A stretch of 64,000 nt of DNA, taken from contig OZ242358.1 in the NCBI GenBank assembly GCA_965208835.1, forward strand, positions 256,001-320,000. Reading direction: 5' to 3'. The notes under the pieces are model-generated. The model saw nothing but the letters and a program-made list of their open reading frames with translations. It searched no databases and was not told where the DNA came from. This document shows, piece after piece, positions 1-64,000 of the stretch; within the stretch, counting starts at the first letter, position 1; each line of letters starts with the position of its first letter. A program made the position numbers and the translations under genes. Origin of the DNA: Candidatus Latescibacterota bacterium. GTDB lineage: Bacteria; Latescibacterota; UBA2968; GCA-2709665.

Positions 1-1
1 C

Positions 2-214
2 GCTGGCCGTGGGACCGCCGTCGACCAGTCCCCGCATGAACTCGCCCAGCCCCGGCATATCGAACGCGCCGTGCTCGATGCTGACGTTGATGTAGTCGGC
101 CCACGTCCCGGCCATGTCACGACCCGTCTCGTACGATAACTCGGAGACGCCGACATAATATATCGGCTGTCCCTGCTCCAGGAGTTCGATGGCCCTGTTG
201 ATCCGTTTTGGCAA
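2..214 (-). CDS. HpcH/HpaI aldolase-family protein, N-terminal part (runs off the window edge)
   Basis: Manual translation from TTG at 214 after GAGGTGAAGG: MPKRINRAIELLEQGQPIYY...WADYINVSIEHGAFD, with the family's xEH motif. Confidence 0.6.
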   Translation of the reverse strand, partial: MPKRINRAIELLEQGQPIYYVGVSELSYETGRDMAGTWADYINVSIEHGAFDMPGLGEFMRGLVDGGPTAS

Positions 215-399
215 CCTTCACCTCGGATTTGAAAAAACGGACGCGACGTAACGCGTTAAAATAAAGCGGACACCCGGAAATAGCAAAGGTTCATGGAGCC
301 GGCGTTAAGGAGCGCGGATTTGACCGGAACCGACACAGGCGTGGGTGAAATGCAGGAAAAATGTGAACGGAAAGGGTCGCGGGACGCGGGGGATCGATC

Positions 400-428
400 T
401 TGACTCCGCTCTCACTCACGCTTATTTT
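400..428 (+). promoter_or_regulatory. sigma70-like promoter
   Basis: TTGACT-17 bp-TATTTT upstream of the oxidoreductase at 588. Confidence 0.55.
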
Positions 429-587
429 CCCCTCCCTTCGTGCCGGACGCCGAAGCGGGGACAACCCGATCTCGTGCTGTACGGCGCCAGGAGCGATTGC
501 TTTCAAACCCCGCTACCGCCTGATAAGCACCGACCACAAGCTGACGGGCTGAAAGTCCCCACGCAGACAAACCCGGAGGGAGAAATA

Positions 588-1598
588 ATGCTCGGCGTTG
601 CGATCCAGGGCGCGGGAAACGTCTCCACGGAACACATCAAGGCGTACCTGAACAACCCCCACACCCGATTGGTCGCTATCGGAAGCCGCACGCTCGAGAG
701 CGCCCGGCGAAAAGCGGTGGAACTCGGCGTTGAATGCGACCTTTACGACAACTACGACAGGCTTCTGGAGCATCCGGACGTCGACGTGGTTTCCATCTGT
801 ACCCCGCCGGACCTCCACGCCGGGGAAGCCATTGCCGCCGCGCGCGCAGGCAAACACCTGCTGATCGAAAAACCGGTGGCCACGAATCACGAAGAGCTGG
901 ACGAGATGCACCGGGCCGTGGAGAGCGCGGGCGTGAAGACGGTAATCGGCTTCGTGCTTCGATGGAATCCCCTCATCATTTCCATGAAAAAGGCTATCGA
1001 GAAGGGCTGGATCGGCGTTCCGCTACTTGCTCAGGCCGACTACTGGCACGGCCCCACCAACGCCCGCCCTAAGCAATTCAGCCGCACCGGCTGGAACCCC
1101 ATGGTCAACGGCGCCATTGTGCACGGCGGCTGCCATGCGCTCGACGCCGCCCGTTACATCCTGGACAACGATACGGTCACCCGGGTAACGGGTATTTCAC
1201 CGCGCCATCGCACCCGCGAAGACGACTACCGTTCCACGACGGTTGCAACGGTGGAATTCGCAGGGGGCGCCGCCGGTAAATTCTCGGGTTCCACCGCCTT
1301 TTTCATGCCCTACGTCTTCAACATCGAGGTCTTCGGCACGGAGGGCGTGATCCGGAACAACCGGTTCTACACCCGCCAGCTTTCCGGCCAGGACGCTTTT
1401 GGCAGTTTTCCCACCGTGTTGCCGGACAGCGGCGCGGTTGCCCACCATCCTTTCCAGGAGATGATCGACCACCTTGTCGAGTGCATCCTGGACGACGTTG
1501 AATCGCACGACAATCTGGCCGTGGCCGTCAATACGCACGCGGCCTGTTTTGCCGCGGAAGAATCCGCCGCAAACGGTTCCACGCCGATTCAGTTGTGA
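588..1598 (+). CDS. Gfo/Idh/MocA family oxidoreductase
   Basis: GAGNVS Rossmann start, LLIEKP motif, HALD; ATG at 588 after a GGAGGG RBS (the 345 start in the ORF track is overextended). Confidence 0.9.
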   Translation: MLGVAIQGAGNVSTEHIKAYLNNPHTRLVAIGSRTLESARRKAVELGVECDLYDNYDRLLEHPDVDVVSICTPPDLHAGEAIAAARAGKHLLIEKPVATNHEELDEMHRAVESAGVKTVIGFVLRWNPLIISMKKAIEKGWIGVPLLAQADYWHGPTNARPKQFSRTGWNPMVNGAIVHGGCHALDAARYILDNDTVTRVTGISPRHRTREDDYRSTTVATVEFAGGAAGKFSGSTAFFMPYVFNIEVFGTEGVIRNNRFYTRQLSGQDAFGSFPTVLPDSGAVAHHPFQEMIDHLVECILDDVESHDNLAVAVNTHAACFAAEESAANGSTPIQL

Positions 1599-1713
1599 TG
1601 AGACTCATTGTCGTCCGGTAAATCTGAAGAGGAGAATCTCACTTCGCGGACCCTAATAAGCAGTTAGAGGGGAGACGGAAGAGGGGAGAGGACCACACCC
1701 CGCCTACCACCTG

Positions 1714-1839
1714 GTGAGAGGGGAGACGTTAGACGGGAGAGATCGGATGCCGTAAAGGGATTCTTTTTTGCCGCAGGCAAGTCGGAGGAACAAATCGGCA
1801 AGGGCTTCTTCTACCGTCTACCCTCTTCCCTCTATCCGC
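1714..1839 (+). repeat. Family A intergenic repeat (heptamer-flanked element), degenerate copy
   Basis: GAGACG-type heptamers, core TGCCGCAGGCAAG, CTACCGTCTACCCTCT tail. Confidence 0.75.
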
Positions 1840-1929
1840 ATATTGGCGATCTCTCCCCCCGGCGCCCTAGCAGGGAGCTATCAGCCGTCAGCTATCAGCA
1901 AAAGACAAAAACCAAATCAGGTATACACA

Positions 1930-2925
1930 ATGGCAGAATGTGTGAGAGTCGCGCTGGCTGGTTGCGGCGGGCTGGGGCGCACCCACGCCAGAAACGTGGA
2001 AGCGATGGCGGGTGTGAGACTCGTCGCCGTTTGCGACGTGGTGGGGGAATCCGCGGCTCAGCTTGCCGCGCAACTGGCGTCCGGCCCGCAGCCGTACGCG
2101 GACCATCGCGCCATGCTGGCCGCCGAGAAACCTGACGCCGTGCTGGTGGTGACGCCCAACCACACGCACAGCCGCATCGGTACGGACGCGGCGCTGGCGG
2201 GCGCCCACGTCTTCTGCGAAAAACCAATGGCGCTGACCGTTGGCGACTGCGATGCGATGATCCGTGCCGCGGAACAGTCAGGCGTTTTCCTGATGATCGG
2301 CTATGTCCTCCGTTTTCAGGCCGTATATGTGGAAATGAAACGCCGTGTGGAACGAGGGGACATTGGTGAAATCACGCTGGCGCATACCGTGCGTCTGGGA
2401 ACCGGCGCGCCGGGGGGCGTTGGCGGATGGCAGACACGAAAGGAAACCTACGGTGGGATGTTTTCGATGTACAGCCACGAACTCGACCAGCTCGCCTGGC
2501 TGGCCGGTGAAATCCATGCGGTCAATGCCGTGATGAAATATGGAGAGGATCAGGAGAACGAAGTCGAGGAAAGCATCTTCATCGGCATCGAATTCGCCTC
2601 AGGCGCCATCGGCTCACTGAGCAGCAGCCGGGTCTATCCGGCCAACAGCTACGAACTCGGCGTTGCCGGCACAAAGGGCGCGCTTAAACTCAACGCGTCG
2701 GGCGGCCCCATCACATTCGCGCGGCACGGCGGGAGTTCAGCCGCCATCGAGGTGCCCGGGAACAACGGCCTGGTGGACGAGCTTGCGCACTTTTTCGACT
2801 GCATTCAACGGGGCGAAGCCCCGCGATCGGATGGCAGTGACGGTCGGCGTGTGGTCGCCGTGGCCATGGCGGCCCACGAATCCGCCCGGACGGGGAAGCG
2901 CGTGGAAGTTCCGATGTTGACGTGA
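1930..2925 (+). CDS. Gfo/Idh/MocA family oxidoreductase
   Basis: GCGGLG, VFCEKPMA, HELD motifs; start MAECVRVAL at 1930. Confidence 0.9.
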   Translation: MAECVRVALAGCGGLGRTHARNVEAMAGVRLVAVCDVVGESAAQLAAQLASGPQPYADHRAMLAAEKPDAVLVVTPNHTHSRIGTDAALAGAHVFCEKPMALTVGDCDAMIRAAEQSGVFLMIGYVLRFQAVYVEMKRRVERGDIGEITLAHTVRLGTGAPGGVGGWQTRKETYGGMFSMYSHELDQLAWLAGEIHAVNAVMKYGEDQENEVEESIFIGIEFASGAIGSLSSSRVYPANSYELGVAGTKGALKLNASGGPITFARHGGSSAAIEVPGNNGLVDELAHFFDCIQRGEAPRSDGSDGRRVVAVAMAAHESARTGKRVEVPMLT

Positions 2926-2951
2926 GGTAGCTTGTTGAACCCGGTTCCCTC

Positions 2952-4685
2952 TTATCCAGCTGGACGCATGTCCTCCAGAACAAGCTGCACCTGAGTCCGG
3001 CCGTTCCAGGTGTTGGCTTCCAGCGCGCAGGCCACGTCCACGCGATCGCCCCGGCGAAGCCGACCGGCCAGATCGCCCTTGCCCCACCAGACAGCGTCGC
3101 ATATCCGCGGCCTCCACCGCGCCGAGCCGTCCGAACGGCCGTCGGAAGACGCTGTATCCAGATTCAACTTGAGGTGCGCCCCTTTTCCCACCGCCATGGC
3201 CCTATCGACCGTGCAGTCCTGTACCATGAAAAGCGGCGCTTCGTTTCCCGATCCGAACGGCGACAGTGCCGACAGCGCCGTGACCGTTTCCAGGGAGATC
3301 TCCTCCGGCCGAAGCGCGGCATCCAGCTCGAGCCGGGTTCTGAGGTCTTCGTCCGAAATCCGCTCCGCCGCATCGGCCTCCATCCGGGTCTTGAACGCTT
3401 CGAAATTATCCAGCGAGCCGGTAAAGCCGCCTGCATCCGCGTGCCCGCCGTATTCTGTCAATAAATCCGCACAGCGAAAAATCGCTTCCGCCATATTATA
3501 GCCCGCACCCGATCGCGCCGAACCCGTGAAGCTGCCATCCCCGCGGACCTCGGAGCATGCGATGCCCGGCCTGCCGTATTGCTCGGCCAGGCGACCGGCA
3601 ATCAACCCCACCACGCCCAGGTGCCAGCTTTCGCCTTTGGTGACGAGAATCCGGTGCTTGTCCAGCGCCAGGCGTTCCACCTGTTCCCCGGCCTGTTTCA
3701 CGCCAACAAGCTCAAGCTCTCGCCGCCGCCGGTTGAGCCCGTTCAGCCGCTCCGCCAGGCGGGTGGCCTGACCGGCTTCCGGGGCGCGAAGCAGGTCCAG
3801 CGCCAGATCCGCGGATTCCAGTCGCCCGGCGCTGTTGATGCGAGGCCCGAGGAAGAACCCGATCGCCGTCGTATCCACGGGCCGGGTATCGGCGCCCGCG
3901 ACGGCCTTCAGGGCCTGAAGCCCCGGACGCTGCGTCCGGTCCAGAATCTGCATTCCCCTGCGGGTGAGCAGACGGTTCTCACCCAGCATGGGCGCGATAT
4001 CCGCCACGGTTCCGAGTGCGACCAGGTCCAGCAGCGAATTGAGATAAGTCCTGCGCTCCGATGCATCGATCAGAGAATCCGAAAGCGCCTGCACCGCTTT
4101 GAACGCCACACCTACGGCCGCGAGGCCCTTGAACCCGTAGCCGCAATCCGGGCGGTTGGGGTTGACCACCGCCCAGGCGTCGGGAAGCCGACCGTGAGGC
4201 TCGTGATGATCGGTCACCAGAACATCAATGCCCGCCGCGTTTGCCGTCTCAACCGCCTTGAACGAGGAGATGCCGTTGTCCGCGGTCACGATGACGCGCG
4301 CGCCCGCTTCGGCCGCCCGCTGTACGCCGGCCGGTTTCATGCCGTATCCGTCCCGGTAGCGGTCCGGCAGGATGGACACGACGTCCGCTCCCACCCTGTC
4401 CAGAAAATCCATAAACACGGCCGTGCTTGTCACGCCGTCCACGTCGTAGTCACCGAATACGACGATGCGCTCGCCAGAACGAACCGCTCTCACAATCCGC
4501 TCGGTAAGCCGGTCCATGTCCTTCATCGTAAACGGGTCCTGGAGTACTCCGGGAGAATCCTCGATATCGTCGGCCGTCAGACCGCGATTCGCCAGCACCA
4601 CGTCCACGAGCGGCCCGGACGAACCGTCCGCGCCGGAATCCGAATCCCTGTTGTGCCTGAGCGTCCAGACCGGGTATTTCTGCAT
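2952..4685 (-). CDS. recJ: single-stranded-DNA-specific exonuclease RecJ
   Basis: GDYDVDG, TADNG, TDHH, LGTVAD, GPRINSAGRL, GSARS, GGH motifs and C-terminal OB fold. Confidence 0.95.
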   Translation of the reverse strand: MQKYPVWTLRHNRDSDSGADGSSGPLVDVVLANRGLTADDIEDSPGVLQDPFTMKDMDRLTERIVRAVRSGERIVVFGDYDVDGVTSTAVFMDFLDRVGADVVSILPDRYRDGYGMKPAGVQRAAEAGARVIVTADNGISSFKAVETANAAGIDVLVTDHHEPHGRLPDAWAVVNPNRPDCGYGFKGLAAVGVAFKAVQALSDSLIDASERRTYLNSLLDLVALGTVADIAPMLGENRLLTRRGMQILDRTQRPGLQALKAVAGADTRPVDTTAIGFFLGPRINSAGRLESADLALDLLRAPEAGQATRLAERLNGLNRRRRELELVGVKQAGEQVERLALDKHRILVTKGESWHLGVVGLIAGRLAEQYGRPGIACSEVRGDGSFTGSARSGAGYNMAEAIFRCADLLTEYGGHADAGGFTGSLDNFEAFKTRMEADAAERISDEDLRTRLELDAALRPEEISLETVTALSALSPFGSGNEAPLFMVQDCTVDRAMAVGKGAHLKLNLDTASSDGRSDGSARWRPRICDAVWWGKGDLAGRLRRGDRVDVACALEANTWNGRTQVQLVLEDMRPAG

Positions 4686-4790
4686 TGGAACCTCGTGAAC
4701 GAGTGGATTGCCCAATGGGGACAACGACTGAAATATAATGACTCAGCACGGCAAACAAAATACAACCAGGAGTCGGCAAAAAAGGAAGAC

Positions 4791-4848
4791 CAGATTCAAA
4801 ATCCACATCTCCCCAAATTCCCTGCCTTCGGCGTGTTCCTTAAAAGCG
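4791..4848 (+). repeat. Family D short repeat (~58 bp)
   Basis: CAGATTCAAAATCCAC...CAAATTCCCTGCC...GGCGTGTTCCTT recurs at 37439-37497. Confidence 0.7.
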
Positions 4849-4980
4849 GGGAGACGGAAGACGGGAGAGGGGAGAGATTGCATGCCATGTAAGGTCTCTT
4901 TTCATTCTGGAGGCAAGGAGGGAAAACATACGGGGCGAGGATATCTTCTACCGTCTACCCTCTACCTTCTCACCGCCTTT
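4842..4980 (+). repeat. Family A intergenic repeat
   Basis: AAAGCGGGGAGA...TCTCACCGCCTTT inverted ends, heptamer arms, conserved core. Confidence 0.85.
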
Positions 4981-5386
4981 AGAATTGTCGCCGCTGGGCG
5001 CGGGGCCTGCCATATGCACCGCGCGAATCGCCTTACCGAGTGCACCAGATTTGCTGCCCTGCATACGCAAGCGAACAACAAGCGCCAGTGGGGGACGGAT
5101 TAGCGCGCTCTGCTTTGGGAGTGCTCTGAATCGTCGACGCGTATGGAACCAGTATAGACTCCCGAGTGTGAGCGGAAATCAGTGGACCGCGATCGTCTGT
5201 CAGCCTAAGCAAGAACGCGTGCGACTTCTCCATTGGTAGCCGCAATATCCGTGCCGTGAAGCGGGCGACCGGCCGATGAGAATGCCTTTCAGGAAAATAT
5301 AATTCTTGGTGCCTCGGGCGATTTGGGTATATTTGTCACCCTGACGTGCGACTCAGAGTCAACCCGCAATCGAGACGGTTCCCGGT

Positions 5387-5758
5387 TTGCCAAGAATTCT
5401 TCTCGCGGAAGACGGTCCGACGGCCATGGCCCTTGCCGGCGGGCTTTTCGATCTCCGGAACGTCGAGCTGGACGTGGTCACCGACGGGCGCAGCGCCCTG
5501 GAGACCCTCGCGGCAAATCCCAGGGCGTACGCACTCGTCATTCTCGCATACGATCTGCCGGAAATCACCGGACCGGATTGCATTCGTTTCATCAGGAAAA
5601 TGCTCGCCCGTCTACCATTGCTGGTCCTTGTCGAAAACCCGGCTCCGGAGCACCTGGACGAACTCGCCGCGCAAGGCATCTCGGGCGGCCAGATTCTGGA
5701 AAAACCGGCGACCCCCGAATCCCTCGCGGAACGGGTCGGAAAAATACTCAGGCTTTAG
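5387..5758 (+). CDS. stand-alone receiver-domain protein, atypical (phospho-acceptor Asp appears replaced by Ala)
   Basis: RILLAED, LVILAYDLPEITG, LEKP CheY-like pattern. Confidence 0.8.
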   Translation: MPRILLAEDGPTAMALAGGLFDLRNVELDVVTDGRSALETLAANPRAYALVILAYDLPEITGPDCIRFIRKMLARLPLLVLVENPAPEHLDELAAQGISGGQILEKPATPESLAERVGKILRL

Positions 5759-5812
5759 AACGGCGACGATTTTTGAAACAAATATAACCCTTGAGAATCA
5801 TATATTCACTTG

Positions 5813-6000
5813 GAAGCTGTTTTAAAACCCCCAGCGGTCTTCGCGCGGCTGCAAATGCGTCGGTCGGCGTTGGCCAAACCCACCCAAGAGTGGCGAGGGG
5901 CGGGCAGCCACGATACATTAAATACTATCGGATTCGGCCGCCTGGACCGACACCTTTTCGCTTGCGCTCGGGAACTCACCGGGGTTTTTAAAACAACTTC
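5813..6000 (+). mobile_element. Family B MITE-like element, subtype B1 (188 bp)
   Basis: 15-bp TIR GAAGCTGTTTTAAAA / TTTTAAAACAACTTC; related copies at 43723, 59479, 60720. Confidence 0.85.
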
Positions 6001-6045
6001 GAGGAACGAACGGTTCCTGTCAGCGCAATTTCAAAAGGAGTTTTC

Positions 6046-6441
6046 ATGTCGCGCCACTTTGAAACCGTAAAGGCCTTTCTTCAGGACCTCGAGCTGGTCA
6101 TTGAAGAAGAAGATTCCGATGAGGAACTGGTCGTCGTCACCGACGAAGACCGGGGGATCCACCGGCTTATCGTCGACTGTGAAGATCCCATTCTCATCCT
6201 GGAACAGGCCATCATGCCGATCCCCAGGAGTCCGGGCGACCTCTACAAGCGCTTGCTGGAATTGAACCGGACGCTCATCCACGGCGCCTTCGCCATAGAC
6301 GAGGAGACGGGAACCGTCCTGTTCCGGGACACCCTTCTTCTGGATACGCTGGACAGGGCGGAAATCGAAGGTGCCGTCAACGCGCTGGGCCTTGCCCTTG
6401 GCGAAAACGCCGAAGAACTCTTGAGTTACAGCAGGCAATAG
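6046..6441 (+). CDS. YbjN / CesT-Tir chaperone-like protein
   Basis: Acidic 131 aa with LLELNRTLIHGAFAID motif; directly upstream of pspA. Confidence 0.8.
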   Translation: MSRHFETVKAFLQDLELVIEEEDSDEELVVVTDEDRGIHRLIVDCEDPILILEQAIMPIPRSPGDLYKRLLELNRTLIHGAFAIDEETGTVLFRDTLLLDTLDRAEIEGAVNALGLALGENAEELLSYSRQ

Positions 6442-6529
6442 TGAGAACAGGGGTCGGAATCCCCAAGATGCAATCCGTTACGATCCACGATCTCCGGCCT
6501 TTGGGTCCCGCATAAGATAGGAGCATACC

Positions 6530-7231
6530 ATGGGAATTTTTCAACGCATTTTTCGCGTCGGTCAGGCCGAAGTTCACGCCGCCATCGACAAATTCGAAGA
6601 TCCGATTCGCCTCACGGAACAGGGCATCCGGGACCTCAAGAAAGACCTGAGTAACGCGATGACCAGCCTGGCCGAAGTCAAGGGTCATGGCATTCGCCTG
6701 CGGAAACAGGCGTCGGACAGCAAGAAGGCCGCGGAGGACTACGAACGCAAGGCCATGGCGCTGCTTCAGAGGGCCCAGAAAGACCAGATCGATGCGGCCG
6801 AAGCCGACCGCCTGGCCGGCGAAGCGCTTGCCCGAAAGGAAGAGAACGTAAACCGGTCCGCCACGCTCAGCGAGAACGCACGCAAACAGGAGGAAATGGC
6901 CGCTCAGCTGCAGACCCAGGTGGATAAACTCAAGTCCTCCATCGCAGGGTACGAAAACGACCTGGTGACGCTGCGCGCCCGGGCCCGGACGGCCGCTGCA
7001 ACGAAGAAGATCAACAAGCAACTGGCGAAAGTGGACTCCACCGGCACGCTTGCCATGCTCGAACGCATGAAGGAGCGGGTGGAAGAAGACGAGTCTCTCT
7101 CGGAGGCGTACGGTGAGGTGGCCGACGCGTCGAAGAGCGTGGACGAGGAGATCGACGCCGCACTTCAGGAAAAGAATCCGGGCGCGGACAAGCTGGCCGA
7201 GCTCAAGAGCAAGATGGGAATTCAGGCGTAA
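6530..7231 (+). CDS. pspA: PspA/IM30 (Vipp1, ESCRT-III superfamily) protein
   Basis: MGIFQRIF amphipathic N-terminus, EDP motif, coiled coil, LRARA, LAELKSKMG end. Confidence 0.92.
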   Translation: MGIFQRIFRVGQAEVHAAIDKFEDPIRLTEQGIRDLKKDLSNAMTSLAEVKGHGIRLRKQASDSKKAAEDYERKAMALLQRAQKDQIDAAEADRLAGEALARKEENVNRSATLSENARKQEEMAAQLQTQVDKLKSSIAGYENDLVTLRARARTAAATKKINKQLAKVDSTGTLAMLERMKERVEEDESLSEAYGEVADASKSVDEEIDAALQEKNPGADKLAELKSKMGIQA

Positions 7232-7284
7232 GTGCGGCACTTCGCGGTCCGGAATTCGAAAACGGGCGCGGCAGGGGCGAACCT

Positions 7285-7818
7285 GTGAACTGGAATCCAT
7301 TCAAGAAAAAGACCGATGAAGTCGACCCCGTGGTAGACTTCACGCTTTCCGACCTCAAGCCCGGATACGTGGTCGACTATGACCTGAAGACGTGGAAGGT
7401 GACCGCGCAGAACCATTACGATTTCGATGGAGACCGCGTGGATGAATGGGAGCTGACTTGCGCCGACGAAGTCATGTACCTGAACCGCGAGGAGGACGAC
7501 GCGATCTGCTGGACCATCTCGCGCAAGGTCCGTGTTTCTCAAATTGACGGCGACCCCATGGTCCATATCCAGGAACACGAAGACCCGCCCGAAGAGGTGA
7601 CCTGCAACGGCGTCACCTATTACGCGGAATCCTCCGATGCCGGTGAGTTCTACCGGAACGGGGAGGGGCCCCCGCGGGAACTGATTACCTGGGAGTACCT
7701 GGACGATTCCGAACGGAAGACGTTAACGATCGAACAGTGGGGCGAGGACGACTTTGAAGCCGCCATCGGCGAAGTCGTAGAGGAATACCAGTTCACGGAC
7801 ATCCTGCCGACGGAATAG
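7285..7818 (+). CDS. DUF4178 domain protein
   Basis: Acidic beta-rich protein, EWEL...YL.REEDD, W.Y.D...LTIEQW; typical pspA neighbour. Confidence 0.75.
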   Translation: MNWNPFKKKTDEVDPVVDFTLSDLKPGYVVDYDLKTWKVTAQNHYDFDGDRVDEWELTCADEVMYLNREEDDAICWTISRKVRVSQIDGDPMVHIQEHEDPPEEVTCNGVTYYAESSDAGEFYRNGEGPPRELITWEYLDDSERKTLTIEQWGEDDFEAAIGEVVEEYQFTDILPTE

Positions 7819-7835
7819 GCGATTTTGGTCGAATA

Positions 7836-7872
7836 AAACAGGGCGGACGACATAACGTCGCCCGCCCTGTTT
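7836..7872. terminator. bidirectional intrinsic terminator
   Basis: AAACAGGGCGG-loop-CCGCCCTGTTT between convergent genes. Confidence 0.75.
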
Positions 7873-7890
7873 CACTTTAGTATATTCCGA

Positions 7891-8562
7891 TCAGACCAGA
7901 AACTGCAAACGACTCTCCTGTCCGGCGCGTAGCATCTTGCAGTGATCCTCCAGATTCAGCATATCGATAAGGCTCCGGCCTCTCTCCATCTCCGCAAGGA
8001 GTCGCGCCTCTTTCCTCTGCACTTCTTCCGCAACGGGAATGATCTCAGAAATCTCCTCTGAGGATGCCACAATCAGACCGTCGTCGTCTCCGAAGACGAT
8101 CTCGCCCGGGTGAACCCGCACGCCGCCGCAGGTTACGGGGACCTGTGTCTCGAAGAGCCTGTCCGTCGTGCCGGCAACCGGGTTGACCGACCGGGCGTAA
8201 TACGGTAGCTGCTGTTTCCGGATCGCTGCCGTATCCCTGCACGGACCGTCGTTCACAATCCCGGCCAGCCCCTTGCGCCGCGCCTCGGTAGGGAACAATT
8301 CCCCGGTCAATGCCTTGCGGCTCCCCTGGGAGTCAATCACCAGGACCTCCCCTGGCAAGGCGTCACGAAGGGCGACGATCACGGTCAGAAAGTCCTCGTG
8401 GCAGGTCAGCGTATGCGCCCGCCCGATCAGCCTCAAACCCGGCGAGACGGGGCGGATGGCGGGGTCTACGGCCCTGACCGGCTTATCAAGCGCCTTGTAA
8501 CCATCGCAGACACACGCCGTATCCAGCCGGGAAAGGCGTCGTCTGATTTCGTCGAAGTCCAT
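7891..8562 (-). CDS. RraA / HMG aldolase family protein
   Basis: PGEVLVID, GEL, DGPCRD, VHPGEIVFGDDDG motifs. Confidence 0.88.
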   Translation of the reverse strand: MDFDEIRRRLSRLDTACVCDGYKALDKPVRAVDPAIRPVSPGLRLIGRAHTLTCHEDFLTVIVALRDALPGEVLVIDSQGSRKALTGELFPTEARRKGLAGIVNDGPCRDTAAIRKQQLPYYARSVNPVAGTTDRLFETQVPVTCGGVRVHPGEIVFGDDDGLIVASSEEISEIIPVAEEVQRKEARLLAEMERGRSLIDMLNLEDHCKMLRAGQESRLQFLV

Positions 8563-8621
8563 TGTATGAAACCTTTCAAAAACGAGTAAGAGCGATCAGC
8601 TGTCAGCGATCAGCAGTCAGT

Positions 8622-8801
8622 GACCTCTCCCCCCGGCCCCCTCTCCTAAAGGAAAGGGGGAGACATGCTAAGTCGTGGGTTGACGCCTTCCCATATAAGC
8701 TCTCATAGACGCGAGAACGTCATCTCCTTTTTTTCTTAAGGACAAGCCACCGACGAACCCCGGTTCCCTCTTCCTTCAGGAAGGGGGTCAGGGGGTAGGT
8801 C
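8622..8801. repeat. Inverted-repeat-bounded element with CCCCTCTCC/GGAAGGGGG REP-like ends
   Basis: GACCTCTCCCCCCGGCCCCCTCTCC...GGAAGGGGGTCAGGGGGTAGGTC; each end also forms a local hairpin. Confidence 0.65.
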
Positions 8802-8802
8802 T

Positions 8803-8926
8803 CGTGAGGCTTCCTCTCGTGCAGGAGGCAGAAAGGAAAAACACACCGGGCAAGGATATCATCTACCGTCTACCCTCTTACCTCTACCCGCCTTTTTTCT
8901 ACCGTCTCACCTCTACCGTCTACCCG
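8803..8926 (+). repeat. Family A repeat, left-truncated
   Basis: GTGAGG...GGAGGCA...GGCAAGGATATC core plus long CTACCGT heptamer tail. Confidence 0.75.
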
Positions 8927-8930
8927 ATTC

Positions 8931-10535
8931 TCACCATCCCCATTCACTCTCCCGGTAGTACCTGTCCACCACCGGCGCCAGTTCGGTATTCACCTCCACG
9001 TCTTCCAGCCCATCGAACATGCCCTTCCAGAAATGCAGCATGCCCGCCATCGCCTCGTGGTTCAGGAAGACCGTTTCGACTTCCGAAAAGCGAAGCGCCA
9101 TCGCTCGCTGCTTCAGGTCAGGTTCCGAAATGACCCCTTCCTTCATGGCCAGGTGCCACCCCCATTGTCCCATCGTCGGGATCGAATTGTGGTAGGGCAA
9201 CACGTGGAACCCCGCCGCCTTCAGGGTCCGGTACACGCACAGAAACGCCCGCCTGGCGTGGAGTGGGCTTGAACTCTGCGTCACGAGTGTCCCGTGCTGC
9301 GAGAGATGCCTTTTACACGCCGTGTAGAATTCCTTCGAATACAACCGGGCGAGATCCGGACCCTTCGGATCCGGCAAATCAACAAGAATGACATCGTAGA
9401 TTCCCGCGTCATCCGCCAGAAACCGGCCGGCGTCCCGGGTGACCACGTCCACGCGTTCATCCTCCAGTGCTCCTTCATTCGCTTCCACGAACACCGCATG
9501 CGTCCGCGCGAGCCGGATCATCTCAGGGTCCAGGTCCACCAGCGTGACCCGTTTCACGTCGCCGTATTTCAAGACTTCCCGCAGCGCCAGTCCGTCCCCC
9601 CCGCCGAGAATCAGCACCCGCTCCCTGGATGCAGACAGTCCCATAGCGGGATGCACGAGCGGCTCGTGGTACCGTTCCTCGTCGTACGTGCTGAACTGCA
9701 TTCCGCCGTTCAGGTACAGCCAGTGGTACCCTTTCCACTGCGTCATCACGATCCGCTGGTATGGGGTCTGCGCCTCGAATATCACCCGGTCCCGATACCG
9801 GCTCTGCTCGCCGAACCGCACGATGGGCTTCATGAACACGCCCAGCGCAACCAGCCCCACCGCGGTGATCCAGAACGCGGCAATGAGCGCGCCCGGCCTG
9901 GCGAGCAGGCTCCGGTATCGCCACAGGAGCGCGGATGCAACCGCAAAGTTCACCGTCCCCAGCGCGATGGGGGTATAGGTCAGCCCCAGCTTCGGCAGCG
10001 CGAAAAACGCAAACAGCAAGCCGCCCGCCAGCGCGCCGAAATAGTCCTTCTCCATGACGGAAGCGATATTGGTCCGCAGCTCCTCGTACGCGTCGTTCAT
10101 CCGCGTTACCAGGGGAATTTCAAGCCCGATCAGAAGTCCGATCGCGCCGGCATAAGCATAAATAATGGCGCCCGCCTCCTGGACGAACGCCGTTCCCCAA
10201 TAGGCCGCTGCGGCGGATGTCGCGCACAGCGCCGAGAGGATAAATTCAACCGCGATAAACCGGTCCAGCAACCGCTCCGCAAGATGTCGGCTCAGCCGGC
10301 TTCCGAGCCCCATCGCAAAGAACATCAGCGACAGTACCAGCGTCCACTGCAACGTCGGGTTTCCGAGCAGGTAGCTGGCCAGCGTGGAGAGCACGAATTC
10401 CGCGACGATTCCCGCCAGCCCCGTCGCGAACAGACACGCCTTCAACAGGCGGCCGCTTCCCGATCCTCCCGCCGATGCGGGAGGGGGCGCTCCTTTGCCT
10501 CCATTGTCTTCGGGGGCGCTGTCTCTTGCGGCCAT
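8931..10535 (-). CDS. membrane-bound polyamine aminopropyltransferase (spermidine synthase-like, N-terminal multi-TM domain)
   Basis: About 7 TM helices followed by QTPYQ, YHEPLVHP, LGGGDG, DLD, DLPDP motifs. Confidence 0.9.
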   Translation of the reverse strand: MAARDSAPEDNGGKGAPPPASAGGSGSGRLLKACLFATGLAGIVAEFVLSTLASYLLGNPTLQWTLVLSLMFFAMGLGSRLSRHLAERLLDRFIAVEFILSALCATSAAAAYWGTAFVQEAGAIIYAYAGAIGLLIGLEIPLVTRMNDAYEELRTNIASVMEKDYFGALAGGLLFAFFALPKLGLTYTPIALGTVNFAVASALLWRYRSLLARPGALIAAFWITAVGLVALGVFMKPIVRFGEQSRYRDRVIFEAQTPYQRIVMTQWKGYHWLYLNGGMQFSTYDEERYHEPLVHPAMGLSASRERVLILGGGDGLALREVLKYGDVKRVTLVDLDPEMIRLARTHAVFVEANEGALEDERVDVVTRDAGRFLADDAGIYDVILVDLPDPKGPDLARLYSKEFYTACKRHLSQHGTLVTQSSSPLHARRAFLCVYRTLKAAGFHVLPYHNSIPTMGQWGWHLAMKEGVISEPDLKQRAMALRFSEVETVFLNHEAMAGMLHFWKGMFDGLEDVEVNTELAPVVDRYYRESEWGW

Positions 10536-10556
10536 ACCCTTTTCTTCTGCCCCGCG

Positions 10557-11357
10557 CTACACCGTTTTGCACGTCAACCCGCCATCCACGACGAGTTCTG
10601 CGCCGGTGACGTATTTCGCCTCGTCCGAAGCCAGGTACAGGGCGGCATAAGCCACGTCCCAGGCATCGCCCATCCTGCCCATCGGACACTGGTTGTCGCG
10701 AATCTGAATCATCTTCTCCACGTCGCCCTGTGCGTAGAATTCGGCCAGGGATTTCGCCACCATGGGCGTATTCATGAATCCGGGCAGTATGGAGTTGGCG
10801 CGGATGTTCTTCCCGGCATACTGCATCGCGATACTCTGAGTGAGCTGATTCACCCCACCCTTGGTTGCGCTGTAGGAAACGTAGGGCACGCCCAGCCAGC
10901 GGATCGACGTAATCGAAGAGATATTCACAATCGCGCCTCCGCCCTGGCGTTCCATATGGGGTAGTACATGCTTGCAGGTCAGAAACATGCTTTTGAGATT
11001 CACGTCGACCACGCGGTCCCAGGTTTCCTCACTGAGTTCAACGCATCCGCCCACCTGGAGAACGCCGACGTTATTGTGCAGAATATCAATACGGCCATAG
11101 GTATCAAGGCACCGTGCGACGAGGGCTTCCACATCTTCGGACCGCGACACATCCGCCTCGTGGGCCGTACAGTCCCCTCCCTCGCCCGCGATGATGTCCC
11201 GGGTCTCCTCCGCGGACTCCGGATTGACGTCCACGGCAAGAACGCGGGCGCCTTCCCGCGCGAAGAGAACGGCCGCCGCCTTGCCGTTGCCCCAACCGGG
11301 TCCGACAGAACCGGCGCCCGTTACGATTGCGACCTTGTCCTTGAGGCGAGTTCCCAT
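10557..11357 (-). CDS. SDR family oxidoreductase
   Basis: TGAG...GNG, NNVG, YSATK, DGG motifs. Confidence 0.93.
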   Translation of the reverse strand: MGTRLKDKVAIVTGAGSVGPGWGNGKAAAVLFAREGARVLAVDVNPESAEETRDIIAGEGGDCTAHEADVSRSEDVEALVARCLDTYGRIDILHNNVGVLQVGGCVELSEETWDRVVDVNLKSMFLTCKHVLPHMERQGGGAIVNISSITSIRWLGVPYVSYSATKGGVNQLTQSIAMQYAGKNIRANSILPGFMNTPMVAKSLAEFYAQGDVEKMIQIRDNQCPMGRMGDAWDVAYAALYLASDEAKYVTGAELVVDGGLTCKTV

Positions 11358-11369
11358 TGCAACGGCTTC

Positions 11370-12215
11370 CTACAACGCCCATACGATCAGCAGGGACGCA
11401 GCCACGTACGAAGACGCTTCGATGAATCCGGCGCCCAGATGCGGTTTCTCGGGATCCGAAATCTCCGCCGCCAGGTTCAGGCCCGGCAGCAGGATCTTGT
11501 CAGTAGCAACACGTACCACGAGCAGCAGAACGAGTCCGATAACCACCTCGAGCGCGAAGCCCTGCAGGCTGGTCGCCCAGGAGATAAAGTCTCCGGACAC
11601 CGCGTGCCGCACCACAATGCCGATGCCCACCAGCGCGCCGGCGAATGCCACGCCGGCAGCGGCGTTGTCCCTTTCGATTTCCGTATGCAGATCGTACGGC
11701 GTCGCCCAGTTGTAGACAATGCCCGCCAGCACCAGCGCCGCCTGTCCCAGCACCCAGAACGCCAGTGTTGTACCCAGACCGCCCAGTTCGCCGGACACCG
11801 CCCCGAAGATCACCAGACCCGTGGCGATGTACGAGGCGCAGACCACGGCTCCGGTGCCGGCATTCTGGTCCCGCACAATCTCGTCCCGGATCGAAAACTG
11901 GTGCAGGATCAGCCGGTCATTGATGATCCGCGATAGATTCATCAGCACGATCGACAGCGGACCGTAGATGAGTACATCGACCAGGTCGACCTCCAACCCG
12001 TGCGAGGGTCCGGAAATCACCCCTCCGATGGCCATGACCAGGCCCAGAAAGTACCCCACCATCGCCACCGACAGGGCCGTGTTGTCCTTCTCCACCAGCT
12101 CTTCCTTCACGCGGTAGCTTGGCGTGGTCCAGTCATATACGAGCTTGCCAATCCAGAACAACACATACGCGCAGACCAGGTAAATCCCGGTTTCCAGCAA
12201 ACTGTCCCACATCAT
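11370..12215 (-). CDS. DUF350 membrane protein (two tandem DUF350 units)
   Basis: Repeated EELVEKDNTA / EIVRDQNAG / EIERDNAAAG motifs between TM helices. Confidence 0.82.
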   Translation of the reverse strand: MMWDSLLETGIYLVCAYVLFWIGKLVYDWTTPSYRVKEELVEKDNTALSVAMVGYFLGLVMAIGGVISGPSHGLEVDLVDVLIYGPLSIVLMNLSRIINDRLILHQFSIRDEIVRDQNAGTGAVVCASYIATGLVIFGAVSGELGGLGTTLAFWVLGQAALVLAGIVYNWATPYDLHTEIERDNAAAGVAFAGALVGIGIVVRHAVSGDFISWATSLQGFALEVVIGLVLLLVVRVATDKILLPGLNLAAEISDPEKPHLGAGFIEASSYVAASLLIVWAL

Positions 12216-12898
12216 TTTCCAAACCTCCCTCTGCTGCGGCTGCCAAAGCCCGACCTGTTGCGGCCGGACCGGTCCCTGACCCGCTGGGAAAAGGACCGCT
12301 GCCTGTTTGCAATGGCCTGTCTCCGGCGCTGGTAAAACGCTGGCCTCTGCTTCTTTGTGATCGACCCTTCGGTACCGTATTCACGGTTGCGCCCATAATA
12401 CGGCCGGCGCCGATCGCGGTTGTTGCGATAGTCGTCGTAGTCATTGCGGTAGATCTGTCCCCCGTAGCCCCCGCCCATCAAACTCCGCATCATCGCGTAC
12501 TGTCCGTAGAACACCCAGAAACTCCCGCCACCGCCCCAGTGCCCGTAATGCGGGTTCCCCACGTAGTGGTATCCGGGCGGATGGGGGGTTTTGTTCACTC
12601 CTTCGTCCGACTTGGCGACCAATGCCATGCCGAGAAAGGCCGCGTACCGCCGATAGACCTCCACCGGAACCTCAATCCATTCGGTTGTGCCCCGCCGCTC
12701 TCCCTGGACGACCGTATACCTGTGGTAATAATTCGTAAAAAAAGTGCCGTCTTCCTTCATATCCTCCAGTATGATCATATACGCGGGCGCGTTCGCCAGG
12801 CTCTTCTGCATTTCCTTAACGGGGTCTCTGGCGCCGCACCCGGCAATCCAGAGTGCGGCAAACGCAATTACAGGCCATCGCATCTGTGGCATAAGCAT
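12212..12898 (-). CDS. lipoprotein with Arg/Gly/Tyr-rich C-terminal tail
   Basis: Lipobox WIAG-C; PPGY.YVGNP.YG.W...SFWVFYGQY motif; tail RSGFGSRSRGRFGK; 4-bp overlap with DUF350. Confidence 0.75.
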   Translation of the reverse strand: MLMPQMRWPVIAFAALWIAGCGARDPVKEMQKSLANAPAYMIILEDMKEDGTFFTNYYHRYTVVQGERRGTTEWIEVPVEVYRRYAAFLGMALVAKSDEGVNKTPHPPGYHYVGNPHYGHWGGGGSFWVFYGQYAMMRSLMGGGYGGQIYRNDYDDYRNNRDRRRPYYGRNREYGTEGSITKKQRPAFYQRRRQAIANRQRSFSQRVRDRSGRNRSGFGSRSRGRFGK

Positions 12899-12998
12899 CT
12901 CCTTCGTTCAACGGGCACGCTTCGACATTTCTTCAAGCTCAGTGCAAGCAGCACATTCAATGCAGGTATGTTCAGCGTAGACCGCGTGCTTGCCTTAA

Positions 12999-13097
12999 CA
13001 GTCCGTTGATAAAGTCGCTCTGCAGGCGAGGCCGAGCAACGCAGTATTTCGACCGCAAGGGCCGGCCGTAGCCCGGATGGGCTTTTTCAACGGGCTG
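12999..13097 (+). mobile_element. Family C MITE (99 bp internally deleted copy) with TTAA target duplication
   Basis: TIR CAGTCCGTTGATAAA / TTTTTCAACGGGCTG flanked by TTAA on both sides. Confidence 0.85.
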
Positions 13098-13108
13098 TTA
13101 ATTGTAGA

Positions 13109-13137
13109 AAGATAGCCCGGCGCCAACGGCATGTCAA
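13109..13137 (-). promoter_or_regulatory. sigma70 promoter of the lipoprotein-DUF350 operon
   Basis: Minus strand TTGACA-17 bp-TATCTT. Confidence 0.7.
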
Positions 13138-13142
13138 GGTGC

Positions 13143-13172
13143 TTGCCCGTGTACCGTAGGGGTTGCTATATT
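13143..13172 (+). promoter_or_regulatory. divergent promoter for the lyase gene
   Basis: TTGCCC-18 bp-TATATT with extended -10 TG. Confidence 0.5.
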
Positions 13173-13252
13173 GTGCCGGGAACACCGCGAGAATGGCAGG
13201 ATTTCAACTTCCTTCGACCGCTTCACACCGCTTTTCAAGAGGATACCAGACC

Positions 13253-16200
13253 TTGGCTTTCGCCGTCGACACGTCGCATCAGCCTGACCGGCACCCGCCG
13301 ATCACGCCTGCTGACGGTTCCATCGCGATCCAGAATCCCCCGTCCATGGTCTGGCGCGCGGACGACAGGGCCGCCACATACATCGTCGAGATCTGTGCGG
13401 ACTCCGGATTTGAGAGCGAGATTGTCCGGCGCGAGGGGATCGACATGCCGTTCTTCAACCCGTCGGTCGAACTCGACCGCGGAACGTGGTACTGGCGTTA
13501 CTTCGCGGTGACATCAGAGGGTGAGCGGTCCCTGCCCGGCCCCGTGCGGAGTTTTCACGTCACGCCCGAATCCGTACCGCTTGCAGTGCCCCCGTCGGAG
13601 CGCATCCTCGACGCGATGCCGGACCATCCCCGCATCTTTGTAACCCCTGAGACCCTGGAGGAGTTCCGCGACCGCAGGCATGGGCCGGGCCGTGAAGCCT
13701 GGCGCCACCTCGAACACCGGGCCGATGCCCTGGTTCAGATCGCCCCGCCCGGGTTGAACCTGCAGTCCGTGCCCGCGAACCTGGACGAACGCCGCGGTCA
13801 GGTCTTTCATCTGAGAGACGGCCGCACCACGTTCCCGGCGGACTTTCAGATCGCCGAACTCAAGAGGGGCGCCGATACCGTCAATGCGCTCTCGTTCGCA
13901 TATCTGATCTCGGGCGACGAAAAGTATGCCGCGGCCGCGCGGCGCTGGATGGCTTTTCTGGCACATTTCCGCGTGGACGCCCACCTCGAGGACCGAGGGC
14001 AGCACGATACCGTCGTCTACTGCTACGAGTTCGGCCTCAAGGGGATGGCATTGGCATACGATCGGCTGAACCACCTGCTTGAAACGGAGGAACGCGCAAG
14101 TGCCCTTGCGCACATCGAATTCCACTGCGACGCCGCTTACCGATGGCTCAGAGTTGGACTTCAGATCCACCTGAATTATCAGAATTCCCACGGGCAACAG
14201 TGCATGCACGCGCTGCTTCCCACGGTCCTGGCCGTGGCTACCGAATCCGCGCGTACGCGGGAGTGGGCCGACTACCTTATCCGCCAGTACGCCAACCGTG
14301 TTGCGTGGGGAAGCAGCGACGGCGGGTATACCGAAGGTCAGAAATACGGCCACAAAGTGCAGTTCATTCTTGAGGCCCTGGCCGCACTCAAGACCGCAAC
14401 GGGTCTGGATGTCTTCCGCGAACCCCGGTGGCAGAATACCGGCTCGTTCTGGTTGTATTGCATGTCCCTCAATTACTGGTGGAACCACTGGGGAGACTGC
14501 TATTCCCTGATCGATCCCAATTTCGGCAGCGATGCGGATACGTACGTTTCCGCTTTTCTGGCCGCGATGACCGGGGATCCCACGGTCAAGTGGTGGAGCG
14601 ATTCACGGGTCTGCAACCCGGTGCATCTCCCGCTCCAGTATCTCTCCGACAGCGGCGTCAGGCCCAGGCCGCCGGTTGATGCCGCGCAGGCCCGCCTGTT
14701 CCCCGACGTCGGCCAGCTCGCGGCGTACGACAGGTTCTACGATCACAGAAGCAGCCGCATCTTCTTCAGAAGCAGCCAGTGGGGCGATCACAGCCACGCA
14801 CACCAGGACCAGAACGGATTCGTCATCCACGCCGGCGGCGAGATACTCTGCTGCGACGCAGGATATTACACCTATTATGGGGACACGTACCACGCCCAAT
14901 GGACCCGGACGACACAGGCGCATAACTCCATCCTCGTCGACGGCGAAAGCCAGCGCCGGGGCATCGCCCACAAGGGAGAGATAACCGCCTTTTTCAATAC
15001 GCCAGACGCCTGCTTCTTCACCGGCGACGCTTCCGGCGCGTACGGGGAGTTGCTCGAAAAGTTCCAGCGGCGTGTCCTCTTCATCCGCCCGGACGTCTTT
15101 GTCCTCTGCGACGCCCTTGAATCGTCTGAACCGCGGGAATTCTCCTGGACGCTCAACACCTTCGAACGCGCGGATATGGACGAGGTCAGTCAATCCATGA
15201 CCATCCGTCAGCGGGACCAGCGGCTCCTGGTCCGGCACCTGGCGGACGGTCCCCTGAAATACATACAGAACAACGACCGGCCGTTTCCTTTGAAGACGCG
15301 CGACTGGTGCCGGGTTACCGAAGCCTTCCCCCAGCAGTGGAACATCCGGGCCACGACTGAGAAGAGGACCAGCGAGCAAATTCTGGCGGTCCTGCATACG
15401 TACAAGGATACGGACGGCCCGAGAGTCGATAATTTCCGCCGCCTGGAGACTGACCGGGCCGATGGCGTCAGTTTTCAGTCCGGGAACCGCTCCGAATGCG
15501 TCCTGTTTCGAAACCGGGAGGGCGGTACCATTGAAGGGGCGGGAATAGAATCGGACGGCAGGGTCGTCAACGTCAGCCATATCGGGGACCGGCTCGATCG
15601 GTGGCTGCTTCACGGTGGCGCCCGGCTCAGCCTGGATGGTGAGATTATCCTGACCGCCGATGTAGAATGCGACGCTGCGGCAAGCTACAACCGCCATAGC
15701 GCCGCCGCGCAGGTCCAGGTCCGGCATCGGACGCCGGTGCGTGTCTCCATCCATCTTCCCCGTGCGCCGGGCTCGGTGTACATCTCTCCGCCGGCGCGTC
15801 CGCAGGACGCGAGTCCCATCGATTTCACGTGGCGTGACGGGAGGGTTGAAGTCGACCTGGCGGGCGCGGGCGAGTCCGTCCTGTGGATCGACCCGGCCGC
15901 GGACCCGCCGAAGACCCCGGAACCGCTTCACCTGACGCTTCCCGACGGTGACGGCCGGCAGACTGTGGCCCTGCAGACAGCCATCGCGGACAATGGGGAT
16001 ATCATCGCCTTCGAAGAATTCACGCCGTGCGTGCCGGGTGTCTACGAACTCGTCGCTGAAGGCGCGGAATTGCTTATTCAGGACCGTTGGGACCCGGACG
16101 TGAGCGTGTACGGGAAAGGCCACGTAAGGGCCTGCCTTAGAGAGGGTACGGAAGTCTTCGTACGCTATCCGCCTGACGGTCGACCGGAACTTCGGGCATT

Positions 16201-16681
16201 CCTTGTCGAGAGCCACCAGGGCAGACTCATCAACCTGCTCTGCAACGGCGGTTTCGAAGCCGGCATCGTGGATTACCCGCCGCGTTACTGGAACGTGCAG
16301 CACTCCCGCACGCACGATCTCAGCTGGCCCGCGTGGAGCGTCGAGGATGCCGCGGAAGGAAACGCGTGCCTCAAATTTACGCGGGACACGGACCCCATGT
16401 CGCTCAGGAGCCGTCCGATGCGCCTGCGCAAGGCCGGCCGTTATCATCTGCGATTCAAGGCGCGCGGCACGGCCACCCATGCCCGCGTGTCCGTGTCCGG
16501 ACAGCAGGGGACCCATCTCGATGTCCCCGTCAGACCCGCCCAGGCGTGGACCGGATACGAGGCGGAGCTGGACGTCCAACCGGGGTACACAACCGTGTCC
16601 GTCGCGTTCGATTCAGGAGGAGAACCCGATCAGGTTCTGTGGATGGACGATATGGAATTCGGGCATATTGCGCAGGACTGA
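13253..16681 (+). CDS. heparinase II/III-like polysaccharide lyase with DUF4962-like N-terminal region and C-terminal CBM-like domain
   Basis: QNPP/YWRY N-domain, NSHG, DGGYTEG..Y, SHAHQDQNGF, AHNSILVDG, C-terminal NLLCNGGFE...WMDD; TTG start after AGAGGA inferred. Confidence 0.8.
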   Translation: MAFAVDTSHQPDRHPPITPADGSIAIQNPPSMVWRADDRAATYIVEICADSGFESEIVRREGIDMPFFNPSVELDRGTWYWRYFAVTSEGERSLPGPVRSFHVTPESVPLAVPPSERILDAMPDHPRIFVTPETLEEFRDRRHGPGREAWRHLEHRADALVQIAPPGLNLQSVPANLDERRGQVFHLRDGRTTFPADFQIAELKRGADTVNALSFAYLISGDEKYAAAARRWMAFLAHFRVDAHLEDRGQHDTVVYCYEFGLKGMALAYDRLNHLLETEERASALAHIEFHCDAAYRWLRVGLQIHLNYQNSHGQQCMHALLPTVLAVATESARTREWADYLIRQYANRVAWGSSDGGYTEGQKYGHKVQFILEALAALKTATGLDVFREPRWQNTGSFWLYCMSLNYWWNHWGDCYSLIDPNFGSDADTYVSAFLAAMTGDPTVKWWSDSRVCNPVHLPLQYLSDSGVRPRPPVDAAQARLFPDVGQLAAYDRFYDHRSSRIFFRSSQWGDHSHAHQDQNGFVIHAGGEILCCDAGYYTYYGDTYHAQWTRTTQAHNSILVDGESQRRGIAHKGEITAFFNTPDACFFTGDASGAYGELLEKFQRRVLFIRPDVFVLCDALESSEPREFSWTLNTFERADMDEVSQSMTIRQRDQRLLVRHLADGPLKYIQNNDRPFPLKTRDWCRVTEAFPQQWNIRATTEKRTSEQILAVLHTYKDTDGPRVDNFRRLETDRADGVSFQSGNRSECVLFRNREGGTIEGAGIESDGRVVNVSHIGDRLDRWLLHGGARLSLDGEIILTADVECDAAASYNRHSAAAQVQVRHRTPVRVSIHLPRAPGSVYISPPARPQDASPIDFTWRDGRVEVDLAGAGESVLWIDPAADPPKTPEPLHLTLPDGDGRQTVALQTAIADNGDIIAFEEFTPCVPGVYELVAEGAELLIQDRWDPDVSVYGKGHVRACLREGTEVFVRYPPDGRPELRAFLVESHQGRLINLLCNGGFEAGIVDYPPRYWNVQHSRTHDLSWPAWSVEDAAEGNACLKFTRDTDPMSLRSRPMRLRKAGRYHLRFKARGTATHARVSVSGQQGTHLDVPVRPAQAWTGYEAELDVQPGYTTVSVAFDSGGEPDQVLWMDDMEFGHIAQD

Positions 16682-16762
16682 ACACGAACCGCGGCCGGCG
16701 CTGTCGCGGGGCTCTTTCTGTTGTTCGCCCGGGATCCCCGACATCACGCACGGAGGTGCAAT

Positions 16763-17533
16763 TTGAACACGCCAGTACTGTTTGAGATCTGCGTCGGTTC
16801 CGCGCAGGGGGCCATCGCCGCTCAGGAAGGCGGGGCCCTCCGGGTGGAGTTGTGCGACAACCTGATCGAAGGCGGCACCACGCCCAGCGCGGGCGCCGTT
16901 CATGTTGCCCGCAAGCATATCGACATCGGGCTCAACGTGATCGTCCGGCCGCGAGGAGGCGACTTCTGCTATTCCGACGTCGAGTTCGAAACGATGGCGC
17001 GGGACGTCGAAACGGCCGCCGAAGGTGGCGCCGACGGGATCGTGATCGGGATTCTTAATCCGGACGGATCGATCGACGTCGAGCGCACGGGCGCTCTCAT
17101 CGAACGTATCCGCCCGCTTCCGGTGACGTTCCATCGAGCGTTCGACATGACCGCAGATCCCCTCCGGTCACTGGACGAACTGATTTCGCTGGGCGTGGAC
17201 AGGGTGCTCACTTCGGGCCAGGAGATTTCGGCGTTGGAAGGGATCGATCTCATCGCGGAGCTGATCGAGAAGGCCGCCGGACGAATCGTGATCATGCCCG
17301 GCGGCGGTATTACCGAACGCAACGTCGCGAAAGTCGTGGCCGGCACCGGCGCCCGCGAGATCCACGTCGCCGCGGGCGGCAGCGTTCCCGGCCGGATGAC
17401 GTTTCGCAACCCGAATGCCTTCATGGGCGGCGAGCTTCGTCCCCCTGAATTTTCACACGATGTCACCGACGCCAACCGCGTCAACGCGTTCATTCAGGCC
17501 GTCACTCCGCCCATCACAACCAACCCCGGGTAA
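16763..17533 (+). CDS. cutC: CutC family protein
   Basis: EIC, RVELCDNLIEGGTTPS, RPRGGDF, TFHRAFD, RVLTSGQ; TTG after GGAGG. Confidence 0.93.
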   Translation: MNTPVLFEICVGSAQGAIAAQEGGALRVELCDNLIEGGTTPSAGAVHVARKHIDIGLNVIVRPRGGDFCYSDVEFETMARDVETAAEGGADGIVIGILNPDGSIDVERTGALIERIRPLPVTFHRAFDMTADPLRSLDELISLGVDRVLTSGQEISALEGIDLIAELIEKAAGRIVIMPGGGITERNVAKVVAGTGAREIHVAAGGSVPGRMTFRNPNAFMGGELRPPEFSHDVTDANRVNAFIQAVTPPITTNPG

Positions 17534-17690
17534 GACGTGAGACGGTAGAGGGGGAGAAAACCGGGTAGACGGGAGACGTAAGAAGGTAGAAGATATCCTC
17601 GCCGGCTAATTTATCCCTTCTTGCCTCCGGCAGCAAAAGTAGCCTCACAAGGCAGGAAATCTCTACCCTCTACCGTCTTACCTCTCCCTC
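17534..17690 (-). repeat. Family A repeat (reverse orientation)
   Basis: TTGCCTCCGGCA...CCTCACAAGGCAGG..ATCTCTACCC core. Confidence 0.85.
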
Positions 17691-17768
17691 GATTCATGTA
17701 TCATAACACTTTATGCCTCAGCGTGCCCCGGGGGCGCGCGTCGGCTGATTCATCAAGGAGACCTCGCC

Positions 17769-18395
17769 ATGCGCATCATCGCGATCGGCTGTGAGTACAC
17801 CGGAAAAACAACCCTTTTCGACGGCCTGATGCAGTGGGGGCGCGAACGGGGCATCGTCCATCACCTGGACGATCACTTCAGCATTCCCGACTGCCAGATG
17901 CTCAAGATGGAAGGCGATCAGCGGATCATGCTGGGTCTGCCGGAAGCCATCAAGGAACGTTACCAGCGGTTCCAGCTCGCCTACCACGTCCGGCTGATCA
18001 ACAAATATGAACACATTCTGCTGGGCGGGTTTCACATCGAGGAGAATATCTACGGCCCCAGGTACTATTATCCCGCCGTGGGCCGGCTCTCCGAAACGCC
18101 GAGAGCCTGGGAAGCGGAAATGCCACGGGACACCATCCTGGTCCATCTCAAAGCCCGCGCCGACGTTATCGAGAGACGCATGGAAGAGGACCGCCATACG
18201 TATCACATTGTCCCAAGGGAAGACATCCAGGAAATTCTGGACGAATTCCAGGCGGAATACGGCGCCTGCTGGATCAGGCGCAAGTTTGAAATCGACACGT
18301 CCGATCTGACCCCGGACGGCCTCCTCCAGGCCTTTCTGGACGGCTCCGTCCCCTTCCTCAACGACCGCGATATGCTAACCCGCATGAATACGTAA
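17769..18395 (+). CDS. P-loop kinase of the nucleoside/nucleotide monophosphate kinase type, substrate unknown
   Basis: Walker A GCEYTGKTT; ILVHLKA...IERR lid region; IDTSDLT end. Confidence 0.65.
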   Translation: MRIIAIGCEYTGKTTLFDGLMQWGRERGIVHHLDDHFSIPDCQMLKMEGDQRIMLGLPEAIKERYQRFQLAYHVRLINKYEHILLGGFHIEENIYGPRYYYPAVGRLSETPRAWEAEMPRDTILVHLKARADVIERRMEEDRHTYHIVPREDIQEILDEFQAEYGACWIRRKFEIDTSDLTPDGLLQAFLDGSVPFLNDRDMLTRMNT

Positions 18396-18454
18396 GTGTG
18401 AATCGTGTTGGAATCATTATCGCAAACTGGCGACTTCATCGCGTAGAGGTATAA

Positions 18455-19297
18455 ATGTTACCTGATCTACAGAATCTCTCGGACCCCCGCGGCATCGGCA
18501 TCGACCAGGTGGGCGTCTCAAACGTACGCTATCCCCTGACCCTGCCCCTTCGCGCCGGCGGGGAGTTCAATACGGTTGCGAATCTGTCCATGACCGTGAG
18601 TCTGCCGCACTACCTCAAGGGCACCCATATGTCACGCTTTATGATCGCCCTTAACGAGCGCAACCATCAGTTCAGACCCGACACGGTACACCTGGTACTG
18701 GAGGAACTTCTCAATCTGCTCGAGGCCGAGGAAGCATTCGTAGATATGGAGTTTCCCATATTCCTTGCACGCAAGGCTCCTGTAACCAGGGAACAGGGAC
18801 TGATCGACTTCAATTGTGTCTTCCGCAGCATGTCGTCAACTTCAGGCACTGACGACAAGAGTGTAGGCGTCAAGGTGAACGTCACGACACTTTGTCCCTG
18901 CAGCAAGGAGATCAGCGAATACGGCGCCCACAACCAGCGATCCGAAATCACAATCGACGTGCGTCCGGCTGGCGACGAATTCGTCTGGTTCGAGGATTTA
19001 ATCGATATTGCGGAGAAGAACGCCTCGTGCGAACTCTATCCGGTCCTCAAGAGGCCCGACGAAAAGGCGGTGACCGAGCGCGCTTATGACAATCCACGAT
19101 TCGTCGAGGACATGGTCAGGGACATTGGCACGGACCTGTTAGACCTCTTGCATAACGGCAAAATCCTGTGGTTTTACGTCGCGAGCAGAAATTACGAGAG
19201 TATACATAACCACGACGCCTTTGCCAGGATCGAACGGGGTGTACGCGGTCCCCTTCTAAGCCCGAGGGAAGGCGTCGAGGGCGCGGCCCAGATCTGA
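18455..19297 (+). CDS. folE2: GTP cyclohydrolase IB
   Basis: IDQVGV, KGTHMSRF, TLCPCSKEIS, AHNQRS, KRPDEK, NPRFVED, ESIHNHDA. Confidence 0.95.
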   Translation: MLPDLQNLSDPRGIGIDQVGVSNVRYPLTLPLRAGGEFNTVANLSMTVSLPHYLKGTHMSRFMIALNERNHQFRPDTVHLVLEELLNLLEAEEAFVDMEFPIFLARKAPVTREQGLIDFNCVFRSMSSTSGTDDKSVGVKVNVTTLCPCSKEISEYGAHNQRSEITIDVRPAGDEFVWFEDLIDIAEKNASCELYPVLKRPDEKAVTERAYDNPRFVEDMVRDIGTDLLDLLHNGKILWFYVASRNYESIHNHDAFARIERGVRGPLLSPREGVEGAAQI

Positions 19298-19384
19298 TGG
19301 AAGATGAACTGCTCGTTTCCGAAATATCCGCAAGACCGGCAACCTTCGCACTGATCACGGACCGGTTGCGACTTTCCTGATTCC

Positions 19385-19413
19385 TTGACAGTGCATGGGG
19401 GTTTGCGTACTAT
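19385..19413 (+). promoter_or_regulatory. sigma70 promoter
   Basis: TTGACA-17 bp-TACTAT upstream of the TA islet. Confidence 0.7.
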
Positions 19414-19606
19414 TGACCGGTGCGCGGTCTGGCCCGGAAGTCGGCTGCAGTTTATCCTGAGGAAATGAGATCCAAGGCCGGATACTTAGTACGTGAACAC
19501 ATCTGGATCTCCCTTTCGTTCCACACTGGCAGCGATGACTATCGACGATGGATTCTGCCGCAAGGTCGAATATCGGATGTTTGCAGGAATTGGAGGAGGC
19601 CGTAAA

Positions 19607-19825
19607 ATGAATGATCGAATTGTCATTGATCCGTCAATTCGTCATGGCAAACCGGTTATCAGGCGAACGAGAGTACCTGTACATAGAGTTATCGGGAGTC
19701 TCGCGGGTGGATCTGAACCGCACGAGGTCTGCGAGGAATATGCTATCTCGGACGCGGACTTGAGAGCGGCACTCGCCTATGCCGAAGAGTTGATTGAGCG
19801 CGAACCGACAATCATTCAGTTCTGA
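19607..19825 (+). CDS. DUF433 antitoxin-like protein
   Basis: RIVIDPSIRHGKPVIRRTRVPV...AALAYA; GGAGG RBS. Confidence 0.88.
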   Translation: MNDRIVIDPSIRHGKPVIRRTRVPVHRVIGSLAGGSEPHEVCEEYAISDADLRAALAYAEELIEREPTIIQF

Positions 19826-19895
19826 CGCCGAACGTGAAGGACTATTCTACATCGGCGGGTCCCAGGATATCCATCTTTGCGGCTGGAGCAAGAAC

Positions 19896-20126
19896 ATGGC
19901 GGAAACTTCCTTAGAAAAAGATATCCGTGACGAGGTCCACAAGTTGGCTACTTCGCAGCAGGAACTCGTTCTTGAATTCGCACGTTCGTTGGCGAATGAC
20001 CAGCCGCCTGGCATACCAGGGGAATACCTGCTGAGGTTTGCTGGCGCGATCGACAAGGCTAACCTTGAAGAAATGGCTCAAGCGATTGAAAAGGGTTGCG
20101 AACGAGTAGATTATAATGAATGGTAG
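19896..20126 (+). CDS. putative VapB-type antitoxin
   Basis: 76 aa, LLRFAGAI...EEMAQAIE..C; overlaps the PIN gene start by 11 bp. Confidence 0.7.
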   Translation: MAETSLEKDIRDEVHKLATSQQELVLEFARSLANDQPPGIPGEYLLRFAGAIDKANLEEMAQAIEKGCERVDYNEW

Positions 20127-20505
20127 ATATCTGCTGGATACTACGATCGTCATCGCTCTTTTTGCCAATGAACAAAATATCCAGCAGCAACTTGGCGAAG
20201 CGAGCGAGGTCTTTATTTCCAACGTTGTTTTAGGCGAGTTGTATTACGGTGCGGAGACGTCCACTCGAGTGATTTCTAACCTGGAACGCATAAATGACTT
20301 GGCAGCCACTTCAAACGTCATCGGATGTGATCTGGAAACGGCTCGTCAATATGGGACGATTAAGAATCAGCTTCGTCTTAAGGGACGCCCTATACCTGAA
20401 AGTGATATATGGATAGCTGCGCAATCGATTCAGAACCAGTTGACTCTTGTGGCTCGAGATAGTCATTTCGACGAGATAGAGGCTATATCCATAGCAAGTT
20501 GGTAG
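20116..20505 (+). CDS. vapC: VapC PIN-domain toxin
   Basis: YLLDT, LGELYYG, GRPIPESDIWIAA, LVARDSHF. Confidence 0.92.
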   Translation: MNGRYLLDTTIVIALFANEQNIQQQLGEASEVFISNVVLGELYYGAETSTRVISNLERINDLAATSNVIGCDLETARQYGTIKNQLRLKGRPIPESDIWIAAQSIQNQLTLVARDSHFDEIEAISIASW

Positions 20506-20544
20506 AATTCGATATTCTCGAATCCTGCACAGAAAGGAAGTCAT

Positions 20545-21840
20545 GTGGACCTGAGTCACCAACCGCCGCGCCGTCCCTCCAACGTCTCAATTGCCGGAAT
20601 CGTCAACCTCGCCCGGATGACGGACAAGGCCCGCGCATACAACAGCCGTACGCTCGGTGAATTCCTGTATGGCGACGATTCGGGTCTGGACAAGATCCTG
20701 CTGGAATTTCTGGACGTCTCACACGACGACTTTGCCGATGCCGCCGGGCGCTATGGCGATTCGGATCTCGCACGCTGGATACGTGAGGTTTCCGACCGGA
20801 CGGACGAGGAGATCGACGCTTTCAATCAGTACCATCTCCAGCGCGAGCCGGACGACGAAGCGGGCAAACAGCGGCTTAAGGACCGCATCGAGAAGTTCGC
20901 GCCCGGTCGAACCGACATCGCCACCGTATTCCAGTCCATCGAACTGGACGATTGGGCCAACTTCAGAGACGTGGATCTCTCGCAAAGGGCTCCGCGGTCC
21001 CCGTACCGCAGGGACGTCGCGGGGATCTTCGGCCTCGCCCGCATGGCGGACAAAGCCCGCGCGGAACAGGCCGGAACGTCCGGAGAGTACATCTACAACT
21101 GCCCGATCGATCAGGCCATTACCGACTTTGCCGGCTTTACGGCGGATGCATTCAAGGAATCCGCATACCTCAATCCGAACGACCTGGAACTCGGGGACTG
21201 GGTCCGGGAAAACACCGGCGCACATTCAGGCGACATTTCGCAATTCAACCATCGAATATCCGGAAAAGGTCCGGAGAACATCAAGGAATGCGCGGTCTTC
21301 AAGGCGGCGCTGGCGAATGCGGCGCCGAAACGCACCGACATCACCACGTGGTTCGACCTGCTCGACGTGGATGACGAGGTGTCTTTCGGCGTTGTGGATC
21401 TCACTCGCCACCCGCCGAAGAGCCCTTATGACGATTCCGTGGGCGGTCTCTTCGGCCTGGCCCGGATGATCGACAAGGGCAGAGCGGCAATCCACGATCT
21501 GCTGGGTCAGTACAAATACGCGGAAGATTCCGGCCTGGACAAGAAGATCGCGGAGTTTTTCGGGTTCTCCATGGGCGACTTTACCGATCTCATCAGGGCG
21601 GGCCGTACTGACGAAGAGATACTCACGTGGCTCAAAGACAACCATGGCAAATCCAGTTCCGAGATCAGCGACTTCAACCGTGATATCGGCACCATCGAAC
21701 CCTGGAACGAAAAGCGGCGCACCTGGTTCCGCGGGGTTCTTGCAGGTCTGGATGAATCCCGTACCGATGTGACGACGTATATGGCCCTGATCGTGCTGGA
21801 CGACACCATCCACTTTGCCCGCCGGAAGACGGCGATTTGA
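20545..21840 (+). CDS. protein of three tandem DUF5069-like domains
   Basis: Three units starting DL...P(R/K).P with LARM.DK(A/G)RA and ending RTD(I/V).T...(L/V)DD. Confidence 0.75.
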   Translation: MDLSHQPPRRPSNVSIAGIVNLARMTDKARAYNSRTLGEFLYGDDSGLDKILLEFLDVSHDDFADAAGRYGDSDLARWIREVSDRTDEEIDAFNQYHLQREPDDEAGKQRLKDRIEKFAPGRTDIATVFQSIELDDWANFRDVDLSQRAPRSPYRRDVAGIFGLARMADKARAEQAGTSGEYIYNCPIDQAITDFAGFTADAFKESAYLNPNDLELGDWVRENTGAHSGDISQFNHRISGKGPENIKECAVFKAALANAAPKRTDITTWFDLLDVDDEVSFGVVDLTRHPPKSPYDDSVGGLFGLARMIDKGRAAIHDLLGQYKYAEDSGLDKKIAEFFGFSMGDFTDLIRAGRTDEEILTWLKDNHGKSSSEISDFNRDIGTIEPWNEKRRTWFRGVLAGLDESRTDVTTYMALIVLDDTIHFARRKTAI

Positions 21841-21845
21841 ACTGG

Positions 21846-22006
21846 TGTTCTGTCCCGGAAATAAGTTGCCTGAATTCGACCGCCGAGTCGCCCGGCTCGC
21901 AAGGCGCCTGAGCACAGGCGACCTGCGTATGGTCGGCGAGCGAGGGGAACGCAGGGAGACGGGATGAATCGCCGGTCGAATGGTGAGGAATTTTCGGGAC
22001 AGGACG
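21846..22006. mobile_element. single-copy MITE-like element (family F)
   Basis: TGTTCTGTCCCGGAAAT...ATTTTCGGGACAGGACG inverted ends, flanked by CTGG/CTAA. Confidence 0.55.
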
Positions 22007-22078
22007 CTAAATCCCGGCGGCCGAACACAGACGATCTGTTTCCCGGACAAAACTTCACGTCTCAATAGGAGAATCGGC

Positions 22079-22831
22079 ATGTCAAACCAGGAAGTCACGC
22101 TGGCCAAATTCACCCGCAGAGAATTCCGGGAAGCCCTCGAAGCCGGTCGGTTCAGTACCGCTATCATACCCACCGGGAGCAATGAACAGCACCTCGAGCA
22201 CCTGGCCATGGAATACGATATCCGCGCGGCGACCTACGTGGCCACCGAAGCCGCCAGGCGGCTCTATCCCCAGGTTGTCGTGAACGTGCCAATGGCCGTG
22301 GGCATTTCTGAACATCACATGATCCATAAAGGGACCGTCACCGCAAAACCCGGAAGCTGGCTGGCAGTACTTTTCGACGCCGTGGAGAGCCTGGTTCGCC
22401 ACGGCGTCAAGAACGTGCTCATTCTAAACGGACACGGGGGCAACGAAGCCCCTATGATGGGTATCCTCCGGCAGTGGCAGCTCTTCTTTCAGATGACGGC
22501 GCCGGACGCCAACGTGCAGTTCCATTCCTACTGGAACCTGAGTCGGGAGATCGCCGAACAGCACTGCACGAGCCGGGTGCCGGGCCACGCAGGCGAATAC
22601 GAAACCGCCATGGCCATCGTCATCTGCCCGGAGAACATCCGCCACGATGCCATGTCGGACCAGGAGGTCCAGGAGCCGTTGAAGGCTACCGAGGAATTGG
22701 GGAAGATTCTGGTTGAAGCCGCGGTCCGGAAAACAGTGGAATACCTCGAGGGAATGATTGAGGCAACTAACCACGAGATACAGCCACACGTCTATTCGAA
22801 GGAAATGTACGCCGCGCAGGAGAAGAAATAG
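22079..22831 (+). CDS. creatininase family amidohydrolase
   Basis: PTGSNEQH.EHL...D, GISEHH, NGHGGN, HAGEYET; AGGAG RBS before ATG 22079. Confidence 0.9.
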   Translation: MSNQEVTLAKFTRREFREALEAGRFSTAIIPTGSNEQHLEHLAMEYDIRAATYVATEAARRLYPQVVVNVPMAVGISEHHMIHKGTVTAKPGSWLAVLFDAVESLVRHGVKNVLILNGHGGNEAPMMGILRQWQLFFQMTAPDANVQFHSYWNLSREIAEQHCTSRVPGHAGEYETAMAIVICPENIRHDAMSDQEVQEPLKATEELGKILVEAAVRKTVEYLEGMIEATNHEIQPHVYSKEMYAAQEKK

Positions 22832-22867
22832 ACTTCAGGCAGCGCGAACTGCCGGAAAGGATGAACC

Positions 22868-24106
22868 ATGACCGTCCAACGGGCGAGGTACGGCGCGGAT
22901 GCCGCCGCGGGGCTTGCCGGCACGCTGCCACAGCCCTTTCCGCGCACCATCGGACCCAACGCGATGACCTATCTTCAGGAGGTGGTCGACTCCGGTCTGA
23001 CGTGCAACATGATCGGGCGATTTGAAGACGCGTTCGCCGAAGAGATGGGCGTGGAACACTGCATTGCCACGCCCGGGTGTACCCCCGCGCTGGCCGTTCT
23101 GGCCTGCGCGCTGGACTTCGAACCCGGTGATGAGATCATCGTCAGTTCAGCGACGGATTACGGCACCGTGCAGGGTATTATCAGGGAGAGCTACATCCCT
23201 GTTTTCGCGGACACGGACGCCGGTACCATGATCAGCAGCGCGGCCACGATTGAACCCTGTATAACAGACCGCACACGTGCGATTCTGGTTGTGCACATGA
23301 CCGGTACGATTTGCGATATGGACCCCATTGTCGAACTCGCCGGCAAACACGGTCTCTTTCTCTATGAAGACGTCTGCCAGGCCGTCTTCGGGGAATACAA
23401 GGGACGGCTGGCCGGGTCTCTCTCCGATGCGGGCGCCTTCTCCTTCGACTCGGAGAAAACCATGGGTTCGGATGTTGGCGGCTGTGTGGTGACCAACGAC
23501 GATAACCTGGCCGAACGCATGCGTTTCATCGGCCACAGCCGCGGCGGCCAGATGCTCGAGGGGTTCGGAAGGCAGCACGTCGTGCCCGGGTTCGCCCACC
23601 GCATGCCTCAGTGCACGGCTGCGGTCACACTGGCGCAACTCGAGATCATCCGTCCCAACGTGGAGCAGCGCGACCGGATGATCCGCCTGCTCACGGAGAG
23701 GCTGGAAGATATCCCGGGCATCACACCACTTCCCATCCCGGATTATATGAACGTCTACTCCTGCTGGATGACCGGGTTCAGCGTCAACCCCGATGCGTTT
23801 GTTTGTACACCGGATGATTTCGCGCAACAGGTCGCGGACGCGGGTATCCCTGGCGCGGGCATGGGACGGTATTACCTGTTGCCTCCGGCGCTGCCCTTTC
23901 TCACCGAAAAGGTGGAGAAGAAGCTGTATCCCTATTCCAGGCCACCGGCTTCCAGAGAGTACACGTACAGCGGGGATACGTGCCCCAATGCACAGCACTT
24001 TCTGGAGTCCTTCGTACGCTGGACGTCATTCTGCGAACGCTATGAACCCGAACACTGTGAACTCGCCGCCCAGATCGTCAGGGAAGTGGCGGATCGAAAC
24101 CGTTAA
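22868..24106 (+). CDS. DegT/DnrJ/EryC1/StrS family PLP aminotransferase
   Basis: PGDEII, EDVCQA, FSFDSEK (PLP Lys), GG motif. Confidence 0.88.
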   Translation: MTVQRARYGADAAAGLAGTLPQPFPRTIGPNAMTYLQEVVDSGLTCNMIGRFEDAFAEEMGVEHCIATPGCTPALAVLACALDFEPGDEIIVSSATDYGTVQGIIRESYIPVFADTDAGTMISSAATIEPCITDRTRAILVVHMTGTICDMDPIVELAGKHGLFLYEDVCQAVFGEYKGRLAGSLSDAGAFSFDSEKTMGSDVGGCVVTNDDNLAERMRFIGHSRGGQMLEGFGRQHVVPGFAHRMPQCTAAVTLAQLEIIRPNVEQRDRMIRLLTERLEDIPGITPLPIPDYMNVYSCWMTGFSVNPDAFVCTPDDFAQQVADAGIPGAGMGRYYLLPPALPFLTEKVEKKLYPYSRPPASREYTYSGDTCPNAQHFLESFVRWTSFCERYEPEHCELAAQIVREVADRNR

Positions 24107-24243
24107 AAACGGGTAGACGCAAGACGTGAGAGGGGAGAGATTGCCTGCCTTGTGAGGTTTCCTTTCGCGCCGGAGGCAAGAAGGAATAAAATTCCGGGCA
24201 CGGATTTCTTCTACCGTCTACCCTCTTCCCTCTACCCGCCTTT
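24106..24243 (+). repeat. Family A repeat
   Basis: CCTGCCTTGTGAGG...GCCGGAGGCAAGAAGGAATAAA core with heptamer arms. Confidence 0.88.
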
Positions 24244-24263
24244 GGGGTTTCCAGGAGGTCCGA

Positions 24264-25319
24264 ATGTCAGACACACGATACCGTGAAATCGAAGTCGCCG
24301 GCTCGGCGCTGGAGATGGGGCGGCAGATTGGCGAGGCTGCCCGCGAGGAAGTGCGGGGCTTTGCGGATATCGCCCTTGAACGCGTGAACAAGAGCGTCAG
24401 CGTCCCGTTGGAAAGGGCGATGGGCGTCGCCCGGGACTGCATCCCGTACGTGGAGCGGTACGCACCCCACATGCTCGACGAGATGCGCGGCACCTCCGAG
24501 TCCTCCGGCGTCTCGATGGACGATCTCATGATGCTCCAGGTCCGCAATCAGCTTCAGGCGGAAGCGGATTCGGGCTGCACTTCATTTTCACTTACCGCCC
24601 CCGCCGGACACGGCAATATTGTGGGCCAGAACTGGGACAACGACCCCGGGCTCAACCCCTATACCATCGTCCTCACCCGACGTCCGGAAGGAAAGCCCGC
24701 TATCCTGAACATAACCCAGGCCGGCATCATCGCCTACATCGGCCTGAACAGCGAGGGTATCGGGCTTTGCCTGAATACCCTGCCCGCGCCCTCCCGCCCC
24801 GTGGGTGTGCCGCACTACTTCACGGTCCGCGGCATTTACGAGACGGCCACTATGGAAGACGCCGTGCAGGCGGTGCGAAGGGCGAGGCGCGCCATCCCCG
24901 CCAACATCATTCTCTCCACACCGCAGGGGCCCGCGGATCTGGAAGTGACCCTGGAAAACGTACACGTGATCCGGGACGACGGCGTTGGTCTGGTGACCCA
25001 TACAAACCACTGCGAGCATCCGGAACTGGCGCACAACAACGATGTCTTCCCCGAACTCATCCAGTCGGGCGGCCGAAAAATCCGGATCCAGAAACTCTTC
25101 AATGAAATGGAACGTCCCTTTGCAATCGAAAGCCTGAAAGCTGCCCTGAGCGATCACGAAGACCATCCCACCTCCATCTGTCGCCATCCCAACGATCATC
25201 CCACGACGGGGTACTGGGCGACCACGTTCTCCGTGATCATCGAAACCGATGCAGGTCGCATGCACGTGAGCAAAAACAACCCCTGCCAGAACCCGTACGA
25301 GACCTATTTGCTGAACTGA
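24264..25319 (+). CDS. C45 family autoproteolytic acyltransferase/hydrolase (Ntn fold)
   Basis: G-CTS autocleavage site, GQNWD, GLNSEG, HTNH. Confidence 0.9.
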   Translation: MSDTRYREIEVAGSALEMGRQIGEAAREEVRGFADIALERVNKSVSVPLERAMGVARDCIPYVERYAPHMLDEMRGTSESSGVSMDDLMMLQVRNQLQAEADSGCTSFSLTAPAGHGNIVGQNWDNDPGLNPYTIVLTRRPEGKPAILNITQAGIIAYIGLNSEGIGLCLNTLPAPSRPVGVPHYFTVRGIYETATMEDAVQAVRRARRAIPANIILSTPQGPADLEVTLENVHVIRDDGVGLVTHTNHCEHPELAHNNDVFPELIQSGGRKIRIQKLFNEMERPFAIESLKAALSDHEDHPTSICRHPNDHPTTGYWATTFSVIIETDAGRMHVSKNNPCQNPYETYLLN

Positions 25320-25361
25320 TCGGCACGCGCTCTTGTGCGCGGTCTTTCGGGAGCCGCCCGC

Positions 25362-27233
25362 ATGCCTCTCACGTCCAAACAGATCGCGCACGCGCTCTCG
25401 CGAAAGCTCCTGCGCAAGCGGCATACCCGCATCATGATGGACTATTATGCGGAAAAGCTGCCGCGTCTGGAAACGCCTGCGTCCGCCGCGGAGTGGAAGA
25501 GCCGAACCGCCAGGATTCGCAGGGACCTCCTGAAGAAAGTCTTCCTGACCGGACTCGATCCGGACGTCAACGATCGCCCGCCGGATGTCCGGTGGCGCGG
25601 CGTTCTCAAGGGTAACGGCTACCGCATCCGGAAACTCCATTACGAAGGGTATCCGGGCATGCGGATCCCCGCGCTGCTGTACGAGCCCGAGAACCTGCGA
25701 GGAAGGGTACCGGCCGTGCTCAACCCCAACGGCCACCATCGGGGCGGCAAGGCCATGGACTACAAGCAGGTACGGTGTATCAACCTGGCCAAACGCGGCA
25801 TGCTTGCCCTGAACTTCGAATTCATCGGCATGGGCGAACTTCAGGGCTCTCTCAATCATATGCAGCAGGCCCACATCGACCTGTGCGGCGTCGCGGGTGT
25901 CAGCGCCATGTACCTGGCGATGAAACGCGGTCTGGACGTCCTGCTCGCTCACGAACACGCAGACCCCGACAGGGTGGCCATGACCGGTCTCTCGGGCGGC
26001 GGATGGCAGACGGCCGTACTCACGGCAATCGATGAACGCATCGGCGTGTCCGTGCCGGTTTCGGGACACTCTCCGATCTGGCACCGGGCAACCAGGCGAT
26101 GGCAGGACCACGGCGACTTGGAACAGACGCCCGTCGATCTCTGCACCGTGGCGGATTACGACACCCTCACCGCCATGTTTGCGCCCCGTCCGGCGCTGCT
26201 CGTACACAGCGTCAATGACAGTATATTTCGCCCGGAATTCATGCGGCCGGCCCTGTATACGCCCGCCCGAAAGGTCTATGAGAGACTCGGCACGTCCGAT
26301 CACATCGGTTTTTACGCCAATAAAGACCCGGGCACCCACAACTACGAGAAAGACATCCGCGAGCGGCTATATGAATTCCTGAATAAATCCTGGGACCTGG
26401 ACATCCGCACCGAGGATATTCCGTGCGACGACGAAATACGCACCGAGTGGGAACTCAACGTGGGGCTCCCGCCGGGCAACCCCACGTTCCTCTCGATCGC
26501 CGGAAATCTCGCCCGGCGCCTGCCGGAGAAACGATCGTCCGCCGATTCAAGGCAGCAGGACCGAAGGCGCCTTTCGAGGGTGTTGCGCCTGCCGTCCGCT
26601 TACGCGGTGGAGTCGCGAACCGCCCTCAAGTCACGGACGCTGGCGGGCGTAAGCATCTCGCACCATCTTCTGAAAATGGACCGCTGGAACGTTCCCGTCA
26701 CGGAATTCGATCCGCGGGAATCGAGCGACGTCCTGCTAGTCCTCCCGGAAAACGGCCGGGCCGGCGCGGCGAGGGCTGTAAAGAACGCGCTCGAGGCGGG
26801 CAAACGCGTTTTCGCAGCCGACCTGCTTGCGTTTGGCGAACAGGTTATCGCGGACGGCGAGTATCACTACCTGTTTATGGAATGCATCGCCGCCGCCGGC
26901 GACCGTCCCCTGGGTATCTGTACGGCGCAGTTGCTGGCCCTCCGGCGCTGGATCGAGTCGAGATCCGGCATGCGTTCCATGGACATAAACACCCGGGGCC
27001 TTTCCACCGGCATGATTGCCCTGTGCGCGGCAGCCCTGCGGCCCCGCGGCGTCGACGCATTGCGCGCCAACCTTCCCGACACGCTCCGCCGGCTTATCGA
27101 CTGGAGCGTGGACTACACGCAGGAGCCGGTTTCGTTCTGTTTCGGCCTGCTCGAGCAGTTTGACATCCAGGACCTGGTCCTGCTATCCCACCCGGTTGAC
27201 ATTCTCATTGACGGCCGAGGGCCGATGCGTTGA
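25362..27233 (+). CDS. alpha/beta hydrolase, acetylxylan-esterase-like
   Basis: PALLY.P, NGH, GMGE, TGLSGGG nucleophile elbow, FAPRP, HNY; start uncertain (25335 or 25362). Confidence 0.8.
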   Translation: MPLTSKQIAHALSRKLLRKRHTRIMMDYYAEKLPRLETPASAAEWKSRTARIRRDLLKKVFLTGLDPDVNDRPPDVRWRGVLKGNGYRIRKLHYEGYPGMRIPALLYEPENLRGRVPAVLNPNGHHRGGKAMDYKQVRCINLAKRGMLALNFEFIGMGELQGSLNHMQQAHIDLCGVAGVSAMYLAMKRGLDVLLAHEHADPDRVAMTGLSGGGWQTAVLTAIDERIGVSVPVSGHSPIWHRATRRWQDHGDLEQTPVDLCTVADYDTLTAMFAPRPALLVHSVNDSIFRPEFMRPALYTPARKVYERLGTSDHIGFYANKDPGTHNYEKDIRERLYEFLNKSWDLDIRTEDIPCDDEIRTEWELNVGLPPGNPTFLSIAGNLARRLPEKRSSADSRQQDRRRLSRVLRLPSAYAVESRTALKSRTLAGVSISHHLLKMDRWNVPVTEFDPRESSDVLLVLPENGRAGAARAVKNALEAGKRVFAADLLAFGEQVIADGEYHYLFMECIAAAGDRPLGICTAQLLALRRWIESRSGMRSMDINTRGLSTGMIALCAAALRPRGVDALRANLPDTLRRLIDWSVDYTQEPVSFCFGLLEQFDIQDLVLLSHPVDILIDGRGPMR

Positions 27234-27290
27234 CCCCGCGTATCCCAGCCGGACATCCTGTCTCATCGTCGTTCCCGAAAGGCGCATGAA

Positions 27291-28058
27291 ATGTCCGACG
27301 CTTCAACCATGCATCTGAACGCGCGTTACTACCGCGCCCTGCCGATCGACAACCCCGGTTACGAATCGGTCACGTTCGAGCTTCCCGTCCGGCGAACGGC
27401 CCTCATCGGCATGCACTGCTGGAATATCGGCTGCCCCGACGGTCCTCCCCTGAACATGGACTACTGCGTGGACCTGGGCTGGCCCGAGGCGACGGCGGAA
27501 GGGTACCGGATCATGTGCGAGGTGATGCGCCCGGCCATGGACGCGGCGCGGGCGATCGGCCTTCCCGTGGTACACGTGGAAGCGGACTGGATGGACGAAC
27601 AATACCCGGACATCCCGTCCAGACGGGACAGGTCGAACGTCTGGAAACCCACCGGCCGCCAGAAGGAAATGCTGGACCGCGCGCATGGCCCCGACTATAT
27701 GAAGCACTCGCCGCTCGCGAAGATGCGCCGGGCTGCAATCGTGTCTCCCGTCGGCGACGAACCCATGGTCTTTTATACCGACACATTGGACGCATATCTG
27801 AAAGCCAATGACATCGATACCCTGGTCTACACGGGATTCGCGGCCGATATGTGCGTTCTGGGTTCCGAAGGAGGCGGACAGGCGATGCTCTCCCGCGGGT
27901 ACCGATGCATATTGATGCGCGACGGGACGGTGGGCGTGGAACGTCCCGATACCTTTGACGAGCGTCTTGCCACGCGTTACGGCATCCACATTTTCGAGTG
28001 GAAGATCGGATACAGCACCACGTTCAACGCGTTCATGGATGCCGTGAACTCAGGTTAG
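27291..28058 (+). CDS. isochorismatase-like cysteine hydrolase
   Basis: RTALI, TLVYTGFAADMCV, ILMRDGT. Confidence 0.82.
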   Translation: MSDASTMHLNARYYRALPIDNPGYESVTFELPVRRTALIGMHCWNIGCPDGPPLNMDYCVDLGWPEATAEGYRIMCEVMRPAMDAARAIGLPVVHVEADWMDEQYPDIPSRRDRSNVWKPTGRQKEMLDRAHGPDYMKHSPLAKMRRAAIVSPVGDEPMVFYTDTLDAYLKANDIDTLVYTGFAADMCVLGSEGGGQAMLSRGYRCILMRDGTVGVERPDTFDERLATRYGIHIFEWKIGYSTTFNAFMDAVNSG

Positions 28059-28071
28059 AAAGGGAGATTCA

Positions 28072-29064
28072 ATGGCTGTCAGGATTTGTGACTGGAAACA
28101 CGGAAAGAAATGGGTCTACTCGATTACATACGACGAAGCCCTGATCGAACTGCACGAGCGCGCGGTGCCGATCCATGAAGCATTCGGAATACCGGGGCAC
28201 ATGGAGGCGGTAGCGGGCCACATTGGCGAAATCCGGCAACTCGGCGCTTCCAGCTACAACGGTTTCAGGCATATGACCGGTGAGGAAATGAAGGAGATGG
28301 TCGACCGCGGCTGGGGCGTGGGCAACCATTCGTGGAGCCACGAAGTGATACAGCCGGATATGCTGGACCGGGAGTTGCGGGAGGCGAAGGAGGTGCTGGA
28401 GGAGGCCATCGACGGACCGGTCGACCTCTACTGCTCGCCCGGAAACAATACGAATATGGCGGACCACGTACTGGAAGCGTGCCGCGAGTACGGCTACCTG
28501 GGCGCGATGAGTCTGACGGATGCGCTCAACCGGCCCGGCGACGAACTCTTCTGGCTGAACCGAACGGCCCTGCATGACCAGTTTTACGAACCTTTTTACA
28601 GCGAGTTCGATCCGTACCGGAACATACGCCACGCGCAGGCGGACGGCGGATGGATCATCGACTATTGCCATTGCCCGCTGGATGAGGCGGTCCATCGGAA
28701 CAAGGACTGCACGGCGGACCAGCTTCGGCGCCGTTTCGATGCCGTTGTCGAGGAAGGCGGAGACGACGTGTGGTGCGCCGGCCCCGAGGAAGCCGTCTTC
28801 TACCATCTCACCCGCCGGCATACCACGGTCACAACCCTCGTCGATACGGACGATGAAAAGCGCTATTGTCTGAACCTGTACGGGTTGTCAGACCGGGTGA
28901 CGTGCCGGGCGCTCACCCTCGACGCGGACGTACCCGCGGCGTGGTGCCGGTATCCCCGGGTCCGCGTCAACAATCAGCCGATGTCCGCCTCCCTCGTCCG
29001 CCCGGGCGTTCTGCGCGTGACCGTGGACGTTGAAGACGGGATGGAACTGGCGTATTCGGCGTAG
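28072..29064 (+). CDS. polysaccharide deacetylase (NodB-like) family protein
   Basis: SITYDE, GNHSWSH, SPG, HCP motifs. Confidence 0.82.
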   Translation: MAVRICDWKHGKKWVYSITYDEALIELHERAVPIHEAFGIPGHMEAVAGHIGEIRQLGASSYNGFRHMTGEEMKEMVDRGWGVGNHSWSHEVIQPDMLDRELREAKEVLEEAIDGPVDLYCSPGNNTNMADHVLEACREYGYLGAMSLTDALNRPGDELFWLNRTALHDQFYEPFYSEFDPYRNIRHAQADGGWIIDYCHCPLDEAVHRNKDCTADQLRRRFDAVVEEGGDDVWCAGPEEAVFYHLTRRHTTVTTLVDTDDEKRYCLNLYGLSDRVTCRALTLDADVPAAWCRYPRVRVNNQPMSASLVRPGVLRVTVDVEDGMELAYSA

Positions 29065-29093
29065 AGTCGAGATCCGGAACCAGCCCTGGTACG

Positions 29094-29672
29094 GTGAAAA
29101 GTGAGATCCTGAGAATGGGCAACTTCGCCGGTCACAACCTTCACCTGGAAACGCCGCGCCTGAGTCTGCGGCCATTCGATGAGCCGGACTTCGATCTGGC
29201 CGTTCCCTTTTATCGGGACCCCGATTTCCTGAATGCGATGGAAGCGGACCCGCCCGACGAACCCGTCACGAGCGCGTATCTCAAAGGGGCGGGCAAAGCG
29301 ATGGCGGAACAGGGATTCCTGTTTGCCATTGTCGAGAAGGCGAGCGGCCGCGCCATCGGCGAAGCGTGTCTTCAGTGGATGAATCTGGATCGTGGAAGAA
29401 TCGCTGGCGAGAAGGTGATGCGCCTGCCCATCGGGATCTGGGACAAGGACTTGTGGAGTCGGGGGTACGGGAAAGAGGTCGTACGCTGTCTGATGGCGTA
29501 CGCGTTTGGAGAACTGGGAATCGACCGCTTCTGCCCGATGGACGTGGCAGCGGACAACGCACGTTCTGCTGCATTGTGGCGGTCCCTCGGCCTGACCGTC
29601 GCCAGGAAAGTGGATGGCGGGAGGGTGCTGGATTTCGAGATTACCCGCGCGGACTATGAGAGGATGAAATAG
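29094..29672 (+). CDS. GNAT acetyltransferase, RimJ/RimL type
   Basis: LETPRLSLRP, WSRGYGKE, NARSAALWRSLG. Confidence 0.85.
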   Translation: MKSEILRMGNFAGHNLHLETPRLSLRPFDEPDFDLAVPFYRDPDFLNAMEADPPDEPVTSAYLKGAGKAMAEQGFLFAIVEKASGRAIGEACLQWMNLDRGRIAGEKVMRLPIGIWDKDLWSRGYGKEVVRCLMAYAFGELGIDRFCPMDVAADNARSAALWRSLGLTVARKVDGGRVLDFEITRADYERMK

Positions 29673-29718
29673 GGAGACATCGGAAGCCGTTGCAGAACCT
29701 TGTGGTCGCACGCCTTTC

Positions 29719-29750
29719 CTTTGTGCCTTCGTGCCTTTGTGTCTTTGTGT
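29719..29750. repeat. tandem octamer repeat (CTTTGTGY x4)
   Basis: CTTTGTGC CTTCGTGC CTTTGTGT CTTTGTGT between convergent genes. Confidence 0.7.
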
Positions 29751-29758
29751 GAGGAAAC

Positions 29759-32737
29759 TTACGTGCTTGCTCCCACCCCTGCGATCGTGGGTACAACGTA
29801 TTCGTCCCCTGGATTGACCAGGTACGTGTACCCGCTGGCGAGATCGGTGCCTTCTCTGAGTCCCCTGACGATCGTAATGTCGCCGGTTGAGACCCCGTTT
29901 TTCGTTACCGCCGCGATTCTGTAGCTCGTGTCCATCGGCAGATCGTTCATGAAGTGGATCGTGCGCCCGGCGAGGTCTGGGTCCCGCGGCAGAGGCGGAT
30001 CCAGGTCAACCACATTGTTCGCGGGGTCGGACGCGTCGATCCGCGTCACCTTCCCGCGCCAGGCTGCGCGTTCCGACTTCAGTTCAGCGGCCCCTGATGA
30101 GAGCCATGTGCCCCCGACCATTCTCATCAATCGTACCTCATCGCCCACCTGCCGGATCATTCCGAACATCCCGTTGAATCTGATCCCCCCTTCGACCCCG
30201 ACTTCCATCGTCTCCTCGCAACTGATCAGGATGTCCCGGCGACCGTCGGCCAGTTCCACTGCCACGGCGACGGCCGCGCAGGCATCTCCGTCGTGTCTCA
30301 CCCCCAGTTCGCTTACCCGAACGATGAACGGGTTGGTATCCCAGGGTTCCAGGACATTGACAAACCGGCTCTGCAACTCCTCGCCCAGCCTGCTCTGGAT
30401 GAGGTATCGGGGCCGCTGCAGCCTGCGGGGCGAATCTCCCGTGGCCAGCGCGACCTCGTCACAGGGCGTGAGCGCGTGCAGGAGGAGATGGGGTTCCCGG
30501 TCTTCAGGAATCCGCCCGCGGATGTCTTCGATCTTCCAGTCGACGGTGTACGGCGTCTGCACCCGCCCGCGAGAGCGGGCCACGTCGTAAAGGTACGTGA
30601 AGCCGCTCTGCTTGTGGAAGTCCGCATCTTTGCCGTCCAGCCTGGCGAACGGGACATCCGGGCCCGCGAAGGTGCCGCCTTTCTGCTCGCACAGTTCGAG
30701 GCCGGCGGCCAGTGCCGTTTCCGCCGCACCGTGCCAGGACAGACGGTGATTCGTACCGCCCCGGGCGCGGAACACGTCCAGCGCGTAGCTGTTGTCCTCA
30801 TCCACGTCGACCAGGACAACGGTGCGCCGGTAGGTCTTCAAGCCCTCATAGGCGTCTGGCGCATCCACCTGTATCGCACGCAACGGGGGCTCGTCGGCGA
30901 AGCACTCGATCTGCCCGCCCGGACTGTATGCCGAACGGGTATCGCCCACCAGCAGCGTATTGTGACTGATCGTGTTGGCCGTCCACGCGTGCCGCTTCGG
31001 CCAAGTGCCCGTATATTCGGGGTAGCCGAGATCCGGAATCATCGCCACGTTTTTCGCCAGCAGTCCCAGGTTGAGGCAATCGTGGTGAGAGTGTCCCTTT
31101 CCCTGCCCGTAGTGGATGAAAACGGCGCGACCGTTTTGCGGACTCCCGGTCTGTAACTGCGCCTGTCCGTACCTGCCGAGGTGCTCGCTCGTCAGGTTCT
31201 CCGAGCCCTGTTGACCGACTTTCCGAATCTCCCGGATCAGCGCATCCGGGTCCTCCCGGTATATATCGTCATCCAGACGCAGTGTGGACCCGTGAACGGC
31301 ATGCTCGTACCACGCCAGCGCCGCGAGACGCGTGTCTCCGAACAGCCGGAACGCCCGGACATAGGTCGCGGCGTCACCCTGCCTGCCCCACAAACCCACG
31401 GCGCCGCTGTCACCGGTATTGGGCATCATTCCGTCCAGCACGTTCAGCCGGGACTCCACGAGAAAGGCCTGTTTGAGCTTCGGGTAATCCGCGACGAGAT
31501 TGTGTTTCGTGTACTCCGGATACGTGGACAGAATCTGCGCCAGTTCCCGCATGTGGCGGGTCCAGATGAGCCCGTAGCTGCCGCATTCGCCGCCCATGCC
31601 GTCCCTGTCGAGCCCTTCGGTCAACACCCAGGTCACAGGGTCGTTCCGGGCCGAGTGGTCCCCGGGAAACCCCGGGTTAAACAGCCAGTCCAGCCATTGC
31701 GGCGTCAAATCCGGGTGGTCCAACGCGATCGCAGCGGTTGCCAGGGAGGAGTGATTCATGCCCGTATTGCCGTTGATCCGCCCATCCTTCACCGATGCGA
31801 GCGCCTCCAGCAGAAGATGTTCGTGAATATGTCCGCAGATCGCGTCAATGCTGCTCTTGTCCCCCAGGGCGAATCGTCCGGCTTTGTCCGAGCAGAACGC
31901 CACCAGGTCATCGTCGTCCTGAATACCGTCGAAGACGAGGTCATAGCTGCGGGCAAGGACCTGCGCGACGAAGGTCTCCCAGATGCAACCCTCAATGCGG
32001 CCTCTACCCGAACCGCCCTGGCTGTGCTGAAATCCCAGTGCGTGCAGCGGCAGGTAGTCCATCTCAGGGTAGACGTCGGCGATCCTGTCCAGCAGCACAC
32101 CCGCCTTGTGGGCGTAGCGTCGGTCACTGGTGAGCGCGTACGCTTCGGCCAGCGCGGCAACGCCTCGCTGTATCCGGCGCCACACGGCTTCGTAATTGTA
32201 GTACGCGATCATATCGTGCCGGTTACCCTGTTCGTCGAACATCCCGTATCCGTCGTCCACGTAGAGTTCGTGCCGGGGATCGGACGGATCGGGATGATCT
32301 GCGTTGAATAGCAGCGACCGGTCGCCCGACTCGCGCCTGAACATCCCGTGCGCGTCCAGGGCGGTCCTGTAGAACGCCCCGAAGTCGTTCTTCGGATAGA
32401 CCTCTTCGCAATGCTCGCACCAGATCTTCCACGGCCTGGCGTCGTCGAATTCCCACCATTCGCGCCCCGATTTCGCCGGCGCCTCCTCCCCGCAGCCAGG
32501 GCAGTACGGCTGCTGGCCCTTATAGGTCACGCCCTCATTCGTGTAGACTGTTCGCGGCAGCTCCTGTGCGGTCACCAATTCCCACAATGCTTCGTCCGTA
32601 CAGCCCACCCACTCGTCGGCTGCCGCAATCGCGCGTTCCTGCTGTTCGCGTGCCCATTCGTGCTTCGTCGCATTGGCCAGCGCATTCGACCGCATCGAAG
32701 CGCTCACAAATCGGCTTCGCTCTTTTCCGATTGACAT
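29759..32737 (-). CDS. heparinase II/III-like protein
   Basis: LAEAYALT....YA.KA, DG.GGE...Y, GHSHHDCLNL, DLGYP, SHNTLLV, YRRTVVLVD; start at MSIGKE inferred. Confidence 0.8.
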   Translation of the reverse strand: MSIGKERSRFVSASMRSNALANATKHEWAREQQERAIAAADEWVGCTDEALWELVTAQELPRTVYTNEGVTYKGQQPYCPGCGEEAPAKSGREWWEFDDARPWKIWCEHCEEVYPKNDFGAFYRTALDAHGMFRRESGDRSLLFNADHPDPSDPRHELYVDDGYGMFDEQGNRHDMIAYYNYEAVWRRIQRGVAALAEAYALTSDRRYAHKAGVLLDRIADVYPEMDYLPLHALGFQHSQGGSGRGRIEGCIWETFVAQVLARSYDLVFDGIQDDDDLVAFCSDKAGRFALGDKSSIDAICGHIHEHLLLEALASVKDGRINGNTGMNHSSLATAAIALDHPDLTPQWLDWLFNPGFPGDHSARNDPVTWVLTEGLDRDGMGGECGSYGLIWTRHMRELAQILSTYPEYTKHNLVADYPKLKQAFLVESRLNVLDGMMPNTGDSGAVGLWGRQGDAATYVRAFRLFGDTRLAALAWYEHAVHGSTLRLDDDIYREDPDALIREIRKVGQQGSENLTSEHLGRYGQAQLQTGSPQNGRAVFIHYGQGKGHSHHDCLNLGLLAKNVAMIPDLGYPEYTGTWPKRHAWTANTISHNTLLVGDTRSAYSPGGQIECFADEPPLRAIQVDAPDAYEGLKTYRRTVVLVDVDEDNSYALDVFRARGGTNHRLSWHGAAETALAAGLELCEQKGGTFAGPDVPFARLDGKDADFHKQSGFTYLYDVARSRGRVQTPYTVDWKIEDIRGRIPEDREPHLLLHALTPCDEVALATGDSPRRLQRPRYLIQSRLGEELQSRFVNVLEPWDTNPFIVRVSELGVRHDGDACAAVAVAVELADGRRDILISCEETMEVGVEGGIRFNGMFGMIRQVGDEVRLMRMVGGTWLSSGAAELKSERAAWRGKVTRIDASDPANNVVDLDPPLPRDPDLAGRTIHFMNDLPMDTSYRIAAVTKNGVSTGDITIVRGLREGTDLASGYTYLVNPGDEYVVPTIAGVGAST

Positions 32738-32961
32738 CTCGTTCACCCCTTTCAGGTCGCATGGCAAATTTACATCTACGAGTCCCCCATTTTGCCTAAT
32801 CATCCTGTCTCCCGCAAGCCGTAAACGCGCCGGTGGAGGTCCGCAGGGTCGAGGCGTCCGTATTGAGTTTACTTGCGGAATGGTTATATTACGTGGGCAA
32901 GGGCGATACGGATCGCCGGGACAAGGCTAAATTGTGAGATAGACTTGCGGAGGAGAGTACA

Positions 32962-33699
32962 ATGGAAGAATCTACAGAGGCACACGACGTGGAGAGCAGA
33001 GAGGAGATGGGTATCGTCAGCAGGATGATCGGAGCCTTGATCTCACCCGGTCGGACATTCGCCGCCGTTAACGCGCGTGTCGATCACCGGGACTGGTATC
33101 TCCCAATGATCGTCATCGTGGTTGTGGGCATGATTTCCGCGTACCAGCTCATGCCCGCCGCGCAGACGGCCGGGATGGAGGCCATGCAGGAGCGGCTCGC
33201 GCAGGATGAATCCCTTACGGAAGAACAACGGGCGCTGGCTCTGGAAAACGTGCAGAGGGTGATGGGCCTGGGCGCCGTAGTCCTCCCTTCCATCGGGACT
33301 GCCGTGACGATATTCGTCCAGGCGTTGATATTTCTCGCGCTCGCCAATTTCGTCTTCGGCGGCGACGGCACGTACAAGAAGACCCTGGCCGTTGTGAGCT
33401 ACAGCTCCCTCGTGGTCATCCCTGCCGCCATTGTGACGGTGCTGATTTCCGCGGCATGGGATTCGCCATCGGTACAACCTGGCCTGGGTCTGCTTGTGCC
33501 TGAATCCATGGAAGGGAGCTTCGCGGACCACTTCCTAACCATGACTACCGTCTTCGCTGTGTGGAAATACCTGTTGGTTGCCGTGGGTCTGGGGGCTGTT
33601 GCGGGGATTCGAACAAAGCTCGCGGGGATGGGCGTCTTCGGACTCTGGATCCTCTACGTCCTCGCCGCCGCCTTCGCACGGTCCGCTGTTTCCGTTTGA
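32962..33699 (+). CDS. Yip1 family membrane protein
   Basis: ALISPGRTF N-terminal motif, five TM segments; GGAGGAG RBS. Confidence 0.8.
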   Translation: MEESTEAHDVESREEMGIVSRMIGALISPGRTFAAVNARVDHRDWYLPMIVIVVVGMISAYQLMPAAQTAGMEAMQERLAQDESLTEEQRALALENVQRVMGLGAVVLPSIGTAVTIFVQALIFLALANFVFGGDGTYKKTLAVVSYSSLVVIPAAIVTVLISAAWDSPSVQPGLGLLVPESMEGSFADHFLTMTTVFAVWKYLLVAVGLGAVAGIRTKLAGMGVFGLWILYVLAAAFARSAVSV

Positions 33700-33770
33700 T
33701 GGCCGTGTACGGATATCACAGAGAGCACCCTATAGTTTGCACTATCGCAGAACCGGCACCCGGAGCCGCT

Positions 33771-33789
33771 CCCTGAGCTTGTCGAAGGG
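33771..33789. repeat. REP-like palindrome
   Basis: CCCTGAGCTTGTCGAAGGG, a widespread REP-type hairpin, between convergent genes. Confidence 0.55.
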
Positions 33790-33888
33790 TCGGCGAAGGG
33801 TAAAAAAGCATCGAAACGCGGCCAGAAGGTTGAACGGCTCGGAAATACAATGAGCATTCAACCTTCTGGCCGCGTTTTGTTTCTACGC

Positions 33889-34227
33889 TTACTCACTTAC
33901 GATCGTCTCGAGATGCTCAATCAGCTGCGGCATGTCGTTTCGGATTATGGATCGCAGGATTTCGAGGTCAACGTCATCGTAGCCGTGAACCAGACGGTTT
34001 CGAAGCCCGATAATTTGAGACCAAGGAATCGAAGCGTTTTGCCGGCGAGTATCCTCAGAAACGCGTCTGGCCGCTTCGCCAACAACCTCCACCAATTTCG
34101 TAAGCGCCAGCTGCTTTACTCGATCTTCGACAATATCATCCAGTGTTGCCTCACCGAGTAACCCAACGGCCTCTCTTGCGTATATAAGCATATCCACGAG
34201 GCTTACACGGTCGTCACGTCTGCTCAT
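33889..34227 (-). CDS. hepT: HepT-like HEPN RNase toxin (DUF86)
   Basis: VGEAA, IPW, RNRLVHGY (RX4H plus Tyr). Confidence 0.9.
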   Translation of the reverse strand: MSRRDDRVSLVDMLIYAREAVGLLGEATLDDIVEDRVKQLALTKLVEVVGEAARRVSEDTRRQNASIPWSQIIGLRNRLVHGYDDVDLEILRSIIRNDMPQLIEHLETIVSE

Positions 34228-34525
34228 AGACCGCCTCCGCTGAGTTGAGTATTTCGTTCCGAAGCAGCCAGTTCGGGTTGCTTACAACCCCCCTGAAGGT
34301 GTGAAGGTCGACTTTTCTCCCGTATATTGCCGACAACTCATCCTGCATTGTGATGAACTTCAGTCCCGGCGTCTTGCCTGGCTTGAACTCCACGATCACA
34401 TCCACATCGCTCTCCGGCGTGAAGTCGTCACGGAGAACCGAGCCGAACAGCGCCAGCCGCTTGATCCCATTCCGTTGGCAGAACGAGGCGATCTCTTCTC
34501 TTGAGATGTCGATTTTCGCGTTCAT
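34214..34525 (-). CDS. mntA: MntA-like minimal nucleotidyltransferase antitoxin
   Basis: LFGSVLRDDFTPESDVD, GRKVDL; overlaps the HEPN gene. Confidence 0.9.
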   Translation of the reverse strand: MNAKIDISREEIASFCQRNGIKRLALFGSVLRDDFTPESDVDVIVEFKPGKTPGLKFITMQDELSAIYGRKVDLHTFRGVVSNPNWLLRNEILNSAEAVYEQT

Positions 34526-34637
34526 CAGAGTATGCTCACACTAAGCAACGAAGACAATAAACGTACGATTTCCGATACCGTGAATTGTGCGTGTTTTCGC
34601 CTCAATCACTCTGTTTTCTGAGAGCGCTAATTCTCAA

Positions 34638-35963
34638 TCATTCGGTGCCGTTATTGTCGTCAGAAATGTCCGACAGGTTCGACATCAACTTTCTAATCAT
34701 CTCGTTTAACATCCTCTTGAGCACCTCAAGTTCTTGACCCGAGATTTTTTCTTCGTAGTCAAGCGAAGTGGACGAAAACCGCCAGTTGGAGCCACTCGTT
34801 CCAACTTCATTCACAATTCGGAAATAAAATTTCAAATCTTGCTTGGCCTGAAATTGATCAAAAGAGATTCCAAAGGATGTCGAGGCGAAGGCGGCGTATT
34901 CCGGCCAAGCCGCAATCTCATTATCAGGAATATCCAGGCTTGTTACTCTCGCGTCTGCGCTTCTCAAAGAACAGTCACCATTGAAAACATCGACACTCTC
35001 GAACATATCGGTAAACTGCTCACACTTATTTTTGCAATAGAAAAAAAATGGATACAATACCGTGCGCGCGTACTCTCTAGCCCGAATCAACTCACCTGTA
35101 CCCCTGTTAATCGACTGCTTAAAGAGTGCGATCTCCTTATCGATGTCCTCCGCGTCTTCGATGTCCTCTCCGCGTGCGGCTCGCAGATGGAGATTCAGGG
35201 TATATTCGCAGCAACCGGCAACATACGCGATGAATTCAGCCAGGTCTTCGGACTTGTCGGCCTGCTCGAGCGAGTCAATGTATCTGCTTCTCTCGTTAAT
35301 GGGTACAATTGCCACGGTGTAACCGTGTCGGATCAGAATCATATTCATCAGTAGCCGGGCCATGCGTCCGTTCCCATCGTCGAACGGATGAATTCTGACA
35401 AAGCGATAGTGAAACGTGGCTGCGACAACAATGGGATGTTCACCCTGGCTCTCGGCCCTTCTGTACCAGTCGACAAGATCGCTCATCTCCGGCTTTACCT
35501 GTTCGGGCGACGTGTAGTAGTATATTTCACCAGTCGAGGTCTCAACATTGTTTGGTTGGGTCTTGTATTGTCCGACGGTTATGAGTCGCCTCGTGGGCCG
35601 TCCATCCGGCGTAATTGCGTCAATTTCATAGGGCTCTTTCAATAATACCCTGTGGAGATTTCGGATGAAGACTTCGTTGAGAGCTTCGTTTTGTCTTACT
35701 GCATCATCTATCGCCTTTACAGCTTCGTCATGCCCTTCGATGTCCAGATGATCGCGCATCGATTTCCCGTGCGCAGTGAGTCCGTGGAGGATCAGACTTC
35801 GCGTCTCTCCGAGGGTGAGGCTGTTGCCTTCTATGGCATTGGAGTGATAGTTCGACTCGATCCGGAGCTTCTGTTCGATCCGCCCCACCACATCCGAAGG
35901 CAACGGCCGCAATGCGTCCAGCTCCGCTTTCAGCCGATCTATGTTTTCAATGACATTGCTCAT
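34638..35963 (-). CDS. Fic domain protein (class II type, N-terminal inhibitory motif) with a divergent C-terminal domain
   Basis: SNAIEGN inhibitory motif; HPFDDGNGRMAR catalytic motif. Confidence 0.9.
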   Translation of the reverse strand: MSNVIENIDRLKAELDALRPLPSDVVGRIEQKLRIESNYHSNAIEGNSLTLGETRSLILHGLTAHGKSMRDHLDIEGHDEAVKAIDDAVRQNEALNEVFIRNLHRVLLKEPYEIDAITPDGRPTRRLITVGQYKTQPNNVETSTGEIYYYTSPEQVKPEMSDLVDWYRRAESQGEHPIVVAATFHYRFVRIHPFDDGNGRMARLLMNMILIRHGYTVAIVPINERSRYIDSLEQADKSEDLAEFIAYVAGCCEYTLNLHLRAARGEDIEDAEDIDKEIALFKQSINRGTGELIRAREYARTVLYPFFFYCKNKCEQFTDMFESVDVFNGDCSLRSADARVTSLDIPDNEIAAWPEYAAFASTSFGISFDQFQAKQDLKFYFRIVNEVGTSGSNWRFSSTSLDYEEKISGQELEVLKRMLNEMIRKLMSNLSDISDDNNGTE

Positions 35964-36008
35964 GGTCGGTTTCTGAAGATCAATGACTTGACCCGACGCA
36001 GGACTGTT

Positions 36009-36086
36009 TCAGCGAGAGACAACTATACTGCACTTTGTATCTCGTCCCATGCTCGCGGGCCACGATACCGGCGAATCAGACTCCAT
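36009..36086 (-). pseudogene. possible truncated HEPN-partner remnant (25 aa)
   Basis: ATG overlaps the 3' end of the nucleotidyltransferase gene; reads MESDSPVSW then stops early. Confidence 0.3.
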
Positions 36087-36390
36087 AAACTTCGATGCCT
36101 TCCTTGAGGGCGTTCTTATAGATCAAGCCGTCATTGTCCTTATGTTTCTCCAGATCTTGCACAGTAGCAACGACAATATCGAAGGGCACGCGCAGGCCCT
36201 TAATCTCACGGTAGAGTTTCTGTGCTGTGCGGCGGCGGTGTACACCATCGGGCATGACGACGAGCAGATCAATGTCGCTCTGCTCTCCCGATTCATCCCT
36301 GGCCGCCGATCCGAAGAGCACGATTCGCAAGGGGTTTACCCGCTTGACAACCTCACCAACGAGCCTGTCTATTGTCGAATCAGACACCAT
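36076..36390 (-). CDS. minimal nucleotidyltransferase domain protein (orphan)
   Basis: IVLFGSAAR....QSDIDLLVV, FDIVVAT, ALKEG. Confidence 0.88.
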   Translation of the reverse strand: MVSDSTIDRLVGEVVKRVNPLRIVLFGSAARDESGEQSDIDLLVVMPDGVHRRRTAQKLYREIKGLRVPFDIVVATVQDLEKHKDNDGLIYKNALKEGIEVYGV

Positions 36391-36485
36391 TGCCTTCTTT
36401 CGCGGATGTGCGGGTTGTTCTGTTTCTCAATGTATACACAATGACGGGGAAATCGTCAAGGGGAAGGCGGGTTGTGGAGGCGGTT

Positions 36486-37238
36486 TCAGCGGCGCAGCCG
36501 GAAGCCCTGGGCGGTGAGGAATTCATCCAGTTCGGCGCGGGCGTGAAACTGTCCGGTGCGGCCGGCCATGACTTTTGTCCATCGCTCGTCGCCTTCGTGC
36601 ATCCCCTGCGAGGCGTAGAACTCGACCATCGTCCTGTCGTATTCCTCCATGGCCAGTCGATGCGTCTCGTCGCACAGGTATCGCTCGCGATGAAGGACCG
36701 CGTCCAGAGGCAAGCGCGGTTTGACTTCCGGCGCCTGGTCCGGATACCCGATGCAGAAACCGGCCACGGCTACGACATATGGGGGCAGATCGAGCAACCT
36801 GCCCACCGATTTCGGGTTGTTCCGCATCGCGCCGATCATGCAGATGCCCAATCCCAGCGATTCCGCGGCGATCGCCACGTTCTGCATCATCAGCGCCACG
36901 TCCACTGTCGCGATCATCAGCGCTTCCGCATAGTCCCCGTCAAACCGCTCCGCCTCGTGCATTTGGTTGGCCATCCTGTCCCGGTGCAGATCCGCGCAGA
37001 AGGCCAGAAACGCCGCGCTCTGGTGTATCTGCACCTGATCGGCGCACAGTTCGGCCAGTCGCTTCTTCCGCTTTGGATCGGCCACGTGAATGACGGTGTA
37101 GGCCTGCACATTGCTGGACGTGCTCGCCTGCTGCCCGCACCGGATCAGCGTTTCGAGCACACCGTCGGGAAGCGGCCGGTTCCGGAACCTGCGGATACTC
37201 TTGTGGGACATTAGAAGATCGATTGTGGGATTTGACAT
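36486..37238 (-). CDS. NADPH-dependent nitro/flavin reductase (NfsA/NfrA family)
   Basis: HKSIRRF, ASTSSNVQAY, AAESLGLG.C.IG..RN, KPRLP. Confidence 0.9.
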   Translation of the reverse strand: MSNPTIDLLMSHKSIRRFRNRPLPDGVLETLIRCGQQASTSSNVQAYTVIHVADPKRKKRLAELCADQVQIHQSAAFLAFCADLHRDRMANQMHEAERFDGDYAEALMIATVDVALMMQNVAIAAESLGLGICMIGAMRNNPKSVGRLLDLPPYVVAVAGFCIGYPDQAPEVKPRLPLDAVLHRERYLCDETHRLAMEEYDRTMVEFYASQGMHEGDERWTKVMAGRTGQFHARAELDEFLTAQGFRLRR

Positions 37239-37251
37239 GTTGAAACCCTTT

Positions 37252-37390
37252 AAAAGCGGGGAGAGGTGAGACGTTAGAGGGTAGAGATTACCTGCCTTGT
37301 GAGGTTTCTTTTCGTGCCGGGGGCAAGAAGGAATAAATCATCGGGCAAGGATTTCCTCTATCGGCTTCCCTCTACGTTCTTACCGCCTTT
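37252..37390 (+). repeat. Family A repeat
   Basis: AAAAGCGGGGAGA...TACCGCCTTT ends, conserved core. Confidence 0.88.
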
Positions 37391-37438
37391 TGCAGACCTC
37401 GCCCCCGGCTAATTCGGTAAGGAACTTTAGGCCAAAAA

Positions 37439-37497
37439 CAGAATCAAGATCCACTGCCCCTCAAATTCCCTGCCTGCGGCGTGTTCCTTTTGAAGCG
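37439..37497 (+). repeat. Family D short repeat
   Basis: Matches 4791-4848. Confidence 0.7.
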
Positions 37498-37509
37498 ACC
37501 AATAGGAAC

Positions 37510-37545
37510 AAAAAAAGCGGGTGGGTTTCGAAACCCACCCACGCT
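37510..37545 (-). terminator. intrinsic terminator of the atp operon
   Basis: Minus strand AGCGTGGGTGGGTTTCGAAACCCACCCGCTTTTTTT. Confidence 0.85.
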
Positions 37546-37579
37546 GTACCGCGGCTGAGGCATTGTCTTCCAGTCCGCC

Positions 37580-37984
37580 CTACTGTACCCCGATCCGCAG
37601 ACGGTTGACCGCCCGCGCCAGGGCCAACGTCGCCCGCGCCTCGTCGATCTGCTGATCGCGTTTTCGCGTCAGAATTTCCCGCGCGCGTTCTCTGGCGGCT
37701 TCGGCTCGGTTTACGTCAATATCCTGCGCGAATTCCGCTGTCTCGGCCAGCACGGTGACGCGGTCACGCTGCACCTCCGCGAATCCGCCGCTGATTGCGA
37801 CCGATTTCGGTCCCTGTTCTCCTTCGGAAAAGACCAACTCTCCAATGCGCAGCGAGGCCAGCATCGGATGGTGTCCCGCCAGCACGCCGAACCCGCCTTC
37901 GGTTCCCGGCGCCCGGAATTGCTCCACTTCGCCGGAGTAGACCGTCTTTTCCGGCGTTACAATTTCAAGCTGAAACGTCGGCAT
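37580..37984 (-). CDS. atpC: ATP synthase F1 epsilon subunit
   Basis: LEIVTPE, G.FGVLAGH.P, SGGFAEV, C-terminal helices. Confidence 0.95.
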   Translation of the reverse strand: MPTFQLEIVTPEKTVYSGEVEQFRAPGTEGGFGVLAGHHPMLASLRIGELVFSEGEQGPKSVAISGGFAEVQRDRVTVLAETAEFAQDIDVNRAEAARERAREILTRKRDQQIDEARATLALARAVNRLRIGVQ

Positions 37985-37997
37985 CGCGTTCCTGGTA

Positions 37998-39410
<1,413 letters not shown>

Positions 39411-39419
39411 CTATCAGCT

Positions 39420-39615
39420 AAAGGCGGGAAGACGTGAGACGGAAGAGGGGGAGAAAACCGGGTAGACGGGAGACGTAAGACGGTAGAAGATATCCTTGCC
39501 GACGAATTTATCCCTCCTTGCCTCCGGCACGAAAAGAAGCCTCACAAGGCAGGTAATCTCTACCCTCTACCGGCTCCCTTCTCACCTCTACCGTCTAACT
39601 TCTACCTTCTCACCC
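39420..39615 (-). repeat. Family A repeat (reverse orientation) inside the atp operon
   Basis: Near-identical to 17534-17690. Confidence 0.88.
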
Positions 39616-39619
39616 AAGA

Positions 39620-39798
39620 AAGAAGCTATCAGCGATCAGCCGTCAGCTTGAAGCAAAACCGAAAAACAAACGGCAAAACCCATCAAAACCAAATATCGTA
39701 AGACCGTTCGGGTTATGTCTTCCTCTCCCGTCTAACGTCTACCTTCTCACCACGTAAAAGAAGCTGACAGCCGTCAGCGGGCAGCCTAAAGCAAAACC
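39620..39798 (+). repeat. two direct copies of an AAGAAGCT-(TCAGC heptamers)-AAGCAAAACC motif
   Basis: Copies at ~39620-39660 and ~39758-39798; similar heptamer runs at 1876-1899, 8591-8620, 39409-39420. Confidence 0.65.
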
Positions 39799-39862
39799 AG
39801 GCAACAGAGGATCGACAAGACCACTGCAAACAGCCTGTCGCAAATTGCAACAGTAGCCGTCG

Positions 39863-40714
39863 CTAAGCGACGGCCTCGGCGCCGCCAATGATATCCATTA
39901 ACTCCAGCGTGATTGAAGACTGGCGCACCTTGTTCATCTCGCGCGTCAATTCTTCGATCAGGTCTCCGGCATTCTTCGTGGCGTTATCCATCGCCGCCAT
40001 GCGCGCGGCCTGTTCTCCGGCATTGGACTCCAGGAGTGCGCGCCAGACCTGGAAATTCACGTGTCTCGGAACGAGTGTCTCAAGCAATTGTTCCGGATCG
40101 GGCTCAAAGATGTACTCGCCGGCCGCGCTCTCTTCGTCGGTTTCCTCAGGCACAATCGGCAGCAGCCGGTTGATTGCCGGCTCCTGGCGTCCGAGGGAGA
40201 GGAACTCGTTGTTGGCGATCCACACCTGGTCCACGTCTCCGGACACAAATCGACCCGTCAGGTCCCGCGCGATGGTAACGGCCTGACCCAGATTCAGATC
40301 GCCGAACACGTCGAGGTATTCCCGGCTGATCTCATATCCGCGTTGTCGAAAAAAGTCGCGCCCCTTCCTGCCGATCGCAACCAGTTCGACGTCACCGTGT
40401 TCTTCGAGCTCCGATAGCACCCTCCGGCAGATTCCTGCGTTGAACCCGCCGCACAGCCCACGGTCCGCCGTCACCACGGCGACCGCAATCCGACCGGATT
40501 CCCCCTGCCGGAACAGGGGATGCCGGTCCGCGTCTATACTTGCGGTCAGCCGTTGAAGAATTCGGTCCAGTTGTTCGGCATAGGGCCGGGCGGCAAGGAT
40601 CGCGTCCTGGGCCTTGCGCACCCGGGCCGCGGCCACCAGCTGCATGGCGTGGGTGACCTTCTGGATATTCGTGACACCGGTCACCCGGTTTCGGAGTTGA
40701 CGCAATGTCGCCAC
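39863..40714 (-). CDS. atpG: ATP synthase F1 gamma subunit
   Basis: KVTHAMQLVAA, DRGLCGGFN, EQAARMAAM, RQSSITLEL. Confidence 0.96.
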   Translation of the reverse strand: MATLRQLRNRVTGVTNIQKVTHAMQLVAAARVRKAQDAILAARPYAEQLDRILQRLTASIDADRHPLFRQGESGRIAVAVVTADRGLCGGFNAGICRRVLSELEEHGDVELVAIGRKGRDFFRQRGYEISREYLDVFGDLNLGQAVTIARDLTGRFVSGDVDQVWIANNEFLSLGRQEPAINRLLPIVPEETDEESAAGEYIFEPDPEQLLETLVPRHVNFQVWRALLESNAGEQAARMAAMDNATKNAGDLIEELTREMNKVRQSSITLELMDIIGGAEAVA

Positions 40715-40733
40715 CGGCTACTCCTCCGTGCGC

Positions 40734-42254
40734 CTACGCCGACGCCTGAAAGCCGCGCTTGACACGCTCGATTGCGGCATCGATGACGCCCCGCGCCTCG
40801 TCGCTCAATTCTTCGCTGCCCGTAATCTCGTCCACCACATCCTGGTGGTGGTCGCGCATATGGGCAAGAACCTCAGACTCAAATCGTCTCACGTCGTCCG
40901 TGGGCAGTTCATCGATGCTCGCACCAACGGTAAGAGACACCACCTGCTCCCCGAGCGACATCGGCGCGTACTGGCCCTGTTTGAGAATCTCGATCAGTTT
41001 CTCGCCGCGGTTCAGCAGGTTGCGGGTGGCCGTGTCCAGGTCGGAGGCCCCGAATTGCGCAAAGGCCTGGACCTCGTTGTAGCGCGCGATATCGCCGCTT
41101 AAGGTAGCGGAGACCGCCTTCATCGCCCCGGTTTTGGCCGAGCTTACCCTGGAGACGGAAGCGCCCACGTCCATTGCCGGACGGATGCCCGAATAGAACA
41201 ACTCCGGCTTCAGCAGAATCTGCCCGTCCGTTATGGAAATCACGTTGGTCGGCACGAACGTGGATACGTCCCCTTCGAGGATCTCGATGACGGGCAGCGC
41301 CGTGAGAGAGCCACCGCCCTCTTCGTCGCTCAGTTTGCAGGCGCGCTCCAGAAGACGCGAGTGCAGGTAGAATACGTCGCCCGGATAGGCTTCCCGCCCC
41401 GGCGGCCGGCGCAGGACCAGGGCCATTTCACGGTATGCCCAGGCCTGCTTGGAGAGGTCGTCGTACACGATCAGCGCGTGTTCGCCCTTGTCGCGGAAGT
41501 GCTCGCCCATCGAACAACCGGCATACGGGGCCAGGAACTGAAGCGGCGCCGGATCGCTGGCCGTGGCCGAAACCACGATGGTGTATGGCAGCGCGCCGTT
41601 TGCCTCGAGCTCGGCGACGACCTTGGCCACGGATGACGCCTTCTGTCCGATGCCCACATAGATGCACTTGACGCCGCTGTCCTTCTGGTTGATGATGGCG
41701 TCCAGACCGATGGCCGTCTTCCCGGTCTGCCGGTCGCCGATGATCAGCTCACGCTGTCCGCGCCCGATGGGCGTTGCGGCGTCCACCACCTTGATTCCGG
41801 TCTGCAGCGCCTCTTCCACCGGCTGGCGCTGAATCACCCCGGGCGCAATCCGTTCCACGGGCAATGTCTGCGAGGTCTGAATCGGTCCCTTGCCATCCAG
41901 CGGTTCACCCAGAGGCGTAACCACTCGGCCCAGCAATTCGTCGCCCACGGGCACCTCGACGACGCGTCCCGTCCGCCTGACCTGGTCGCCTTCCTTGATT
42001 GCCGTGTCGTCCCCGAAGAGAACGCACCCGACATTGTCCTCTTCCAGGTTGAAAGCCATGCCCATGATGTTATCGGGAAACGCCACCAGTTCACTGGCCT
42101 GCGCGTTGCCCAGCCCGTGAACGCGCGCCACGCCGTCGCCCACCTGCAGCACGGTCCCGGTTTCGTAAACGTCAATGTCCCGTTCGGCCTCCAGAATCTG
42201 CTGTTTGAGAATATCGGAGACTTCATCGGGGCGAATCTGCAAGTTCATCGCCAT
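40734..42254 (-). CDS. atpA: ATP synthase F1 alpha subunit
   Basis: [27 protein letters not shown]. Confidence 0.97.
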
Positions 42255-42275
42255 AAGTGTCTACACCTCGGTTGT

Positions 42276-42343
42276 CAGCCCGTTGAAAAAATCCATCCGG
42301 TCTGCGGCCGCCTCGCCTGCAGAGCAGCTTTCTCAGCGGACTG
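42276..42343 (-). mobile_element. Family C MITE, 68-bp deleted copy, abutting the atpH stop codon
   Basis: CAGCCCGTTGAAAAA...TTTCTCAGCGGACTG. Confidence 0.75.
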
Positions 42344-42889
42344 CTATGATAAACCCGAAACCAGCCTCTGGCGCATCCGGTTCAACTGCGCTTCGAGGGT
42401 TGCGTCGAATACGTGGTCGCCCATCCTGGTTACAAAGCCCGCTCTGAGTCCCCGGTCGATCTCGACGTCCAGGCGTACCTGCTTTCCGGACCAGGCCGAC
42501 AACCGCTGCGCGAGCCTTGCCCGCTGGTCCTGAGAGAGTTCCTGCGCCGACCGTACGTGTGCGGTGATCAGACCCCGTTGCTCGTCCAGGAGCATCAGAA
42601 ACGCCCGAATAATCCCGTCGAGACCCCGTTCGCGCCGTTTGTCGCACAGCAGCAGCAGGAAATTCAGGGTGAGATCCCCGATCCGGCCGGAAAAAAGCCT
42701 CCGGACCGCCGCGCGCTTCTGTTCCGGGTAAATCAGGGGGTCACTGAGAAAGGCGCGCAGGTCTTCCGATTCCCTGATCAGGTTCAGAAGGCCCTCCAGG
42801 TCCTCGCGCACCCGGTCCAGCGCGTCCCGCTCTTCGGCCGCCTGGATGAGCGCCCTGGCATAACGCATTGCGACGGGGGTTTCGTTCAA
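42344..42889 (-). CDS. atpH: ATP synthase delta subunit
   Basis: VAMRYARAL, NFLLLL..KRR, operon position. Confidence 0.93.
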   Translation of the reverse strand: MNETPVAMRYARALIQAAEERDALDRVREDLEGLLNLIRESEDLRAFLSDPLIYPEQKRAAVRRLFSGRIGDLTLNFLLLLCDKRRERGLDGIIRAFLMLLDEQRGLITAHVRSAQELSQDQRARLAQRLSAWSGKQVRLDVEIDRGLRAGFVTRMGDHVFDATLEAQLNRMRQRLVSGLS

Positions 42890-42904
42890 GCTTCGCTCCG
42901 GAAA

Positions 42905-43402
42905 TCAGTTTTGTCCATTGTCAGGAGTGCTGTCGATGAATTCGTCGACAAGCTTCCTGTTCCTGGCGTTGTCCAGGTTTTCGTCCAACACCTTGCCGGC
43001 GGCTTCGATGGCCAGGCCGGCGGCGTGCGTACGAAGTTCCTGGATCGCCTGCTCCTTCTCCTGCCGAATCGTTCGCCGGGCCTGCTCCAGCATCTGCCGG
43101 GCCTCGTCCGAAGCGCGTTGACGCACTTCCTGGGCTGCACGCTCTGCCGCCTCCCGTCCTTCCAAAATGGCCTGTCGCGCCTCGGCCTGGGCCTGCTCCA
43201 TTGCGCGCCGGTTTTCTTCAGCCGCACTCTGGGCTTCCTCCCGGGCCTTTTCCGCCTGGTTCAGGGAATCCCGAATACCCCTTTCACGCTCGTCCAGCAT
43301 GGCCAGCAGCGGTTTCCAGGCAACCGCCCTGAGAACAAGCAGCAGCAGGACGAAGGTAACGATGGTCCAGAACATCAGACCGGTATCGACATTCAGCAAC
43401 AT
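42905..43402 (-). CDS. atpF: ATP synthase F0 b subunit
   Basis: N-terminal TM, AWKPL, coiled coil. Confidence 0.94.
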   Translation of the reverse strand: MLLNVDTGLMFWTIVTFVLLLLVLRAVAWKPLLAMLDERERGIRDSLNQAEKAREEAQSAAEENRRAMEQAQAEARQAILEGREAAERAAQEVRQRASDEARQMLEQARRTIRQEKEQAIQELRTHAAGLAIEAAGKVLDENLDNARNRKLVDEFIDSTPDNGQN

Positions 43403-43443
43403 ACCCGTTCCTCTGGTTTAGACGTCCTCAACGGTATGCGTAC

Positions 43444-43695
43444 TCAGCCGCCTTTTGTCGCCAGAAGGAAGCAGACCACCTGCCCGAAGAGGGCCACACC
43501 CTCTATGAAGGCTGCGGTAATGATCATGGAAGTCCGGATATCGCCGGCTGCTTCGGGCTGCCGTGCGGTGCCCTCCACGGCCATGCCTGCCAGACGTCCG
43601 ATACCAATTCCGGCGCCGATCGTTACCAGCCCCGCGCCAATGCCGGCGGACAAATAACCGTATGCTTCAGCCGCCACGGATGCCACGTCTGCCAC
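43444..43695 (-). CDS. atpE: ATP synthase F0 c subunit (H+-type motif)
   Basis: GxGxGxG, RQPE, FIEGVALF. Confidence 0.95.
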   Translation of the reverse strand: MADVASVAAEAYGYLSAGIGAGLVTIGAGIGIGRLAGMAVEGTARQPEAAGDIRTSMIITAAFIEGVALFGQVVCFLLATKGG

Positions 43696-43722
43696 AACAC
43701 ACCTCCTCCGCTAGGAAGTTAA

Positions 43723-43907
43723 GAAGCTGTCTTAAATTTCCAGCGGTCTTCGCGCGGCTGCAATAGCGCCGGTCGGCGTTGGTCAAATCCACCCGTCTTA
43801 CGAGATCGAGGCTGCGCTTGCTCGCCTCTCATAGACGGATTCTCCCGCCTTGACCGCCACTTTTTCGCTCGCGCTCGGGAACTCACCGGTAATTTTAAAA
43901 CAACTTC
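43723..43907 (+). mobile_element. Family B MITE-like element, subtype B2
   Basis: GAAGCTGTCTTAAA...TTTTAAAACAACTTC; lies between atpB and atpE. Confidence 0.85.
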
Positions 43908-43947
43908 CAAGGGTTTACGATGAAGCGTTGACAACGATTTCCAACGA

Positions 43948-44748
43948 TCAGTGATCCTGATGCACCGCCATCCCGATGAAGACGGCGGACAACATGGTGA
44001 AGATATACGCCTGCACCAATGCCACGAAGATTTCGAGCAGGTAAATCGCCAGCGCGAACAGTACGGACACGGGCGCGACGGCATACGACTTGAACATGAA
44101 GATCAGCCCCAGCAACGCCAGGATGATCACGTGTCCGGCAGTCAAATTGGCAAAGAGACGAATGCAGAGGGCGAACGGCTTGGCAACCAGTCCGATGAGT
44201 TCGATCGGGATCATCAGAAGCGTGATCGGCAGGGGCAGCCCGTGGGGGACCAATCCCTTGAAATAGCCCAGAAAGCCGTTGTGAAGAATGCCGCCCATCT
44301 GAATGACGAGAAAGGCGCAGATCGCCAGCCCGGCGGTTACGCTCACATTACCGGTGGCGGTCGCGCCATAGGGTACGAGGCCCAGCAGATTGCAGGTCAG
44401 GATGAAGAAGAATACGGTAAAGAGAAAGGGTAGAAACCGTCCGGCTTCCTTTGCTCCGATGTTGGGAACGGCGACTTCATCCCTGATAAAAACGACGACC
44501 GATTCCAGGAGATTCGCAAATCCGGTGGGTACCAGGCCGCGACGCCGGGTCGTCCTGATGAAGACCCACAGGAGAAACCCCGCCGCAATCCACATCATGA
44601 CCACGTGCCGGGTGATGGACACGTCGACGCCGAACAGCTCGAAACGGGGTATTTCGACATGAAGAAAGGGCAGGTGGAGCTCTGAAGAATCGAGCAGATG
44701 CTCCATGATGTAGTCTTTTTTGCCTTCCGCGGCACTTTCCGAAGCCAT
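43948..44748 (-). CDS. atpB: ATP synthase F0 a subunit
   Basis: NLLGLVP, RLFANLTAGH, QAYIF. Confidence 0.96.
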   Translation of the reverse strand: MASESAAEGKKDYIMEHLLDSSELHLPFLHVEIPRFELFGVDVSITRHVVMMWIAAGFLLWVFIRTTRRRGLVPTGFANLLESVVVFIRDEVAVPNIGAKEAGRFLPFLFTVFFFILTCNLLGLVPYGATATGNVSVTAGLAICAFLVIQMGGILHNGFLGYFKGLVPHGLPLPITLLMIPIELIGLVAKPFALCIRLFANLTAGHVIILALLGLIFMFKSYAVAPVSVLFALAIYLLEIFVALVQAYIFTMLSAVFIGMAVHQDH

Positions 44749-44752
44749 TGAA

Positions 44753-45157
44753 TCAGACCCTCTCTCGAGTATCCCGCCGAACCGCGGCGCGCTTCACGAA
44801 GAATCGGATTTCCAGAATCTGAAAGAGCAGATAGGACAGAAACAGTGAGAAGACCAGACCGTAAACCGACAGCGCCGTGAATTTGATCAGCAGCACCAGC
44901 CCGACGCAGACGACCAGCATCCGAACGACCATTCCGCCCAACAGCGCTTTCAGAAAGACCGATTGCGGCCGGTCGAACGACCAGATGGCCGAGAGCCCCC
45001 CGGCCAGCGCGTTCAGTGCGCCGATCCCGCACCCGACGGCCGCCGCCCGGACCATGTCAACACCCCAGTTGACGTATAGCGGGTATCCGCCCAGAATTGC
45101 CGCCGCGATCAGGACAGCCCCGACCTGTCTTGCAAATCGGAGGAATTCGGTTCTCAC
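44753..45157 (-). CDS. atpI: ATP synthase protein I-like membrane protein
   Basis: Four TM segments, RM motif, position before atpB. Confidence 0.7.
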   Translation of the reverse strand: MRTEFLRFARQVGAVLIAAAILGGYPLYVNWGVDMVRAAAVGCGIGALNALAGGLSAIWSFDRPQSVFLKALLGGMVVRMLVVCVGLVLLIKFTALSVYGLVFSLFLSYLLFQILEIRFFVKRAAVRRDTRERV

Positions 45158-45174
45158 GTCTCACCTCCGGACGG

Positions 45175-45426
45175 CTATTGGCGGTCCTGCTTTTCGCGTT
45201 CCTGGAGTCGCATTGCCGTTCTGTACAGGTTCAGGAACCCGACGGCGATTCCCAGAGCCAATCCCGCCAACATCAGGTACGGGGCCGTGCCGAGTTTGCC
45301 GTCCAGCCATTTTCCGGCAAAGAGACAGAGAATGAAAGACGCCGCAAACTCGACTCCAAGATTCAGATAAGGGCCTGCTTTACGATAGGCCGACGCCAGA
45401 CCCTGATGTTTTTTCTCCTCCGCCAT
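45175..45426 (-). CDS. atpZ: AtpZ/AtpI family protein
   Basis: G.WLD.KLGT.P...L.GL.LG. Confidence 0.85.
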   Translation of the reverse strand: MAEEKKHQGLASAYRKAGPYLNLGVEFAASFILCLFAGKWLDGKLGTAPYLMLAGLALGIAVGFLNLYRTAMRLQEREKQDRQ

Positions 45427-45490
45427 CGATCAACGGACTGTTAGGCATCTGTGCTGAAATATCCTCGTACACAGCAAGTATCAAGGATGG

Positions 45491-46939
45491 TTATGTTCCA
45501 ATGAGGTTGTCTACCGTCTGCCTGGCCAGTTCCAGAAATCGTGACGGAGCCAGGCCGATATACAGGGTTGCAAGGGACGTCACCACGAGCGCGGTTCGTG
45601 CGAGCGCCGGAAACGTCCCCACCGGCTTTTCGTCGGCGGGCTGTCTCATATACATGCTGACGACGACCCCAAGATAGAAATAGACAGAAATCAGGCTGTT
45701 GAGCACGCCGATTATGGTGAGCGAGACCAGGCCGGCGTCAATCGCCGCACGGAATATGTAGAACTTCCCGAAGAATCCGGCAGTAGGCGGCAGACCCGCA
45801 AGCGAGAGCATAAACAGCGTCATCGTCAGCCCGAGGGCCGGATGTTTGAAACCCAGCCCCGCGTAATCCGTTATGTCGAGGTTCTCTTCGCCCTTCCGCG
45901 CAACCAGAATCACGACTGCGAAGGCGCCAATGTTCATAAAGGTATAGGCAAGCAGATAGAACAATGCGGCCGAAATCCCCTTGCCGCTGGCCGCGGTGAG
46001 CGCAACCAGCACGTAACCGGCATGGGCGACGCTGGAATAGGCCAGCATTCGCTTGATGCTGCGTTGCCCCAGCGCGCTCAGGTTTCCGACGGTCATGGTC
46101 AGCGCGGCCAGGATCCAGAGCACCGCCGTCCACTCTGTCTTCAACGATTCCAGAGATACCATCAGCACGCGCAGGAATGCAACGAAGGCCGCCGCCTTGG
46201 GCCCGGCCGAGAGAAAGGCGGTCACCGACGCGGGCGCGCCTTCGTAGACGTCGGGCGCCCACATATGGAACGGAACCGCCGCCACCTTGAACGCGAACCC
46301 CACGACCAGCAAGACCATTCCGGCATACAGCATCAGCCCGCCGCCGTCAACGCGCCGCACAATCATTGCGCCTACCTGTTGCAGGCTGGTGGAGCCGGTC
46401 GAACCGTAAATCAGGGCAATCCCGTAAAGCAGAAACCCGGTCGCGAAAGCGCCCAGCAAAAGGTATTTCAGAGAGGCTTCATTGGAGAGGGAGCGCGAAC
46501 TGAGGAATCCAACCAGGATATAGAGCGACAGAGACATCAGCTCCAGCCCCAGGAAGATAACGATCAGGTCCGTCCCCGCGGCCATGAGCATCATGCCCAG
46601 GGTGGCCGTCAGCAGCAGGAGATAGTACTCACTTCGGCTGCCCTGTTCCCGCCTGAGGTAACCCGTGGAGACAAAAATGGTCAGCGCCGTGCCAACCGTA
46701 AATATGATGTTGGAAAAGAGCGCAAAGTTGTCCAGCGCGAGCATCCCGCCGAAGGCCTGCTCGGACCGCCCCCAGAGTCCCGCGCAGGCGACCGCCGCCA
46801 GGCCCGTTCCGACAATGGCCGCGTATGCCGCTGCCTCCCCCCGATTTGCCGGTCGGACAATGTCGATGCACAGGATCAGCAGCGCACTACCCGCGACGAT
46901 CAGCGAGGGAACGAGTACAATCCAGTTCAGGTCAGGCAA
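45491..46939 (-). CDS. nuoN: NADH-quinone oxidoreductase subunit N
   Basis: GLELMS, EASLKY, FKVAAVPFHMWAPDVYEGAP, KRMLAYSS. Confidence 0.95.
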   Translation of the reverse strand: MPDLNWIVLVPSLIVAGSALLILCIDIVRPANRGEAAAYAAIVGTGLAAVACAGLWGRSEQAFGGMLALDNFALFSNIIFTVGTALTIFVSTGYLRREQGSRSEYYLLLLTATLGMMLMAAGTDLIVIFLGLELMSLSLYILVGFLSSRSLSNEASLKYLLLGAFATGFLLYGIALIYGSTGSTSLQQVGAMIVRRVDGGGLMLYAGMVLLVVGFAFKVAAVPFHMWAPDVYEGAPASVTAFLSAGPKAAAFVAFLRVLMVSLESLKTEWTAVLWILAALTMTVGNLSALGQRSIKRMLAYSSVAHAGYVLVALTAASGKGISAALFYLLAYTFMNIGAFAVVILVARKGEENLDITDYAGLGFKHPALGLTMTLFMLSLAGLPPTAGFFGKFYIFRAAIDAGLVSLTIIGVLNSLISVYFYLGVVVSMYMRQPADEKPVGTFPALARTALVVTSLATLYIGLAPSRFLELARQTVDNLIGT

Positions 46940-47094
46940 CGCAGTGGTCCTCGGTGAAAATTATTAGCGACATTAATTAACGGGGATGCGATAAAAAAGT
47001 CAAGCCTAAAGTTCGAAATTGGCGCGCAGGCACGATATTGCGGGATGACACAGCTGTTTTGCGGAACGGAAAACGTATATAACTAACAGTGTTT

Positions 47095-47112
47095 ATGTTA
47101 CTTATGTAACAT
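47095..47112. promoter_or_regulatory. perfect palindromic operator-like site in an AT-rich spacer
   Basis: ATGTTAC-TTAT-GTAACAT. Confidence 0.55.
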
Positions 47113-47128
47113 TTAGGCTTCCCGGACG

Positions 47129-48817
47129 TCAGAAGCAGAAGATCATGAATGCGGCCAGAAAGACTGTCACGACCAACACGGCAGTACCCGTCGTCCAGGA
47201 TCGACCCAGAATGCCCTGGGGACCGTGGTATTGACGGCAGCCGGAAACGGCTGCCGCGACCAGCGCCTTTCCGCCCTCGAGGATCGACCTTCCGGCGGAA
47301 CCACCCGACCGCGCCATAACCCGGACGATGCCGGGAAGCAGCCGTCGATACACCCAGTCGGTATCCAGGTTTACGGACCGGTGTACCGCCGGATAAATTC
47401 CCGTACGCTTCAATACAAGGAAGGCCAGGGCGGAGAAAAACAACAATTGGAACTGCGTAACCAGGTGGTTCGCCGTGTAGGGTTCGTAATTCACTTCGTA
47501 GGGCAGAATCCCGTAGAGTAGCTTCGGAATGATGCCTATCAGGACACAAATTGCGGCTGCGGCGCCCATTGCGATGCGCATGTTCAGAGGCGCCTCCCTG
47601 CAGCGGATTCCCGAATCTGCGGAGAAGAAGGCAAGGTAGGGGATCCTGATGCCTGTATACAGCATTACGCCCGCCGAAGCGAATAACAACGCCAGCCAGG
47701 TCAGGAAGTAGTGTCCATCGGCCACCGCCCCAAGGATAAACGATTTGCTGACAAAGCCGTTGAAGAACGGGACGGCCGAAATCGACGCCGCGCCGACGAT
47801 GCAGAAAACCGCCGTCAGAGGCATGGACCGGTAAAGCCCGCCAAGTTCCGATGCCCTGGCCGTACCAGTACGAAAAAGCACTGCACCCATCGTCATAAAC
47901 AGCAAGGCTTTGTAGATGACGTGGGTGGCGGCGTGGGCGGCCGTTCCGTTCAGGGCCATCTGCGTCCCGATCCCGACTCCGACGACCATGAATCCCAGCT
48001 GGATGTTCAGGCTATAGGCCAGCACCCGCCTGAGGTCGTTTTCGATGACCGCGTAAAACATGGGAAACACGGTCATCGCGGCGCCAATCGGGATCAGGAT
48101 TTCCGTACCGGGAAAGCCCCGGGCAAGCGCGTAGACCGCCAGCTTGGTTGTGAAAGCGCTCAGGAACACGGTCCCGGTAACCGTCGCCTCCGGATAGGCG
48201 TCAGACAGCCAGTTGTGGAGCAGGGGAAACGCGCATTTGATCCCAAAGGCAATGAAGACGAGCGTCGTGCCCAGACCGTTCAGTCCCAACGCTTCAAATG
48301 CGATAGACCCCGTCTCACGCAAATGGATCAGAATGCCCGCCAGCAGAATCATGCCCGAGCAGACCTGCACGATCAGATAGCGCATTCCGGCGGCATAGGC
48401 GCGGTTGGTTCGGCGGCTCCAGATCAGGAATACGGAAGAAATCGCCGACAGTTCCCAGAAGACGAACAGGGTAATCAGATCGCCCGCGAAGAGGGCGCCG
48501 ACGGCGCTGCCCGCATAGAACAGGCCCGCGACGTGCTGCGCATTGTCCTTCACGTGCAGCGCATAGATGACGCCAAGCAGGGCGGCGATATGGAAGATGT
48601 AGCCGAAGACAAGGCTGAGGCTGTCGATGCGCACCAGCGTAAGGGAATAGTCGAAGATTCCGATCCTGCAGTATTCCCCCGGGTTGAGCCCGAGCAGATG
48701 GGCAAGCCCGGCAACCGGAAGCAGCAGCATATAGGCCGATTGCAGGCGCCCGCGCAGTAACGGTATCAGCAGCGACCCGATAATCAGGATCAACGCCGGC
48801 GGCAACTGGTCAATCAT
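47129..48817 (-). CDS. mrpD: Mrp-type antiporter-like subunit (MrpD/MrpA-like) with C-terminal lateral helix and TM
   Basis: FWE, PLLHNWLSDAYPEA, TK, RRVLAYS, H...KALLF, LDTDWVYR tail. Confidence 0.85.
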   Translation of the reverse strand: MIDQLPPALILIIGSLLIPLLRGRLQSAYMLLLPVAGLAHLLGLNPGEYCRIGIFDYSLTLVRIDSLSLVFGYIFHIAALLGVIYALHVKDNAQHVAGLFYAGSAVGALFAGDLITLFVFWELSAISSVFLIWSRRTNRAYAAGMRYLIVQVCSGMILLAGILIHLRETGSIAFEALGLNGLGTTLVFIAFGIKCAFPLLHNWLSDAYPEATVTGTVFLSAFTTKLAVYALARGFPGTEILIPIGAAMTVFPMFYAVIENDLRRVLAYSLNIQLGFMVVGVGIGTQMALNGTAAHAATHVIYKALLFMTMGAVLFRTGTARASELGGLYRSMPLTAVFCIVGAASISAVPFFNGFVSKSFILGAVADGHYFLTWLALLFASAGVMLYTGIRIPYLAFFSADSGIRCREAPLNMRIAMGAAAAICVLIGIIPKLLYGILPYEVNYEPYTANHLVTQFQLLFFSALAFLVLKRTGIYPAVHRSVNLDTDWVYRRLLPGIVRVMARSGGSAGRSILEGGKALVAAAVSGCRQYHGPQGILGRSWTTGTAVLVVTVFLAAFMIFCF

Positions 48818-49055
48818 AATAGTCTTCCTTGCGTCGGAGAATCACGCGCAACCCTCTGGCTGCCAGCACGAACACCACACAGGCGGCAAACCCGTACCAC
48901 GCATGAAACCCGATCCACTCCTCAACCTCAAAATGGCCATATTTTTCCAGGAAGAGATCTACCGCCAGCAGCAGGACGCAGACCGCGTAGAACGCCAGGT
49001 GGATTTTCTTTGAGTTGCCCGGTTTGTCCGGCCGGCTTTTCTTTTTTTCGTCCAT
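48810..49055 (-). CDS. small 2-TM protein of Mrp clusters
   Basis: GFHAWYGFAACV...LRRKEDYYD; overlaps the next gene start. Confidence 0.75.
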   Translation of the reverse strand: MDEKKKSRPDKPGNSKKIHLAFYAVCVLLLAVDLFLEKYGHFEVEEWIGFHAWYGFAACVVFVLAARGLRVILRRKEDYYD

Positions 49056-49081
49056 GGTCTCTTCCGTCAGGGATGGGCTAT

Positions 49082-49241
49082 CAGCCCGTTGAAAAAGCCC
49101 GTCCTGGCTGCGGCCGGCCCTTGCGGTCGAAATACCGCGTTGCGCTCCCTCGCCGAATCGCAGGATGGGACTCGGTTGCGCGCCTTGTCTTCGGCCACAA
49201 TGGTTCGGCCTCGCCTGCAGAGCGACTTTATCAACGGACTG
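49082..49241 (-). mobile_element. Family C MITE, longest copy (160 bp), CTAT target duplication
   Basis: TIRs CAGCCCGTTGAAAAA / TTTATCAACGGACTG with CTAT on both flanks. Confidence 0.88.
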
Positions 49242-50697
49242 CTATGGGCGCCAGAAGCCGGTAGATATCATCGGCGCAGAAGAAGAGCGCCAGACATCCC
49301 AGCGCCGTCAGGCACAGGGGGACCACGCAGAACGCCGGGGCTTCCCGGATAGGAGATGGACCGGCGGGCACGGTGGCGGGTGTCGCGAAAAACGCGCGTG
49401 CGACGACCGGCATCAGGTACGCGACGTTCAGGAGCGAGCTGACGATCAACACGCCCACGAGGATTGTCCGGTCCGCATCCGCCGCGCCCAGCGCGAGGTA
49501 CCACTTGCTCCACGAACCGCCGAGCGGGGGCAGGCCGATCACGCTCAGCGATCCCACAAAAAAAGCGAACATGGTAATCGGCATTGTCTTTCCTATGCCC
49601 GCCATATCGCTGATTTCCGTCTTGTGTGCGGCCACCATGATAGCGCCGGCGCAGAAGAACAGCGTGATCTTTCCAAAGGCATGCATCGCAATATGCATGG
49701 AGCCGCCGATAATTCCCCAGCTATTGGCAATAGCCGCGCCGAGTACAACGTAGGACAACTGGCTGACCGTGGAATAGGCGAGACGCGCCTTGAGATTGTC
49801 TTTGGTCAATGCAACCAGGGATGCGATCAGCAGCGTTGCCGCGGCGACGTAGGCAAGCCACAGGCTCGTGCCGGTGTTGGCGAGCAGATCGATGCCGAAG
49901 ATGTAGACCACAATCTTCATCACCGTAAACACGCCGGCTTTGACGACGGCCACGGCGTGCAGCAGCGCGCTCACGGGCGTCGGCGCAACCATTGCCGCGG
50001 GCAGCCAGCGGTGAAAGGGCATCAGCGCCGCCTTGCCGGTCCCGAATGCATATAGCGCCAGCAGTATGCCCACCACGGCCGGGCTCGCTTTACCCGCCAG
50101 GATCCCGCCGGGTTCGAATTCCAGGGTGCCCGTCAGATTCCACGTCCACACCACTGCCAGCAGCATCAGCCCGACCGAGGTGCCGAGCAGTATGCCCATA
50201 TAGATCCTGCCCGACCGGAGCGCTTCCTCCGTCCGATGGTGGGTGACCAGCGGATAGGTCGACAGGGTCAATAGTTCGTAGAAGATGAACAGCGTGAACA
50301 TATTCCGGGCGAATGCAACGCCAAGGGCGCCCGTAATGGCCACCGCAAAGAAGACGTAAAAGCAGGTCTGGCCGGGTTCGTCATGACCGCGCATGTACCC
50401 GATGGAATACAGAGACGTCAGGATCCAGAGCCCCGAGGCGATCAGCCCGAAGAGCATGCCCAGCGGTTCGACTTCAAAGGCAAACGCAAGGCCCGGCATC
50501 ACCTCGAGAATCTCAATACCCGGTCTCGAACCCGACAGAACCTCCGGAACCAAAGAGAGCACGACGAAAAACAGCGCGCCTCCGGTCGCCAGCGTGGCAG
50601 CCTCACGGAGATTGGGCCGTTGTCCGAGAAGACCGATGAGCGGCGCGCCCAGCAGAGGCAGCACAACGGCGAGCAGCGTGGCATTCGAAGCGGTCAT
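49231..50697 (-). CDS. mrpD: Mrp antiporter subunit D family protein (second copy)
   Basis: FYE, KAALMPFHRWLPAAMVAPTPVSALLHAVAVVK, KARLAYST; ATGA overlap. Confidence 0.88.
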   Translation of the reverse strand: MTASNATLLAVVLPLLGAPLIGLLGQRPNLREAATLATGGALFFVVLSLVPEVLSGSRPGIEILEVMPGLAFAFEVEPLGMLFGLIASGLWILTSLYSIGYMRGHDEPGQTCFYVFFAVAITGALGVAFARNMFTLFIFYELLTLSTYPLVTHHRTEEALRSGRIYMGILLGTSVGLMLLAVVWTWNLTGTLEFEPGGILAGKASPAVVGILLALYAFGTGKAALMPFHRWLPAAMVAPTPVSALLHAVAVVKAGVFTVMKIVVYIFGIDLLANTGTSLWLAYVAAATLLIASLVALTKDNLKARLAYSTVSQLSYVVLGAAIANSWGIIGGSMHIAMHAFGKITLFFCAGAIMVAAHKTEISDMAGIGKTMPITMFAFFVGSLSVIGLPPLGGSWSKWYLALGAADADRTILVGVLIVSSLLNVAYLMPVVARAFFATPATVPAGPSPIREAPAFCVVPLCLTALGCLALFFCADDIYRLLAPIAVR

Positions 50698-52211
50698 GGA
50701 GCGATTCCCATCAGCCATCCGGCGGCCTGCCTGGCAACGCCCACGGTGAGGGTCGTCGACATCCCGAAATAGAGGGTGGCCGCAATCAGGATCCACATCG
50801 GGATTTGCATCAGCAGCGGCGCCTCGTCCACGCCGGCCGGAACGGGGGGCTTGCGGAAATAGGCGACTTCAACCACGCGCCATACGTAGACGACCGCCAG
50901 AAGGGAACCCAGCAGGACCAGAACGGCTACCGGCCACCAGCCCTTTTCCAGGGCAGCCAGAACCAGGTACCACTTGCTGATGAAGCCCACCGTTAGAGGG
51001 ACGCCGATCAGGCTGAGCCCACCGAGGACAAAGGCGGCCATGGTCAACGGCATGCGCCGTCCGAGCCCGTGCATATCGTCGAGATTTACGGAGCCCACGC
51101 GGAGGGCAACACAACCCATGCCCAGAAACAGCGCGCCCTTCATCACGGCGTGATTGAAGAGATGGACGATTCCCGCCGTCAGGCCGTTCAACGACCCCGG
51201 CCCGAACCTGACGTCCGGTCCGGCGCCGCTGACCGACACAATACCGACTCCCAGCATCATGTATCCGATCTGAGCGACGCTGGACCAGGCGAGCATGCGC
51301 TTGATGTTGGTCTGGAAGATGGCGACCGTGGAGGCCGCGAATACGGCAAGGAGCGAGAGTGGCAACAGAATGGCGTGCAATCCGACCGTATCGAATGCGA
51401 ATCGGGGTCCGAATATGGTGAAGACGAAACGCAGGAGCACGTAGACGGAGACCTTGGTCGCCGTTGCCGCAAGAAAGGCAGTCACCATGGATGGCGCGTA
51501 ACAATAGGCGTTGGGCAGCCACATGTGCAATGGAAACAGGGCCAGTTTCAGACAGAGGCCGACGCCGAGAAACGCGAACGCCGCCAGCACTGTCCTGGTG
51601 TCCAGAACCGGACCGAGGCGCACCGCGAGGTCCGCCATGTTCAGGGTTCCCGTGGCCATATAAAGGAGGCCCACGCCGATCAGAATGAACGTCGCCCCGA
51701 CGGTTCCCAATACCAGGTATTGGTAGGCGGCCGTCAGGGCGCGGCGGTCGCCGCCAAGGCTGATCAGTGCATAGGTGGAAAGGGAGGAAATCTCGAGAAA
51801 GACGAACAGGTTGAACGCGTCTCCTGTGATGGCGATGCCGAGGAGGCCCGTCAGGCACAGGAGATATGCCGCGTAAAACAGGTAGTGGCGGTCGTGCGGG
51901 ATTTCACGGGCCGCGCTGTGAGGCGCGTAGACCAGTACAACGGCGCCTATGGACGCCACCAGGAGCAATATGAACGCGTTGACCGCATCGATCCGATACT
52001 CGATCCCCCAGGGTGCGCTCCAGCTCCCCATCGCGTATGAGATTGTACCGGCATCCAGGACCCTTATGAGCAGCAGCGCGGCGATCCCCAGCGCCGCCCA
52101 TGCGACAGCCGTGGTGAAGGCCCAGACCAGCATCCTTCGCCTCAACAACAGGCAGACCGGTGCGGCAATGAGGGGAAGGACGATCTGCAGAGCGGGCAAA
52201 TGGTCGGACAT
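50694..52211 (-). CDS. mrpD: Mrp antiporter subunit D
   Basis: DAFNLFVFLEI, KLALFPLHMWLPNAY, TK, KRMLAWSS. Confidence 0.9.
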   Translation of the reverse strand: MSDHLPALQIVLPLIAAPVCLLLRRRMLVWAFTTAVAWAALGIAALLLIRVLDAGTISYAMGSWSAPWGIEYRIDAVNAFILLLVASIGAVVLVYAPHSAAREIPHDRHYLFYAAYLLCLTGLLGIAITGDAFNLFVFLEISSLSTYALISLGGDRRALTAAYQYLVLGTVGATFILIGVGLLYMATGTLNMADLAVRLGPVLDTRTVLAAFAFLGVGLCLKLALFPLHMWLPNAYCYAPSMVTAFLAATATKVSVYVLLRFVFTIFGPRFAFDTVGLHAILLPLSLLAVFAASTVAIFQTNIKRMLAWSSVAQIGYMMLGVGIVSVSGAGPDVRFGPGSLNGLTAGIVHLFNHAVMKGALFLGMGCVALRVGSVNLDDMHGLGRRMPLTMAAFVLGGLSLIGVPLTVGFISKWYLVLAALEKGWWPVAVLVLLGSLLAVVYVWRVVEVAYFRKPPVPAGVDEAPLLMQIPMWILIAATLYFGMSTTLTVGVARQAAGWLMGIAP

Positions 52212-52570
52212 CAGGGCGCCTCCTCACCCTGACCGTAGATATCCTGCTCTTCTATTGTGCCGTAGGCTTCCTGTATCCGCACCACCAGTGCCAACCCCAA
52301 CGATGTCGTGGCGATACCGACCACGATCGCCGTGAGAATGAGTACGTGCGGCAGCGGATTCGAGTAGCTCTGCACCCCCTCCGCGATAATCGGCGCGCTA
52401 CCGCCGGAGACCTTGCCCAGGCTGATGTAGAACAGGAAGACGGACGTCTGAAAGATATTCAGGCCGATCAGTTTCTTGACCAGGTTGCCGCTGGCGATCA
52501 CCGCGTAGAAACCGATCATCATCAGGACGATGACGATCCAGTAGTTGAATAGACCCGGGAGCGCGGTCAT
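52211..52570 (-). CDS. mrpC: Mrp antiporter subunit C
   Basis: NLVKKLIGL, NPLPHVLILTAIVVG. Confidence 0.92.
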   Translation of the reverse strand: MTALPGLFNYWIVIVLMMIGFYAVIASGNLVKKLIGLNIFQTSVFLFYISLGKVSGGSAPIIAEGVQSYSNPLPHVLILTAIVVGIATTSLGLALVVRIQEAYGTIEEQDIYGQGEEAP

Positions 52571-52986
52571 GATCGTGCCCTGCCGGCAAACGCGAAGAAG
52601 ACTCCGATAATCACCGAAGCCACGGTGATTCCCACGCCCAGTTCGATCAAGAGAATTCCCAGATGCTGACCGCCCACCGGATCAGCACCAAGCACGCCGT
52701 AGTCCAGGTAGCGGCCGCCCTTCAATATTCCCGCGACCCCGGTAACGGCATACAGGAGCAGGCCCAGGGCAATGACAATTTCCACGATGCCGGGCCCGAC
52801 CACCCGCTTTGCCTCGTCCAGGCCGAAAATCAGTGTGTACAGCACGAACCCCGCCGCAAAGATCACACCCGCCTGGAACCCGCCCCCGGGCCCGAAATCG
52901 CCGTGAAACTGGACATAAAGCGCAAACAGAAGGATCAGCGGGATGAACAGCTTGGCGATGACCCTGGGTATGATCTGGTGTTTCAC
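52567..52986 (-). CDS. mrpB: Mrp antiporter subunit B (MnhB domain)
   Basis: HGDFGPGGGFQAG, IELGVG; GTGA overlap start. Confidence 0.9.
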   Translation of the reverse strand: MKHQIIPRVIAKLFIPLILLFALYVQFHGDFGPGGGFQAGVIFAAGFVLYTLIFGLDEAKRVVGPGIVEIVIALGLLLYAVTGVAGILKGGRYLDYGVLGADPVGGQHLGILLIELGVGITVASVIIGVFFAFAGRARS

Positions 52987-53552
52987 CGCTCTTCCTCCCG
53001 GTCGCGGCCTGGCCGTGACCCCTTCAGCAGCAGCAACACCCCGACGCCCGCGCAAAAGATCACCGTGGTCTCACCGAGCGTATCGTATCCCCGGTAGCTG
53101 GCAAGGACTGAAGTCACAATATTCTCAACGTCGACGCGCTTTGCTGAACCATCGACGTGGGGTACGGAATCCTTGAGAAATTCCGGCGCAATATGGGTAT
53201 GGACCGGCGCTTCGGCGTCGCCGAACCTCGGCATGTCCAGCGTCCCGTAGATCAGGACCGCCCCCGTCGCCAGGACCACGAGAAGAGGAAGCGGAGACGG
53301 TCGGGAAGGCCTCTTCTCCACCCGGGTTGTCAGCAGGAGGGTCCCGAGAAGCAGTACGGTCGAGATGCCCGCTCCCACGGCAGCCTCTGTAAACGCCACG
53401 TCGACGGCGTCCATCACGGTAAACAACCCCGCGGAAAGCAGGCTGAAGATCCCGGCCAGGATCACGGAGGCGAGCAGATTGCGGATGAGGACGACGGCGA
53501 CGGCGGTGGCGACCAGGAACGCCAGCAGAACAGCGTCGATGAGTTCGATCAT
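52983..53552 (-). CDS. DUF4040 / MrpA C-terminal-like subunit (B')
   Basis: DAVDVAFTEAAVGAG, NIVTSVLASYRGYDTLGE. Confidence 0.88.
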   Translation of the reverse strand: MIELIDAVLLAFLVATAVAVVLIRNLLASVILAGIFSLLSAGLFTVMDAVDVAFTEAAVGAGISTVLLLGTLLLTTRVEKRPSRPSPLPLLVVLATGAVLIYGTLDMPRFGDAEAPVHTHIAPEFLKDSVPHVDGSAKRVDVENIVTSVLASYRGYDTLGETTVIFCAGVGVLLLLKGSRPGRDREEER

Positions 53553-53866
53553 GGTTGGCGGCTATCCTCGTGGCGGAGAGGCTTCAATCCGGAGGTAAAA
53601 GCGGCCTTTGCAACCGCGTGGGTCGATGCCGGGCCGGTCAAAAAGATCAGCAGGAGGATCAGAAACAGCTTGACGGTGACCATGCTGAGGCCGCCCTGCA
53701 GCATCAGCCCGACAAGCAAAAGCCCGGCGCCGAACGTATCCGTAATTCCGGCGCCGTGCATGCGGCTGTAAAAATCGGGAAGTCTGATCAGCCCGATACC
53801 GCCCACGATGCAGAAGAACGACCCCAGGAGCAGACATGCCCAGCTGGCGACATCGTTGACCATCAT
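53549..53866 (-). CDS. mrpG: Mrp antiporter subunit G
   Basis: GLIRLPDFYSRMH, P..THA. Confidence 0.92.
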   Translation of the reverse strand: MMVNDVASWACLLLGSFFCIVGGIGLIRLPDFYSRMHGAGITDTFGAGLLLVGLMLQGGLSMVTVKLFLILLLIFLTGPASTHAVAKAAFTSGLKPLRHEDSRQP

Positions 53867-54150
53867 CTGGTGGACTCTCCGCTCTCGCCGTCAGCTGAAC
53901 CAAAACTGCCGTACTGAACAAACTTGAGTACGGCAAATGTTCCGATGAAGTTCAGCAGGACGTAGATCAGCGCCAGGTCGAGAAAATCCGGCCTGCCGGT
54001 AAGAAAGCCCAGCACCGCGATCAGGAGAATCATCTTGGTGCCGAACATATTCGCGGCGAGGATACGGTCGTAAACCGTCGGACCCGCGAACGCCCGAATC
54101 AGAGCCAGAACCATCGTAATCAGGACCGCCGCCATCGCCGATGCAAACAT
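53863..54150 (-). CDS. mrpF: Mrp antiporter subunit F
   Basis: GPTVYDRILA, DLALIY..LNF; start MFASAM at 54150 (TGATG overlap). Confidence 0.9.
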   Translation of the reverse strand: MFASAMAAVLITMVLALIRAFAGPTVYDRILAANMFGTKMILLIAVLGFLTGRPDFLDLALIYVLLNFIGTFAVLKFVQYGSFGSADGESGESTR

Positions 54151-54635
54151 CAGGACTCTCCCTCCAGTGCCGTGACGCGGCGATCCATCCCGCCGTCCGC
54201 GAGTTCCTCCGCGCTTTCGAGCGAGAGCGCGTGGACCAGCACGACATCGTCTTGCACGTCCACCGACACGGTCCCTGGAGTCAGTGTGATCGAGTTGGCG
54301 TAGATGACCTTCCCGAGCGCGGTTTTCTGGGTTGCCCGGGTACGAATCAGGGTGGGGCTGACCGGCAGCCGCGGATTCAGTATTCGCAATGCCACGTCGA
54401 TATTGGACCGGAAGATGGCAAGCAGCAGCCAGGGAACGTACAGGATTGCGCGGCCGGCCAGGTGGATGGGATGCCCCTCGGAATCGACGATACGCATTCG
54501 CCGGACGATGCCGACCACCGCCAGACATGAGACGATTCCCAGAACGAGAACCAGCGTTCGTTCGATGGTATAATGGCCCGACCAGAGCAGCCATACACCG
54601 AACAACGTAACGCCAAGACTCAGCAGAATTCTCAA
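54150..54635 (-). CDS. mrpE: Mrp antiporter subunit E
   Basis: WLLWSG, SNIDVA, ANSITLTPGT, VHAL; TTG start 9 nt after GGAGG. Confidence 0.9.
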   Translation of the reverse strand: MRILLSLGVTLFGVWLLWSGHYTIERTLVLVLGIVSCLAVVGIVRRMRIVDSEGHPIHLAGRAILYVPWLLLAIFRSNIDVALRILNPRLPVSPTLIRTRATQKTALGKVIYANSITLTPGTVSVDVQDDVVLVHALSLESAEELADGGMDRRVTALEGES

Positions 54636-54712
54636 ACCCGGTTCCCTCCGATTCCGTCCTGTCCCGGCACTGACCCGCCATTCGGAAATCCATCCAGGGA
54701 CGGAACACCCAC
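54636..54712 (-). promoter_or_regulatory. candidate riboswitch-like structured leader of mrpE
   Basis: Alternative helices and an anti-SD (UUUCCGA vs UCGGAGG); see findings. Confidence 0.4.
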
Positions 54713-54749
54713 CGCGCAACTGCGGACCGCGCCCGATGTCCGGTTCGAC

Positions 54750-56270
54750 CTATCTGATTTGCTCATCTTTGCGAACCGTCGCGAAGAGTTCGTTCAGGCT
54801 TTCGATCTGCCGGATGCGCACCTGTTCGATCACGAGCTTTGCGGACAACTCGGTCTTTTTCAGAAACGCGCCCGGGTACAGGCCAATCCAGAACATCAGG
54901 ACCACCAGGGGCGTCATAATGAACCATTCACGCAGGGACAGGTCCGGCAGATTCCGGTTGCGTTCGTCTTTCACCTCTCCCCACACCACGCGCTGGAACA
55001 TCCACAGCATGTACACGGCGGCAAGGACGACACCCGACGCGGCTATGATGCCATACACCATGTTTGCCTTAAAGGCTCCGAGAAGGATCAGAAACTCGCC
55101 GACAAACCCGTTCAGCCCGGGAAGTCCGATGGAAGAAAGCGTTGTAATCAAAAAGAAGGTGGCGAATACCGGAATGGTTTTGGCCAGTCCGCCATAATCC
55201 GCAATCAGCCGCGTATGCCGTCGTTCGTATATCATGCCCACGATCAGAAACAGCGCTCCCGTTGAAAGTCCGTGGTTCACCATCTGGATGATTCCGCCCT
55301 GCATACCCTGGGCGTTCATGGCAAAGATGCCCAGGACCACGAAACCCAGGTGGCTCACACTCGAGTACGCCACCAGTTTCTTGATGTCCGTCTGTACCAT
55401 CGCGACCAGGGCGCCGTACACGATGCCGACCACGGAGAGCGCCATGATGTAAGGCGTGAAGTACAACGCCGCCAGCGGGAACAGCGGCAGACAGAACCGG
55501 ATCAACCCGTAGGTCCCCATCTTGAGCAGAACCCCCGCCAGGATGACACTGCCCGCCGTTGGCGCCTCCACGTGCGCGTCCGGCAACCAGGTATGAAGCG
55601 GGAACAGCGGGACCTTTATGGCGAAACTCAGGAAGAACGCCAGGAAGAGCCAGTGTTGTTGCGGGTGCAGATAGGTCATCTTCTGAAGAACCATGAGATC
55701 GAAGGTACCGTACTGCAGACCGAGATAGACAATCGCCACGAGCATCAACAGGCTGCCCGCCAGGGTAAACAGCACGAACTTCACCGCCGCATAGATCCGA
55801 CGTTCGCCGCCCCAGACGCCGATCAACAGAACCATCGGAATCAGCATGGCCTCCCAGAACACGTAGAAGAGGAACAGGTCAAGGGCGCAGAACACCCCTA
55901 CCATCCCCGTTTCCAGCAGAAGCATCGAAGCCATGTACTCCCGCACACGGGACGTGATCGACGACCATGAGGCAAGAATCGCCAGGAAGGTGAGCAGCGT
56001 GGTCACCAGTACCAGCAACAGGCTGATTCCGTCGATCCCCACGAAATACGAGATGCCGAACTGGCCCACCCATTCTGCCTTTTCCACAAACTGCATCCCG
56101 GGAACGCCCGCTCTGAATTCGACGTACAGCAAGACAGACAGCAGCAGGTTCACAAATGCCACGGCCAGAGCGAAAGCGCGGCTGAATCCGTCCCGCCCGC
56201 GACCGAACAGCAGGACCAGCACGCCGCCGGTCAACGGTATGAAGATCAGGCTTGTAAGGAGTCCGGGCAT
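54750..56270 (-). CDS. nuoM: NADH-quinone oxidoreductase subunit M
   Basis: GIDGIS, FWE, KVPLFPLHTWLPDAHVEAP, LLKMG, FVGE. Confidence 0.96.
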   Translation of the reverse strand: MPGLLTSLIFIPLTGGVLVLLFGRGRDGFSRAFALAVAFVNLLLSVLLYVEFRAGVPGMQFVEKAEWVGQFGISYFVGIDGISLLLVLVTTLLTFLAILASWSSITSRVREYMASMLLLETGMVGVFCALDLFLFYVFWEAMLIPMVLLIGVWGGERRIYAAVKFVLFTLAGSLLMLVAIVYLGLQYGTFDLMVLQKMTYLHPQQHWLFLAFFLSFAIKVPLFPLHTWLPDAHVEAPTAGSVILAGVLLKMGTYGLIRFCLPLFPLAALYFTPYIMALSVVGIVYGALVAMVQTDIKKLVAYSSVSHLGFVVLGIFAMNAQGMQGGIIQMVNHGLSTGALFLIVGMIYERRHTRLIADYGGLAKTIPVFATFFLITTLSSIGLPGLNGFVGEFLILLGAFKANMVYGIIAASGVVLAAVYMLWMFQRVVWGEVKDERNRNLPDLSLREWFIMTPLVVLMFWIGLYPGAFLKKTELSAKLVIEQVRIRQIESLNELFATVRKDEQIR

Positions 56271-56419
56271 GCGTTCGATTCCTAAACCTTGATTCGTAAG
56301 ATTTCGTAGACGTTAAATCGAATATGTGCTAGTTAATAAAGGCGATTGGAAAGCGGATTACCAGGATACACCAGGTCACTGGACGCGTTCGTGACCTCTC
56401 CTCCCAGCAGCCCGACCAC

Positions 56420-56580
56420 CGGGTGAGACGTAAGACGGGAGAGGGTAGAGATTACCAGCCTTGTGAGGATTCTTCTCGTGCCGGAGGCAAGAAGGTACAA
56501 AAATAGCGGGCGAGTATTTCTTCTACCGTCTACCGGCTCCCGTCTCACCGCTTTTCGTCTGCCCTCTACCCTCTACCCGC
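56420..56580 (+). repeat. Family A repeat between nuoL and nuoM
   Basis: CCTTGTGAGG...GTGCCGGAGGCAAGAAGG core with heptamer arms. Confidence 0.85.
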
Positions 56581-56630
56581 ATTCAGACTTTTCGTGGCCA
56601 ATATGACTGTCGCCTTTTTTCGAATTGAGG

Positions 56631-58502
56631 TTAATTTTCCGACACATAATAAATCACCGCAACCACGCCAAGCACCATCCAGAGCGCATAGGTAGGCGCG
56701 TTACCCGACTGGAAGCGGGTAACGACCCAGCCGCCGCCTTTCACCAGCAGACCCAGCCCGTTCGCGATCCCATCCACCACGATTGCATCGATAACACGCG
56801 CCAATACCAGCGAAAGCCGATGAATCGGCCGCACAATGAAGGCGTGGTAAATCTCGTCGACGTACCACTTTCGAGTCAGCAGCCCGTGAACGGAATTGGA
56901 GGATTCCGCTCCCAGCCGGCCCGCTCTGTGCATCCGGTATGCAATCCCGATTCCGAGCAGACCCGCAAGGACGGAAATCCCCACCAGCATCCCACCGGAC
57001 AATCCTCCCGATGCAGTATGACGGGCCGCGCCGGCCGTATCGTTCAGGAATGCATCGATCCAGCCCTGCCCCGGTGGAACGCCCACGAAGCCGACGACGG
57101 CCGATCCCAGCGCCAGAACGACCAGCGGGACGGTCATGTTATACGGGGACTCGTGAGCGTGGTCGTACAGCTGCCGGTCCCGGGGCTGTCCATGGAACGT
57201 CATCAGGATCAGCCGGAACATATAAAAAGCCGTAAGGACAGCCCCCACGACGCCGAGAGCCCAGATCGCCAGGTTTCCGGAGCGGTACGCACTCACCAGG
57301 ATTTCGTCCTTGCTCCAGAAGCCGGCCAGCGGCGGAATTCCCGCGATGGCGAGCGCGCCGATCCAGAACGTAACGCCGGTGATCCGCATCTTGCGCAGCA
57401 GCCCTCCCATCTTCCGCATATCCAGTTCGTCCTGCATCGCATGCATCACACTGCCCGCCGCCAGAAACATCAGACCCTTGAAGAAAGCGTGCGTGAACAG
57501 GTGGAAAATTCCGGCAGTATATGCGCCCACCCCCACGCCAATGAACATGTACCCCAGCTGGCTGACCGTTGAATAGGCAAGCACCCGCTTGATGTCGGTA
57601 TTCACCAGCGCGATGGTCGCGGCCAGCAACGCCGTGGCGACGCCGACCCAGGCCACTACGGTGCCGGCGGTGGGCGCGAGCATATAAAGCACATTCGAGC
57701 GCGCGACCATATAGACCCCCGCCGTGACCATCGTGGCCGCATGGATCAGGGAACTCACGGGCGTGGGACCTTCCATCGCATCGGGCAGCCAGACGTAAAG
57801 CGGAAACTGCGCCGACTTCCCGCAGGCGCCCACGAAGAGAAGCAGCGCAATCGCCGTCGCGACCCCCGTAGACAACATCAGAGGCGCCTTTTCGAATACC
57901 TCGGTGTACTGCACCGTGCCCAGATAGCTTACCATCAAAAAAATGCCGAGCAGGAAACCGAAGTCCCCGATCCGGTTCACGATGAACGCCTTCTTGCCGG
58001 CATCGGAAGCGGACTTCCGCTCGTACCAGAAGCCGATGAGGAGATATGAACACAATCCCACGCCTTCCCACCCCACGAACATCAGCAGATAATTGTTCGC
58101 GAGCACCAGAACCAGCATCGAGAAGACAAAAAGGTTCAGGTATGCGAAGAATCTGGCAAACCCCGGGTCGTTGCGCATGTATCCGATAGAATACACATGG
58201 ATCAGAAACGAGATTGTCGTCACCGTCACGATCATGATCGTTGACAATGCATCGACCTGGAACCCCACCGAGGCTTTGAACGACCCCGCCGCAATCCACG
58301 CGTACACGTCTTCATTCAATTCTCCTCCGCCCATCACCCAGAACAGAACGCGCAGTGACAGAATCCAGGAGAGACCGACGGCCGCGGCGCCGATGTATCC
58401 GGACGCCTCCCGAAGCCGGTACCCGAACAAACCGTTGACGGCCGCGCCGGCAAGCGGAAAGAGAATGATCAGAATGACTACGGTCAGCATTTTCAATTCC
58501 AT
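56631..58502 (-). CDS. nuoL: NADH-quinone oxidoreductase subunit L
   Basis: GWEGVG, NRIGD, GKSAQ, WLPDAMEGPTPVS, HAFFK, SKDEI, lateral helix; exact start uncertain. Confidence 0.96.
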   Translation of the reverse strand: MELKMLTVVILIILFPLAGAAVNGLFGYRLREASGYIGAAAVGLSWILSLRVLFWVMGGGELNEDVYAWIAAGSFKASVGFQVDALSTIMIVTVTTISFLIHVYSIGYMRNDPGFARFFAYLNLFVFSMLVLVLANNYLLMFVGWEGVGLCSYLLIGFWYERKSASDAGKKAFIVNRIGDFGFLLGIFLMVSYLGTVQYTEVFEKAPLMLSTGVATAIALLLFVGACGKSAQFPLYVWLPDAMEGPTPVSSLIHAATMVTAGVYMVARSNVLYMLAPTAGTVVAWVGVATALLAATIALVNTDIKRVLAYSTVSQLGYMFIGVGVGAYTAGIFHLFTHAFFKGLMFLAAGSVMHAMQDELDMRKMGGLLRKMRITGVTFWIGALAIAGIPPLAGFWSKDEILVSAYRSGNLAIWALGVVGAVLTAFYMFRLILMTFHGQPRDRQLYDHAHESPYNMTVPLVVLALGSAVVGFVGVPPGQGWIDAFLNDTAGAARHTASGGLSGGMLVGISVLAGLLGIGIAYRMHRAGRLGAESSNSVHGLLTRKWYVDEIYHAFIVRPIHRLSLVLARVIDAIVVDGIANGLGLLVKGGGWVVTRFQSGNAPTYALWMVLGVVAVIYYVSEN

Positions 58503-58533
58503 GCAAATCAACAGACAGGGTAAAACGCAACGC

Positions 58534-58839
58534 CTACCATTTCAACAGATTCACGTCACCCACGTCCAAAGTCTGCCTGTTCCTGTAGAGCGCAATGATG
58601 ATCGCCAGTCCGACCGCCACTTCGGCAGCGGACACCGCCATCACGAAAAACACGAATACCTGTCCGGAACCCGAACCCATATAGCGCGCCATCGTCACAA
58701 ACAGGAGATTGACCGCGTTCAGCATCAGTTCGATGCACATGAAGATCACGATCGCATTGCGACGAATCAGCACGCCCGTCACGCCGATGGCGAACAGCAT
58801 CGCGCTCAGTATCAGATAATAGGTAACCGGAACTGCCAT
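58534..58839 (-). CDS. nuoK: NADH-quinone oxidoreductase subunit K
   Basis: [18 protein letters not shown]. Confidence 0.96.
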
Positions 58840-58916
58840 CTCGATCTCACTGTTATGCGGCCTTCACGAATTCACCGCGAATACAAAAGCCGGACGGGCG
58901 TTTGCGCCCTGACGAA

Positions 58917-59453
58917 TCAGGGCGCCTGCCTGGATTGGTTTCCTCCGCTTTCGCGGTCCCCTTTCACCATGACCATCACGCCGATCAGGGCGACCAGCAG
59001 AATAAGGGAAACCACCTCGAAAGGAAACAGATACCTGGTATACAGCATTTTGCCGATGGTGTTGATGTTGTCGGTAAACAGCGGCGCGTCGCCCGACGCG
59101 GGCGTGCCGACCCAACGCCGTCCTGCCATGAAGCCCAGTTGCGCCACCAGAGCCGCCGCCAGCAGGACAACGGCGACGCGTCGATATTTGCCCGCGACGC
59201 GCTCGAGGGTGTCGGAATGCCCCAGGTTCAGAAGCATGATTACGAACAGGAAGAGTACCATGATTGCGCCGGCGTACACGATAATCTGTACCACCGCAAG
59301 GAAATACGCATTCAGCAAAACAAAAAGCCCTGCCAGGGCGAAGAACGCAGCCACCAGAGACAGGGCGCTGTAGACCGGATTTCGAAACGCGACGAGGAGT
59401 ACTGCCGCAACCAGCGCGATTGCGGCAAAAACGAAAAAGAATATTTGCTCCAT
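58917..59453 (-). CDS. nuoJ: NADH-quinone oxidoreductase subunit J
   Basis: NPVYSAL, QIIVYAGAIMVLFLFVIMLL, PFE; ATG 59453 after GGGAGG. Confidence 0.95.
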   Translation of the reverse strand: MEQIFFFVFAAIALVAAVLLVAFRNPVYSALSLVAAFFALAGLFVLLNAYFLAVVQIIVYAGAIMVLFLFVIMLLNLGHSDTLERVAGKYRRVAVVLLAAALVAQLGFMAGRRWVGTPASGDAPLFTDNINTIGKMLYTRYLFPFEVVSLILLVALIGVMVMVKGDRESGGNQSRQAP

Positions 59454-59478
59454 TATCCCTCCCGCAGGGCGCCGCTTG

Positions 59479-59666
59479 GAAGCTGTTTTAAAATTACCGG
59501 TGAGTTCCCGAGCGCGAGCGAAAAAGTGGCGGTCAAGGCGGGAAAAGCCGCCCATATCCAATGTATCGTGGCTGCGCGCCCCTCGCCACTCTTGGGTGGG
59601 TTTGACCAACGCCGACCGGCGCTTTTGCAGCCGCGCGAAGACCGCTGGGAGTTTTAAAACAGCTTC
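59479..59666 (-). mobile_element. Family B MITE-like element, subtype B1, at the position normally held by nuoI
   Basis: Perfect 15-bp TIR GAAGCTGTTTTAAAA / TTTTAAAACAGCTTC. Confidence 0.87.
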
Positions 59667-59676
59667 TCAGTGTCAC

Positions 59677-60717
59677 TTAGTACGTTAGTGTCAGATAAAG
59701 CCCGGTCAAAAAGACGTTCAGAAGCGCCAGCGGCAGCAGCACCTTCCACCCCAGCCACATCACCTGATCGTACCGGAAGCGCGGAAGGGTCCAGCGTACC
59801 CACAGGAACAGGAACATGAAGAATCCGGTCTTGACCAGAAACGCGAGTACTTTGAGCAGGCTGGCGCCAAGCGAGGTACTTCCGGGATCCACCAGCCAGG
59901 GCATGTGCCAGCCACCGAAGAACAGCGTGGCGATAACGGCCGACGCCGTAATCATATGGGCATACTCGGCCATGAAGAACATGGCGAACTTCATACTGCT
60001 GTACTCGGCGTGATATCCGGCCACCAGTTCCTGTTCGGATTCCGGCAGATCGAACGGCAGCCGGTTGCTCTCGGCGAACGCGGCCGCGGTAAACAGCACG
60101 AACCCGAGCGGCTGCGTGAATACGTTCCATCCAGGCAGGAAACCGAACAGCGTCCGTTCCGACTGCTGCCTGACGATTTCATCCAGTTGCAACGTGCCCG
60201 CGGCCATCAGCACGCCGATCAGCGACAGCCCGAGCGCCAGTTCGTAGCTGATCATCTGCGCGGACGCCCGCAGCCCGCCCAGGAGGGCATACTTGTTGTT
60301 GGACGCCCAACCGCCAAGCACCACGCCGTAGACCCCCAGCGACGCCAGTGCAAGGAGATAGAGGATGCCAATATTCAAGTCCGCGATCTGCAGCCGGATC
60401 TCGCGGCCCCACAGGATAATGGAATCACCGAACGGTACGATGGCGAAACCCATGAGTGCGGGAACGAGAATGGCGGGCGGCGCGGCCAGATAGACGAAGC
60501 GGTTCACGTGCCGGGGGATTACGTCTTCCTTGAAGAGAAACTTGAGACCGTCGGCAATCGGCTGGAGCAATCCCCACGGCCCCACCCGGTTCGGCCCCAG
60601 ACGGTTCTGGATATATGCGCTGATCTTCCGCTCCGCCAGTACGAGATAGGCGACCGCGCCCATGAGCCCGCCGAATACCACAACGACCTTTACCGTACTC
60701 TCAATCGCGAAATCCAT
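59677..60717 (-). CDS. nuoH: NADH-quinone oxidoreductase subunit H
   Basis: ERK...Q.RLGPNRVG, DGLK...KED, RLPFDLPE.E.EL, PRFRYDQ. Confidence 0.97.
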   Translation of the reverse strand: MDFAIESTVKVVVVFGGLMGAVAYLVLAERKISAYIQNRLGPNRVGPWGLLQPIADGLKFLFKEDVIPRHVNRFVYLAAPPAILVPALMGFAIVPFGDSIILWGREIRLQIADLNIGILYLLALASLGVYGVVLGGWASNNKYALLGGLRASAQMISYELALGLSLIGVLMAAGTLQLDEIVRQQSERTLFGFLPGWNVFTQPLGFVLFTAAAFAESNRLPFDLPESEQELVAGYHAEYSSMKFAMFFMAEYAHMITASAVIATLFFGGWHMPWLVDPGSTSLGASLLKVLAFLVKTGFFMFLFLWVRWTLPRFRYDQVMWLGWKVLLPLALLNVFLTGLYLTLTY

Positions 60718-60719
60718 AG

Positions 60720-60905
60720 GAAGTTGTTTAAAAATTACCGGTGAGTTCCCGAGCGCGAGCGAAAAAGTGGCGGTCCAGGCGGGAAAACCCGGCTATGAGA
60801 GGCGAGCAAGCGCAGCCTCGATCTCGTAAGACGGGTGGGTTTGACCAACGCCGACCGGCGCTTTTGCAGCCGCGCGAAGTCCGCTGGGAATTTTAAGACA
60901 GCTTC
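60720..60905 (-). mobile_element. Family B MITE-like element, subtype B2, between nuoG and nuoH
   Basis: GAAGTTGTTTAAAAA...TTTTAAGACAGCTTC; ends 2 bp from the nuoH ATG. Confidence 0.85.
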
Positions 60906-60911
60906 TACGAT

Positions 60912-62528
60912 CTATGTTCCGGCTGCCTCGATCTCAATGAGCGGTCGGCCCTCATCACCGATAACGTCGTAGTCCATCTCTTTGAATGCCGCGACGATAT
61001 TCGACATGTCGGCCAGGACCTCTTCGACCCCGGTCTGCGTGGCCTCGCCCCCCATCACAAGGTTGACGTCCCGCAGGATCTCCCAGTCGGGCCGCGCGTC
61101 GCCCGCTGGCGCCAGGCCCTGTCTTATACGCTGCACCCGTCCGTCGACGTTTGTAAACGTGCCGTCCTTCTCGATAAAGGCCGCACCGGGAAGGACCACG
61201 TCCGCCATCGCCGTCCAATCGTGGGTCAGTACATCCTGAACGACCAGGAATTCCAAAGATGAGAGCGCCGCCTGTTCCTCGTCGGACAACGATTCCAGTG
61301 GATCACCGCCCACCAGGTAGAGTCCCCGAATCCGCCCTTCGGCCACGCCGCGCCAGATCTCGGAGGTCTCGACTGGAGACAACCCCAGACCCTCGAGAAC
61401 GGACCGCGCACCGCGTGCGTTCGGAGACTTGTCGGCGTGAATGGTGAATCCGCCCTTGAACACCACGTCGCCTTCGTCGCTGACGCGGTTACGTACCGCG
61501 ACGGGGCCTCCGGCCAGCCCGCTGCGGAAAAGGCTTCCGAACAGGTAGTGCTCTTCGTTGGTGAGACAGGCCGATGCAATGCCGGCCACGGCATTCTCGC
61601 CGTAATCCGTCCGAATGCGTTCGAACCCCGCCCTTGCCGCCTCCAGCGCGGCCTCCCACAATGCCAGTTCCTGTTCCTCGCCTCTTCCCAACATCGGAAA
61701 CAGAAGGCGGTCGTCGCTGTGGACATATCCCCACCCGTGGCGGCCGTCGTCACACATCCAGTACTCGTTCACGTCCGGATTCTGACGCGGCACGAGCCGG
61801 TAGATCCGTTCGTTGTTGTAATCGGCCCTGATGTTGCAGCCCGTGCTGCATCCGGGGCAGATGGTGTCAACCGACTTCAGAAACCATACACGCTGCTTGA
61901 AAAGGAACGACTTGTCCAGCAGCGCGCCCACCGGGCAGATATCGACTGTATTGCCGGACAGGCGATTGTCCATCCGCGCCCCCGGGAAGACGTCGATCTC
62001 GTTGTGGACGCCCCTGTTGAAATACCCGAGTTCGCCCGTGCCGGAAATCTCGTCGCAGAACCGGATACAGCGGGTACACCGGATGCACCTGTCGGAATAC
62101 AGCAACACGTGCCGGCCGATGTCTTTCTTGGGCTGTACCAGCTTCTTCTCGTGATACCGGCTCCTGTCGGATCCGTAGGTATAGCTGTAATCCTGCAGTT
62201 CGCACTCTCCGGACTGATCGCACACGGGACAGTCCAGCGGATGGTTCACCAGCAGGAACTCCATTACCGCATTCTGGTTTTCCTTGACGACGTCGGACTG
62301 CGTATCCACAACCATACCCTCGGCAGGCATGGCGGAGCAGGAAGGTCCAAGGCTGCTTCGGCCGCCCACCTCCATCTCCACAAGGCACATACGGCAGTTT
62401 GCCGGCGCGCTCAGCCCCGGGTGGTAGCAATAGTGCGGAACGTATATTCCGTTATCGATCGCCGTCTGGAGTACGTTCTTTCCGGGGACGATCTCGATTT
62501 CACTGCCATCTATGGTAAATGTCGGCAT
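60912..62528 (-). CDS. nuoG: NADH-quinone oxidoreductase subunit G (short form)
   Basis: CYH...CRMC, HPLDCPVCD...C, CIRCTRC...CPVGAL, CPGCSTGC...C Fe-S motifs. Confidence 0.92.
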   Translation of the reverse strand: MPTFTIDGSEIEIVPGKNVLQTAIDNGIYVPHYCYHPGLSAPANCRMCLVEMEVGGRSSLGPSCSAMPAEGMVVDTQSDVVKENQNAVMEFLLVNHPLDCPVCDQSGECELQDYSYTYGSDRSRYHEKKLVQPKKDIGRHVLLYSDRCIRCTRCIRFCDEISGTGELGYFNRGVHNEIDVFPGARMDNRLSGNTVDICPVGALLDKSFLFKQRVWFLKSVDTICPGCSTGCNIRADYNNERIYRLVPRQNPDVNEYWMCDDGRHGWGYVHSDDRLLFPMLGRGEEQELALWEAALEAARAGFERIRTDYGENAVAGIASACLTNEEHYLFGSLFRSGLAGGPVAVRNRVSDEGDVVFKGGFTIHADKSPNARGARSVLEGLGLSPVETSEIWRGVAEGRIRGLYLVGGDPLESLSDEEQAALSSLEFLVVQDVLTHDWTAMADVVLPGAAFIEKDGTFTNVDGRVQRIRQGLAPAGDARPDWEILRDVNLVMGGEATQTGVEEVLADMSNIVAAFKEMDYDVIGDEGRPLIEIEAAGT

Positions 62529-62582
62529 AGTTGCTTACCTTCGAACCCGATTGGAGTTTTCCTGGTGAACGGGGCATCGTCC

Positions 62583-63872
62583 TTACTTAATATGGGCCTC
62601 GAATTCGTCGCGGAACGTATGTACGAATCCGTGGATCGGATTTGCAAATGCCCCGCCGAAACCGCATATGGTTGTCAACCTCGAGGGCGGGCACAAAAAC
62701 GGCCCGACGTTATTGGCGACGTCGAGCAGCGTATCCAGGTCGCCCGGTTTCCCGAGACCGTTTTCGATTCGCCACACGATGTCTCGAGCCCAGGGACATC
62801 CCTCGCGGCACGGCGTACACTGACCGCAGGACTCGTGCGCGAAGAAGACCATGAAATTCAACAACGCATCCACCATGCAGGTTGTTTCGTCCATCACGAT
62901 GATCCCGCCCGTACCGAACATGCCCTGGAAGTCGCCGCCGCCCGGCGCCAGGAAGTTCGACGGGTCCATCACGATATCGATCTGGTCGGGCGTCATCGGA
63001 GGTGTTGAGGCCCCGCCCGGAATCACGGCTTTCAGTTCACGTCCGTCGCGTACGCCGCCCGCGAAATCCTCGATGATCTGGCGCATCGTGAACGCGCCGG
63101 TTTCCAGTTCGAACATCCCCGGCCTGTTCACGTGCCCGCTGACACAGAATATGAACGTGCCCGGAAACCGTTCGCTGCCGATACCCTTGAACCAGTCCGC
63201 GCCCCGGTTCACGATATGGGGAACGTAGGAAAGCGTCTGGACGTTATTCACCGTGGTGGGCCGTTCGAAAACACCCTGCTGGGCGGGAAACGGAGGTTTT
63301 GAACGCGGCTCGGCGCGGTTGCCGTTAAGGGACTGGATCAGACCCATTTCCTCGCCGCAGATATATGCGCCGGCCCCGGGGTGGACGTAGACCTCCAGAT
63401 CGTAGCCGGACCCCAGAATGTCCCGGCCGATGTAACCCGCGGCCCGCGCCTCGGCAATCGCCTGTTCCACGATCGTCCTCGCCTCGAACATTTCGCCGCG
63501 GATATAGACGTATGCCACGCTCACCCGCATCGCGTACGACGCGATGATGGTACCTTCAAGCATCTGATGCGGATTCTGCTCCATCAGGTGCCGGTCCTTG
63601 AACGTGCCCGGTTCGCTCTCGTCGGCATTGACACAGAGATAGCTGGGCTCTTTGGGCTCTTTCGGCATGAAACCCCATTTTACGCCTGCCGGAAACCACG
63701 CGCCTCCCCGTCCCGCCAGCGACGCCTCCCGCACCTCGTCGATCACCTCGTCCTGCGACATTCCAAAGGCCTTCTCAATGGCGCTGTATCCGCCATGGGC
63801 CCTGTAGACGTCTATATTCTGGAGGCCTTCGACGCCGAAGCCTTCGGTGATGATCTTGTATTCTTCGGGCAT
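62583..63872 (-). CDS. nuoF: NADH-quinone oxidoreductase subunit F (divergent)
   Basis: NADESEPGTFKD, GAYICGEE, SCGQCTPCREG, TIC. Confidence 0.93.
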   Translation of the reverse strand: MPEEYKIITEGFGVEGLQNIDVYRAHGGYSAIEKAFGMSQDEVIDEVREASLAGRGGAWFPAGVKWGFMPKEPKEPSYLCVNADESEPGTFKDRHLMEQNPHQMLEGTIIASYAMRVSVAYVYIRGEMFEARTIVEQAIAEARAAGYIGRDILGSGYDLEVYVHPGAGAYICGEEMGLIQSLNGNRAEPRSKPPFPAQQGVFERPTTVNNVQTLSYVPHIVNRGADWFKGIGSERFPGTFIFCVSGHVNRPGMFELETGAFTMRQIIEDFAGGVRDGRELKAVIPGGASTPPMTPDQIDIVMDPSNFLAPGGGDFQGMFGTGGIIVMDETTCMVDALLNFMVFFAHESCGQCTPCREGCPWARDIVWRIENGLGKPGDLDTLLDVANNVGPFLCPPSRLTTICGFGGAFANPIHGFVHTFRDEFEAHIK

Positions 63873-63892
63873 ATCCGGTCAACCGTTCTGTT

Positions 63893-64000
63893 TCACTCGC
63901 ACCCGTCAAGGAGACGGTCCATCTTCTCCCGCGTCACATCGCGATGCAGTTCCTCGTTGATGAGTACCGCGGGCGCCCCCTCGCAGGCCGCGATGCACTC
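63893..64000 (-). CDS. nuoE: NADH-quinone oxidoreductase subunit E, C-terminal part
   Basis: Manual translation ECIAACEGAPAVLINEELHRDVTREKMDRLLDGCE*. Confidence 0.85.
   Translation of the reverse strand, partial: ECIAACEGAPAVLINEELHRDVTREKMDRLLDGCE

Follow-up and report, generated by a model that had tools for sequence, protein, structure and literature searches.

A ten-gene Mrp-type antiporter operon lodged between nuoM and nuoN in Latescibacterota, probably sited for co-expression with complex I

Introduction

When NuoL/M/N-like genes interrupt a nuo operon, do they belong to complex I or to a separate transporter? The question is raised by a Candidatus Latescibacterota locus (assembly GCA_965208835.1, contig OZ242358.1, positions 256,001 to 320,000), analysed here as a window of 64,000 nucleotides, in which ten genes lie between nuoM and nuoN. 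A sequence-only reading had offered two options for these genes: a co-regulated stand-alone Mrp antiporter, or a second, Na+-coupled membrane arm for complex I. For Rhodothermus marinus, Melo et al. are said to have described in 2005 an nqo operon with a Na+/H+ antiporter gene, nhaD (later 'NhaE'), between the nuoM and nuoN equivalents. A literature search returned no paper describing an Mrp operon inserted in the interval from nuoM to nuoN.

Results

The nuo operon of the window extends from nuoA through to the atp genes. The content and order of the ten-gene Mrp block were confirmed, and on the minus strand, which carries all of these genes, the order is nuoH-J-K-L-M, mrpE-F-G, a DUF4040 gene, mrpB, mrpC, D1, D2, x81, D3, nuoN and the ATP synthase operon (Table 1). 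Pfam and NCBIfam models matched E, F, G, the C-terminal domain of A, B, C and three A/D-like subunits, indicating that all Mrp functions A-G are encoded together. Overlaps of 1 nt were found at mrpE/mrpF and mrpC/D1, of 4 nt at F/G, G/A', A'/B, B/C and D1/D2 (A' being the split MrpA C-terminal gene), and of 8 nt at x81/D3, and gaps separated nuoM from mrpE (at least 30 nt), D2 from x81 (175 nt) and D3 from nuoN (189 nt). The profile matches and the junctions overlapping by 1-8 nt bear out the tight mrpE...D block that had been read from the sequence. The start of mrpE is uncertain, TTG at 54719 or TTG at 54635 (the earlier choice), and that of mrpB is a GTG at 52986 overlapping the preceding stop by 4 nt, within an ORF that extends to 53055. 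The DUF4040 protein aligned with residues ~600-780 of MrpA models; its DUF4040 assignment stands, but its earlier label as a second MrpB gives way to that of a split MrpA C-terminal domain. Downstream, atpI (44753-45157, a 134-aa ORF) had no Pfam match and is named by position only.

Table 1. Features of the nuo-Mrp-atp locus, in window coordinates.
Feature	Coordinates	Strand	Evidence and remarks
nuoH	59677-60717	-	followed by nuoJ, nuoK, then nuoL
nuoL	56631-58511	-	
nuoM (upstream border of slot)	54750..56270	-	NCBIfam NF004499 618 bits (cut-off 585); TIGR01972 643 bits
mrpE	54150..54719	-	Pfam MNHE 5.2e-30
mrpF	53863..54150	-	Pfam MrpF_PhaF 3e-17; NCBIfam subunit F models
mrpG	53549..53866	-	TIGR01300 89.7 bits (cut-off 63.1)
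Split MrpA C-terminal domain (MbhD+MbhE-like, DUF4040, NuoJ-like)	52983..53552	-	Pfam MbhD 5.3e-16, MbhE 3.2e-8; NF009159 199 bits (cut-off 141)
mrpB	52567..52986	-	NF009162 176.6 bits (cut-off 120)
mrpC (NuoK-like)	52211..52570	-	NF005624 140.8 bits (cut-off 95); Pfam Oxidored_q2
D1, MrpD/MbsH/MbhH-like antiporter-like subunit	50694..52211	-	best solved relatives 6u8y_H 3.2e-64, 6cfw_H 2e-62, 7qru_D 3.3e-52
D2, antiporter-like subunit, NuoL/MrpA-type N-terminus, without lateral helix	49231..50697	-	Pfam Proton_antipo_N 2e-5; best solved relatives NuoL 8e9g_L and MbhH, both ~4e-40
x81, small two-TM protein	48810..49055	-	recovered in public loci beside D3
D3, MrpA-N/MbsH'/NuoL-like antiporter-like subunit	47129..48817	-	NF009310 712 bits (cut-off 564); best solved relative by sequence MbsH' 6u8y_X, 1.1e-31
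Promoter-like element before nuoN	46951..47003	-	read by eye: TTGACT, 17 nt, TTAATT, then conserved tail
nuoN (downstream border of slot)	45491..46939	-	TIGR01770 455.6 bits (cut-off 332.6)
F1Fo ATP synthase operon atpZ-I-B-E-F-H-A-G-D-C, complete, directly 3' of nuoN	37580..45426	-	Pfam matches

The three antiporter-like subunits previously recognized, D1, D2 and D3, were confirmed. The AF2 model of D3 (mean pLDDT 74.9, pTM 0.77) placed TM15 at residues 449-471, followed by a long helix (487-531) and a last TM (542-561), with a pLDDT of only ~40-63 in this region, and its top Foldseek matches were MrpA chains (TM-score on query 0.70-0.73), ND5/NuoL and MbsH'. This model agrees with the NuoL-like lateral helix and terminal TM that had been claimed for the last antiporter subunit; as predicted, the C-terminal extension is real and consists of a lateral helix of the MrpA/NuoL/MbsH' type plus TM16. 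In the residue check, which covered D3, the charged residues E122, K194, K225 and K358 were invariant in 42 sequences; their assignment to particular helices is putative.

We investigated x81, the 'x' of the earlier reading, which proved to be a conserved subunit gene and not filler. Of 80 public loci, 68 yielded it, and in most of these its stop codon overlapped the start of D3; searches of Pfam, NCBIfam and the PDB returned no relative. A model of the x81-D3 complex scored 0.73 versus 0.00 for the best control and placed x81 against D3 in the area of TM15 and the loop preceding the lateral helix. Within this Mrp type, x81 is a conserved subunit that has no name and is predicted to bind D3. 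In MBS, according to PMC7684303, the corresponding region of MbsH' links the pump to the NuoH homologue MbsM, and an adaptor role for x81 is conceivable because its modelled site is the D3 region that matches this docking region. x81 and the whole block were equally conserved where no nuo gene was nearby.

The distribution of the ten-gene block is wide, covering Proteobacteria, Planctomycetota, Gemmatimonadota and Latescibacterota, and the full colinear block was present in 60 of 80 public loci. Where at least 2 kb was available past D3 (71 loci), nuoN adjoined the block in 4 loci and did not in the other 67; where at least 2 kb preceded mrpE (60 loci), nuoM adjoined it in 4. All 4 nuo-adjacent loci belong to the genus of the window. 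tblastn with the Nuo proteins of the window detected none beside stand-alone blocks, and Pfam detected in the Mrp block no NuoH or NuoA homologue and no NuoB/C/D/I-like redox subunit. The related genus g6 contained D3 in 15/16 genomes and a nuoN orthologue in 0/21, and its 11 loci read were free of nuo and atp genes for 20 kb around the block; the related genera g3, g4 and g5 contained D3 in 0/5 and nuoN in 5/5. These results show that the Mrp block and this nuo operon occur independently, without obligate co-occurrence with NuoH/Q-module genes.

We examined the nuoM|nuoN slot across the phylum. It contained the Mrp block in 10 genomes (8 of g1, G015 and G038), a single NhaD/NhaE-like gene, CitMHS_2, in 9 genomes (G016, G020, G017, G018, G021, G085, G086, G049 and G050) and nothing in 4 genomes (G084, G077, G078 and G079). 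The only occupants were antiporter genes, of two unrelated families (19/23 genomes; 4/23 empty), and both fillings were found within one genus, g9, with Mrp in G038 and CitMHS_2 in G086. Relatives of CitMHS_2 are annotated 'sodium:proton antiporter' or 'NhaD/arsenite permease-like'. PF16980 (CitMHS_2) had a single match in each of G017 and G086, located in the slot, and was not found in G000, G002, G015 and G038, all with Mrp in the slot; where checked, PF16980 and in-slot Mrp were mutually exclusive. By coordinates, D3 lay ~190 bp before nuoN in 15/15 g1 genomes.

Antiporter genes were also seen elsewhere around this operon: G048 carried CitMHS_2 inside the nuo operon itself, between nuoCD and nuoE, and in G084 nuoA was preceded, ~10 kb away and on its own strand, by a more distant Mrp block.

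These distributions bear on the Na+-pumping complex I that had been proposed, in which the Mrp module, instead of NuoJ/K/N/M/L, would be joined to NuoH and the peripheral arm. The module does contain counterparts of NuoJ, K, L, M and N together with a Na+ module, and D1 and D3 are nearest by sequence to MbsH and MbsH', but the block lacks a NuoH or NuoA homologue, stands alone in most genomes, occurs in g6, a genus in which no such nuo operon was detected, and is absent or replaced by CitMHS_2 where the operon is present. The slot in sister genomes holds an unrelated single-subunit antiporter or nothing, and the block is found apart from nuo genes in relatives and in many other phyla. This last finding is the first of the outcomes that the earlier reading had itself named as speaking against the proposed arm, which is left scarcely credible. 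The structural parallels cited for it (three antiporter subunits, lateral helix, MBS likeness) are sound, but they belong to a widespread Mrp type and are not special to this locus.

A looser partnership was also considered, in which a separate Mrp antiporter would bind complex I as a supercomplex, perhaps via x81 or the D3 lateral-helix region, and protons would be handed on locally for Na+ export. Although the Mrp-nuo linkage is kept in three genera and x81 is modelled at the D3 surface matching the MbsM docking region described in PMC7684303, x81 and the block are as conserved without nuo genes near and a single-subunit antiporter unlike complex I fills the slot in sister genomes, making such a supercomplex very unlikely. 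We would likewise give little credence to its fuller form, in which x81 and the D3 TM15/lateral-helix region bind complex I, NADH oxidation drives Na+ export in one supercomplex, and the antiporter half was swapped between NhaE-type and Mrp-type in evolution; if true, this would be a modular two-part 'sodium-exporting complex I'.

In the D3 tree, G038 joined the stand-alone g6 copies (SH-aLRT 100), and g1 and g2 joined stand-alone Latescibacterota copies (SH-aLRT 90). The AU test rejected all in-slot Mrp copies as one group (p-AU 0.00175, for a clade chosen after the tree had been viewed). Judged by these sequences, the Mrp copies in the slot do not form a single lineage. D3 was 60-72% identical between g1, G015 and G038, and the keeping of the arrangement across such long divergence could reflect a closer functional tie than co-expression.

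We finally consider the complex I genes around the slot. NuoL and NuoM passed equivalog cut-offs, and NuoN passed the TIGR01770 subfamily cut-off and fell below the NuoN equivalog cut-offs. Judging from the genes, the membrane arm (NuoA, H, J, K, L, M and N) looks intact and complete by itself. The nuoJKLM...N series was as described, but the nuo set is not complete in place, with nuoB and nuoI located elsewhere in the genome. The promoter-like element before nuoN was kept in the examined g1, g2, g3 and g5 genomes, degenerate in g4, and present whether the slot held Mrp or CitMHS_2; it was missing in the second family, and a consensus scan did not report it. Upstream, the ~30-nt gap and the common strand are what suggest that the Mrp block may be co-transcribed with nuoA-M.

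The slot might instead be a neutral lodging, that is, a permissive intergenic site between the nuoA-M and nuoN-atp units, without selection for linkage to complex I. This would fit the promoter-like element directly before nuoN in the family of the window whatever the slot content, the 4 empty slots and the other contexts of the block in 67/71 public loci. It fits poorly with a slot seen with antiporter genes only, from two unrelated families, with in-slot Mrp copies that are not one lineage, with the CitMHS_2 gene at nuoCD/nuoE in G048 and the upstream Mrp block in G084, and with the antiporter gene reported at the same place in R. marinus. On balance, we find neutral lodging unlikely.

Discussion

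The block is conserved as a unit and autonomous elsewhere, and the slot is variable. The ten genes probably encode an autonomous Mrp (CPA3) cation/proton antiporter of a split-MrpA, multi-MrpD, 'group 3'-like type, sited for co-expression with complex I; of the options offered earlier, the co-regulated stand-alone antiporter fits all the evidence. We infer its ion specificity, its co-transcription with nuoA-M and its subunit arrangement. Such an antiporter would have three antiporter-like proton channels, with D1 MrpD/MbsH-like, D2 a NuoL-like core and D3 MbsH'/MrpA-N-like, and the lateral helix of D3 would clamp the row of antiporter-like subunits. The MbhD/E-like protein and MrpC would form the NuoJ/K-like module, MrpB, E, F and G the Na+ module, and the two-helix x81 would pack against D3 TM15. 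The proton-motive force made by complex I would drive expulsion of Na+ (possibly K+) in exchange for H+, and the Mrp complex would neither replace nor extend the complex I membrane arm. The slot lies at the 3' end of the nuoA-M unit and, in the family of the window, immediately ahead of the conserved promoter-like element that would serve nuoN and the atp operon. CitMHS_2 or Mrp, as a source of Na+/H+ antiport, is repeatedly kept there and would be made together with the proton pump. One Mrp is reported as a Ca2+/H+ antiporter (PMC5703873).

The same source (Ito et al. 2017, PMC5703873) gives Aphanothece halophytica Ah-Mrp, mrpCD1D2EFGAB, as a 'Group 3' example that acts as a Na+/H+ antiporter in E. 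coli. As described there, Ah-Mrp resembles the block in being a multi-subunit CPA3 system with a duplicated mrpD and a gene order other than mrpABCDEFG, and the order EFG-A'-B-C-D-D-x-D can be read as a rotation of C-D-D-E-F-G-A-B. The likeness is one of gene content and order: the block has three antiporter-like genes where Ah-Mrp, on that description, has two D and A, and it has an extra x81 and a clearly split MrpA (D3 with lateral helix; separate MbhD/E-like protein). Bacillus-type Mrp (Anoxybacillus 6Z16, B. pseudofirmus 7QRU, Dietzia 7D3U) has the same modules as the block, but there MrpA is one protein of ~800-960 aa, with two antiporter-like subunits and no x81.

Nearest to D3 in sequence among solved structures is MbsH' of Pyrococcus furiosus MBS (PDB 6U8Y), which likewise shows TM15, then a loop, helix HL and finally TM16 (PMC7684303). 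D1 is nearest MbsH, and the functions of MrpA are distributed among several proteins, an arrangement shared with MBS and MBH, whereas the block lacks the MbsM/J/K/L/N (NuoH/B/C/D/I-like) redox module and has three antiporter-like subunits versus two in MBS. An MBH/MBS-type respiratory complex was rejected, since the block has no redox module and tblastn with the Nuo proteins of the window detected none beside stand-alone blocks.

R. marinus reportedly shares with the window (Mrp) and the 9 related genomes (CitMHS_2) an antiporter gene on the same strand between the nuoM and nuoN equivalents, but the window has a ten-gene Mrp operon where R. marinus has a single gene, and the CitMHS_2 genomes are likened to it by gene position, not by sequence. 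By analogy, the window appears to repeat the reported nqo-nhaD arrangement, using another antiporter. PMC9408914 describes the NhaE family.

For annotation, additional NuoL/M/N-like genes within a nuo operon do not necessarily encode parts of complex I; in this locus they appear to form a lodger operon. In one phylum, the nuoM|nuoN gap repeatedly houses Na+/H+ antiporters, drawn from two unrelated families, and this recurrence suggests selection for making a sodium exporter with the proton pump, probably for life in salty surroundings. Our searches found no solved structure of the ten-gene Mrp type. With three pump subunits like complex I, a split MrpA like MBS and a small subunit without a family name, this widespread, uncharacterised Mrp type would be a reasonable structural target for learning how complex I-like arms were built.

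An Mrp block within a nuo-atp gene row

Genes in the source genome (5.18 Mb, a single contig) were named from Pfam and NCBIfam matches, which placed the genes of interest in one long co-directional row on the minus strand. The sequence-only reading had described an Mrp block inside the nuo series, and this was confirmed by gene order and by the overlapping junctions: seven overlap by 1-4 nt and that of x81, a small two-TM gene, with D3, the last antiporter-like gene, by 8 nt. Gaps are found after nuoM (at least 30 nt), before x81 (175 nt) and before nuoN (189 nt). The gene previously labeled B-prime encodes the NuoJ-like C-terminal domain of MrpA, split off as a separate protein, and the gene previously labeled x, here x81, is genuine and conserved. 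Within the row, the nuo series is incomplete: nuoB and nuoI are missing from the Mrp-bearing operon and each has a single, lone homologue far off. A complete F1Fo atp operon lies 3' of nuoN on the same strand, so that complex I, antiporter and ATP synthase genes form one co-directional row of ~29 kb; atpI was named by position, without a Pfam match. By eye, the key glutamate of the ATP synthase c subunit is followed by glycine, a pattern that we take to point to H+ rather than Na+ coupling.

The genome contains nine PF00361 genes, six at the Mrp-bearing row and three in a second nuo cluster. The latter comprises 11 subunits, nuoA-B-C-D-H-I-J-(K)-L-M-N (nuoK unchecked), without nuoEFG, and its NuoL is long (692 aa). 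In the Mrp-bearing row, the fused nuoCD (594 aa) follows straight after nuoA; in related operons, nuoJ mostly comes immediately after nuoH, and G084, another genome of the phylum, retains nuoB after nuoA.

Positions of the features in the Mrp-bearing row and of related loci (G000, source genome; L001, L002, L148 and L150, locus stretches with their own coordinates)
Feature	Place	Strand	Remark
nuoA, fused nuoCD, nuoE	L001, just past the window's end		Start of the row
Fused nuoCD	L001 (G000 319001-331000) 1412-3603
nuoF, nuoG, nuoH, nuoJ, nuoK, nuoL, nuoM	Window	minus	Upstream of the Mrp block
mrpE, mrpF, mrpG, MbhD+MbhE/DUF4040 protein, mrpB, mrpC	Window	minus	After nuoM
D1, D2, D3		minus	Three PF00361 antiporter-like genes; 81-codon x81 between D2 and D3
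D2-x81 gap	Window 49056-49230		175 nt, in the window's genus
nuoN, then atpZ-I-B-E-F-H-A-G-D-C	atp genes, window 37580-45426	minus	After D3
TTGACT, 17 nt, TTAATT, conserved tail	Window 47003-46951		In the gap before nuoN
Lone nuoB and nuoI homologues	G000:C1:2495490-2495819 and 1958293-1958667
Second nuo cluster	L002 (G000 2496001-2516000) 6933-17984		2.50-2.51 Mb
CitMHS_2 gene of G048	L148 (G048:C1:506262-521662) 1194-2489		Between nuoCD and nuoE
Mrp block of G084	L150 (G084:C29:176500-196400) 1953-9110		Same strand as nuoA

The Mrp block and the nuo operon occur without each other

D3 was present in 32 of 41 close-relative genomes, and 20-kb stretches from 20 of the 32 were examined. Nine of the 20 stretches are arranged as in the window, nuoF...M-[ten mrp genes]-nuoN-atp: seven of the window's genus (g1), one of a second genus (G015, g2) and one of another family (G038, g9). 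The remaining 11, all of genus g6, carried all ten genes, including x81, in unchanged order (33-78% identity), with no nuo or atp genes within the 20 kb. By match coordinates, every one of the 15 g1 genomes has D3 ~190 bp ahead of nuoN. In g6, D3 occurred in 15 of 16 genomes and a window-type nuoN orthologue in none of 21; the best nuoN match in three of these genomes was 34-36% identical and lay within a different nuo cluster. Genera g3, g4 and g5 showed the reverse, with a nuoN orthologue in 5/5 genomes and D3 in 0/5. The Mrp block and the window-type nuo operon thus occur without each other.

A wide scan with one genome per species yielded at least 597 related loci. Eighty were carried forward, and 60 of the 80 contained the full colinear ten-gene block. 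Among loci with at least 2 kb on the relevant side, nuoN lay beyond D3 in only 4 of 71 and nuoM before mrpE in only 4 of 60, and all four nuo-flanked public loci were MAGs of the window's own genus. The other hosts were labeled Alpha- and Gammaproteobacteria, Planctomycetota, Gemmatimonadota and other Latescibacterota. Two public contigs, labeled Gammaproteobacteria and Proteobacteria (L071 and L076), showed only D2-x81-D3 despite 8 kb of upstream sequence, and the block there may have been split or reduced. These surveys speak against the earlier proposal of a Na+-coupled second arm of complex I, since the block stands away from nuo genes in relatives and in other phyla, the first of the findings named beforehand as counting against it; a true alternative arm is highly improbable.

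Two antiporter families occupy the nuoM-nuoN slot

The region upstream of nuoN orthologues was surveyed across the phylum, where matches at E 1e-90 or better came from 35 of 168 genomes. The operon recurs as nuoA-(B)-CD-E-F-G-H-J-K-L-M ... N-atp, and the slot between nuoM and nuoN varies. It contained the ten-gene Mrp block in 10 genomes (eight of g1, including the source genome, G015 and G038), a single CitMHS_2 gene of 487-501 aa (PF16980, up to 4.3e-186) in nine (G016, G020, G017, G018, G021, G085, G086, G049 and G050) and nothing in four (G084, G077, G078 and G079). Both fillings are found within g9, Mrp in G038 and CitMHS_2 in G086. With G017 and G086 as positive controls, each giving a single PF16980 match, in the slot, a search of G000, G002, G015 and G038 gave no match. 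PF16980 is titled "putative citrate transport" in Pfam, and relatives of the CitMHS_2 protein are named "sodium:proton antiporter" or "Na+/H+ antiporter NhaD/arsenite permease-like" in their sources; no NCBIfam model matched the protein. In Rhodothermus marinus, an nhaD-type (later NhaE) antiporter gene reportedly sits at the same place in the nqo operon. An account of NhaE is given in PMC9408914.

Two unrelated kinds of antiporter in one slot, one of them sharing nothing with complex I, argue that what is kept is an antiporter beside the pump and not a structural part of the pump.

Two genomes showed further arrangements. G084, whose slot is empty, carries a more divergent Mrp block (36-47% identical), in which no x81 was detected; it lies upstream of nuoA, ~10 kb away. 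G048 has a more distant operon with nuoM and nuoN adjacent, a nuoN match only 45% identical and a CitMHS_2 gene in a different slot.

The history of the block was examined with a quick maximum-likelihood tree of 38 D3 sequences, with SH-aLRT as the only support measure. The G038 copy grouped with the g6 copies, which stand alone and belong to the same family as G038 (SH-aLRT 100), and the g1 and g2 copies grouped with two Latescibacterota copies that also stand alone (SH-aLRT 90). A single group of all nine in-slot copies, chosen for the AU test after the tree had been seen, was rejected (log-likelihood 56 lower, p-AU 0.00175). Since the in-slot copies do not form one group, the block moved into the slot at least twice or moved out of it at least twice. 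Neutral lodging of the block at an operon border is an unlikely explanation for the locus, set beside the repeated filling of the slot with antiporters.

The three large subunits

By sequence, the nearest solved chains of D1 were MbsH (3.2e-64), MbhH (2e-62) and MrpD (3.3e-52), and those of D2 were NuoL and MbhH (both about 4e-40); D2 has a weak NuoL/MrpA-type N-terminal domain. D3 was nearest to MbsH' of the archaeal MBS complex (6u8y_X, 1.1e-31). Over its whole length, it matched NF009310, an NCBIfam equivalog model titled "Na(+)/H(+) antiporter subunit D", with 712 bits (cut-off 564), and the long D3 form is therefore a family already modeled.

The AF2 model of D3, built with 42 sequences (mean pLDDT 74.9, pTM 0.77), predicts a 14-helix core, TM15 at 449-471, a long helix at 487-531 and a last TM at 542-561, with a low-confidence tail (pLDDT about 40-63). 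Foldseek placed MrpA chains at the top, followed by ND5/NuoL, NdhF and MbsH', each aligned over at least 600 columns; NuoN- and MrpD-type chains aligned over ~480-520 columns. N483, D485, D487, Y490 and R491, at the start of the long helix, are invariant in the 42 sequences. The NuoL-like lateral helix with a terminal TM, noted from the sequence, is upheld by the model, the Foldseek matches and the invariant helix start; such an element is also described for MbsH' in PMC7684303.

x81 is a conserved small gene predicted to bind D3

A homologue of x81 was found in 68 of the 80 public loci, and in most the x81 stop and the D3 start overlap by 2-17 nt. The protein contains two hydrophobic helices, and its acidic C-terminal motif, which ends in EDYYD, is conserved. 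Homologues in other phyla (about 85-100 aa) are extended at the N-terminus, with a conserved YWLD motif. Searches for x81 gave nothing beyond a 0.01 chance-level match in Pfam, no match in NCBIfam, no relative in a PDB profile search (best E 0.43) and only "hypothetical protein" clusters in the Atlas.

The complex model of D3 with x81 scored 0.73, and the best of three controls scored 0.00. Among solved complexes, 116 of 157 scored at this level, compared with 2 of 215 mismatched pairs, a calibration that holds only roughly because custom alignments were fed to the model. Runs agreed in at least 88% of contacts, with a partner pLDDT of at least 71, and the modeled contacts on D3 fall at 253-258, 366-386, 449-469 (TM15) and 474-485. 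The model supports D3-x81 binding, short of proof.

In MBS, the pump module is joined to MbsM, a NuoH homologue, through TM15 of MbsH' and the loop after it, according to PMC7684303. In the Mrp block, x81 might block, mimic or adapt a contact of this sort. A membrane supercomplex of Mrp and complex I is very unlikely.

A promoter-like element precedes nuoN

The 189-nt gap before nuoN is AT-rich and contains TTGACT and TTAATT spaced by 17 nt. By eye, the same element precedes nuoN in the aligned genomes of g1, g2, g3 and g5, after Mrp or CitMHS_2 alike; g4 has a degenerate version, and the second family has none. A consensus scan of 44600-56400 gave no excess over shuffles, with two promoter-like matches (shuffle mean 3.7) and 11 terminator-like ones (shuffle mean 12.8). 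It found no site in the two intergenic gaps, missing the element before nuoN, and one promoter-like match lay inside the 3' end of D3. An Rfam search of 44500-56500 gave nothing at E up to 1. A search of sequencing runs listed six entries from three studies, none of them recorded as RNA.

The element is likely a promoter for nuoN-atp, which suggests, from sequence conservation, that nuoN shares its transcript with the ATP synthase genes and not with nuoA-M. The antiporter genes would then be the 3'-most genes of the nuoA-M unit.

A probable antiporter operon in a variable slot

Literature searches found no paper on an Mrp operon between nuoM and nuoN and no solved structure of a three-pump Mrp with x81, and the term "MrpD3" was absent among the matches listed. 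The most probable reading of the block is a self-sufficient Mrp antiporter operon of a group-3-like kind that has settled in a variable antiporter slot within the nuo-atp row, most likely for joint expression with complex I. The finding is of modest interest in two respects: two antiporter families have been swapped repeatedly at one slot, and a three-pump Mrp with an unnamed small subunit is widespread.
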